Assembly (NCBI GenBank): GCA_023213395.1 | Contig: CM041465.1 | Coordinates: 196,609,741 to 196,673,740, forward strand | Length of the DNA stretch: 64,000 nt | DNA from: Cycas panzhihuaensis | Lineage: Eukaryota > Plantae > Cycadophyta | Reading direction: 5' to 3' | Shown: one piece after another, positions 1-64,000 of the stretch | How positions within the stretch are numbered: position 1 is the stretch's first letter | How the letters are laid out: every line of letters starts with the position of its first letter | Notes under the pieces: model-generated | Told to the model about the DNA's origin: nothing | What the model saw: the letters and a program-made list of their open reading frames with translations, nothing else | Database searches by the model: none | Made by a program: the position numbers and the translations under genes

Positions 1-1000
1 TAACATTCATAATTCCTAATGCTTCTAAATATTGTTATTCTTAATTAGGGAAAGTTCATAAAATATCTAGCATAGAGATTCTAGCTATAATAGTATGTAA
101 TTCATCCATAATAAAGTAGGCTTTACCCTTATCATTATGTAAAAGAATTTGAATAAAATTAAGATGCATTGGGTATATGGGAAATTTAGGAAGGATAGAT
201 TAATTAATATTTTACAATGAAGAACTATCTTCTACTTGTTTTCCTTTATCCTATTTTATTATAGTATGAGGGTTACTCTTATCAATAAAATTAATAATTA
301 TTTTTCTTTTAGTTAAAACTGGCAAACCTTCTTTAGAAGGAACCATTTGCTACTTAATAAGTAAAATGTTATCTTCCTTCAAAGATGAAGGAGGAGGAGA
401 AATAGGTATTATGGGTTGATTGGATGAATCATCATTAAGTTTTTATTATTAAGGTTGTCTCCTTCTATTATTATTATTCTTATGATTAGGAAAGGGAATT
501 TTATAGATGAGTTGATTAAGATTAGACTTGGTTTGGTCTTATTATCATATTTGAAATTTAATTTTTTGTAAAGTCCCATATTTATTATCAAAATAAGACT
601 TTATTCCATGAAGACTTCACTACCCTCTAATATAACTTTTAGGTGGAGGAAAACCTTTTTCAACAATGGTAATATTTTGAGATGATTATTCTTCCTCTTG
701 ATTAGAAATATATTGAGAATTTCCACCCAATTTATGATCCAAATTTTATCAAAATTTTGGAAATGATTTATGCAAAAGTGTATAATAGAGTAATATATAA
801 TTACAATCATACGATTAATCAAGTATATAATTAATATACTAAATGAATAAGGGCACAAGAGCCAATTATGCATACACTATATGTACATCATGTTTAATAT
901 GAAAAGCCCATGAATAGGGAAAACCATCTCCAAATCTTTATAAGATATTATAGTAAGAAGAATAATCAATGAACCACATGGTAAATCACACTATCCTCAT
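1..1000 (-). mobile_element. Degenerate Tat/Ogre-like gypsy gag remnant (C-terminal half of Gag), running off the window edge
   Basis: Minus-strand translation of ~15-130 gives KGKAYFIMDELHTIIARISMLDIL..FPN.....LEALG. This aligns with KGKPLSIIDELHTVATGMSMMDILRSFPEQHALLLEALG of element D (29365-29480). HKSFPKF at ~750-772 parallels KDPFPKH in D. Confidence 0.7.
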
Positions 1001-1126
1001 AAGTGAAGGTTATTTAAGAGTAAAATGCATATAAAAGAAGATGATAAGAGACAAAATATGCCAAGAATATGGGTGGTGTTGATGAATATTATGATCATTA
1101 GACCCCATAGATAAATAGGAAAGACT

Positions 1127-1331
1127 TGATAAATTTAAAGAATAAGAATTCATTGATTAGTCGAGAGATAATCTCTTAATAAATACAAAGAGATTAAGTA
1201 ATTGCTTACCATATGTAAACCACTTGTTAGTATTACATGAAGGAGGGATTACCATATAACCCTTATTAATGATCTTAAAGATACATAGCATAAGGTTACA
1301 TCAATGTCCTAGATAAAACATTATTCTAACA
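1127..1331 (-). repeat. 3' LTR of copia A
   Basis: Ungapped match to 6099-6303; by hand count 31 mismatches in 205 bp, 26 of them transitions. Confidence 0.95.
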
Positions 1332-1339
1332 CCCTCTCT

Positions 1340-4300
1340 TAATGTTTTATCTATCTTAAACCAAGATTATCTCTAAGAAACTAAAATTTATCTTGTTGAG
1401 ATGGTTGGTTAAGGTATTTACAATTTGTTCATTAGTTGTATAATATATCAACTCTATTTCTTTGCTTAAAACCTTTTCTCTTATGAAGTGATGATATACT
1501 TCTATATGCTTGGTTCTAGCATGAAAATTTAGATTCCTTGTCATCTTTATTATATTTTGATTATTACAATAAAGAGTGGTTGGACCATTTTATTTGCATT
1601 TCAAATCTATTAGTAATTGTCTCAACCATATTGCTTCATAAGATGCACTTATTGCTAATTTGTATTTAGACTTTATAGAAGATAAAGCAATAGTTGGTTA
1701 CTTTTTACTAATCTAAGACATTATTTCTGAACCAAAAAAGAATCCATATCTTATAGTTAATTTTATGTCTTCTCTATCTCCCACCAAATCAGAATCATTA
1801 TATCTAATTAGTCATATTATATTTATTTTGGCATAGGTTAATCCTAAAGCAGAAGCAACTTTTAGATACCTAAGTATTCTCTTTGTTACACTCAAATGTG
1901 ATACTTTTTTATTCTATACGTATTTGGAGATCACGCCCATAGAATATGAGATCTTAGGTCTAGTGGTAGTAAGATAAATTACGTTACCAACTAGTTATCT
2001 ATATAAGATTATATTAAATAGTGTTCCTTCTACATCTTGAATTAGAATACATCATATTTTCATTAGTATTGCACAGTTGTTATAATATTTTATTTTGAAT
2101 TTTTTTAATAGATTCCTAGTGTATCTGGTTTGTAATATGAAATTTGAATCCTTCTTCTACTTTACTTTTATACCAAGATAATAATTTAGAAGTCCCAAGT
2201 TAATCATTTCAAATCCTTTTTCTAGTTGAGTTTTTGTAACTATAATAGATTCTGTATCACTTCTTGTAAGAATTATGTCATCTATGTATACAATAATTAT
2301 GGTAATCAAACCTTTGTTGGCTTTTACATATAAAATAGGATCTGGCTCACATCTTTGGAAGCTATTTTGAATGAGGTATTTATGTAATTTAGCATATTAA
2401 GCTCTTGTAGCTTACTTTAGTATATATAAGACCTTTTCTAGTTTGTAAATAAAATGTTCTTAGCTAGTTTGTATGTATTCATCTAGATGTTTCATATACA
2501 CTTCTTCTTTTATATCTCTATTTAGAAAGGCACTTTTTACATCAAGTTGGAATATCTTCCACTTTTATTGTGCTTTTAAAGTGATAATAATTCTCATAGT
2601 ATTTTATTTTGCTACTAGAGAGAAGGTTTTATCATAATCGATTCCTATAGTTTGGGTGTACCCTTTGGCAACTAATCTTGCTTTGTATTTTTCTATTCCT
2701 CCATCAAAATTTTCTTTTACTTTATACACCCATTTGTAATTGATAACTAGCTTACTGATAGGTGGTTCAACTAATTCCTATATTTTCTTTTTAGAAATAG
2801 TTTCCATTTTTTAATTCCTTGCTCCCTTCCATTCATTATGTTAGCTTACGTCCTTATATGTTTAAGGTTTAGTTAATCAAAATAGTTCCTAATGCTTCTA
2901 AGACCTGGTTCTATGATCAAACATATCACCTTTTACCTCTTTAATACTTTTAAGATACCATTTTGGTACCTTTTTAAAAGAATTTATCCTAATTCCCTCT
3001 TCTACTTCTAATAGACTTTATTGGTGAATATGACTTGTTTCTCTGATAAGTGAGAAAATCTTTTTAAAATATTCTTCTTTAGTTTTTATGTCTCTAGATG
3101 TAATCCTAGAAACTTATTTAGATGAGGGAATAGTCATGGGGGCCTTTTTAGAGACATTTCAATTTCATGATGTGTCTTTTGATTTCTTTCAATGTCTTAT
3201 TCATTAAAAATAATATCTCTACTTATATAGGCCTTATTTGTTTTAGGGTCTATCCATTTATATGCCTTAAAATTTTTATTATAACTAATCATTATGTATT
3301 ATATACTTTCATCATTTTCTTATTAGGACTGTGAATAAAAGTTTGACACCCAAAAAATTTGAGATTACTTACATCAAGCTTATATCTTGACCATACTTCT
3401 TCAAGAGTTATTTTATTCAATTCTTGAGTTAGACTCCTACTTATTAAATAGACTATGGCATTCATTGTTTTAGCCTAATATGATTTTAGAACTTGTTTAT
3501 CATGTATCAAGCTTTAAGCCATTTCCATGACGGTTCTGTTCATATATTTTTCCACATAATTTGATTGAGGTATATATGGTGTGGTTACTTGTTGGTGTAT
3601 TCCATGGGTTTTAGAAAAGAATTAAAATTATTTTGATATGTATTCTCTTCCACCATCAGACCAAATGTACTTTACTTTACTGCCACTTTCCAACTCTACT
3701 TCGACCTTAAATTCTTTGAATTTATTAAATATTTTTTATTTGTTGTAAAGAAAATACATCCACACTCTAAAAAAATCATTAATAAAAATATCTAACTCCA
3801 TTAAGTGAGCTTAGAGTAATGGGTCCACAAAGATTTGAATGCACTAGCTCTAATTTATTTTATGCTCACCACACACTTTTTTGAAATGGGAATCTTTGTT
3901 TTTCTAATAAATAATTTTTACAAATAAAAGAATGAAATGATATATCTAAAAGGCCATCAACCATGTTAGAATTTTTTAAATTCTAATATATAAATTGAGA
4001 TATGTCCATGCTTTAAATGCTAGAGTTTGTTATTATTGATACTAAAAATAGAAAAGGACTATACATCAACATTTAGAATGATAGAGATGGGGATAGAAAG
4101 TAATTTATAAAGATCATTACTTTATATGCCTTTTTCTATTACTATCACTCCTTTCTTTATATCTAAAACATGATAGGATCTATTCTCATAAAAAATAATT
4201 CTTAATGTTTTCTTTCCAAGTAGAGAGATGGATAGTAAATTTTTCTTTAAACCTAAAATGAAGATAATATTATTAATTTCTAATATTTTTCCTTTTATTT

Positions 4301-5421
4301 CAATTACTATCACCCCAATACTTTTAATATGAAGAGGGTATGTATTACCTAATTCCACTAATTTATTAAGAGAATATAGTTTTAAGGATTAAAACTATTC
4401 TCTCTATCCTATCATGTTGTTGGAGGCTCTAGATTCAATATACAAGACATCTTCATCTCTAATGCTTACAGCGAGTTTAACTATAAAGGCAGTCTCTTCT
4501 TCTTCTTCTTTGAAACTACTCTATTCTTTGTTGTAATTTCCATAGGGTTACTTCCATCTTTGGATCTCTACACACCTTTGAGTACATTAATAAGGATAAT
4601 ATCCTTCCTAACCATAATGTTAGTAAACATCAAACTCTTGATAGTTACGGGAAAAATATCTAGGTCTTCTACAATTAAAGCTGACCCTAGAATATCTTAG
4701 AGGAATTGATCTCCCTTCCCCTCTCCTTTCTTACAATCTTCCTCTCATCTAATATTTGGTGTTAGGGGTTCAACTACAACCTCTAAAGGAATACTGTCCT
4801 CATCCTTTATTTCCTAAATTAAGTCTAGATAATAAATCTTCTTTAATTTTAGATTCTTCCTTGTAGCTTTTGTTTCTTTATTCTTGTCTCAATAGAAGAT
4901 CAGTCAAAGTCTTAAGAGTCTTTGTTACTATTTAATTATTATTGGTTATTATATTCACCATATTATAAAATGACTTTAGAATTTTATTAATAATTATTTG
5001 TACAAGTTCCAAGTCTAAAATATTTTCTCCAACACTAACTAAGTCATTTTTTATGGATATAACCTTATGAATAAATTTAGAAACACGTTCGCTTTCTTTC
5101 ATATGAAATACTACTATTTTGGATTCTTTTTTTTTATTGTAGAGATTTGTATATACCTTCCAGATTTCTTTAGAGGAGTTTATTCCTTTAATGTATAATA
5201 GCAAAGAATTAGAAATTGATAATTTTAGTATTATTACACCAAAATTATTCCTTTCATCCCAACCAACTTAATTAACAATATTAGTTAGCCTTTTCTTTTT
5301 CCTAATAGCAATGTCTCAAGTATTTTTTGCCCTTAAAATACTCATTTTTTATCTTCTATACATGATAATTTAATGCAGTGAGCTTGTCTTATTCACTTAA
5401 AGCTAGAATAGAAGAGGCCAT
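1340..5421 (-). pseudogene. Copia A gag-pol, disrupted by stops and frameshifts
   Basis: RNase H motif NFHARTKHIEVYHHFIREKV (1356-1544); RT motif KYKARLVAKGYTQ (~2655-2695); integrase ~3200-3870; protease/GAG-pre-integrase GLKKNLLSIS (4122-4358); Gag 4932-5204; ATG at 5421. Confidence 0.9.
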
Positions 5422-6086
5422 CTTTAAAACTAAGAATAAATATCAACAACAAATGCAATAATACCTGAGACAAAATGACCATATAACTATACAAAAATGT
5501 AGGTGTATGGAATGGGATAAAACTAGGTGAAAATAAAACCTATTAAGCCATAGATTTTGAATATGTAAAAATTTATAAGAGATCTTAATTAATTTTCTTA
5601 GAATCTGCCTCGAAAATAAAATCATGTGGCTAGGGTTTTCTAAGAAATTTACTTATAACTCATTAAATCTATTGTTAAATTATTTGAAATTATATGAAAA
5701 ATACTTATTATAACCAAAGGAAAATTTTTAGATAGAAGATACCTAGATTTATTGAGAGATTTATGTGAAATCTCTAGATTCTCCTCCAAACATGTGTGGG
5801 ACTAAGAAATAAGTAAAACACCTTAAAAATAGATGAATCTTAAAATGCACCTTTCGAGAAAAGTGATATACTCCTCCAAATTATTCTATTGGCTAAATTT
5901 CAATAAATTCTAAGTAGGTTAAGATTTATAGGTCTATATAGGTTTGTAATCAACCTGTACATGTTTATACACTTCTATAATGTGATAAAACACCTTATTC
6001 TTCAATGCCTCCTTCAAAATATAGTGAATGATAGTGATCGCTAGATTTATTCTAGTCTTTTTCTTAGAAACCCTATTAGGACTCCT

Positions 6087-6098
6087 GCTCTAATACCA
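6087..6098 (-). promoter_or_regulatory. Primer-binding site (tRNA-iMet) of copia A
   Basis: TGGTATTAGAGC on the minus strand, directly next to the 5' LTR; canonical is TGGTATCAGAGC with one C>T. Confidence 0.9.
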
Positions 6099-6303
6099 TG
6101 ATAAATTTGGATAATGAGAATTCATTGATTAGTCAAAAGATAGTCTCTCGATAAATACAAAGAGATTAAGTAATCACTTACCACATGTAAGCCACTTGTT
6201 AGTTTTATATGAAGGATGGGTTGCCTTATAATCCTCATTAATGACCCTAGAGATGCACAACATAAGGTTACATGAATATCCTAGATAAGATATTATTCTA
6301 ACA
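6099..6303 (-). repeat. 5' LTR of copia A
   Basis: Partner of 1127-1331, flanked by the PBS and TSD AGACT. Confidence 0.95.
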
Positions 6304-7339
6304 AGACTTTGGGTATATGCCTCAAAGTCCATTATTGCTTGGTATTGAATAATGCCATAAAATATGCCATTATAATCTAACATATTAATATTTAGATAAT
6401 GGTCCTAATATAAGTATTATCCCAATATTTCTTTCCTATAATGTCCATTTTGAGAAACTTTAAACTTATCTTTGAAATAACTAAATTTTATTTTATTGAG
6501 TGCCTTTGTGAGGATGTTTGCCACCTAATCTTCTATGCTACAATAGACCAACTCTAACTCACCCTACTGTACTAACTCTTTGATGAAGTGATATTGTGTT
6601 TCAATGTGCCTATTCATGCCATAAAATACTAGATTTTTTATCATTTAAATTGTACTTTGATTATTATAAAATAATTGTGTAGGTCCAATTTGTTCCTCTT
6701 ATAAATCTTAAAGTAATTTCCTAAGTTAAACTATCTCATAAGCTCCTATTACAGCTAACTTGTACTCTAATTTTATTGTAAAAAGGGATATTGTTGCCTA
6801 TTTCTTTGAAATACATGCTACCGTTGTTGAACCCAAACTAAATGCATAACTTGAAGTAGAATTCTTGTCACCTACAAAACCAATATACTTTGAGTCTATA
6901 TAGCTAGTCAACTTGTAATCCTCCAATAACCTATAATGTAGTCCATACATAATAGTACCTCTGAAATACTTAAAATATTTTTTAGCTACTTTCCAATGCT
7001 TTACCTTAGGCTTATGTATAAACCTAGAAACTACACTGACTATATACATAATGTTTAGTTGAGTTGAAGTTAAGTACATAATTCTCCCAATCTTATACCC
7101 ATATCTAACCTTTAGTTTTCTCTTACACATCCTTATGAGTAGGATTCACATTTAGTTACTTCTACATTTGGCTATACTCACATCCTATTATAAGAGCTTG
7201 TTGGATAGGTGCTCCTACCTATGCATTTCACTTAAGTACAAATACTAATGACTATGCTTAAGTCTATCAGAATTATTCTACATTCATCCCACAATAACCC
7301 TCCTCTCATATATTAACTATAAGAGGAACCCCTTCCCTA

Positions 7340-8460
7340 AGAGGTTCTTATTTGTAGTCTTATCCCTTTCATTCCTAAATTACCTAAGTTTAGTAGGGAA
7401 CCTAAGTAGGATCCTTTAAGTCATGGCAAAGCTTATATTTTGACTTATGCTTATTACATGCCCAATGATCATTTGTTGATGAATCTTTTCCTAAGGGCAT
7501 TATAAGGAAATGCACTTAAGTGGTTTTACTAGTTACCCTAAGCTTTAGTCTTCTTGTTCCATCAATTGACATATATATTTGTAAGTGAATTTGATGTCAT
7601 CTATCCTTTTGGGATGGAAGGGAAATCCCTTTATGTGCTCAAGTAGGAAGATAATGAATCCAAAATGGAATCTCATAAGTGTATCATGGATCTTGATGAT
7701 GTGTGTCAGGCTCTTATTTTTGAAGAGTTACTCTTATAAATCTATAAGTTTTCCTTACAATGAACTCATGACTGTACAACTTTATATCCATTAACAACTC
7801 ACTAGGTAGAGCCAACACAAAGTGATAATTCCAAGTACAATGCAATACATAATGGGATTAAGTCTTATAATTAAGTCATTACCTTAAAATTTAAACCTAG
7901 GAGGTCAAGTTAAGGTAGAACATCTCTATTTTATCCCTAAATGCTTAACATCTTGGATACTTGATCTTAGTTTCATCTCAAGAATATAAAAGCATTTTGT
8001 AGTAGACAGGGTTAATTATCTAATCAATTCATATCACTAGCCACCTTACATCACAGTAGAGTGCAGAGATGTCGATTGTGACTAGCCTCATAAGTAGCTT
8101 TCTTGTTAGCCCTACTGTGCATTCTTGAAAACCTATCTTGGAATCACCCCCAACATATACTCTTATAATAGGGATGCAGGCTCTTATTCTTCTCAGTTAT
8201 CTATATTCTATTCTTGATTTAGAGCTACTTATGGAGACTTATAGCAATGTCTTAAGATAGATTGATAAGTTTCCTCTCAAGCATGATTATGATACTTACC
8301 TTGATGAGGTTCTAGACCTTCTCATCAAATTCTCTACTAGTTATGACTTGCAGTCACCTCAAGGGTCTTACTTTATTATCTTTAGCTAGTTAGATTAAGA
8401 GAATTGCCCTTTGAAAGATAAAAACCAAAACTATTAAAGGAAGAGATCCAACCTAAATAT
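7340..8460 (+). pseudogene. Retrotransposon Gag remnant (Retrotrans_gag type) of G
   Basis: IPKLPKFSREPK.DPLSH...NDHLLMNLFLRAL.GNALKWFY.LP matches the Gag of D (NIPKFDGTLSQDPTERV...NHILIKYFLHSL) and of F (59990-60200). Confidence 0.75.
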
Positions 8461-8898
8461 GATGAGATCAACTTGACTCATCCTACTTTTGATCAATCTA
8501 CTTAAGATGCTTCTTCTTTAGGGGTTATCCCTAATTCATAGGGTCTATCCCTCAAGTAAGTTAAACTTAATAGTTCTATTGACTTAGTTGTATTTGTACT
8601 TGCTTCATAGTAGGAACTAGGGATAATTCCATAAGTAGTTGCCTTACTGTCTACCACATGCCCACTAAGGCAAGTTAGGGTTATGAAATCTTACTCAAAC
8701 CTCCACATCCCTCATTCAAACATTGAATCTTTTCCCTACTTACTCTTTCCAGGTCTTCCATGGAGTCCTTTCAATAGTGATATAGAGAGTTTCTCTTTGA
8801 ACACTTCTAAGTCTAATATTAATTCCTTAATTTGTGGTCCTAGACATCTACCTTGATTGTATTATAAAGAGGCCTTTTTGGAGGAAGATCCTATTAAG

Positions 8899-9216
8899 TG
8901 TTAAAATACACCAAATAGATAGACAAGGCATGGGATTGTTTATATACACAATATAGAATAAGAACATGAGACAATAGATTTAACATGGGAACCCTTTCAG
9001 GAAAACCCATCATAGAAATATATTATCACATTTTAACAAATCTGCATATAATATTATAATGGACTTTGATCTTTATTTATGGATCATAAGTGCCTCACAT
9101 ATTTACAATGTATTACATCTGTCGACCCAATATACATCATAATATTACATCAAGAATATTCACATAATATCTCCACTTTTATACTAGTAAATAAGTGGTA
9201 TAATATCACTCTAATA
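8899..9216 (-). repeat. 3' LTR of copia C
   Basis: Roughly 80-85% identical by eye to 12837-13163. Confidence 0.9.
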
Positions 9217-10954
9217 TCCCCTCTTAATGTAAGTGTGGGATCTTGAAGTCTTCTCAAGGATTGGTCTATCTCTTCATCCTTGTTAATAGATTCTCCCTCA
9301 AGGATAACCTCACTAAATCCCAAATTTGCATGAACCTTGATAAAATGATCTTTAGTAAGAGCTTTGTGAACACATCCTTGAGTTGATCTTCACTTAGATA
9401 AAACTCAACCTGTATTTTTCCTGACCTAATCTACTTTTAGATGTAATGGTGTTATGTCTTATATATGCATGATTCTTTGGAAATGACTCTAACAATCCCT
9501 AAAACCATATAGTTTCTCTCACACCAATACTAAGTCTATGGTACTTAACCCTTTCCTTGACTAAACTAAGAGGTTGACCCACTTGAACCATGTAAATCTT
9601 CTCTTCAAGTATTTATTAAGGAATGCTAACATCTTGTTCATTTGATATGACTCTCAACTATATGTAGCTACTAAAGTAAGGATCAATTAGACCATAAATA
9701 ACATAGAGATTGGTGAAAATATCTCCTCATAACCAATTACTTCTTTCTATTTGAAATCTTGTGCAACAAGTCTTACTAACTTACAATTGACTAAGTTCCT
9801 AGAGGGAGTTAAGAGAACAAAATTCCACATGTATTACTCTTAGTCTATTATATCTCTCTATTGCAAATATCCTCTTGTTGAAATCATTGGTATCTATCAC
9901 AAGTTTAACTAACATATTAATCCTTGTTCTTCAATCATCCTCTAGGTCTTCAACTATCATACTAGAGTCCTCAATGGTCCTCTTAGTTTGTAATGGAACA
10001 TAAGGTTGTAGTCCATACCTCTTCTTATAACTACTCTTCATCATCACTACTATTAGGTCCTACTTCTATTTCAAACATAATGTTAGGCACACAAACCTTT
10101 ACACCTATTAAATCAAGCTCATAAAGGGAAGGAATAAAGGATAAAACCTATATTCATATGGAATCTCAATATGATATGTCATTAACTCTTTAATTTAACA
10201 TCTAGACTAATCACAGTGCTAGTCCCTCTTCAAATCATATAGTTTGGAAGTTTTATTTTAATCACAAATCCTATATACTCTAATTTCTTGTGATGTTGTT
10301 GCTATGATCTTTAGCTATGATGTGCAATCAGTGTATCAAACAATCAATGGTAGATTTCTAATTGGTCCAACATAATTCAAGGGGGTTATGCCACGAACAA
10401 CCTTAGAAAGGGATTTCATAAAATAACTATCACAATAGCTTCTACTAAAAAATATAGGAGGTAAATCTTTACCATGCACCAAACACCTCTACATTTACAT
10501 TATGGTACCATTCTTCATATGTAATATAATCTTATTAGGGTACACATCACAACCAACTCCTATTTTGTACCATGATCAAGGCGAAACTAATTTAAAGGCA
10601 ATATCATAATACACCTTTCTATTCATACTTTAATTTTATCATAAGCATATTATCATATCTATATCAAACTTATTCACATATGCACAACCATTAAACTAGA
10701 ATCCAACATGCAATATATCCCATGTTACTATTTGTTCACCCACCCAAAGTATAATGGTCGACCAAAAATTGATAACCATTTATACAAATAGGCCAATAAA
10801 CAATAATTCTAAACCACTTCACCTTATATATCTAAAGTAAAAATCACTAATATAATTAAATTATACACCAATTTATAATAAATAATCCACACCTTTAATA
10901 ATATATGCAATGATAGAAAACACACTATTTGCATGCCCTATAGCTTAGTATCTC

Positions 10955-11140
10955 CATAAAACTTGCCCTTTCTATCAATTAATGAATATACACCAATGTT
11001 TATAACTCACCCATTAATCACACCCTCTTATCAATTAGTGATAATCCACTATCATTGATAACTCATCCATTAATAAGACCCTCTTATTAATTAGTGAAAA
11101 ATCACTACCATTGAAAATTCATGACTAATAAACTCTCTCA
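10955..11140. repeat. About 56-bp tandem repeat (2 good copies, 1-2 decayed) inside copia C
   Basis: ATAACTCACCCATTAATCACACCCTCTTATCAATTAGTGATAATCCACTATCATTG is followed by ATAACTCATCCATTAATAAGACCCTCTTATTAATTAGTGAAAAATCACTACCATTG. Confidence 0.85.
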
Positions 11141-12836
11141 TGTAAACACATGTAAAATAGTTTTACATCGCTAAATAGTCACCAATAAAGAGTGCCTGAT
11201 ACACTTACTTCACCATTGTATTTACACCTTATGCATGCCTCATATTGCCAATGAATCACCAAGACACATCACATAGTCATCATAAACTCAAAGCATGCCT
11301 ACTTTGTACAAAGCACTATATCACATGACAATATCAAGAAGGACTAAATTGTGATTAAAAGTAATTGATACTAAATGATCACTTAATATATTAATGGTAA
11401 TCAATATATCAAAGATCACAATATATCAATATTTTCCAATCTTAATTTACAAATCCTATTCAATGATCAAATATTATTAATACAACTTTCAAACAAAGGG
11501 TAATATGCTTCTTCAAATGACCTCATCAAAAAATGTTCAATATAAATTACTTTTAAAAAGATTATTGAAATATTAAATGTTGAAGGCCATTTGATGCAAT
11601 ATATAATAATAATACATAAAGGAAACTCTAAAATATCTCAAATGGTGATTAATATATAATATTTTAAATGGAAAACTTTATTAAAATATATCAGTGCAAT
11701 TTTGCAAATATATGAAAGGTATTTTAATATTCATCAAAGGGCAATTTAAATAACGATGATTAATACATTCAACTTTATATATCATTTGGTGATTCAAATA
11801 AATAGCATTTGGGTGTTAAATATTTCAATGATGGTGAAATATATTTATCAATGCTACTTCAACAGTGATTAAAATATCAAATAGGACTTCACAAAAAATC
11901 TATGGCAATGAAATATTAAAAGTGGACAATGAATATATATAGTAGGCATATCAAATATTAACCAGGCAAATAAATTTATGAAGGTACCTTTATATATGTG
12001 CATGTGTAGCCTATATATTATTCTTATGACTCACATAAATTCCACAATAAACATTCCTTCCTATGATCTCTATGAATCTCTTGCAACAATATTTGCGACT
12101 TTGAAGATCTATCTCTCAATGTGTGGGCTCATCTAGTGATCATGGCATTTCTCAGTAATTGTTTGGGTCTCTACTAATTGAGGTATATTTCTCTAATGGT
12201 TGCTATGTTCTACATTTAACATGGATGGGTGAACTTGACTCCATTGTGTCTATGCCTATGACTTCAATGATAATGCAATCTACATTTACAATGCCCAATA
12301 AATCATCCTTAATCACCTTTGAAATCCATAATTTGGTTGTAGACAAACTAGTGAGTGTCTCATATCCTTTGAACCATTCCCACAACTACATATTATGTCT
12401 CTCATAATCTTAGACTAATAGAGGCATCTCTATATTCTATGTAAGTCTTTTTCTATAGAACTCAGTGGAACCTCAAATAAGTAGATATGGCACCTTCATA
12501 AGATCCAAAACAAATATCAATGGCTAGAAACTAAGTAAGCAGGGGCTACATATTCGAAAATAGGGGGTACTAGTCTTTGCTTCATACCCAAACACATACA
12601 TAGAATAAAATAACACCTTCTACTCCTCTACACACCTCCTAAGACAAATGAATCCCTATAAAACAAATAACATAAGGCTTTAGGATTTATATGTGATCAT
12701 TGCACCATTGTAGATATTCTTTCAATTGTCAAATAAGATAATCCTTAAAGGGTGAGCCAACATTACTTGGCAACCAATGATCAAACACTATGCCTAACAT
12801 TCAATTAGTTGTATATGATCATCTACTCTAATACCA

Positions 12837-13163
12837 TGTTAGAAAATACCAAATAGATAAATAAGGCATAGAATCATTTACGTATATAATAGTCTCAAAC
12901 ATAATAAGCACATGGAATAATAGATTTGATGTGGGAACCCTTTCGAGAAAAACTCACCACAAAAATATATTATTACAGTTTGACAAATCTACGTGTAATA
13001 TTATAATAGATTTTATTATTTATTTATAGATCATAAGTGCTTCATATATTTACAATGTATTACATTTGTTAGCCCAATATACATCATAATATTACATCAA
13101 GAATATTCGCACAATATCTCCACATTTAGATTAGTCAGTAAGTGATAATATATCACTATAACA
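12837..13163 (-). repeat. 5' LTR of copia C
   Basis: TGTTAG...TAACA, next to the iMet-type PBS. Confidence 0.9.
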
Positions 13164-16100
13164 TTAGAGATGGTATAACTCTTGTGAAGCCTTCATAGAG
13201 CACTCCTTTATTCTATCCTAATTGATGTCATGAGTAGATTTTATATAACCATCCTTCAACTCATAAATATCTTGTGCAATATATTTGTGTAATTGGGATC
13301 ACTTCTAAGCATGTTATCTACCTATCCTTTTAAGTGCTCAATATTCTTTATATCTTTAGAATCCTTGCTTCTAAAGAGACTATTCTATTACCCTTTGAGG
13401 TATGGGATTAGATGCTATTTGGGAAAATAATATTTATTAGTTTAAAACCAACTAACAAGACTAGGATTTTATCAAACTCCACTCCTAAGAAGAGTAGCCA
13501 ATTTAAGAACTCTTCAATGATCTACCTCTTAGTTTCACCAAAGATTATAGTGGCAAGGAGTAATTACATCTTGATGTGGTTCTTTGTACCATTCTAAGGT
13601 GCTTGCCTCAACTTTTCTTTCCTTTATACTTTGATGATTACTTTCTTACTTGCATAGAAAGGTTTAAGGTGTCACACTTTGTTGAGGGTTTTCTTAGTCA
13701 GAATAGAGTTCCTATTTATCTTGATGACCTCACCCTATAATAAGCTTAAACTATAACCCTCTCCAAAATAAGGGTAAACTATCCATATTTTTTAATGATC
13801 CTAAAGTACAACCATCTCCCTATAAGTGCAATGCTCAAGGGAATAGGCTTTTATGCTCTCCCATGGTCATGAGATTGTTGAAACTCTAAATGGGAAATTA
13901 GAAATGGTATAGATTTTAGTGTGACAAACCTAGTGATAGAAGAGAGTACTTAGAAGGATAGATCCCTATGAGAATTAGGGGCCAAGAAGGGCCTTGACAA
14001 GGTGTAGGTTTTGAAAATCCTTCAATACTTGGGAATAACCAAAGGAGAATTTAACATGCCTTGGAAGATTTATAATCTACTGAATAGGTTCTTAGATCTA
14101 TTTGAGAGGCAATTAGTCTCTTTTTAAGAAGTGCGATATAAACATTAGTTAGTTGTAGTTACTCAGCAACGATGGGTATTCCTATGATTCTTATTAGACA
14201 TGTTCTTTAAGCTACACTTGATTCCTCTCCATTAGTGGGGAGGAAGGGCGAGGGGGTGCCAATGTAATTCAAATTTCCATTCCTGAAAGATCAGCATTAG
14301 TTGTTTTATCAAGTGGCTTCAATTGCTAGGCAAACTAATTAATCCCAAACTTATGAGAATAGTATACCTAATCCTTTTTTTTTACTCTCTCCTAATATTG
14401 AGGATGTTTCTCTCATTTCCTACTTCTTTCTATTCTTCCTCTTAGAGTTTCCTTACTCTAAAATCAAGTATAAACTACATGTATAAATTATTTCTCTAAA
14501 AATCTTAAAAAATAATAAATTCACAAAAAAACAAAAAGAAGTGCATGTCTTTTTTTTTACTTTCTTCCTTTGGTTCTAATTCCTCTAGAACCTCTCATTC
14601 CCCAACTTAATTCGATGAGATTGTTCTTAGTTACAGGTCTAGTTAGTCATCTTCTTCATCTATGTAACATTCCTTATCATTTAGATGAGTTTGATTTCAA
14701 ACAAATTAGTGTCATTACTTGCCAAGAATTCTTTCATCCCTCAACTGATTATACCTATATTTCACTTGTGTTTAAGAATTGCCAAGTATTCTTTCATCTC
14801 TTAATTGATTCTAACCATGGTCAAGAAATCTTTCTACATTCAAAATAAGCTCACCAGTGATCTCTGATTCACTTTGCCAATAACCTATCCCCATTGTCAA
14901 TTTTGCGTCATGTAGAATCTTCATTGTAACATGCCTCTCTAATTTAATCTACTTTCTCTCTTAGGGTTATTGGTTGCATCTCATCCTTTAGACACTCATA
15001 GACACTATGATTAAACATCCTTTAAGCTATCCATGGTTTATCCGTCAAGGATATGGTTTGAGGATCTTCACTACCCATGCTTCATTAAAAAACACTCTTG
15101 TTGTAATTTGTAAGGCTTAATGCCCCATCTATAGGCCAATCATCATACCTTTCAAAACAAGTTACTCTTAGTGCCCACCTTATCATAACAAACATCGTGT
15201 GTTAACGATAGTCAACTTGTCTATTAGGACAAGCATAAGATCAAATGAAGTGTAACATCTAGAAAGTGAGTACGGTGATACTTAGTTCACTATGGCCCTT
15301 ATTTGAATTGTTGTATGGAGTAATACCCTTCCTCTCTTCTCCCCACCCCCGCCCCCCCTAATCCCCCTCTCAAAAAAATAAAAATAAAAAGAAAGAAAGA
15401 AAAGAGAAAAAAGAAATAGAAAAAAAAAAAGAGATTTATATATCAATATGTATACATTTTTGCATGTTCTTAGTATATAGAAAAAGTTACATGTCAGTGT
15501 CATTTCCACCTATAAATATATAATTTGTGTCTAGTTCTATACATCATTTAGGTCCTTTGAATCTAGTTGTTTGGGCCCATTGTAGCTTCAATTGTGATCA
15601 AATATATTTAGCATAAGGGAGGTTCAAATAGACTAGCTTTAGAAAGTATAATTATGGTAAGGAAACCAAATAATGGGGCCCACCTCCTTAAATTCAAACC
15701 CAAGATATTTGATATGAGTCCCATATTTGTAGCTTGATTCCTATGCAATCCCTCTATTTGATAATTTATTTATAATTTATTATCCACTACTCCCATGGCA
15801 TTAAACATTCATATTGATGGGGAGAGCTAGAGGAATCAAGGGTCATCTACTACTATGTGAATCATCTATGACCAAATGGGTAATGTCTTAACTAGAGTTG
15901 AAGTCTATATTCCTAAAGCTACCAATAATTTAGCTAAATACACAACCATTATAACTACCCTAAGTGATGATTTACAATTTCATACTAGACCAATTAATTT
16001 ATTTTATAATTTGGAGGCCATCATTTACCAACTTTCTTATGTTTACCAAGCTCACTTACGGGCTCTTTTATCTACCACCATATCCTTTCTATCTCACTTC

Positions 16101-16217
16101 TTTTCCATTTCCATTTAATATGTTCCACATAGTTAAAATGTTAAAGTCAACTCACTTGTGTCCCACATCCTTAATCACCATTGATCTTAACTTTATCATC
16201 TCTAAACTAGGGCCATT

Positions 16218-16391
16218 ACACTCTGTGATGTGTATAAACTAGCTAAACACTCTATGATGAGTATAAACTAGTTGAACACTCTGTAATGAGTATAAACTAG
16301 CTAAACACTCTACAATAAGTATAAACTAATTGAACATTTTATGATGAGTATAAACTAGCTTACCACTTTTGCATGAGTATAAATTAAACAT
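16218..16391. repeat. 29-bp tandem minisatellite, about 6 copies
   Basis: Consensus ACACTCTRTGATGAGTATAAACTAG(CTAA/TTGA); units start at 16218, 16247, 16276, 16305, 16334 and 16363. Confidence 0.95.
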
Positions 16392-16473
16392 ACATATCAT
16401 ATATAAGAAAAAGGACTAAAATTCCAAAAACATATATTCCAATATTAGTGTAGACTACCTTTGAACCATTGAT

Positions 16474-16973
16474 CACTAACAGGGTTGAACTATAGTGGGC
16501 CAAATCTATGACATAATTTTGTAACATATGAATCCATTTAATAAGTTCCAAGATATATTTTCTTCCTCTGAGACTCTGTGCTCCTGATTACTCAAGAGTT
16601 TAAAACAACTATTAAATAGGTTAAACTATGATGACTATACCTTTGAATCACTAAACACTAATAGGGATAAACTATGGTGGCTCAAACCTATGATATAATT
16701 TTACCACATCTCTCCAAAAATCAACCTCTAACAAGGTAAAACTATGGTGGGTATCTCCTTCAAAAATCTCATACACAAAAGAGGCTAAATTATGGTGCTC
16801 TAACTATGTGACATAAGTCCCCTTAGTGTGGTGCTTCCTAAATAAAACTAAAAATCACCTTATGAAACTTTGAACTTCCAATCACTTAAGAGTCCAAAAT
16901 GACCACTAAAAAGGTTAAGCTATGGCAACCACCCCTCTAAAATTCAACCATTAATAAGGTCAAACTATGATGG
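16474..16973 (+). repeat. Array of 7 dispersed copies of CCACTAAYAGGGTTAAACTATGGTGG in modular higher-order blocks
   Basis: Copies at about 16474, 16608, 16656, 16725, 16774, 16903 and 16948. The spacers are themselves partly duplicated, e.g. 16455-16527 resembles 16637-16709. Confidence 0.85.
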
Positions 16974-17128
16974 GTATAACAACTCTTGAATAAGTTTAAA
17001 ATACATAATGTACATACCTTTTTTATTTTTATTCCATAGTTTAGATGTTCAAAAAACCCAAAAGGCATAAAAAAGTCAAAAAAGCACAAATTTTAAGAGT
17101 ATTTTCTTCCAAGATAATTAGTTCTGTT

Positions 17129-20100
17129 TGGAAGTACGCCTCTCAGGGGTCACTAAAGATAAGGAGATTTAAGCCAATACTATCACTACGTCAAGCACTT
17201 AAAAGTCCTCGAAGGTAGGGGATAGGTCACCCACAAAGGGAATCCATGTGTTAGAATGTAGGTTCAAAGCCCCGTAAATAGCACACAAGACTTTCTCTCT
17301 TGGCAAGGTCCTTGTCGAGTTTGAGTTAGGCAAGGGTGTTTCTAATTTACCAAGTAGCCTGAGCAAAGACTCTCCTATCCTAATAGGAGAAGGAAGGAGA
17401 GAAAAGATCAAGCTGCTCTTCCAAGGAAGAAGGGAAGTAAAAGAGATAGGATCTAACAGGATATGGGCCTATGGAACAAGTGAGAGGAATAATCGGTTGA
17501 AGGGTGTGAAGGGGATTTGGTATATAGAAACCAAATTCGAGAAACAAGATTAATGGTGTGTTTCAATAAAGATCACCTAAAGGGGGTGCCTCTAGGGTTT
17601 AGGCTAAAAAGAGGCAAATTGATTAATTACCCTAAGAGTTTTAGGTAGTGTTTTAGTCTTGTTTAAAGAGTAAGATGGTGTGGAAATGCAAGATATCAAT
17701 CTCAAAAGAGTATATCTCAACAAAAATGCTCTCTCTCTCTCTCTCTTATTTTCATCAATGAAAGTTTAGTTAAAGGAAGAGAGGGTGAAAGGGCAATAAA
17801 GCATATGAATGACCTATGTAACCTTTCCTAATGATGCATGGAAGAAGGATAACTATCAAAGCCAAATCTCACCTTCCTAATCCTACCCTTATACATGTGC
17901 ATACGAATGGAATGCAAAAAGGGGGGTGTAACAAGGAAAAAGAAAAACTTTCTATGGGTTCACCACTTTTTCCTTTAAGGGGAGGAATAAGAGGAGTACT
18001 TATTTAGGCTACCCTTTTCTATGCTCATTCAAGTGGAAAGGAGGAACCAAGTCTATGCATACTAATGCAAAAATGAGAGTGCAAATATTAAGGTGCTCCT
18101 TTTTACTTTTCCTTTGATGAATGCAGGTAAACAAGTAAATGATTACTAGCTACATACAAACACAACCAATTTCCTTTTGGGAGGAAGGGGGGAGAAGCAA
18201 AGAAATAAGGAAGGAGAGAAAGGTTAGAAGGGGTGCATCTAGAAATGAGCCAGTCGATGGAGTGCCTCTCATATCCTTTCTTTGCCTTCCTTTCACCAGT
18301 CACCTTACACTCTAAGTTATGATTGACATTGTAGATGAAACCATATGTGAGGCTTCCTTACCTTCTCTGAAATGCACTATAAAAAAAGTAAAGAACTTAA
18401 ACGAAAGCTTCAAAGAAAAATAAATGTAAATGAGGCCAACGTACCTTCTAATTTACAACAGGGTTTTGCTTGCTCAAGATGGGTGGTATTCTCATGTGAA
18501 TAAACCCTTTCAACAATAAGCAATAACATGTATGTGTGTATATGTAGATGTGTATGCATATGTTGTACTAGAATGAAGTTTAAACTTGTTAAATATTTTG
18601 GATAAAGGAAATAATACGTGTTACAACTTTCCTTATATGCCAAAATATTTTGAAAAAAAACATCTAAGGGGAACAAAAGGGGGGTTTAAAGGTAGGAGAA
18701 ATGAGAGCCTCGAAATGGCTAGCTCCCATAACTAAGCTATGTCATACATGCTTGGGTACTCCAATAATTATTTAAGGAAGGATTAAAATCTCTAAATAAA
18801 CAAAAGAGGCAACTTACAAGAAGTACAAGAAGTTTCAAAAGTTGTAAAAAAAAAAAAAAATGTAAATGCTGCAAAATTCACAATGTTGTAACATTTTCAA
18901 GGTATGTAAGAAAAGTGTAGATCTCATAAAATAACAAAGCATATGAGGAAATTTACTACCAAATATTATGTATAAAGGTTGATTGCAAGAATTGCAAGGG
19001 CTGTAAATGTTACAATCAATAGAGGCCCTCACCCAAGGGGTTTGTTGGTATGTAGGATGAATACAGAGTAGGAAACCAAGAGAGGTAGGGGGATGCCCTA
19101 AAGGATATGGATGTAGGATTCAGAACTCCAGTCATGAACTCCTCTTCTCCCTCTAAAGAGAGTCTCACAATCCACCTAGCTAAGCCCAAAGAATGCCCAA
19201 GGGATATGGAGGTGCAACCAAAGGAGAAAAGAAGGGTTTGCCTTCCTTTAGACACCCAAAAGAGATAAAAATATATGCTGAACTTGCAACAAATAGAGTT
19301 ATTAACCAATTACACCTACCAAAAGAAAGGAACAACAAGAAATAAACCTATTTGTAGCCATAAAACTAAAGTAAAATGGATGTTTACCTCATATGCAAAT
19401 GAAAAGGGATAAGGATCCTGCTTGCTAGGTGAAGAAGGGGCTCCTTTTGGAGGTAAGAAAGAGACTCAAAACCTTGAAAATCCTATTGCTACTGCTAGAG
19501 TGAGAACCATGGAGGAAAGATCTACTAGAGGAGGTCTAGTTTAGACCTACATTTAGGGTTTTACCCTTGGAGAAGAAGAGAATAATAAGAGAGATCAGAA
19601 GTGTAGGTAAGAGGAATTTTTTTCCTTTTATATGAGAGCTAAGAGAGGTAAAATGAACTTAAATTTGGGTTTTTATGTCTAAATTAGGGTTCTCAAGTGA
19701 TTAGGGTTTGCTTTGGATGGGAAACAGTGGTTTGCCACATGTCATTCCCATAATAAATGTGAAACTAGCTATTGTTAGGCCTTGAAAGTTAATAGATAGT
19801 TGCCCTATGGCAAACTTCGCAGTGTTGTGAAGTTTAGTATAGTACCGCAAATATTATTGTGGTGTGAACAAAATACAAAGAAAAATAAAAAAGAAACCTA
19901 AAGACCCCTAAAAGAAGAGTCTCAGAGTGTAAAAGAGAGATATACTAGACTAGTGAGGCCTTTAGGGAACCTCTAGGCATTGATGGGGCCTCCCAAATGT
20001 ACAAAGTAGTGCATAAGAGGCCCCAACAAAGGGTATAAATTATATACATAGATGATCAATTTAAAATAATGTGTTAGGAGTTGCGTACAAGGCTAAACAT

Positions 20101-20398
20101 GAGTAAAAAGTAGGCTATAGGGGCCTATGGGTACCTAAGAGTGCTAAGGAGGTTCCATTAGAGGCTGTGTGGCGCCATAGGACCATGGTCTTGAGTCATC
20201 ATAGGCTAGATCATAGTCATAAGCATAAAATAGGCAAGCAAACTAGGTATCTCAACCACGTATGCAATAATATCATATAAAATGTAATCATTAAGTGTAT
20301 TATCACATTTTAGAGTAAATGAGAAGTAAGAGTAGAGATGTATACATGTGCCTACCTAAGAGATGTTATCCATGTCTATTCCTAATAGTCAGGAAACA
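17129..20398 (-). repeat. 3' LTR of D (~3270 bp)
   Basis: Colinear with 32217-35285 plus 40515-40728, and reverse-complement similar to the F LTR (55358-58544). Element-sense ends are TGTTTCCT...TTCCA. Confidence 0.92.
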
Positions 20399-22464
20399 CT
20401 ACCTCCTTAGTAACAGAGCCTCGTCACTAAGAAGCATCTGGTGATGGCAAATGATATCAACATAAAATAATTAGTATCATCTACTAATACAAAAAGTGTC
20501 ATCATCCAAAGGGATTGGTAGGTGTTATGGAAGATTGCATGGATAAGGAAAAGAAATGGAGCAGCATGGAGGCTACCCATGCATTGCCCAAGAATCTGGT
20601 ATGAGAAAATAAGGGGATGTGGGGATTTCCCCCATTACCCTTATGCAAGTTAAGTGTTGTGCAACCTCATAAGCACAATTAATAAGTAAATGTGAGTAGA
20701 GGATTTGTGCATAAGGAGAGTAAAGGTGTGAGAGCATTGTGCCACATATGATATGAAGAATAGAGTGAAGAATCAAACATGGTGGCCATCATAGTTTAAC
20801 CTCATTAGTGGCCTGCTTTTAGAGGTGTAAAGGGATCACAATAAAAGAGAGAAAGATCCTAGAGCCTGGGTGGCCAGGCAACCCATTCAGTTACTTAGGG
20901 AGGATCATCCAAGAGAGGGAGATGACGCTCAAGGATATGATAAACAAGACCATCTACCTTGGCATTCAGATCTTGGGGAATGTGTTGAATATCCATGGAA
21001 GAGAAAAGAGACAAAAAGGACCTAGTGATCAAAGCAAGGGCCCTCAGCCATGGGTAATGCACTTGGTAAACCTAGGTTAGTTATGATATGATGATCTAAG
21101 AGTCATAATAGAGGATGATAGGGCCATGATATAAGTGAAGTACATTTGTAAGGGCTTCGATAATAGTTGTTCACTCAGCCTCATTATTCGTAGCCTCAAG
21201 TAGAAAGATTCCATAACACATATAGTCATATATAGAGGGATCATGAAGGATCCACATGGCTACAAAAGGCCTAGGATTGCCGCGACTTCCTCCATTAGTA
21301 AAGATGAGTAGCACCATGGCGAAAAAAGAAGAGTTTGAGTTGGTTCATAAAAGAGATGGTGATAACAGTGCCAAGGCACAAAGAGGGTAGTGATGGGGCT
21401 ACAATGACTCAAAAAAGCCACAAATATGGATCATGAGAGGATAGGAGAGGCCTGGAGGTAGGCTACTAGGCTCGAGGGAGGCTTTCCGAATGAAAGAGTG
21501 AGAAAAGGTTAGGGAAAATGCTCTTTTGGGGCCCTTAAGGGTCACAAAAGGGCCTATGAAGGCCTAGAAGGGAGGAGGAACTTACCCTAGGATCCTCAAG
21601 GGCTCAAACAGATGGTAAAACTGGATCCATGATGTTGAAAGAAGCCAAAGGAGTATAAACATTAGTATGTTTCAGAGTAGTGCAAAAAATGACATAGAAG
21701 GAACCTCTAAGAAGCTGAAGGACTCATCATAAATACACCAAAAGGGTATAAAACAGAGCCTGCGGGAGTGAAAAAGGGGTTAGACTCTAAAGACAAAGTG
21801 AATGAGGATGAAGGAGCAATCCTGAGGGCTATCATAGTGAGAAGAACAGAGATGTTGCCCCAAGGGGCCCTGCGCATAAAAGGGCAAAAAGGGTGAAAAT
21901 GGAATTCATTTTCATGGTCCCCATGAGAGATCTAGAGCCCTTCCCTCTTAGTAGTAAGAATATGCTACTACTCAAGTACACCTAATGAGAGATCTAGCCA
22001 TTAGATCAAAGCAAAAAGACAACCATTAGGATCACAGAGATGAATTAGGTGCAATTAGGCCTGATCTAGTGAGTGGATCATCCCCTAGCCATTTTATTTC
22101 GTCAATTAAATTTAATGAGCTTTTTATAGTTTTTCGGGCCCCAAAGGGGCATTTGAGACACCTTGGAGCTTGAATGAGGCCCAAGGAAGGGGAGGACTAG
22201 GGCATTAGGTAGTCCTAGTCTTAGTGGGCCAAGCCTAGCCCACTCAAACTATTTATTTTTTATTTTTTAGGGCCACCCCCCTTTTCAAAGGGGGATCCAC
22301 AACCCCACGGTAAATATCATAATGCAGCAAAGTTTACGATAGGGCCTCCAAGAAAGCAAGAATTTCTTAATGGGACCTGTATCAATGTCTGCAATACTAT
22401 AGAGGTTGACGTGGGGTGAAGACAAAATAGAAGAAAACAGAAAAATAAAAAGAAAAGACCTTGG

Positions 22465-24543
22465 ATGGGTGGATTTGCTCTATTTCAGGGAGCTCTAATC
22501 ATCCAAAGAGAGGTACAACACTTGACAGGAGAGGGTTGATGGATTTTTTACTAGTTTTTAGTGTGTGTAGGCTGTTCTTATAATTGATAACTGTGAGAAT
22601 ATTAGCATGGCTATGATGAGCTTTATAGAGATGATGACATGATAAGAGCGGATGACCCTATGATGCTATGGGCTCTTAAAGGTTATCAGGATCCCACAAT
22701 ATACATCTGACTAGCATCTATTAGTCAACATAGTATCTCGATGGGATAGACAGAGGTATGTATTCCATCTCCCACAAATAGGAGATGTCATTATCATGTC
22801 GAGAGATATTAGGAGGATCATAAGAGTACCAATAGGAGAAATGCCAACATCACTGAGTACTTTACCTAGAATAGACACTACCCATAGGGAGGCAGCCAGA
22901 TTTTTTATAAGACATAGTTGATGGGATCAGTGAGGAGTATCCATCCATGCTATGGTTTTATTGAGAGTTCCTCATATGAGAAAACTCATCCCTTTGGCTA
23001 TTCTGTACTAGATATCCTAGAAATATAATTACAGGGATATCCTCAAAGGTTGGATGACTACTATCAGGAGATGTGAGGCCAAGGAGAGTTTCGACTGGGC
23101 TACTTTAATAGTAGTCAATATAGTTGATTAGCTAGACCAGGTGTGAGAAGTAGGGAGAGGAGGCTTCTCTTATTCCATGCTACTCCAATGTTGGTTCTTT
23201 GATTATTTTGGAGTGGTGGTGCCACTAAGAGGGCCCCATCCTATCCCAGATAGGGCCCCTATGGTTCACAGGTGGTAGATAAGATTCAGACAGACCAAGG
23301 ACTAGGTCCACATGAGGCGATCAATGGCAGTGACATCTTTGGATCCCCTAACCTTGATGGACTACATAGTGGATCCTTATCAAGCAATCCACTGAGAGAG
23401 TGACGAGAAGGGAGAAGAGCTAGGAGATGAGGGTAGGGATAATAATGGCAGAGATGGAGGAGATGGAGTAGGGCCATTAGGGGCTACAGGAGATGAGGCA
23501 GGTCCATAAGTGGCAACAGGAGGCGATTGACCACCACTAGGACCAACATGTAGGGAGAGAGTTGCTGGTAGATTCCTAACAGTGACCGTGGTTATGGTGG
23601 TAGAAGTAAAGGCAACAATTGCTACAACAGATTAAGGGGTCCTAAGAGAGGAGGGATGGGAGGAAGGAGATGCCTTGGCAGCCCAGGAGGTGGGCGAGGA
23701 GGTAGTACCAGGGATTGAGGAGGTCGAGGTGGTGGCAGAGAGGGTTGTAGCTGAGGAGGTAATCATCAGGGCAAAGGAGCTAGTTGTCCTAGGAGGTGAG
23801 ACTCTAACTTGAATTTAGCTTCCATTTGATCATTTGTTGCTTCCCTAGATGATCATATTTTATATCTTGATGCTTTCATATATATATATATATATATATA
23901 TACACACCCTAGATTGATTTATGATGTACAGGGCTTGGAAAGGGTAGTTGAGATTGTGAGGCTGCTGGAGGCAGTAGTAGGTAAGGTATTCCCCTAGGTT
24001 TATGCAGAGGGATAGCCTCCCATCCTGGCAAGCAAGAAGCCTCGATCAGTGGGGCCACATACAACAACATTCACCCCATTGATCTAGGCTAGGGATATAT
24101 GGGTAACGAAGTCCCAAGAGCTCCAAGAGAGGGTCAGTCAGCTACAGGGTACCCAAGATAAGCTACAGCCAAAGAGGAACTAGCTGGTAGTGGAGATGGA
24201 CACCCTACAGGGCCAGATACGAGGACTAAAGGCCCAGCTAGGAGGAGCAAGTAGTGATTCAAAGAGTAGGATCCAAATTGTTGTACTGGAGGAGAGACTT
24301 TGCAGAGCTAATAGGGAGAGGGATCACATCTATCTTAGGTATGCTTAGTTGGTGGACCATATAGCCACCAGGTCATCATGCAGTAGGATGCACACCACTA
24401 CGACAACCTAGAGGAGATCTCAGGATGAGGAGAGTGAGGTAGGGACCTTGCAGCAACACCAGAGGAGCCTATAAGGTATGTGGTCCCCCGGTGTGGGATT
24501 TGGTAGACGAGGGTATCACACCCCTTGAGGGCATAGCATCTAG
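22465..24543 (+). pseudogene. Antisense three-exon gene of D: Plant Mobile Domain (PF10536, MAIN/MAIL-like), acidic tract and coiled coil; exons 22465-22512, 22571-23795 and 23932-24543
   Basis: Exon 2 reads GLLKVIRIPQYTSD(Q)HLLVNIVSRWDRQRYVFHLPQIGDVIIMSRDIRRIIRVPIG and later FDWATLIVVNIVD(Q)L...YSMLLQCWFFDYF. These match the PMD signature blocks (LVERW..ET.TFHLP.GE.TITLEDV..ILGLPI.G; Y.WG.A.LA.LY; LLQ.W). GT-AG introns at 22513-22570 and 23796-23931. Internal stops are mostly TAG/TAA/TGA that revert to CAG/CAA/CGA. Confidence 0.85.
23879..23902. repeat. (TA)12 microsatellite in intron 2 of the antisense PMD gene
   Basis: Read directly from the sequence. Confidence 0.95.
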
Positions 24544-25345
24544 GAGATTGTATATTATGTATTTTAATAGAAAAGCTTCATACTTCTAGGGAGTTTTCAT
24601 CACATGTAGATATATGATTATACTCCTCCCTACAAGAATTTTGACTTTCTAAGGCATATTGTTTAGATGATGTACCATATGACTTTGTATAGATATAGAT
24701 AGGGGCTAATTGGTACCCCATTTTGATACATAATGATGATATTATAATGAATTTGTGATGCTATTGCTTTATTATGTAGTTTTTTTATTTATATGATGCA
24801 TAGAGAGATGAGCATATGCATATGGATGTGGGTGCAGGTGCACAAAGGGTCATGCATGTAGATAGTTTTAGTTAGCTACTATATATGATTTTTGTTGTAT
24901 CATGTGCTAATAATACCCATACTTCCTTTTAAGCAATACCACACTCATACTAGGCACACACGATCACCATATGTATCAATGATAGATACATATGAGGCTA
25001 GGAGGGGGGCACTATGTATGTTCCTCAAAAGGAGGATAATAGATATGCAAAGGAAGCAATGACTAGGGAGTATGGATACCCAAGCAAAAGGCCCTAGGTT
25101 GGGAAGAGACTCCATGCTCGAAAGTGAAGGAGGTTTACTTACCCAACTAGGAAAAGAAAGAAGATCTCCCTCAGGATGAAGGCAAGAGATGTAATATCAA
25201 TGATGGAGTCTAAAGAATGAAGAGCCACCCTAAACAATCATCATGTTTGTGGCTAGGGAAAGGAATGATATGCTTAAAGTGGTATTTTAAGCTCATTTTG
25301 AAGTGAGAGAGGGGGCATAACCATCCTACTTGGGAGTATAAGGGA

Positions 25346-28300
25346 TCACATGTAGAACTTTAGAAATTTACCATTTGTAGCTTTTTTGAACTCAAGGCCC
25401 TCCAAAGTCGCTATCCTATAAGTGCCATTATTGAAGCTCTTGAGAATGATGAAAGGGCCAACCCATTTAGGCCCAAACTTGGACAAATGATCATGGAGAT
25501 ACTCAAGCTTGAGGACATGGTCCCCAAGATTTAGAGTGTGAGGATAAAGACATTTGTCGTGTGTTCTTTATTCCCTATCCTTGGAGGCAAAGTTCACTTA
25601 GTAAGCCATTAAGCATTTCTCATCCAAGGCTTTGAGGTCGAGGATGCTGGCCTAGTGACACGATTCCTCATCAATAAGACCTCAAAGAGAAATACGTAAA
25701 GAGGGGATTTCGACTTCCAAGGGAAGGATTGGTTTGGTCCCATACACAAGGGAGAACAGGGTCATCCATATAGCTATGTGAATAGAAGTAAGATATGCCC
25801 ATAAAGCATAAGGAAGCTAGAGGTGCCAATCCCTTTGGTATTGAGCAACCATTTTCTTTAAGATGTTAATAAGGGTTTTATTAAAAGATTTGATTTAGCC
25901 ATTAGCCTTAGGGTAATAAGGAGAAGAGGTTTTGTGGGATATCCTAAACTTCCCACAAAGCTCATCCATCTCTGTATTACAAAAACGAGTACCATTATCT
26001 ATGATTAGGATGTCTGGGACCCTGAATCGATAGATAATGTGTTGGTAAATAAAAGTGGCTATAGTCTTATCGGTAATGGATGATAAAAGGACTGCTTTGA
26101 CCTAGTTGGTAAAATACTCTATCACAATTAAGATGAATTTATATTATAACAAGGAAGACGGGCTTATGGCTCTAATTCCAATTGGGAAAAAGACCATGGA
26201 GAAATGATCAGATACAAGGCCTTAAAAGGTGAATGAATGATGTTGGTATACTCTTAGCACCTATGATAACACCACAAATAGGCGTAGGCATCCTTGAAGA
26301 GGGATAGCCAATAATAACCCATGTAGAGGACCCTCTAGGCTATGGATTGGCCTCGAAAGTGGCCCCCACAAATGCCACTATGGCACTCGTGAAGTACTTG
26401 GTTTGCCTCATTGGGGTTGATGCATTGAAGGAGGACCCCATCGAAAGATCTCTTATACAAAACCTCCTCCATGAGGAAATGCTACCTAGTAGTGACCCTA
26501 ACTCGTGACCTCACCTTGTCACTAGCATCAGGATGATACTATTGTTTAGCAAGGTATTATATAATATCCTCATACCAATCGTTGTTAGCCAATGGATGGG
26601 GTGATGAGTCTTGAATGAAAAAGATGGACTCATTAAGTAAGGAGTTGTCAACTATAATGTTAGAAGAATTAAGAATAGAAGCATCAGCTAGTTGTTTAGT
26701 GACTATCATTCCCTTCTTCGACTTCCTGTTAACGATTTGAAGCTTATACTCTTAAAGGAGGATGACCTATTTACCAGTCTTACTAGTCAAGTTAGATCGA
26801 GTTAAGAGATACCTCAAGGGATCAGATTAAATGATCACCTAAGTGGTATTACCAAGTAGGTAGTGCTTGAATTTCTTGGTTGTGTGGACCAAGGCAAGGC
26901 ACTCCTTTTTGGTGAGAGAGTAGTTAAGCTCATCAAAGACTAATGTGCGACTGATAAAGTAAATGGCTTACTTGATTCCTGAATCATCTTCTTGGGTGAG
27001 TATAGCCCCCAAGTATTCATTAGTGGCTGAGGTATAAAGGATGAAGGGACAGTCGAAAAGATGGGGTGATAAGATCAGGGCAAAAGCCAAGGCTCTTTTG
27101 AGCTCCTTAAAAGTTTCCTGGGCCTTAAGAGACCAAATGAATAAGGCTCCCTTCTTCAATAGGTTAGTAAGGGGTTTAGCATTTATGGAAAAGTTTACTA
27201 GGAAATGCTTAAGGAAGCCCAACCTACCCAAAAATGACTTGATTTGGTATTGTGTTTTAGGAAGAGGCATGTCAAGGATGGCCTTGACCTTATCAGGGTC
27301 AATCTAGATTCCTTGTTTGGAAATAAGGAAACCTAAGAGTTTATTGACAGTTATGGAAAATATACATTTAAGTAAGTCTAAGCTGACATGGTATTTATGG
27401 CACCATGTGAATATGGCATGTAAATCCTTAGGGTGATGGGCCCTCTTATGAGAGAGACCCATCATATCATCCATGAAGACCTCGAGGGTTTTGTTTATAA
27501 GGTCATGAAAAATAAATTGCATTGCCTTTTAGTAAGTAGCACCTATATTTTTAAGTCCAAAAGGCATTTCTTTGTAAGTAAAGATACCCCAAGGAGTAGT
27601 GAAGGCCATTTTGTGACAGTCTTCAGGGGATATCTGGATCTGGTCATAACTAGAGAAGCTATCTATTAAGGACATGACTTCAAATATGGTGGTGCAATTA
27701 ATAATTTGATTAATAAAAGGTAAATAAAAATTATCTTTAGGGCATGCATTATTGATATCTCAAAAGTCAACACATATCCAAATCATCCCATTCTTTTTAG
27801 CAACATGAATGATGTTGGAGGCCCATTTAGGGTAGTCAATAAAAGTGATCAACCCTGCATTTAAGAGTTTTTTAACTTCCATCTTAATGGCGGTAGATAG
27901 TTTAGGATGAAAGGGGTGCTACTTTTATTGCATGGTCCAAGCACCTGGGATGGTTATAAGATTATGGATAATAATAGACGGATCTATTCCCTTCATGTTA
28001 GTGTAATTCCACATAAAAACATCATGAAAATCCTAAAAAGTAAGGGTGTATTCCTCCATCTCTTCAAGCAAACATTCTACTTCTACCTTTATGACCTTAC
28101 CAGGGGTGAGGACGATGTCCTTGGTTGCCCTCATGCACATAGCATTCTCTTCTTTGAAGTGAAGGGGGGCTTCATCAACAAGAAGGGATAAAGAGGAACC
28201 AGGCTGCTTGGGTTAGCTAGGGATGACCCAAGAGCTAGGATCTTCTAGTAACCAAGCTTATGGTGACCAGGGGGAAGACTAGGCGTAGAGCTCACTAAGT

Positions 28301-31300
28301 GCTCTAACAATGCCTCATCATTCTCGAAACAATCTACCCCATGGATAGTTTTTCTTAGGGAAGATGGGGAAGAAGAAGTGTAGGTAATGGTGAGTCCATA
28401 GTGATCAACCTACCATTGAACGTAGTCGAGAGACTCTTTAGAAGAGTTGGAAGGCATCCTCATGTGGCATGAAACAAAAGGCACCCCACCTTCATCGTTC
28501 AAGGGAAATGATAAGGTGGATGATAAAGTGGTGTGAGAGGTCACTTGAGAGATGGGAATGACCATGTGTGGCTCAGCAGGAGAACTGGGCTCCATAGTAA
28601 AGGCGGTCCCAAGTTAGGCCCCAAGATGAAATAAGTGCTCTCAATGGGTGTTTAGGAGGGATATGGGATGAGGGAGGTCCTCAAAATAGCAAGGTACCCA
28701 TAGCTCCCTACATCAATAGGAGTAAAATAGATGAGGTTAGAGGAGGAAGGGGCCTTCCTCCAAGCAAGATTTGTTAAGGATATTGATTGTGCAGGTGGAG
28801 GCATAAATGGATGGGCCCTTATTACCCTTCACTGGGTTACAGACCACCTGACGAGACTAGTTTGATTATTTAGTAGGAGGAGGCTCCTAGGAAACAACTT
28901 TCATTTGTCCTTCATGGATGAATTTAAGCTACCCCTAGCAGGACAACCACACAGATCTCATTTGGTTAAGCCATAGACATCCTAACAATAAGTTATAGTC
29001 CACATCTATGTCAAGGACCATTATATCAATGAGGATGCTTTTATCCTCGAGAGTAAGGGGAATAGAGATAGAACCTAATGGAAACTTCTCACTACCATCG
29101 TAGCCCTAGTAATGCCATGGAACTAGCTCAAGAATTATTATGCCTAACTCTTGCATGATGCATAGTGGTATAGCATTAAAAAAAGAATTGTTATCTATAA
29201 CAGTCCTTCTGAAAGTACACTCATGAGTGTTAATGGATATGGTGAAAGGGTAGTGCAATTGGCATTCCCTTTCACTAGTTTGGGGGAGGTCTTTAAGGTC
29301 AAAAGTGATGATGGGCCCCTGTTTTAGGGTACCACTCAAAGTGTGGATGGGAGTATCCACTAACCCTAAAGCCTCCAAAAGGAGAGCATGTTGCTCTGGG
29401 AAACTCCTCAAGATATCCATCATGGACATCCCAGTAGCCACAGTATGAAGCTCATCTATTATTGATAAGGGCTTCCCTTTCCCAATTAGATGGGGAAGTG
29501 TCCTTTAAAAATCATAGTGACCTGGGTGGACAGAAATGGTCTTGGGAAGTGGGGGAATCTCGGAAGGTGGGTTATCCGTGGGAGGATCTAGCTAAGAAGA
29601 GGAAGAGGCCTCCTTAGCTACTTGAGACCTAGTCAAAGCATATGGAGGGGTTGTCTCAAGCATTTAAATAACTCTCTTTCCATTGTTTTGGGATTGAGAA
29701 GGTGAAGGGGTTCAATGGCGAGAACTAGAAGAAGAGGAAGAACTTCTTTCCCTCTTTCCTTTTTCTTATGTGGAGGCAGGGTTAGGAGATATCCTCCTAT
29801 TATGGTTCCTTCTATGTTGGGTATGTTGGTCCCATTCCCCATGTTTGGGGAAGGGATCTTTATGGACAAGCTAGTCCATATTGACCTTGGATGCCCGCCT
29901 AGGGGAGGAATTATGAGGTGGGGCAAGTTTAGGATATTACACCCTACATTACGAATCCTCATGGAAATAGTCACAATGGATGGAGCAACACTTCTTTTCT
30001 AAGGAAGGTTTGATCTTCCTTATTTGAGAGGAGTGGATGTTTCCATCCTTAGGAGGTGCTACTTGGGAGGCCTAGTGGATAGGTCTATGAGAGTTTGGTG
30101 GTGAAGGAAGAGCTTTGAGCTTAAGCTCCTTCATTGTACATTTGAAAGAATGTATGGAAAAAGTTAAGGGATCTAAAGCCTTCTTCGTTGAGTGGGTAGA
30201 AGACTTTTGAGGTTGTTAAGGTTTTACGTCACATGACATAGGGGGTGCCTCTCATCATTATGATAGTTTAAGAGGTTTCTTGAGACTCACTTGGATCTCA
30301 ATAGCCTCAAGGAGCATGCATTTGGCTATGGCAGAATCACATGTTGTTGCCCCCATTTTAAGGACCTCAACATGTACCTCAAGACGGAGGGCATTCATGA
30401 AGACGTCCCTCTTCAACTCTTCAAGTAAGGTGGCCTTCATAGAGTGGAGAAGGTCATGAAAGCACCTAACAATGTCGCAGTTCATTTCCTCATGACCTTG
30501 TTTAAGAGAAAGCAAAACCTTCATCCCACTCTTGAAAGGATGAGTAACATCAAAATAGTTGATGAACTCATCCACGAGTGGCTAGAATAAATGAATGGAA
30601 TGGGCAAGGAGGCAATAAAACTATTTAAGGACATCACCCTACAAGGAATGTAGAAAATATTTTATTAAGATGTGGTTATAAGCCCAGTAATCAATACATG
30701 CCATAGAGAAACTCCTGACACGTTCAGTTGGGTCTTGTGATAAGGTCCCATCGAACTTGGGTATGTTAGGGGGATGAGGTGGTAAGTTGGTCCTTAACGC
30801 CTCAATGGATAAAGGAGCTAACCTATAATCAATAAAGGGATATACCCTTGGTTGAGTCAATGCGTCAGTGAAGGATGAAGGAGGAGGTAGGCATAGAAAC
30901 CCAAATCCTCCTTGAGAGGTTTAACCAAAGGAGGGATATGAATTTCCTCCCACTTGATGGAAAGGGACCAATCCCAAGTGAGAAGGAGTTGGAAGAGAGA
31001 TGAATGGTAAGAAAGACCCATTTCCCCTTAAGGATATACCTCTTGTTGAAAGGGGACTTGGGGAAAGGGGCCTTGGGGAGGAGTCAATCCTCCTTGCAAA
31101 GGCATTGTATGCAAGGTGATGCACGAAGATAAAATGAATGGGTGTGGAATAAGGTTTTGCCCATATGGACAACCTATAGGAGGTGTGACACCATATGGGT
31201 GGAGGGAGTCTACCCTATAAATGGGAAGGGAATTTCTCTTTTTATGCCCCCATGGTTGGGAAGTATATCCTGGGGGTAGGTCAATTGGAGGATCCCTAGG

Positions 31301-32053
31301 TTGAGGTTAAGAATGCACAAGGATGTACCCCACATGGCTAGAAGAAGGAAGGCACGAAGATCCCCTAGGTTAGGTAAGAGATGGATGGACCACAATCAGT
31401 TGAGTCATGGTCACTAAACTAGGAGGAGGTATACTCAACCTAACTTGGGAGGTAAGCATACCTTAGGAGGTCCCTAAGGTGTGAGGGTTACACAAGGCAG
31501 AAGAAACAATAGGGGGTGGCCCTATTACAGACATCAAAGTGGAGTGAGAAGAGTAAGTGGGTATAGATAAGGAAGAAGAGGGCGTTACACTATGCAAGAT
31601 GCTTTCAAATCACTTTGGGGGTGGTTGGAAGCTTATGGCTTAGATGCATTGGTATAATGCTTCAACCATGTCCGTGGGAGGGGTTCCTACTTGTTCATAT
31701 GAGGTAGAGAGTTCCTCACATGAGGTAGACCCTGCAGGTCAATCTTCATGGGGATTCTCACCAAGATGGTGGTATCCCATAGAAGATGATGCCCCCATAT
31801 CATACCTGGGGAGGTGATGGAGGCTCGGGTGCTCTTGATCACCTGGATAAAATATGGGATCATTACCCTCTTAGGTAAGACTTTAGAAGGAAGTTGAAGG
31901 TTATTGTCGGGCTTCATAAATATAGGCGTGATAAGCCCATTTTGAAGAGAATCCTTCCATGGCTGATTCAAAATTAGACAAGGGAAGGGAAGAATAAGGC
32001 GACTCTTCCAAAGAAGGAGGGAGACCTCGTAGATGACAAGAGAATTATCACAT
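25346..32053 (-). pseudogene. D gag-pol, disrupted
   Basis: Pro-rich Gag N-terminus from ATG 32053; Gag core 30258-30860; protease RRTVIDNNSFFNAIP and DYNLLLG (~28900-29250); RT with VFMDDMM (27300-27900); RNase H PFILYTSAT (26750-27270); integrase zinc finger HECHSGICGGHF (~26360-26395), core SSPYYP.ANG (~25900-25925) and GPKWVGPFII (~25450-25475); stop TGA at 25346-25348. Confidence 0.93.
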
Positions 32054-32196
32054 TCAAGTTCCTCCTAGAACTTTCGAAGAGAGAAAGACAAGTAGATTAG
32101 AGATGTTAGGGGTTGCCCAAGAAATTAGGGAAGAGATGCCAAAAGAGAAAGGCAGCATTAACATAAAGGAGATCAAAATGACTCCTTTACTAGTAG

Positions 32197-32215
32197 GTCC
32201 TCAGTATGGTTACTA
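32197..32215 (-). promoter_or_regulatory. Decayed PBS of D (tRNA-Arg type)
   Basis: TAGTAACCATACTGAGGAC, compared with TGGCAACCATACTGGGGAC in F; resembles the TGGCGACTCCACTGGGGA tRNA-Arg PBS of Ogre/Tat elements. Confidence 0.75.
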
Positions 32216-32782
32216 GTGGGAGCATGTCTCTAGGTCCTCACTATGTTAGGGGCCTAAAAGTCCTTAAAGGTAGGGGATAGGTCACCCACAAAGGGCATCC
32301 ATGCATCAGAATGTAGGTTTGGAGACCCGCAAATAGTGCACAAGACTTTCCCTCTTGGCACGCACCTTCTTGGATTGGAGTTAAGCAAGGGTATTCCTAG
32401 TTTACCGAGTAGCCTATGGAAGGACTCTCCTATCTTGATGGGATAAAGAAGGAGAGAAAAGATCAAGCCCCTCTTCTAGGGAAGAAGGGAAAGAGAAGGG
32501 ATAGGCCCTAATAGGATAGGGGCCTATGGAACAAGTAAGAGGATTCATCAGTTAAAGGGTGCGAAGGGGATTTAGTATGTGGAAACCAAATCTGAGAAAC
32601 AAGATTAATGGCATATTTCACTAAAGATTGCCTAAAGGGGGTGCCTCTAGGTTTTAGGCTAAAAAGGGGTAAGTTCATTAACTACCCTAAGAGTTTTAGG
32701 TAGTGTTTTAGTCTTGTTTAAAGAGTAAGATGGTGTGGAAATACAAGATATCAATCTCAAAAGAGTATAGCTCAACAAAAAT

Positions 32783-32784
<2 letters not shown>

Positions 32785-32850
<66 letters not shown>
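32785..32850. repeat. (TC)33 microsatellite in the 5' LTR of D
   Basis: Read directly; the matching site in the 3' LTR (17729-17746) has only (CT)9. Confidence 0.95.
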
Positions 32851-32855
<5 letters not shown>

Positions 32856-35285
32856 TTTTCATTAATGAAAGTTTAAGTTAAAGGAAGAGGGGGTGAAAGG
32901 GAGAGAAATCATATGAATGACCAATGGAACCTTTCCTAATGATGCATGGAAGAAGGATAACTATCAAAGCCAAATTTCACCTTCTTAATCCTACCCTTAT
33001 AACCGTGCATATGAATGGAATGCAAAAAGGGGGGTGTAACAAGGAAAAAAAATACATTCTATGGGTTCAACACTTTTTCCTTTAAGGGAAGGAATAAGAA
33101 GAGTACTTGTTCAAGCTACCCTTTTCTATGCTTATGTAGGTGGAAAGGAGGGACCACGTCTATGCATACTAATGCAAAAACAAGAGTGCAAATATGAAGA
33201 TGCTCCTTTTTCCTTTTCCTTTGATGAATATAAGTAAACAAGTAAATGATTACTAGCTACATGCAAACGTAATCAATTTCCTTTTGGGAGGAAGGGGGGA
33301 GAAGCAAAGAATAAGGAAGGAGAAGAAAGGTTGGTAGGGGTGCACCTACAAACGAGTTAGTCGATGGAGTGCCTCTCCTTTCCCTTCTTTGTCTTCCTTC
33401 CACCAGTCACCTTACTCTCTAAGTTGTGGTTGACATTGTAGATGAAACCATAGGTGGGGCTTCCTTACCTTCCCCAAAATATATTCTAAAAAAAGTAAAT
33501 AACTTAAAGGAAAGCTTCAAAGAAAAATAAATGTAAATGAGGCCAACGTACCTTTTGATTCGCAACATGATTTTGCTTGCTTAAGTTTGGTGGCATTCTC
33601 ATGTGAATAAACCCTTTCAACAAAAAATAATAGCATGCATGTGCATGTATATATAGATGTGCGTGTGTATGCTTCACTAGAATGAAGTTCAAAATTGCTT
33701 AATATTTTGGATGAAAGAAATAATATGTGTTACAACTTTCCTTATATGCCAAAATGTTTCCAAGAAAAACATTTAAGGGGAACAAAAGGGGGGTTTGAAG
33801 GTAAGAGAAAGGAGAGTCTTGACATGGCTAGCTCCCCCAATTAAGCTACCTATTGTGTGCTAGGGTACTCTAATAACAGGTTAAGGAACAATTGAAATCT
33901 CTAAGTAAATAAAAGAGGCAACTTACAGGAAGTACAAGAAGTTGCAAAAGCTATAAAAAAAATGTAAATGCTACAAAAGTCACAATGTTGCAACTTTTGC
34001 AAGATATGCAAGAAAAGTATAGATCTCATAAAATAACAAAGCATATAAGGAAATTTTCTACCAAATAGCATGTATGAAGGCTAATTGCAAGTGTTGTAAG
34101 GGTTGTAAATTCTATAATCAGTAGAGGCCCTCACCCAAGGAGTTTCTTGGTATGTAGGATGGATACAGAGTAGGAAACCAAGAGAGGTAGGGGGCTTCCC
34201 TAGAGGATATAGTTATAGGAGTTAGAACTCCATCTGTGAACTCCTCTTCTCCCTCTCAAGAGAGTCCCATAATCCACCTAGTTGAGCCTAAAGAATACCC
34301 AAGGGATATGGAGGTACAACCAAAGGAGAAAGGAAGAGTTTGCCTTCCTTTAGACACCCAAAAGAGATAAAAATATATGTAGAGCTTGTAACAAATAGAG
34401 TTATTAACCAATTACACATACCAAAAGAAAGGAACATTAAGAAATAAACTTATTAATAGCCACATAATTGAAGTAAAATAGATGTTTACCTCATATGCAA
34501 GTGAAAAGGGATGAGGATCCTGCTTACTAGGTGAAGAAGAGGTTCCTTTTGGAGGCAAGAAGGAAACTCAAAACCTTGAAAATCTTATTACTATTACTGG
34601 AGTGAGAACCATGGAGGAAAGATCTACTAAAGGAGGTCTAGTTTAGACTTGCATTTAGGGTTTTACCCTTGGAGAAGAAAAGAATAGGAAGAGAGATCAA
34701 AAGTATAGGTAAGAGGCATTTTTTCCTTTCGTATGAGAGCCAAGAGAGGTAAAATGAACTCAGATTTAGGTTTTTATGCCCAAATTAGGATTCTCAAGCA
34801 ATTATGATTTTCTCTAAGTAGGAAATAGTGGTCTTCCACGTGCCAATCTTGTATTAAATGTAAAACTGGTTGTTACTAGGGTATATAAGTTAATAGATAG
34901 TTGCCCCATGACAAGCTTTGTGGTGCCACAAAGTATAGCGTGGTACCGCAAATATTACAATGGTGCGAACAAAATACATAGAAAAATAAAAAATAAACCA
35001 AGAAGACCCCTAAAAGAAGAGTCCTAGGGTGTAAAAGAGAGATCTGCTAGAGTAGTAAGGCCTTTAGGGTACCTCTAGGCATTGGTGGGGCCTCCCAAAT
35101 ATACAAAGTGGTGCATAAGAGGCCCCAACGAGGGGGCTAAACTATATACAAATGTGATCAAGCTAAAATGATGTGTTAGGAGTCACGTACAAGGTTAAAC
35201 ATGAGAAAACATGGGCTACAAGGGCCAATGAATACCTAAGAGTTCTAAGGAGGTGTCATGAGGGGTTGCATGGTGCCATAGGACT

Positions 35286-35944
35286 TGTTGATAAGACAAG
35301 GGTCCAATAACCTAAAACTGCCACCAAGATCTAAACTATTTTGTAACTAGTTACAAGAATCGAAACTAAAATTTAACATGTAAGTTCTTAAACTAGAGAT
35401 AATATAATAAAATGAATAAGAAAGCCAAGCATCACATATACACCCAATATAACATGGTAAAACCCTAGTAGTGTGATAGGGAAACATCCACACAGGAAAG
35501 GTATCAATCTTTATTATTAATAAATAGATAAATATATACAATATGTAATAGAATGCTCATAGCAACAATAGTCAGCTGCCTAATTCTTCACAATACATCC
35601 AATACATCAAACACCATCAACATAATGAAAAAACACCATAAATCGGGCTATATGAGATAGTCATACAAGGTACAAATCTCAACCATAGAATCTAGGGTAT
35701 TTTTAGTGAACGACCCTGATTCTCTTTATAATTTAGTATTCTTTTTAGTGCTAGCTTTTTGGGTCGGGGGCTATCATCCCCAAACCCCCTCTTTGTAGGG
35801 GGCATTCCAATAACTCCCACACCTTCCTGGCCAAGGGGGGCTTCCGCCCCCTTTGGAACCCCCCAAGGAAGTTTGGGAGGGAAACTACGCTACCAACCTA
35901 TCAAAATTTTAGCCTCTAAAACATCGTTGTTACATTATCTAATA
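35286..35944 (-). repeat. 3' LTR of copia E
   Basis: About 21 mismatches against 39839-40509 in the first 225 bp (hand count). Confidence 0.95.
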
Positions 35945-36002
35945 ATCTTCACCTTGACAATAATTTACCTGATACCTTTCTTGGACCATTCATCACCTCT
36001 TC

Positions 36003-39000
36003 TACAAGCCAAGAGAAGTCAAATACCATTTGAACTTCTCTAATAGTACTAGTTTTGTGAACATATCAACACATTTCTATTTTATGTTAACCTTCTCAAG
36101 TGCCACTCCACCTACTTCCATAAATTATCTAACAAAATGGTACTTAAGAGCAATATGCTTTGTTCTACTATGATAAGTTGGATTCTTTACTAAGTAAATG
36201 GCACTTTGACTATTATAAAATACCTTTACATTTTTCTGTTTCCTTCTAAGCTTAACCAATAGACCTTGAAACTAAATTGCTTCTTTACAAGCATACGTTG
36301 TAGCAATATATTCAGCTTATGTAGTCAATAATGCAATTGTACTATGTAATTTTGACTTCTAACTAAACTATTTGTAAGAAGTAGATCTTCTCTTATCTAA
36401 ATCTCCTGTAAAGTTTGAATCAATATATCCATAAACTTGATTATCTGCACCTCCAAAGGTGATGCAATAGTCACTTATGCCTCTCAAATACCAAAGCATC
36501 TATTTCACTACTGCCCAATGTTCCTTTCCTGGATTTGCCATAAACCTACTAACTACACCAACTGCATGTGAAATGTCAAGTGTTGTACATATCATGGCAT
36601 ACATCAAACTTCCTACTACACTAGCATAAGGCACATGAGACATATAATCCTTTTCTTCTTTATTACTAGGACTCATACTCGAAGAAAGCTTGAAATAAGA
36701 AACCAACAGGATACTCATTGGTTTCACATTTGCCATACCAAACCTAGTTAGCACCTTCTCCACATATTTCTATTATGATAACCATAGCTTACCATTTTTC
36801 CTATCTCTATGTATCTCTATACCTAAGATTTTTTTTGCAGCTCCTAGATCCATCACATTAAAAGTCTTAGCTAATTGAGCCTTTAACTTATTAATTTCTA
36901 TCATGTTCTTGCTTGTAACAAGTATGTCATCACCATATAATACCAAGATAATGAATAAGCCATTGTCTAAGAATTTAAAATAAACACAATGATCATACTC
37001 ACTTATTTTGAAATTATGGCTCTCTATGAAGGCATCAAACTTCTTGTACCATTGCCTAGGTGATTGCTTTAGGCCATACAATGATTTCCTGAGCCTGCAA
37101 ACAAGTCTTTTTCTTCCATCCTATACAAACCCTTCTAATTGATCCATATAGATCTCCTCATTTAAATCTCCATATAGAAAAATTATTTTTACGCCTAACT
37201 ACTCCAACTCCAAATCAAGAGAAGCTACTAATGCTAACAGAACTTGAATTGAAATAAGTTTGACAACTGGTGAAAACATCTCATGAAAATTAATACCTAC
37301 TGTCTGTATAAAGCCTTTAGCCACCAGTCTGGCCCTATATAGCCCTCTTCCACTTCTTACTATGGATATTATCTATTGCTTCCTGATAACATGTAGGCTC
37401 ACCATCATTAGAAATCAAAGTAATAGAAATAGAAAGGTTGTACCTATCAGGTTTATGACTAACTCGTATAGATCTTCTAATGGTTAGTGGAGGAGTGTCC
37501 ACATACTCTTGTAAATTTGTTATAGATTCATCTTCAAAAAGATCTTCCTGCTCTTCTATTTCTAAAGATGGCTAGGTTTCAAACTTGACCTATTACTATT
37601 CAACTTTCTACTCCTATTTGACTTCAACTTCTACACTATCAGATTTTAGAAAGGGAGATTCATCAAATACAACATCTCTGTTAATAGTGATTTTATAGGC
37701 AATAGGATCCCACAACCTATATCTCTTTATACCATCTCTATCACCATAACCAATAAAGATACATCTCTTAGATTTTGGATCTAACTTTCAATGTTGACTT
37801 TTATCAGTCAAGGCATAAGCATCACAACCAAAAACTTTCAAATTTGAATAGTCATATAGATGTCCAATCTATACCTCTTCAAGAATCTTGAAATCTATTG
37901 TAAGTGATGGTGACTTGTTTACCAAATAGCAAGTTGTTTGAATAGCTTCTTCCCATAAGCCCTGCTGCACCTCTACATTACTTAGAATGCTTCTTGCTCT
38001 TTCTAAGAGCATTATATTCATGTGCTTAGCTATGCCATTTTGCTATAGAGTGTAGCTAGTGGTCTTCTTCCTTTTGATCCCAGCTTCTCTATAATAGTTC
38101 TCAAACTCCAAGGAGTTGAACTCACCTCCATTATTAGTTCTTAAACATTTGATTGACTTGCCATTGCTCTTCTCAACTAGAGCCTTGAACTACTTAAACA
38201 CACTGAAAACATCATATTTCCTTTTCAAAAAATAGATCCATACCTTTCTGGAGTAATCATCTATAAATATGACAAAGTATAATGATCCTCCATAAGATAT
38301 TGTAGGGGTTAGTCCCCATACATTTGAATGTATGTAATCCAGAATACCTTTACAAGTGTGACTCCCTACTTTAAACTTGAGTCTACATTGCTTTCCAAAA
38401 ATACAATATTTTCAAAAAGCCAAATCTAAAAGTGGTAAGTTAGGAAGTAACTTACAGTTCATTAGCGCATTTAGTCCTCTCTTACTCATGTGCCTAAGTC
38501 TCTGATACCATATCTGAGCTAGATCTTCTGCAGTCTTTAATGTTGTAGTTGCATGGCTAACATCTATACTTCTCACTAAAATGTAAAGGTTTCCTTTCTT
38601 TAAGGCTTTCATAATAACCAAAGAACCCTTTGACACCTTTAAGACTCCTTCATGACATGTGTACTTATAACCACCAGAATCTAGTTCACCTAAGGAAATC
38701 AGATTCCTTTTTAGATGAGGTACATGTATAACTTCAATTAATGTTCTCACTACACCATCGAACATTTTAATTATGATGCTACTAATACCCATTATCTTAC
38801 AAGAAACTTCATTTTCCATAAGCACATCACCACCATCAAGAGGCTGGTATGATGAGAACCAACTCTTATATAGACACATGTGCTGTGAAGCACCCGAATC
38901 TAATAACCAATTATGGTGATAATGGGAAACATTACAAGCAACTAAGAAATCATCATATGCACTTTGATTTAACTCCACCTGATTAGCCTCCTTGGCAAGA

Positions 39001-39766
39001 TCTTCCTTTTTCTGGAACTCCTTCCTTTTGTAGCAATCTTTCTTGAGGTGATCTATCTTATTATAGTGCCAACATCTGAGCTTACTCTTCTTGCCTTTTG
39101 ACTTTGACATCAATATGTCCCTGGAGCTTTGTCCTCTCTTAATTGTTCTACCCCTTGCTATCATAGCTTCTAGTATGGAGGTTTCATGCCTAGAGTTCTT
39201 CCTCACTTCTTTCATCAATAAAGCACTCACAACAAAATCATAGTCTAATTCATCTATAATGCTAAAACTAATTAAGGAGACAATAGTATTCTAGGATTCT
39301 AGTAATGAATATAACAAGGTAATAGCACTATCGTCATCCTCAATTGTGACATCAAAACTAGCCAAGTAATAAATAAGAGTATGAAAATATTTAAATGATC
39401 AGCAATTTTTGTACCTTCCTTTATTCATAATAAGTACAATTACCTCTTCAAGTAGATTCAATCTCTCACTGATTTGGTCATATACAAGCCTTCCAACTGG
39501 GTCCATAATCATGTTGTTGTCTGCTCCCCTGTGATGTTAAATAGAACTTCATCTGCCAAGTATAATCATATTATGCTAAGATCCCTTTTGTCTAGATCAT
39601 CCCATTCATCATCGTCTATCCCTACGGGTTTCTTCGATTTGCCTGCAAGAGCTCTATGTAAATATTATTGTATTAGAACATCATACACTTTCAACTTTCA
39701 CAACTGGAAGTTGTTCTTACCATTGAATTTCCCCACCTCAAACTTTGCATTCACTAGTTTCACCAT
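36003..39766 (-). pseudogene. Copia E gag-pol, disrupted
   Basis: ORF 38412-39230 has the zinc knuckle CWHYNKIDHLKKDC and protease WLLDSGASQHM; ORFs 36773-37081 and 36500-36763 are RT (YGLKQSPRQWYKKF, VLYGDDILV); RNase H at ~36050-36400. Confidence 0.93.
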
Positions 39767-39838
39767 TTGGTATAGAAAAAGTTGAAACCAAAACCTTCAT
39801 AAACTCACTCCAAAAATAAAAATAGCTCTAATACCACT

Positions 39839-40509
39839 TGTTGAGAAGACAAGGGCCTAATAACCTGAAATTGCCACCAAGATCTAAACTATTTTGCAAC
39901 TAGTTATAGGAATCGAAATTGAAATTTAACATGCAAGTTATTAAACTAGAGATAATATAATAAAATGAATAAGAAAGCAAAGCATCACATATACACATGA
40001 TATAACGTGGTAAAACCCTAGCAGTGTGCTAGGGAAACATCCATACAGAAAAGGTATCAATCTTTATTATCAATGAATAGAGAAATATATATAATCTATA
40101 GTAGAATGCTCACAACAACAACAACCAGCTACCCAACTTCTCACAGTACATCCAATACATCAAACACCATTAACATAATGAAAAACACCCTAAATCGGGC
40201 TATATGAGATATTCATATAGGGCACAAATCTCGACCATAGAATCTAGGGTATTTTTAGCAAATGACCCTGATTCTCTTTACAATTTAGTATGCTTTTTAG
40301 TGCTATCTTTTTTGGTCAGGGGCTATTGTGTCTAAACCCCCTCTTTGTAGAGGGCGTTCTAATAACCCTTGCACCCCCCCCCCGGCCAAGGGGGGCTCCC
40401 ACCCCCCTTAGAACCCCCTAAGGAGGTTTGGGAGGGGGGGGAGGGAGGAACGCATTACCAACCTATCAAAATTTTAGCCTCCAAAACATTTTTGTCATAT
40501 TATCTAACA
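39839..40509 (-). repeat. 5' LTR of copia E
   Basis: TGTTG...CTAACA, preceded by PBS GCTCTAATACCA (39825-39836). Confidence 0.95.
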
Positions 40510-40945
40510 GGACCATGGTCCTGAGTCGTCATAGGCTAGATCATAATCACAAGCATAAAATAGGTAGGCAAACTAGGCATCTCAACCATGTATGCAATAA
40601 TATCATACAAAATATAATTATTAAGCATCTCATCACAATTTAGAGTAAATGAGGAGTAAGAGTAGAGATGTATACCTATGCCTACCTAAGAGGTGCTATC
40701 CATATCCATTCCCGGTAGCTAGGAAACACTCTCTAGACAAGTTGAGCCCCTTTCATTGCACCAAAGATTTTCCTGTAGCCTTATTTATACTAGTCCCAGT
40801 AGTCCAAACTCATCGTCCTCATGTTAGTCCAAAAAATAGTATAAGTAGCCCAAATTCTATGATAGATAATTCCATATGGAGGCTTGGTGATATCCACCAT
40901 CTTACTTCAACTTATTCATAGAGCTTCCATTTCCAAAGGAGCAAA

Positions 40946-42477
40946 TGTTTTAGTTTATTTTGCCCCTTTTGGCATAACCAAGTTTGATTCATTTCTCTTC
41001 TTTCTAATTTAATTTGTCTTTATTCTTTGTGATATTGATTGATGATGGCATGGTTTTGATTATTTGCTTATTTATGGTGTTGCTATGTTAGATGTTTTGA
41101 TGTGTGATTGTGGATCATTTCTATCTAGCTTATGATGATAGATCCTAATGCACAAAATTACATAATTCAAGTCCACTCCAAATAATTCCTTCAACATTTT
41201 ATAATTCCATGATTGTTAAGAACCTGCTTCACATCTTGATTATTTTTATGATATAGCTTTAATGAATGATTTCACCTCATTTAGTTTTTCACTTTTTTTT
41301 TTTTTTACTTTTTTAATAAAAATATGACTTGTATTTTTTACTCTATTTTGTCATATTTTTAGTATACTCATCTTATATTTTTTAATTATGACTGATTGCA
41401 TTTACTTGTATCATTGCATTTTTCACATTGTATAAAAAATGCAACCTTACTCATAAAATGCAAAAAGCTCCTAACTGGTCACATTTTATTTGTTATGTCA
41501 TATTTTTCATATAATAGAAAAAATATGATTTTACTCATAAAATACAATGATTTTGAATTGAATGTGCTTTATTTGTATTATCATATTTTTCAAAATAAAA
41601 AATACACCTAGATTATACTTTTTACTAATTGTTATATTTTTCATAACCTCCAAAATATGATCAAATTACATTTTTCACTGATTAGTCACATTTTATTTAT
41701 ATTATCAGGTTTTTCATTTGTCATTGTCTCATTTTCTTTATATTAATGTGTTTTTCATTGACAATGGTAGAAAAATAAAAAATAATTTCCAAAATGTATG
41801 ATTTTCATTTTTTTGTACTTCATGTTTTCGCAAACCCATGGGCTCTCAAACCATGGTTTTTTTTAAAGCCCCTCCCTTCTTATTTTCCTATAAATAGGGG
41901 CACTATTTTGGGAAAAAATAAGGAAGAAAATTATAAGGAAATGTTGTCAATTTGTGGGGTAACTCATTGAGAAATCTTGTTACCATTAGGAAGGCTTAGT
42001 AAGAGGGCAATTTTAAAGCTTCTCTTGAGGGATTTAGGGATTTGGCATGCTCCCACCTAAATCCATACCCCACTTTTATGAAATGTTTCACCTTCTTTTC
42101 AACTCTCTTCCTCCAATGTGTTAGTTTTTCCCATCCTTTTTCACTTTTTCTTAAAATATTCCTCTCTTCATCCTCTTAACCACTTAGAAAATCAATTAGA
42201 TCTATTTAGAGCCATCTATGTGTAGATCTAAGGCACCCTTATCTCCCTTTTTGAGATTTAATAGTATGTTGATGTTAGATTTGAGTGAATTATCTATTTT
42301 GCATTGATTTTTCCTTAATTAGAATTGTAAAATTTAATTCATAATCAAATTTGAAGTGTTACTATTATTATATAATGAATTCCAAATGAATTAAATCCTT
42401 AATTCAAGATTTAGTTTATGTTTGTTTTAAGTTGGTTTATTTCATTCTAATTTGGGTTACCTTGACCACAGTTCACA
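40946..42477 (+). repeat. Putative 3' LTR of G (~1.5 kb)
   Basis: Starts with TG right after a PPT-like AAAGGAGCAAA; contains CCTATAAATAGGGG (TATA at 41889-41896); ends GTTCACA. No partner LTR in the window. Confidence 0.5.
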
Positions 42478-42479
42478 TT

Positions 42480-45400
42480 TGTGAAATAAGGACCATATGG
42501 GAACAATGAAGAACTAAGATAAGATGATTAGCATCAATTGTCAACAACTAACAAGCAAACATATAAGCACATTAGCAAATAGAGGAGGGGGAATTGATCT
42601 TAGCTTCAACAAGATTAATTAGTATTCAACTTAACAGTATAATAACACATCTCATACTCTCTTACTATATATGAAAAAATGGTCTCAATATATAGGTGAG
42701 GAGGATGCCCTTTAGGGTGTTACATATTTGATAAGTGTGAAATATGCATACAAGTACATTGCATGAAAGACACATTTCCATCACACATACATATGTGCAA
42801 ATATGCAAATAGAAGGATAAGAGGTCCATTGACAATTGTTGATCTGTTGCCTTATGAACAATATCAATCTCAGTGTTCTACACATACTCCCTAATAAAGC
42901 GATGATAAACTATAACATACTTGGTTCCTACATGAAAAACTAGATTCTTAGTCATATTATGTACACTTTGGTTATCACAATATAATCTAGTGGGATGTTA
43001 TTATTCAAGTCCAAGCATACTAAAAATCTTCCTTAGCCATATAGCCTTGTATGTTGCACTAACCACAACTTTGTATTCTACTTCTATGGAAGATAAAGTA
43101 ATATTTGGTTACCTCTTTTAACTTCATGAGCTAATAACTGACCCAAGGTTAAATCAATAACTTGAGGTAGATTTTTAGCTATTCTACTATCCAACCTAAT
43201 CAAAGTCTAAGAATCCTTTCAGTGGAAAGTCCTCATTATGTGTATACTAATGGTCATGTTGAAATGTATCTTTTAGGTATCTCAGTATATATTTTAATGC
43301 AATCAAATGCCTCTGATTAGATTAATACATATATTACGAACAAATTCCAACTACATATGGTAAGTCAAGTTCAGTATTAGTCAAGTAGATGAAACTACCC
43401 ACTAGTTGCTTGTAAAATATGGAATCCACAAGTTGTGCTTCCTCATCAAGTATCAATTTGACACCAATCTCCATATGTATAGGTAAAGGTTTAAATTCCT
43501 CCATTCTAAAGCACTGTAATATGTTCCAAGTATATTTGGCTTGAGAAATAAAGATATTACCTGACTATTGCCATACCTCCATGCCTAAGAAATAATGAAG
43601 AAGTCCTAGATCTATAATCTCAAAACTTCTCTTTAAGTCCTCTTGGAGATTCTCTATTATTTTAGTATCACTTCCAATGATAACTTAATCATTAACATAC
43701 AAAATGACAAAGGTAACATGCTAGTTCTGAACTTTTATATATAAGTTTAAATTTGATGATGATTGACGAAATCTATATCTTAGAAAGTAATCATAGATTT
43801 TTTAATACGAAGCACATGGGGCCTACTTTAAGTGATATAAAGTCTTTTTAAGGTGATAAACTAAATGTTCCTTTCCATGTACTTTATAATCGGGTGGTTG
43901 CTCCAAATACACCTTCTTTAAAAGATTACCATTGAGAAAGACACTTTTTATATCCATCTAATAGATAGACTATTTTCACTGTGTAACTAAGGCTAATATT
44001 AGTTTGATAATATTCATATGTGTAACTGGTGTAAATGTTTCATTATAGTCTATTCCTCTTTTTTGTTTAAAAAGTTTAGTAACTAGTCAAGCCTTAGAAC
44101 ACTTGATTGAACCATTAGATCAAAATTTGATTTTATAAATCCATTTGTAGTTTATTGTCTATTTCCATTTAGGTAGTTCAACCAAATCCCAAGTTCTATT
44201 TCTTTTAATAGAATAGATTTTATCATCCATAGTAGCATTCCACTTTTTATCTTTACATACTTCTTCAAAAGTGGAAGGCTCATCAATAGATAACACTTCA
44301 ACCATAAGTTTATAGTTAGCAATTTATTGTCTCATTTGGATGGATGCTTTCCTTCAATAATTTATGAATCCTATATAATTTATATGTATAATTTAGGTAG
44401 CTTCTTCATTGATTTATCGATCACCTTAGTATCTTAAGCCTGCAAAGGCTACTCAATATCAAAAAGACTACAAAAATCAAAGAGTTGTTGATGTAAATGG
44501 AGCTGACGTAGACAAAGAAGAAGATATAGGTGTAGAAGATGTATATGGTATAAATGATTATGAGGGAAGTAAGTCCTCAACAATTACTTTACCTTTATCA
44601 ATAGACATATGGATGGATGTCAGGTCTATTTCTTCATTATCTTTAGCAAAGATAACATCTTTGGTTGCATGCATTTTTCTTCAATGGAATCATCAAACCT
44701 ATATGCTTTGCTTCATAATGCATAACTAATAAAGATGTATTTTAGATTTTTATTATCTAGTTTTTGCATTTGTCGATAGGGAACAAACATATAGGGAGTG
44801 CATCCAAAGGTACATAAGTGGCTAACAGTTGGCTCACTGCTAGTTGTTCATCCTCTCTACCATCCCATTTTGTTGTATTATGTATGAAGTAGTGGGTTGA
44901 TGGTTGAAGCCATAATTAATGCAAAACTAGTTAATTTTTTTAAAAGTGAATTCACCTCTATTATCAGAATACAATGCTTTGATTTATATATCTAATTCCT
45001 TATTTATAGTAAGTTTGAATTTTTAAAATTTTAATAATGCCTCATATTTATGTGTAATACATTACACCCAAACTTTATAAGAGATGTCGTCAATGAAACT
45101 GATGTAGTAAGATGCTCCTCTAAAAAATTATATAAACATAGATCCATAAATATCTGTGTACTAATTGCAATAATTATATAGCCCTCTATACTTTGTCTTT
45201 CTAAAAAGGCTCTCTCTATGTGTTGTTTACCCATGATACAAGCCTCACAATAACACTTACCTTCTAAAATTTTAGATAAGTCAAAAACCATATTTTTCTT
45301 GAACATCAGTTTGATGCTCTTCTAAGTTCAAATGACCTAGTTTATTATGCCATAATTTCTTCTTAGTTAATAATTGAGTGATATAGGCTTGTGAATTATC

Positions 45401-46842
45401 AAGGTGTTGCTTATAATACATCTAATTTATAGAGTGTATGGTCTTCATGACCAATAATAATCACTTAGTTATATTTGTCATTAATTATACATTTCCCATT
45501 TTTTAACAAAATGCTTATCTATTACTTGTCAAGTTGGCTAATAAATAGTATATTTTTAGATATGGATAGAACTGGAAAGATATCACTAATGGGAAATATT
45601 TGAGCAAGGTCTTCTGAAGTGTGAAATGAAATAATTTTTTCAACATCAAATGTTTGAATAATTTTATTATTACCAAAGGTAACAATATGACCCTTACTTT
45701 TATCAATATCATATAATAAATCAATATCATTAGTCATGTGATGGGATACACTAGAGTTGATAATCCATGTATTGTTGTTATTGTTATTGTAGAATGCACA
45801 AAATATTTTTTCATCTAAATACTAATTAGTATGGCTTTGATAGCCACCTCTAAATGCCCCCTATAATTTCCATGTCAACCTTCTCAAAATGCACCTCGAT
45901 TTGGTATTTGTGAGGGCTATTTCTATTATTTTTACCATTGTTATTGCTACTATTACAAGTCAAATTACTTCCTTCTGCATTAAGGCTAAACATGACTAAC
46001 CTTGCCACAATAATCACATATAATCCTTTTTATTCTTGAAGCCCTAATTTTGAGATTCCCAAACTATTTTTTAAAGTGTTGTTTAGGAGACATAGGTTGT
46101 TTGCCTTTATGTTTTGTACTAAATACTCTTAAAGTTATTACTTCATCTTGTAGTGAGTATAATTACTCCTCCCATAATAAGAGGCTTTCTAATTGGTTTA
46201 AGGTCATATCGCCCAAAGTGCCTCCTCGTATGATGAAGGAAATGAAGTCATTATACTCTTATAGAAAAACATGAATGGTAACAGTAACTAAGTCTTCATT
46301 TGATGTTGGTTTACCTAAAACTATTAACTAATTATTTTTTTCTTTTATAGTTGATAAGCAAGTTTTCATTAGATTAATAAACTTTATACTAAACAATTTA
46401 ACTTTGGATATTACAATACGAGCATCATCTTGCCTTTCATATAAAGATAACAAAGTGTCCCATCTTCTTTAGAAGTAGTAACATTCGTAAGAGTTTAATC
46501 CATAATGTTATAAATTATTATGTGTGAGAAAGCTAAGGTAATTTCATCTTTATCTTTCCATGCAACAATAAGAGTGAGATCAATAGGTACTATGATATTA
46601 GCATTTGCAGTGCTTTAAATTGGAGCAGGTTTGGGGATTCTTCTACATACATAACGCCATAGTTCATTCATAATAAGAAAAATTTTTGTTTATTTCTTCT
46701 AATCTTAAAAATTATTAGGTCCATTTAGTTTAATTTATGTTGCATTAAGCATTGATATGGTAATCATTTTAAGTGTTAATTTTAAATTCTTGTAGCTAAA
46801 GACTTGATTTAAAAGTTAAAAGCTTTTGTCACTTAAGATCCA
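42480..46842 (-). mobile_element. Copia element H: 3' LTR (~42480-42884) and decayed gag-pol (~42900-46770); 5' end displaced by I
   Basis: RNase H at ~42950-43200; RT at ~43250-44290 (LYVND-type site ~43690-43705; FDLMVQSSVLRLD/KARLV region ~44080-44130); partly deleted integrase 44650-45160; protease WIINSSVSHHMT at ~45735-45770; Gag up to ~46770. Confidence 0.8.
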
Positions 46843-48885
46843 TGTGAAAGTACACCAATAGTCCTGATAATTATTTAGCATATATAGTAAGAAAATAAGA
46901 TAAACATAGAAAATAGATGCACAATACATAGGATTTACATGGAAAACCCTTCGAGAAAAAACCTACTATAAAGATCAATAGATCACATTAATTACCACTT
47001 ATTTATTATGAATATGCAAGGGCTCTAGGATATTTATATCCTTTAAAGAGATGTTAATCGATAAGCATTATGACCCTCCACATAACTTGTACTATTTTAT
47101 TAATTACATTTAGTTAAACCACCACATTAATATTAACAAGTGGCTTAACAAACAATTACCACACTAACATCCCCCTTTAATGTGAATGTGAAGAATCTAC
47201 AAGTTGCAATAGTTGTGTTATCACAAAGGTTGGAACTATTATGCTTCTTTATCCTTGTCGATACGTCCCCCCTCAAGGGTAACATCTATGAGTCCCAATC
47301 TTATAAGTATATTTGTGAATTAATCTTCAATAAGCACTTTGGTAAAGATGTCCACAAGTTGATATTCACTCAAACAATAGTCGATCTGTAGCTTCCCTAA
47401 CTTGACTTATTCAAGGATGTAGTGGTGTTGTATCTCGATGTTCTTCATATGAGTATGAAACTCTAGATTCTTTAACAAGTAAACAGTATTCTAATTGTCA
47501 ACAAAAATAATCAAATAACTATTTGAAACTCCAAGAACTTCCAAGAGACCTTACAACCATACAACTTCTTTAGCACTAACACTAAGTCTTTGATATTTTA
47601 CCTCTATAGAAGATAAGTCCATTATTTGTTGCTTCTATGACTACCATGAAATAAATCTATTACCAATACTAAAGATGTATCCAGTAGTGGACTTATGATT
47701 ATTAGAGTCTTCTCTATAATTAGCATCAGTGTAGTTATACAACTTTGTTTCCTTACCATAAAGGTATTCAAGACCATGATTAAGTATCCTCTTCAAGTAC
47801 TTTAGAATCTACTTCATTGTAACCTAATATAGTTCTTAATGATTTTGCATATATTAAGAAACCAAGCTAATAGCATAGGTAATATTTGGTTTGGTATGAT
47901 TCAAATGTATTAGATTCCCTACTAATTGATGGTATATTATTCTATCTATATAGGGTTTGACTATATCTTTCTATAGTCTTATGCCATTAGCACATGGTGT
48001 TACAACTAGTTTATAATCCTACATCCTAAACTTTTACAGTAAGTTCTACATATACTGTATCTGTAACAACATGATTTGATCTTTCATCTACTTGGCTTGA
48101 ATATTTAAGTAGTGAAGTCACCTAAGGTTTATTATATTAAAGGCAGCTCTCAAATTAGACTTAACTCCTACAATAGTCTTATTACAGTTACCTCTGATGA
48201 GTAAATCATCCACATACAATATAATAGCTACTATTTAGGTCCTACTCTTTCTCACATATAAAATTAGGTTAAGTTTTGAAATAATAAATCCTTCTTCCTT
48301 TAACTTGGTATCAATCTTTTTATACTAAGCATGAGGTGCTTGTTTTAAACCATAAAGTGGTTTTTTCAACTGGCACATAAGATGCTCCTAGCCTTTCTTA
48401 ATAAATCCTAGAGGTTGTGACATATGATTCTCCTCCTTTAGATCTCCATTAAGAAATGTAGACTTAATGTCCATCTGGTATAACTCCTAAGCATATGCAA
48501 CTACTAAGGAAATGATCAAACAGACCATCACTATCTTAGAGACTAGTGTAAATATCTCATTTTAATCAATTCCTTCATTTTGCTTAGACCCTTGAGTGAC
48601 AAGCCTAACCTTATACTTATCCACCTCTCTATTATAGTGAAACTTAGTCTCATAGATCCACTTACATCTAACAAGGTTCTTCATTAAAGGGAGCAAAACC
48701 AAATCCTATGTGTCATTCTTCATGAGTAAACCATACTCCTCTTCTATTGTAGCTCTCTATTATAGTTCACTCTTCACTTTATCATACATATTAGGATTAC
48801 TAGAGTTATTGGTGCCTACCAATAGAGTTCGATTGGTATATTAACTTCTTATTCTCCTCTTATTAGCAAGGGTATATATCACCAC

Positions 48886-49224
48886 TAATAGAATCAAGGG
48901 ATATAAGGAATAGAATGAGAATACAAAAAGAAGTAAACCATCAATCTTGTAACAGTAGGGGTGTTGATGAATACCAAGGTCTTTAGACCCCATGAATAAA
49001 TAAGTAGGACTTGCGGAGGATGTGGTACACCACTCAAAGTCCACTACTAATTAGTATTGATAAATGTTAGATATGCTACTACCAAGATCTGACATAGTGC
49101 AATTAAATATGACTATGATCTGACATAGTACTACCACGATATCTCTACTAATCTAGGTTATCATTCTAATTTGGGTAATCAACCTAAGGAAGACAGGAGC
49201 CCTGATATGGGTATTATTCTAATA
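48886..49224 (-). repeat. 3' LTR of copia J
   Basis: Colinear with 54794-55132, roughly 75-80% identical by eye. Confidence 0.9.
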
Positions 49225-52200
49225 TTTCTCTCCCATAATGCCCATTTAGAAAGACTCTAAGTTTATCTCTAAATTTAATAAACTTTATTTTGCCAAGTGC
49301 CTTTGTGAATATATCTGTCACCCATTCTTCTATGTTATAATAGACTAATTCTAGCTCGCCTTATTGTACTAACTCTCTAATGAAGTGATGTTATGTTTTA
49401 ATATACTTTGTCCTACATGAAACACTAGATTCCTAGTCATCTGAATTATGCTTTGACTATCACAAAGTAATTGATAGGACCCACCTATTCTTCCTATAAA
49501 TCTTGAAGCAACCTTTTAAGCTAAACTATTTCATATGCTCCTATTACAACTGCTTTATACTCTACTTTTATTGTAGATAGAGATATTATAGCCTGTCTTT
49601 TTAAACTTCATGCTACTACAACTATACCTAAATTGAATGTATAACTAGATGTAGATTTTCTATCATCTATACAACCTACATTATACTTATCAATAGTCCC
49701 ATTTGATTTATACTTGGTCTTATAATCCCATTTAGTCCCAATGGCATTTTAGCTAGGTAGTAGATCCACTAACTCCCATGTGTCATTTTTCACTAAGGTA
49801 TTATATTCTTCTTTTATTACTTTCTTCCATTCTTCTTGATTATTTGCATCTTCATGGTTATGAGGCTCATTAAACTCCATAACCTGAGTCATAAGTGCAA
49901 ATTTTACCCTTTAAAATCTTGTAGTCCTTCTCTCAAAGTTGGTGTCCAAAATATTTGAAGGGTTATGAGTCCTTTGTACCCACTTAGGGACCCTTTAATT
50001 TAAAATAGAGGGTTCTACTTCATTTATATAAGGTATATTTGTACACATAGAATTTAAGTCCACCCCAACCATGATATTCTTGCCTTTATCTTTTTTAATT
50101 ACTTCTTGATGATAAAATTTATCTTCTTTAAAGATGACATCCCTGTTTATAATAATCTTCTTTCCTTTTGGATCATAAAGTTTATAGGATCTAGAAGAGT
50201 CACAATATTCTATGAAGATACATTTGATGTTCATGTCATCTAGTTTTGTACTCCTTTGATCTAGGACATGTACAAAAGCTATACATCCAAAAATTCCTAA
50301 GTATTTGATGCTTGGCTTATAACCTGTCTAAGCTTCTTTTGGTATAACCTACCTAACTGCTTTAATAGTACACTTATTCAACACATAGATAATTGTATGT
50401 ATAGCTTCATCCCAATATTCATTTCCTAGATTCTTATGCTTAAGCATACTTTTGGCCATTTCAATAATTATTCTATTTTTTCTTTCAGTAATCTATTTTG
50501 TTATGGGTTATAAAGATTTGTGAGTTGTTTTCTTCTACCACAACATCTAAAATAAGATTTGAATTTATTTGAAATAAATTACTTCCCATTGTATGATCTT
50601 AGGGTCAAAATTCTAAGTCCACTTTATTTTTATGCTATAGTTTTAAAGTCCACAAAACATTATAGAGCATCTAACTTAAGCTTGACGAAGCATAGCCATG
50701 TCATCCTTATGAAATTATTAATAAATATTATAAAAAACTTAGCACCTCTAAGTAAGGGCACATCCATTAGACCATATAAGTCTATATATATTAATTAGAG
50801 GGGCCCATTGGCCTTATAACTTTCACTAGAAAATCCTTCTGTTTGTTGCTTTCCAAGTATACATCCTTCATATATTTTCTTACTAAGTTCAAAAGTTGGT
50901 AGTCTAATTATCATACCTATTTTTTTCATGAAGGACAAACTATTGTAATTTATATAGCCAAGTCTTTTGTGCCATGCTTTTCTATCCATATTAGTTGATA
51001 CTTTTCAAGTATAATACTTTGTTAGGGATATGACTAGTTTGAATAACATGTCACTAATTATTTGTCCTTTGGCTATAATTGCTTTGTTCCTAAGTTTATC
51101 TTTAATGGTGCATTCCCAATTATCAAAGATTATCTTGTATTTCTTTTCCATTATCTAATCCACTAAAAGTAAGTTCTTCTTAAGTACTGGAACATGAAGT
51201 ATATCATTTATGTATCTTATTTCTCAAAAATTAGTTTATATAGAGACATTCATTTTTTTAATAGTTGTTTGAGTGGTGTTATCACTAAATATAATATTAC
51301 TTTTCTTGGTGTTATTTAATTCTTTAAACCACTCTTCCTTATAATAAATGTGTGTAAACACCATGAATCTATGTACCATCTTCTTCCTCACTGGCTATTA
51401 AACTTGAAAAAAATAATATATCATCATGTCTTTCTTCAATAACTATGCTAGTAATTCCCCTTTATAAACTTGATCTTTTTATAAAGTAATTTTCTTTTAA
51501 GTACCTATTTCTATAGTTGTAAGAACACTAGATAGTTCCTCTACTATTTGGGCTTCTTCCTTTTTGTCCTTAGTTTCTACCCTTAGGACTTTGGCCTTTT
51601 CCTTTTCTTTGGAGTCCATAATTTTGGCCTTGACCTTGGCCTTGATAATACCTTTAACCTTGAAATTAATTTTACCCTTAATAGAATTGATTTGGGCCTT
51701 GTTCTTGATAAATGCCTTGACCTTAATGATATCCTTATGCTTGATAGATTTGACATTGCCTTTGAAATTAATTTCTAGATTGACCTCTACCTCTAGGGGA
51801 TTGTTCTTTATCCCTAAAACTTTGTCCTTGGAATGAAGGTCTAATTTTTACCTTAGTTAAAAAGCATATTCAAGAAACTCACTTCCTCTCTTTTTCTCTT
51901 CTACAACTAATAGCATGGCACTTAATTGATTTATATTAAGGGTACTAAGGTCCTTAGAGAACTCAATGTTAGTCACCACCATCTCAAATCATTTGATATT
52001 GCTTACATAACTTAAAGATTTTCTTAACTACCCTTTTCTCACTAATTACCTCTTCTAATGACCTTATTTGGTTGACTAGGCCTTAGAGTTTTATAATGAA
52101 GTTATTAACTCCTTTATTAATATTTATCCTTAGGTTCTTAAATTTTCTTTTTAAAGTCTAAAACTTTGATATTAGTGTTCTTTTGTATGTAGTCATTAGT

Positions 52201-54793
52201 GTGTCACATACTTCCTTCAATGTTATTACTTTACTAAAACTTAGGAATATATAATCCTCCAAAGTATAAAAGATGAATGCAAGTGCTTTGTTATATCTCT
52301 TTTCATTCTTCTTTAAGTTTTTCTTCTCATCCTTAGTGGCATTTTCAGAAAGCGCTCCATAACCTATTTCAATAAGCTCCCATATATCTTTGTCTATAAA
52401 AATTAGTTTTGTACATATACTCTAATTGAGGCAATTAGTGCCACCAAACTTGGGCACTATAACATTACCAATATTTAATGCTATAATCAAAAAGTTACCT
52501 TGAAAAATAATTATTTGAAAAGTAAAGTGCTTGCAAGAAAGTGTTAGAAAATAACTAAAAATAACTAATAAAAAGTCACTCAAGGGCAATCAAGACTTGT
52601 CCCACTTCAACTTTGGGACTTAGACAAATATCCTAATTGGGATTCAACCACCTCCAAAACAAATTTTTATATTAATAAGAGTTTACAAACTAAAATTTTT
52701 CTAGTTTATATAAAGAACATCACATAGGAAGCCTAAAACTTGTGCCAACTTTGAGCATTAAAATGTTACATTAAATGGCTTCAAAATTTTTTGAAGTTTT
52801 ATCTATTCTATAGAGTATAGAAAAAGGAATCCAACATTTCAAATAAGACTTAATTTCAACATAAGATGACCAAGATATACATTAAAATATCCAAGGAGAA
52901 ATTAGCCTTTTAATATATAAGGCTAAAAAAAATTTATATCAAATTGAACCATTAAAAAAGATATCAAATTAAAACCAAATATGGTTGTATGGCCACTCAT
53001 TTCATTTGGATGGAAGTATACTTTATCTTGAAGCTGACAGAACTAAAATTTTACTTTGATGGTGATAATTATGGTCAATGGAGCAAAGATACGTGTTGAT
53101 CTTGAAATAGCCTCTTTGAAAATGAATTAGCTCCCCTTTGAAAAAATGATTCTTGGTCACCTAACTACTAAATGTAACATGTTGCTAAGTGATAAAAGTG
53201 GGGGCTATAGATGATGGACTCTACAAAAAAATTGAATTTCTTCAAAAAGGAATGATTGCTCTAATAGTTGTCTATTTCTCTTATAGAAATGTGTCAAAAT
53301 GAGAGATCTAAATATGATTCATGGACTCGATTAAGGTATATTTATAATGAACAATCTTATGAGCCAAAGTAGACAAAGAGAAATGGTAGAAGACATAAAA
53401 TATTATGAAATACTTTCAAATAAAAAAAGTTAACTTTAATATTTCAATAAACTTCATGAAAAAATGATTAATAAGGACACAAATACTAATCCATTAGCAT
53501 CTTACACAGGTCTGTAGATGCCTACAGTAGTGACGTATCAATAAATACTCAGCTGTAATACAATTGGTAAATAACACAACCATATGATTTATGAATCCAT
53601 GTTTAAGGTCTGAATAAATAAGAGTTACAAAGATATCAATGCACGTAGATATTATGAGATTGTGTGTAAATAAAAATCACCCAAATTAATAATGTTTGCA
53701 TGTAAATAAAAATTACCCCAAATCAATAATCTTTTGTGTATATTGATATTTGCATAAAATTAAAAGAGTGTATAAACGTCAGTAGTTGAATATTTTGAGT
53801 GCAGATTTATGTGGAGGGCTTTGTTTCTTCATTGTTTCTTCCTTGGTGTTCAATGGAGAGATGCTCTAGCTTCAACACTTCTAGTGTGGGCATATTCTAG
53901 GAGCTTTCTAAGGGAGGTGGCATTCATTTATTTGGTAATTCAATGAGTTTATACTCATATTCAGGATTCTTCTCCATTTAGTTTTACATGAGCACAAGTG
54001 TATGTAGAGATCTGATCTAGAAAGTTATGCCTATACTCAATGAAAAGCACAAGAATGCAAAGTTTATAAGAAAATAAATCGATGCAGCAATTGTATTGAA
54101 AACATAAACATAATGTAGATTTTCTGTAAGAGTCATGGGCTATAGCTAGTGATCAAACAGAGAATATTAATAGAGATTTAGTAGTTTAGATAAGAAGAAT
54201 AAAGAATTGTTTGGCATTGCTATGGATTGGAGAGAGAAAGGATTGGAAACTAGAGCCACAACAGAAGCAATAATTGCTGCTTCTCAACAATATAGAACTT
54301 AGTTATTGGATGATGATTCTACTAGTAGAATTGAAGAGGAAAGATTGCATCTTCTTCCAAGTATTCATCTACCTAATGTTAATATTAATCTCCTTACTTC
54401 ATGAAAAAATAGGCTCTGCATACATTGATTTTCAAATTTAGATGTTAATAAAGATTGAAACTATAACAAATAGACACACTCAATTATGATGAATGCAAAA
54501 AAAAAGTGTATTACCAAGAGAAGATTCTAATAATAAATCTATTATCAAATCCAAACAAATATCAGGCTAACAAAGATAAGCAAACCTATAAAGGTTAATC
54601 ATATATATACAAATAAATAAGAGAGTGTATATATACCATCTGTATATGTAACAAACTTTTCTCAAGACTCCTTTATAGATGGATTCTTGAATATGGCTCT
54701 GAACTCCTGAGCAATGGCTCTACAAATAAGGAATTTAACTTCTACAAATAAGGAAGATAACTCTAAATGCTTAAATGAAGCTTTGATTCCAAA

Positions 54794-55132
54794 TGATAGA
54801 ATAAGGGGATAGAGCGAATAGAATGAGAATTTAGATTGGAGTAAACCATCAATCCCATAAGAGTGGTGGTGTTGATGAATACTGAGATTTTCAAACCCCA
54901 TGAATAAATAAGCAAGACTTGAGCAGGATGTGGCACACCACTCAAAGTTTACATTCAACTGGCATTGATAAATAAGGTATATGCTACTACCAAGATCTAA
55001 CATAGTGTGGCTAAGCATAGCTAGGATCTGGCATAGTGCTAACACAATATCTCTGTCAATCTAGGTTATTGGCTTAATGTAGGTAATCAACCCAAGGAAG
55101 ATATAAACCCTAATATGGGTATTATTTTAACA
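54794..55132 (-). repeat. 5' LTR of copia J
   Basis: TGATAG...TTAACA, next to the PBS and TSD. Confidence 0.9.
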
Positions 55133-55357
55133 GCCACTTTAGAATCCTTAATTATTTTCCTTGCTCATAATAGTATAGAAGGACCTAGTGCTGGAGGTAC
55201 TTCTTCATATGATGGCTCTTCACCATTACTCATTGCACTTAGTCCAGCTTCTTCTTGAATTCTAGTAATTCGCTTATCGTCCTTTCCAACTGATGAATCT
55301 AGAAATGGAAGTAGTGGGGGGTAAAAAGGCTCTTTTGATGACTCATTAGTATGATAC

Positions 55358-58300
55358 AGTTTCTTGGCTACCAGGAATGGGCAGCAGTGACACCTCTCAA
55401 GTAAGTACAAGTATACATCTCCACCTCTTACCCTATTCACTTTGATGCCATAATAAGATGTGTTTACAATTCTAGTGATGTGACATATTTGTATAGATTG
55501 TTTTGATGACTAGTTTGCTTGTCTAATACTTGCATGTGATTGTATTTCAGCCTATGATGACCTAGGACCACAATCCTATGGCACTACATAACTCCAAGAG
55601 ATACCTTCCTAGAGTTTACGAGTACTTTTGACTCACTTCTAGCCTATTGTATGGTCTCCCTAGTGGGTACTTAATTTACTTACCTACTTACACACTTTTA
55701 CATCATTATTAATACTTAATCTTCACCCTATTTACATATTTAGGAAGCCTAACCATTGCCTAAAGGCCCTAAAAGACCCTTACTAGTCCACCAAACTCTA
55801 CTTTTGCACCCTAGGACTGATCATTTGGGGATTCCCTAGGTCTTTTTTTTTTTTCTATGTTTTCCTCATACCATTGTAAAGTTTGCAGTAACGTTGCAAT
55901 ATTCGTGGTACCATGAAGTTTGTCATGGGACGATTGTCCATTAGTTGCCATAACTTGAAAATAGATAGATTTGCATTTATTGCAAATCTAACACATGGTA
56001 GAGGTGTTTTTCTTGCATAAACTAAACTCTAACCCCTTCAAAAACCTAATTCGGATATAAAAACCTAATTTCAAACTCATTCTTACACTCTCATGAACGA
56101 AAATAGCTCTCTTCTCCTACTCGCATTCTCCTTCTCTTACTCCAAGTTCTATAAGGGCAAAACCCTAGTTTGCAAGTCTAAATCAGGCTCTTCTTAGTGA
56201 GATCATTCTTCTCTTGTGTTCAGCCAAGCAGTAGCAACTAGTTTGTTGGATCAAAAGCTCTTTCCTCCTCCAAAAGGGCCTATTTCACCAAAGGGAAATA
56301 GGTTTTTAGGCTCCATCGCCCTTGGTAGTAAAGAAATTTCTGATTTAAGCAATTTTTAATGGTTAAAAGCATGTTGTCCTCCATTATTTCTCTCTTTAAT
56401 CTATTTTTCTCCTGATTTTATTTATTTGCATGATCTTTTCCACATATTTTCTTTAATATTTATCAAGCAAAAGAGAGGTAAACCCTCTCCTCCTACTTAG
56501 CCACTATTAGTCTATCCCTAGGTTTCTACTAGCTAATAGTAGGCCAGGCTTTGGATAGTTTGGGAAGGTAAGAGAGGTACATACAACTAGAGTTCTAACT
56601 CCTATAGTTGCCTCTCCTAGGGCGTCCCCTTCTTCTCAATCTTCTTTTATTCCTTACCTGCTACTCACGCTAATAAACCTTGTAGGGTGTGATCCATACA
56701 CGTTGGCAACTTCATGATATTTGGGACATTCATCTTTTTCTCTCTTAGTATATATGTATGCCATGCTTGGTTAACTATTGTGCTTTACCCTCATTATTCC
56801 CTTTTGTAAATGTTTGCAACTTTTTCAATTTTATAGCTTTTACAACTTTTACAATGCTCCTCAAACCCTTGCACATGCTTTCTTCCTTACAACCTTTGTC
56901 ATTATTCATATTACCTATACAAGATCCAATCTTTGAAAGGTGTTCCATTTATAGGAGCTAGCCATTCTAAGGCTACTATCCTCTTCTCCTTCAACCCCCT
57001 TTTTCCCAAAGGGTGTACGAGAACATTATTATATGTGAAGAAAAATAACATACTTTTTTCTTTTATCTTTTGGCATACAAGGTGACATTGATTTTTACTT
57101 TGGTATGACACACACACACACACACACAACTATATACATGCATACACATGTTTATTGCTTGTGAGGTTTACTTGTACACAAGATAAGGTATCCTCCCAGG
57201 CAAATGAAGTTGCACCATAATAAAGAGGTATAGTTCTCATTTTCATCTCTACTTCCTTTTTATTTTCTTTTCAGAATTGTTTCATTTTTATTTCATTTCT
57301 TTATAAATACTTTAGGGAAGATAAGGGAGCCCCTTTTACGACTCCACCTATAATTCTCGTTATGGTTTGGAGCACGGAGCCATGAGTGAAGGAGGAGGCA
57401 TGAGATAAGGGAGTACATCACCACATCAATTGACATATTTCTTAGTGCACTTCTCACAAACTCTTTTCTCTCCCTCCTTTTATTCCCCCCTTTCCTAAAA
57501 GAAATCTACTTATGCATGCACTTAGGTTGTAGCCCTCCCTTTTTATATATTTACACTCATAGGAAAAGGGTATAAAGGGTATATGTATAAGCATGCACTC
57601 ATGTCTTTCTACTTCCTCTCCTTATTGTGAAAAGAATAAGATGATAAGGATCTTTATTTTCTCCTTTACTTACATATGCATAGAAAGGTGGCATGAATAG
57701 ATGCATTTTCTTTTAGCAAAGAAAATGATAAACTAACAAACGAATCCTCCTTTCCTAGCCATCACTTCTTTGAATCTTGCATATGTGCATGCACATAGGG
57801 ATAAAGTTGGGGAGACATAATTGAAGGCATTTCCTTTTTGCATAAAAAGAAAGCATCAAAAGAAAGAGTCATATAAATCATTTCTCTCTACCCTCTCTTT
57901 TGCCTCCTTGAATTAATTTCTTAATGAAAGGAAAAGAAAGTGAGCCTAAAAGAGAGTCTTTGTTATTTATATATGTTTTTTTCTTAAGGCCAAGACTTTG
58001 ATTTTGCTAGATCATCTCACAACTAAAATAAGGGAAATCACCTAAACCCTTAGCATAACTAGACAAACCTCGTATTTAGACCAGACCCTAAGGGCAAACC
58101 CTTTAGGTAACCTTAAAGGCAATCCCTAAGAGTCTTATCCCTCAAGTTCAGGTCCTGTATATACCAAACCTCTCCTTTTCCTTCAACCAACCACTTCTTT
58201 CCTCTTGTTGCTAGGTTTATTTTCCATAAGGAACTATCATCCCCTCTTCTCCGCCTTAGAAGGAGGCCTTTTCTCTCCTCTCTTTCACCTTAAGGGTAGA

Positions 58301-58544
58301 AGGGCCCATTCATAGCTACTCGGTAATCTAAGGATACCCTTACCCAATCCAAATCTAGGAAGGTACTCATACAAAGGGGAATGTCTTAAGTGTTATTTGT
58401 GGGTCCTTTAACTTGTGTTTCGATGTGTAGACACCCTTTGAGGATGACCTATCCTCCCTTCTGAGACCCTTAAGCCCCTTATTGTAGTTGTAATATTGGC
58501 TTAGGTTCTCTTATCCATAATGACCCCTCAGAGATATGCTTCCA
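55358..58544 (+). repeat. 5' LTR of F (~3190 bp); contains (CA)10 at ~57108-57128
   Basis: Starts (A/T)GTTTCTTGGCTACCAGGAATGG, compared with D TGTTTCCTAGCTACCGGGAATGG; ends GCTTCCA before the PBS. Confidence 0.88.
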
Positions 58545-58545
58545 T

Positions 58546-58564
58546 TGGCAACCATACTGGGGAC
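58546..58564 (+). promoter_or_regulatory. PBS of F (tRNA-Arg type)
   Basis: TGGCAACCATACTGGGGAC, one base after the LTR-terminal CA. Confidence 0.85.
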
Positions 58565-58708
58565 TTATAGTAAGGGAACATTATGATTTCCCTTATGTTA
58601 GCATTGCCCTTCTCCTTTGGTTTATTCCTTCTAGATTTGTTGGGCAATCCCTAACATCTTTTCTTTGTTTTTATCCTTGCCTCTTCTAAAGTTCTAGGTA
58701 AAACTTAA

Positions 58709-61700
58709 ATGCGATGATTTTCTCATCCCTACAAGGTCTTCCTCTCTCTTTGGAAAAATCTCCTTATTCCTCCCTTCCCTTATTTAATTCTAAATCAACC
58801 ATAAAGGGGTATCCCTCAGAATGGGCATATCATGCCTATGTTTCTGAGACCCAACAACAAACCTCAACTTCATTTTAGGGTCCCACCTAAGATGGTAATG
58901 ACCTTATATTTTATCTGGGTGACTAATAACACTTATATTTCCATCATCTCCCCACGCATGACGTGGGTGTGTCATCTTCCATGGGGCATCACTACCTTGG
59001 TGAGAATACCATGAGGATCGACCTATGGGGTCCACTTCATATGAAGACCCTTCCACCTCATACAAGCAAGTGGGAACCCCTCCCGCAAATGTTGTAGAAG
59101 CATTGCAATAATGCTTCTAGGCTACAAGCATTTAATCACCTCCAAAGTAGTTGGAAAGCATCCTGCATAGCATGGCACCTCCTCCTTCTTCATCTACACC
59201 TCCTTGTTCTTCTTAATCCATATTAATATCTATGGTAGGGTCATCCCCTATTGTTCCTTTTTCTTTATACATCCCTCATACCCTAGGGACTATCTAAGGT
59301 ATACTTACATCTTAAATTGGGTTGAGTATACCTCATCCTAGTCAAGCAACCACACCCCAACCAATTGTGGCTTATGCCCCTATTACCCAACCTAGGGGAC
59401 CCTCATATCCCTCTACTTCAAACCATGTAGGATCTATCCCTATATGCCCTTAATCTCAATCTAGGGATTCTTCCCTCTACCTACCCCTGAGATACACATC
59501 CCAACCATATGGGCATGGAAAGGGAAATCTCCTTCCTATCTATAGGGTGGACTCTCTCCACCCATATGGTGTCGCACCTCCTATAGGTGGCCTATATGGG
59601 TAGAACCCCATTCCACACCCATCTATTTTGTCTTCATGTATAACCTCATACATGATGCCTTCGCAAGGAGGGTTTGCCCCTCCTCAAGGCTCTTTTCCCC
59701 AAGTCTCCTCTCAATAAGGGGTATATCCATAAGGAGGAGTGGGCCCCTCCTATCCACTTACCTCCATTTTAGCCTCCTCTCTGATAGGAATGGTCCCTTC
59801 CCACCAAACGAGAGGGAACCTATATCCCTCTTATAGCCAAACCTTTCAAGGAGGATTTGGATATCTATACCCACCTCCTCCTCCTTCTTTCATCAACCCA
59901 TTAGCTCAATGAAGGGTTTATCTTTTTGTTGCTTATAGGTTGACCCCTCTATCTATTGAGGCTTTAAGGACAAACTTACCACCTCATCCCCCTAAGGTAC
60001 CCAAATTTTATGGAGCCTCGTCACAGGACCCAATCGAGCATGTAAGGAGCTTCTCCATGGCATGTATTGACTACTAGGCCTACGACCATATCCTAATGAA
60101 GCTCTTCCCTCGTTATTTATAAGAAGATACACTTAAGTGGTTCCATCATCTCCCTGCCAATTCCATTTGGTCTTTTTAATGATTGGTGGATGAATTCATC
60201 AACTACTTTGATGTAGCTTATCTTTTTTTAGAGTGGAATAAAAACCCTACTCTCACTCAAGTAATGTCATGAGGAAATGAATCATGACTTCGTGAGACCT
60301 TTCATGACCTTCTACATTCCAAAAAGGCCACATTACTGAAGAGTTGAAGAGGGATATCCTCATGAATGCCCTCAACCATGAGGTCTACATTGAAGTACTC
60401 AAAATGGGGGTAATAATGTACACTATGTTGAAGTCCTTAAAATGGGGGCAACAACGTGTGACTCTACCATAGCTAAGTGCTTAGTGTTAAAGGCTATTGA
60501 GATCTAAGAAGGACTCAAGAAACCTCTTAAGTTGTCACAACAATTAGAGGCACCCCCTTCATTGCATGACTAAAAATCCCAACAACCCCAAGGTCTTCTA
60601 TGCACTCAATGAAGAAGACCTTAGACCCTTTGACTTCTGTTATATGCTCATTTGAGCATATGATGAAGGAGCTTAAGCTCTAACCTCCTTCATCATCTTC
60701 ATATTCTCATAGATTAGTCCATGAGGCCTCCTAGGCTACACTTCCTAAAAATAGAAATGCCCACTCTTCCCAATCTAGGAAGGCCAAACCTTCCTTAGAG
60801 AATAAATCATATTTCGTTCACGGTGAGTGTTTCCATGAGAACTTCCAGTGTTAGGCGCAACACCTAGAGCTTGCCCCACCTCAAGATTCTTCTCCTAGAC
60901 AGGCATCTAATCCTAATTTAGACCAACCTATCCATTATGATCCCTTTCCTAAACATGGAGAATAGGATCAGCGTACTTAGGGTAAGGGAAACAGGAATAG
61001 AGGATGATCCCCTAACCCCCCTCCCATGAAAGCAAAAGGGAAAGGAGTAAGGAACTCTTCCTCACCTCTCGATCCCTGTCCTCAAGCCTCTTAATCCTGC
61101 AACAAGGGAAAGAGAGTCATTTAAATGCTTGAGACCACTCCTTTGTTTATCGTTACCAAGTCTTAAGTAGCCAAAGAGGTCATTGGGACCTCCTCTTCTT
61201 AACCAGACTTTTCTATAGATCCTTCACCTTCTGAGATTTCAACACATCCCAAAATTATTCTTCTCTGCCTAGGTCGTTATGATTTCTTAAGGGCCCTTTC
61301 CCAACATACTGGGAAAGGGAAATCCTTCTTAATCATTGACAAGCTCCACATTATGGCCACAGGATGTCCATGATGGATGTCTTGTAGAGTTTCCCCAAGC
61401 AACATGCTCTCCTTCTTGAGGTTTTAGGATTGGTTGATGCTCCCATTCATGCTTTGGGTACCACCCCAAACCAGGAACCTCTCATCCTTTATCTTAAATA
61501 CCTCCCTCTAATGAGTGAAATGGAGTGTTAGTGGTACTATCCTTTTACCATATCCATTGATACTCCAAATTGCACTCTTAAGAGAACTATTATAGATAAC
61601 AATTCTTCTATCAATGTTATGTCCTTATGCATAATACAAGAGTTGGGTATAGTAGATCTTGAGACAGTTCCATGGTGTCACCAAGGCTATGATGGTAGTG

Positions 61701-62167
61701 AAAAGATTCCCTTGGGATCTATCTTTATTCCCATCACCCTTAAGGATAAAACTATACTTGCAGATATAGTAGTCCTCGATGTAGATGAGGACTATAATCT
61801 CTTCTTGGGATGCACATGGCTTGACCAGATGGGAGCCATGTGTTCATCCCATTGGGGGCAACTATAATTTATCCATGAAGGATGAATGAAGGTTATTTCC
61901 TTAGAGCCTCCTCCCACTAGACCATTGTATCAATCTCATTAGGTAGCTCATGACCCAGTGAAAGGCAACAAGGGCCCATCCACCTATGCTTCCACCTATA
62001 CGATTGATATTCCTAGCATCTCTAGATCAGAGGAAGGGCCCTCCCCTTCCTCCTCCAACCTTATCTATTTTGCCCCTATTAGTGTAGGGAGTTATGGGTA
62101 CCTCACTATTCTGAGTGACCATGAGTCCAATGATGAGGATAAGGAGCCCCCTCACCCCATATCCCTC
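58709..62167 (+). pseudogene. F gag-protease, disrupted
   Basis: Starts MR(R)...QGLPLSLEK; Gag PKVPKFYGASSQDPIEHVRSFSMACIDY at ~59990-60075; protease ORF 61619-61867 (DYNLFLGCTWLDQMGA). Confidence 0.9.
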
Positions 62168-62550
62168 TGTTAGGGATCCAACCCCTAACTTACCTTCTCT
62201 TATATTCTCTTATATCTTATACTTCTTCTCTCTCTTATATCTTTATTTCTTCTACTTCTTCCCTTTTCTTAATATCCCACATGCATAAGTAGAAGGTTGT
62301 GTAGTGGTCATTGAGTACTATATATATTTATGTAATATCCCACATGCATAAGGAGGCAGTTGAGTAGTAATCATAGAGACATATATATATTTATGTAATC
62401 CGTAGAGTATGGTATCTTGAATATCATTGTTATTTGCATGTAATTGGGAGGTTGCCCCCTCGAAGGGTATTGCAATATAAGTGCTCTTTTGGAGTTATTT
62501 GCTTATTATATTGGTGTGCAATTATCATTAAGGAGTGGTATCCTACCAAG

Positions 62551-62562
62551 TGGTATCAGAGC
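62551..62562 (+). promoter_or_regulatory. PBS (tRNA-iMet) of K
   Basis: Exact TGGTATCAGAGC, 2 nt after the LTR end. Confidence 0.95.
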
Positions 62563-63473
62563 GGTCGATCCATTCCTTGTGGTAGAGTCAAGGTACTAAA
62601 TAATCAATTTTTTCCATCATTTTTTTCTCATTAGTACCTATTCTCATTTGATTTCCATTTAGTTACTTTATTTTTTAGGGGTAGATAACACTGCAATCGG
62701 GCAGCTACCCTAACACTGCCACTGGGCAGTTCTCTTTTGCATTTAGATAGAGACCTTGTGCTGGGGGTCTATAAATATCACAAGGATCTGTCATTTTGGG
62801 CTAAGTGCATTGTGGCTTTTCCATCATTTACGTGAAGGATTGGAGATCACACTCCTAAATCAACCCTTAGACAGAACTCGGCTCACGGGTGTGCCTCCAC
62901 GTACCTGCAGGTATATAGGAGGACCCCCTAGATAGGCCATCCTAGTATAGGTAACCATAGGAAACCTATTGACCGTCTGTAATTTGTAGTGCACCGGTAA
63001 GCGATTAGCCCTGGGAAGTTACTCTCCACGTACCCTAGAGACAGCGTAGTACAACTACAGAGTAGAGCATTTACCTCTATAAGTTGATACTATTTACATC
63101 TAGGATAAGTATATCGGAGAGCCTACAAACCAGACATGCCCATACCTAGTGTACCTGGTCAGTCTATTAGTGGGTTGTGTGCACTTAGTCAGTCAGTGAG
63201 CCAGTCATCATCTATTTGTTAAATCGAGTATCTCTAACCAGTTTGTCATCAGTTCATGCGCACATAGTCATCGATTGCCCAAAAAGCAAAAAAGCAAAAA
63301 CCAAAAAGCAAAAAAACAAAAAAACAAAAAAAGCAGAAAAGAAAATAATAATAATAATAATAATCCATATTGCCTCATTGTAAAATATTGGGGATAACAG
63401 TCTATAGACACCCCGTCAAATCCTTTTCAGTCACATTTACCAACCAGGATTCCAACTTAGGTCTTATGGACTA

Positions 63474-64000
63474 ATGGCCCCTAAGATGAACCCAAGTTGG
63501 ACTCAAGATCTCAATGATGTTGTTTCACAACTTCGAGAAGATATATTACAAATCCAAAATGACTTCAAAGAAAAATTTGAAGTAGTAATGCTAGAGCTCA
63601 CATCCATGAAACCTCTTAAGGAAGAAAAGAGTGACCTTGATGATACTACTCACATATGTGGGCGTCACTTTGCTAAAGAAGATGAAGGTAATGATGGTAG
63701 GTGCTTTCGTCCAAACTTCCTTTCCAAGGTAGAAATCAAGAAGTTCAATGGCACAGATGCACGTACCTAGATCACCCAAATGGAACAATACTTTTCTCTT
63801 CATCAAGTTCCAACAGATAAGAAGATCCCTCTTGCTTCTCTACACATGGAAATTGAACCCTACGAATGGTACCAATGGGTCATGAAAATAATTAGTGGGC
63901 TTAGTTATCAATGGGAGGGTTTTGTCAAGGATATTATAGCTCAATATTACAGTACCTGGCATGAGGACCACTTTAACCAGTTAGCTAAAGTTAGACAGGA
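63474..64000 (+). pseudogene. K gag, 5' part, with premature stops
   Basis: SKVEIKKFNGTDART(W>stop)ITQMEQYFSLHQVPTDKKIPLASLHMEIEPYEWYQW is a typical chromovirus Gag; TAG at 63768-63770 replaces TGG. Confidence 0.9.

Follow-up and report, generated by a model that had tools for sequence, protein, structure and literature searches.

The window, by which we mean the whole 64-kb stretch of DNA that was analysed, contains an LTR retrotransposon, here called element D, whose two LTRs were paired by self-comparison of the window (self-blastn). In element orientation the 3' LTR occupies 17183-20400 on the minus strand and the 5' LTR occupies 32238-40730 on the same strand, the latter consisting of 32238-35284 and 40509-40730 and being split by a nested LTR element of ~5.2 kb at 35283-40507. 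Stop-free pieces from 25349-29105 on the minus strand match the Pfam domains of a decayed protease-RT-RNaseH-integrase, which reads from the protease (28938-29105) through the RT (RVT_1, 27307-27759), RT_RNaseH_2 (26971-27303), the integrase zinc finger (26338-26481), and rve (25898-26101) to the integrase SH3 domain (25349-25567), and Pfam finds no RNase H in the ~490 nt between RT_RNaseH_2 and the integrase zinc finger. On the plus strand, opposite to gag-pol of element D and between its integrase and 3' LTR, lies the unit considered here, at 22465-24543. The combined LTR and Pfam domain map bears out the original prediction in so far as it placed a decayed coding unit, antisense to gag-pol, in exactly this interval. 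For element D itself, a PBS, a PPT, and a target-site duplication were looked for with no clear call, and no tRNA genes were found in the 64-kb window.

The LTR pair has a raw divergence of 13.4% (K2P 0.15), made up of 315 transitions and 114 transversions (Ts:Tv 2.8), and it shows 11 gap openings per 429 substitutions, or one per ~39. The CpG o/e across element D is 0.16. Element D is an old, heavily deaminated insertion, and from plant substitution rates we would date it to between several million and tens of millions of years ago, the figure varying with the rate chosen.

The main coding block of the antisense unit occupies 22571-23758 on the plus strand in one frame with 16 stops, and it contains the Plant Mobile Domain (PMD), a G/D/E tract, and the start of an E/V-rich tract. 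In a HMMER search of 1.84 billion representatives, a 68-aa piece from within this block (22715-22918) retrieved five short proteins with a best E value of 3.9e-16, and a profile search supplied six further fragments, for 11 in total (P0001-P0011). The 11 relatives, each an unnamed singleton from a run assembly, are all fragmentary, with lengths of 47-163 aa, and no intact family member was found in the protein databases searched, whether by HMMER, by profile search, or by a walk from P0011. In tblastn a single frame of 22583-23275 accommodates all 11 fragments, the longer ones with E values of 1e-35 to 2e-42, and together they provide 1000 aligned residues with 0 gaps at 43-58% identity, in which 10 stops of the window are read across. 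Given that the LTRs have accumulated 11 gaps per 429 substitutions, the complete absence of gaps over so many residues at this level of identity argues, as far as alignments can tell, that the PMD frame was under selection in the past.

Assignment of the block to the PMD family comes largely through these relatives, five of which match Pfam PF10536 with E values of 2.9e-5, 1e-4, 3.1e-4, 1.6e-3, and 7.7e-3. The best relatives score 23.8, 22.1, 20.5, 18.1, and 15.9 bits against a gathering score of 34.9, and the profile positions that are matched (1-67, 38-179, 6-52, 5-48, and 126-215) are colinear with the DNA. The unit itself was scanned with Pfam as individual stop-free pieces, and among ten such pieces there was one weak PMD match, that of 23147-23275 to profile positions 177-211 (E 0.094, 12.3 bits, below the cutoff of 34.9), and nothing else; a further eight, taken from the C-terminal part and the flanks, had no match. 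Coverage of PF10536 thus extends over profile positions 1-215 of 347, or about the first two thirds, with positions 216-347 unmatched. In the ESM Atlas, 24 of the 30 nearest clusters to P0006 are PMD, with a score of 0.93. The PMD signature blocks that had been reported for the unit are upheld by the gapless tblastn alignments to 11 relatives and by the five colinear PF10536 matches, and on this comparative evidence the PMD homology in 22583-23275 is real.

Behind the PMD block and in the same frame is a G/D/E-rich tract at 23396-23506, which is followed by a second tract at 23636-23809. The latter had been described as E/A-rich, and an acidic tract is indeed present there, but of its 58 residues 15 are E, 12 V, 7 G, and 6 A, which makes it E/V-rich and not E/A-rich. 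No relatives of the acidic part were detectable in the protein database. The C-terminal block, 23932-24543 on the plus strand, is read in a different frame with nine stops including the last, and it holds a heptad segment in 24088-24345, with the coiled coil at about 24112-24345, in a frame other than that of the PMD. The coiled-coil call is made from heptad a/d occupancy compared with shuffles, and in the best 28-residue window the a and d positions are filled by L, I, V, or M to a score reached by 8 of 2000 shuffles, in agreement with the heptad-like coiled coil of the original prediction. A protein database search with the coiled-coil piece returned no relatives, a blank that says little under the length limits of the search.

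One could ask whether decayed repeat DNA has merely by chance come to look like a gene here, a reading favoured by the fact that no stop-free piece rises above the Pfam gathering threshold. Against it are gapless tblastn alignments with E values down to 2e-42, five independent relatives with colinear PMD matches, and a heptad score that only 8 of 2000 shuffles attain, and we regard chance as having practically no prospect of being the explanation.

The unit was modelled as three blocks, each translated separately. Preceding the main and C-terminal blocks is a weak candidate first exon at 22465-22512 on the plus strand, consisting of an ATG and 16 codons in the third frame, which is stop-free and has a GT after its end; it is covered by no relative, and the bin around it is shared by relatively few copies. 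The 58 nt between this candidate exon and the main block (22513-22570, plus strand) have GT..AG ends and may be a first intron or an untranslated leader. In many other genomic copies, as seen in contig loose ends at 22589, an acceptor-like TTTTACAG directly precedes the point at which the homologous main block starts, and this comparison lends a small measure of support to the intron reading of 22513-22570. In the case of the second frame change, a candidate intron or the site of a frame-changing indel lies at 23759-23931 on the plus strand (173 nt, GT..AG ends, AT 0.68, with a (TA)n run). GAG-GTx codons abound in the E/V tract, for which reason 49 distinct GT-AG pairs would bring the reading back into frame at this point; the coordinates of intron 2 are thus not fixed, and an intron looks the same as an indel from this copy alone. 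Contigs of other copies gave no informative joint at the candidate introns.

On the upstream side of the unit, 175-350 nt before the candidate ATG at 22465, is a GC-rich island at 22115-22290, with no strand assigned, in which GGGCC, TGGGCC, and AGCCCA motifs are clustered and which lies between the PMD unit and a divergent unit for an archaeal-type RNase H (aRH). The island has a GC content of 0.50 and contains five GGGCC/GGCCC sites in 156 nt compared with 0.2 expected, among its sites being two TGGGCC and one AGCCCA, and this GGGCC cluster is the densest in the 64-kb window, in the top 0.03% of 156-nt windows. The bin matching the island was covered by contigs in 4 of 4 runs. On the downstream side, an AT-rich region at 24545-24900 on the plus strand, a candidate 3' UTR, has a GC content of 0.30 compared with 0.46 in the coding block. 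Both flanks had been noted before, the one as a promoter-like GGGCC/AGCCCA stretch and the other as AT-rich, and the motif counts and base composition agree with those descriptions; we infer that the island may be a promoter, possibly a bidirectional one. A scan for bacterial-type promoters and terminators came out below the shuffled expectation, with a model that is not relevant to a plant.

The second unit at the island is the aRH remnant, a free-standing frame of 140 codons on the minus strand with its ATG at 21317 and its TAA at 20895. It has the orientation of gag-pol, is flanked by the island on one side and by the 3' LTR of element D on the other, and faces the PMD unit head-to-head. 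It contains four in-frame stops. The N-terminal 57 residues can be aligned with the 140-aa RNase H chains 4h8k and 3u3g in the PDB, starting at residue 4 of the chains, with an E value of 0.1, and of the 30 nearest clusters in the ESM Atlas 26 are RNase_H; the C-terminal piece had no PDB match, and Pfam gave no match on the pieces of the remnant. From these similarities we identify 20895-21317 as an aRH remnant with moderate confidence. Another possible reading, that the region is what is left of a plant L1 LINE at its 3' terminus, was not retained, as there is no poly(A) run before the LTR and the region is common to the family's copies.

In the three-block reading the PMD unit has 616 codons and 25 in-frame stops (13 TAG, eight TGA, and four TAA), of which 24 are premature, and its reading frame changes no fewer than two times. 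Relatives could be compared at 10 of the stops and have Gln, Arg, or Trp at nine of these, and in comparison with thousands of other copies the substitutions of this copy number 280-410 for each of A>G, G>A, C>T, and T>C and 24-92 for each transversion type. As judged against the relatives, the stops in the PMD unit fit the decay pattern of C-to-T and G-to-A transitions, in line with the earlier explanation that deamination-type stops had caused ORF calling to miss the unit. With 24 premature stops and the frame changes, no product can act from the locus, and the PMD gene at 22465-24543 is a pseudogene that does nothing there.

The frame that is kept over long stretches, together with the GC-rich island upstream and the AT-rich region downstream, could be taken to mean that this is a live or recently live PMD gene with a product able to act on MAIN/MAIL complexes. 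For the copy in the window that reading is refuted by the 24 premature stops among the 616 codons, and it is opposed by the LTR divergence (K2P 0.15) and the CpG o/e of 0.16, by a run search in which no run on record as RNA contained the stretch, and by the literature, in which the PMDs of Gypsy elements belong to a clade other than that of MAIN/MAIL. We see virtually no likelihood of its being correct.

Parts of the stretch were found by run search in four DNA data sets with two species labels. In each run, 18,500-21,700 contigs match 20401-25600 at a likeness of at least 80%, most of them being less than 90% alike, and all 30 of the bins into which this interval was divided are covered by contigs. 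With about 20,000 matching contigs per run and every bin covered, the cassette is, on sequence likeness, part of a very abundant, old repeat family and not a one-off insertion. This bears directly on the alternative in which a host PMD gene or a MULE fragment was inserted into one copy of element D. PMDs are known in both host genes and MULEs (PMC5418596), and relatively few copies share the bin at 22315-22488 that directly precedes the unit, as might follow from such an event, but coverage of every 20401-25600 bin in four runs by ~20,000 contigs per run is against it, as are the absence of terminal repeats or target duplications flanking the PMD unit and a position and orientation that match the published Tat eORF (PMC4408406). 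An inserted host or MULE fragment is accordingly very improbable in our estimation.

Antisense accessory genes of this kind have been described in Tat elements. Steinbauerova et al. (2011) reported PMD-related extra ORFs in Tat elements, and Ustyantsev et al. (2015) described an antisense 3' PMD eORF in the gymnosperm Tat lineage III and, in lineage V, an antisense eORF that consists of a PMD and a C-terminal coiled coil (PMC4408406). PF10536 was found in 57% of Ogre elements by Neumann et al. (2019) (PMC6317226). The occurrence of PMDs in Tat/Ogre elements, which the original prediction had put forward as established, is thus on record in the published eORFs (PMC4408406, PMC6317226). The PMD unit resembles the Tat antisense eORF (eORF-3'R) in its location after the integrase and on the opposite strand, and it resembles the lineage V eORF in having an N-terminal PMD and a C-terminal coiled coil, here recognized by its heptad pattern, and the Tat hosts are like element D in possessing large LTRs and an extra archaeal-type RNase H. 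The antisense PMD(-CC) layout behind the integrase is therefore already described and is not new. The copy in element D differs from the described Tat eORF in being fully decayed.

The position of the aRH further defines the comparison. In lineage V and Ogre elements the aRH lies between RH and INT, whereas in element D it is separate and downstream of the antisense gene. An aRH after INT defines TatIII, a gymnosperm Tat clade, in the REXdb classification (PMC6317226), and element D, with PROT-RT-RH-INT ... aRH and none between RH and INT, is like TatIII in this regard, with the modest support for the aRH to be kept in mind. Judged by its Pfam matches and the aRH remnant, element D has the domain order published for gymnosperm-type TatIII elements, in which the integrase precedes the aRH and no aRH comes earlier, and it is on this order that the likeness is based. 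In element D, unlike TatIII, the antisense gene separates INT from aRH, and the order of integrase, antisense PMD, and aRH differs from the text for lineage III, which has the aRH at the C-terminus of Pol. Element D thus mixes the PMD and coiled coil, which belong to lineage V in the 2015 text, with an aRH after INT.

Taking the locus as a whole, we consider it very probable that 22465-24543 is a dead accessory gene, with an acidic linker joining its PMD and coiled coil, of an old, very abundant Ty3/gypsy LTR retrotransposon of the Tat lineage. If so, the PMD gene of the intact ancestor would have been transcribed from its own internal promoter, against the genomic RNA of the element, and since it was antisense to that RNA any introns would survive retrotransposition. 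The protein might have oligomerised via the coiled coil and bound DNA or chromatin via the PMD, and it would presumably have served the element in trans.

What that service might have been can be approached through the characterized PMD and transposon proteins. Experiments on PMD proteins have concerned nuclear regulators of chromatin only (PMC5418596, PMC7156037), and the Arabidopsis proteins MAIN, MAIL1, and MAIL2 share the Pfam PMD family with the unit described here and are stand-alone PMD proteins that act on chromatin. A 2025 preprint reports that Polycomb silencing is counteracted by MAIN/MAIL1/MAIL2 at specific DNA motifs and that the fold predicted for PMD-C is similar to that of VANC (DUF1985), an anti-silencing protein that binds DNA, and it puts forward the hypothesis that TE-borne PMD-C proteins are possible anti-silencers (bioRxiv 10.1101/2024.09.27.615353). 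One important consideration is that the PMDs of Gypsy elements form clades PMD-A1/A2 and MAIN/MAIL form PMD-C in the work of Ikeda et al. (2017) (PMC5418596), and the contrast of PMD-C with Gypsy PMD-A is that of published phylogeny. The host MAIN/MAIL proteins are also without a coiled-coil tail like that of the PMD unit, and the PP7L partnership and the binding of M1M/M2M motifs are known only for host PMD proteins. The suggestion that the element-borne PMD protein mimicked or interfered with MAIN/MAIL was not supported. VANC, of the VANDAL/MULE DNA transposons, is like the PMD unit in being a transposon-encoded accessory protein; it acts on DNA methylation of DNA transposons, and a comparable role for the PMD-A of a retrotransposon is pure hypothesis.

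Within these bounds, shielding of element chromatin from silencing is the role that we would place first for the ancestral PMD protein, and it is offered tentatively, with well under an even chance of being right; an anti-silencing role for an element-borne PMD is speculation. The intact protein could alternatively have been a component of the particle or life cycle, such as an Env-like protein, a movement-type coiled-coil protein, or a cofactor that acts with the RNase H in reverse transcription or integration. An Env-like reading of the coiled coil was raised by Ustyantsev et al. (PMC4408406), and the PMD gene is indeed head-to-head with a replication enzyme, the RNase H, but no transmembrane or signal segment was seen in the translated pieces of the PMD unit, and the PMD proteins that have been studied experimentally all regulate chromatin in the nucleus (PMC5418596, PMC7156037). 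A particle or life-cycle component seems to us improbable, and shielding from silencing stays the preferred role.

A more elaborate version of the chromatin-shielding role can be built from the features around the island. In it, the antisense PMD-CC gene and the free-standing RNase H of 140 codons would be the two divergent genes of one cassette, in which a shared, host-type GGGCC/TGGGCC island, similar to 'site II', drives both genes, small antisense introns are kept, and an oligomeric PMD protein binds the element's own DNA against silencing, which would make it the retrotransposon counterpart of VANC. This full combination is rather unlikely in our view.

At the level of annotation, a 2-kb stretch that is non-coding to ORF callers is the fossil of a known retrotransposon accessory gene, and its recognition contributes to annotation cleanup; the family that carries it is one of the major repeats here and in a related species. 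The role of retrotransposon-borne PMD proteins is a wider question, with experiments under way for the PMDs of hosts and DNA transposons, and a dead copy cannot tell that role but an intact family member could, should one exist in the lineage. The departures from the published layout are small and comprise the combination of a PMD and coiled coil with an aRH after INT, the free-standing aRH, and the possible antisense introns, and if the head-to-head aRH around the GGGCC-rich island and the possible introns prove to be common across copies, they would be a modest extension of Tat architecture.

In a single contig of species label B, one of two species labels among the DNA runs whose contigs match the family of element D (a decayed, probably Tat-type Ty3/gypsy LTR retrotransposon), position 20467 is joined to 25283 with 28 other letters in between. 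This contig is a family copy without the entire PMD-aRH cassette, which comprises the archaeal-type RNase H (aRH) remnant and the decayed antisense Plant Mobile Domain (PMD) and coiled-coil gene. The aRH remnant is free-standing (20895-21317, - strand) and spans 140 codons with four in-frame stops, a length equal to that of the stand-alone RNase H chains 4h8k and 3u3g. Its start ATG lies within a GCCATGG context, and the remnant is not fused to Pol but is arranged head-to-head with the antisense PMD unit. Situated between these divergent units is the densest GGGCC/TGGGCC cluster of the window (22115-22290), a candidate that may represent a bidirectional promoter of host type.

Within the PMD gene, two GT..AG intervals on the + strand, 22513-22570 and 23759-23931, could be introns, as removal of each would restore the frame, and such introns could persist because the gene is antisense to the genomic RNA. 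The interval 23759-23931 is not a unique solution, with 49 GT-AG pairs restoring the frame. There is a frameshift within 23254-23400, in either the window copy or P0011, one of 11 related protein fragments aligned to the PMD block (22583-23275). Beyond that block the P0011 match runs in the other frame of the window (23293-23364, E 7.5e-4), and a PMD-like LD..L..Y.V.PY motif is retained in the window's own frame.

The 5' LTR of element D contains a nested LTR element of ~5.2 kb (35283-40507), with LTRs of about 660 bp each (35283-35942 and 39836-40507) that are 85% alike. No other part of the window has an ORF longer than 150 aa; the one inside this nested element lies on the - strand at 38412-39230. 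A second D-related element (58268-62120) lies in + orientation, opposite to D, is 72% identical to the gag/5' region of D (28676-32461), and extends towards the window's end; its 3' part, the expected location of any PMD cassette, lies beyond the window.
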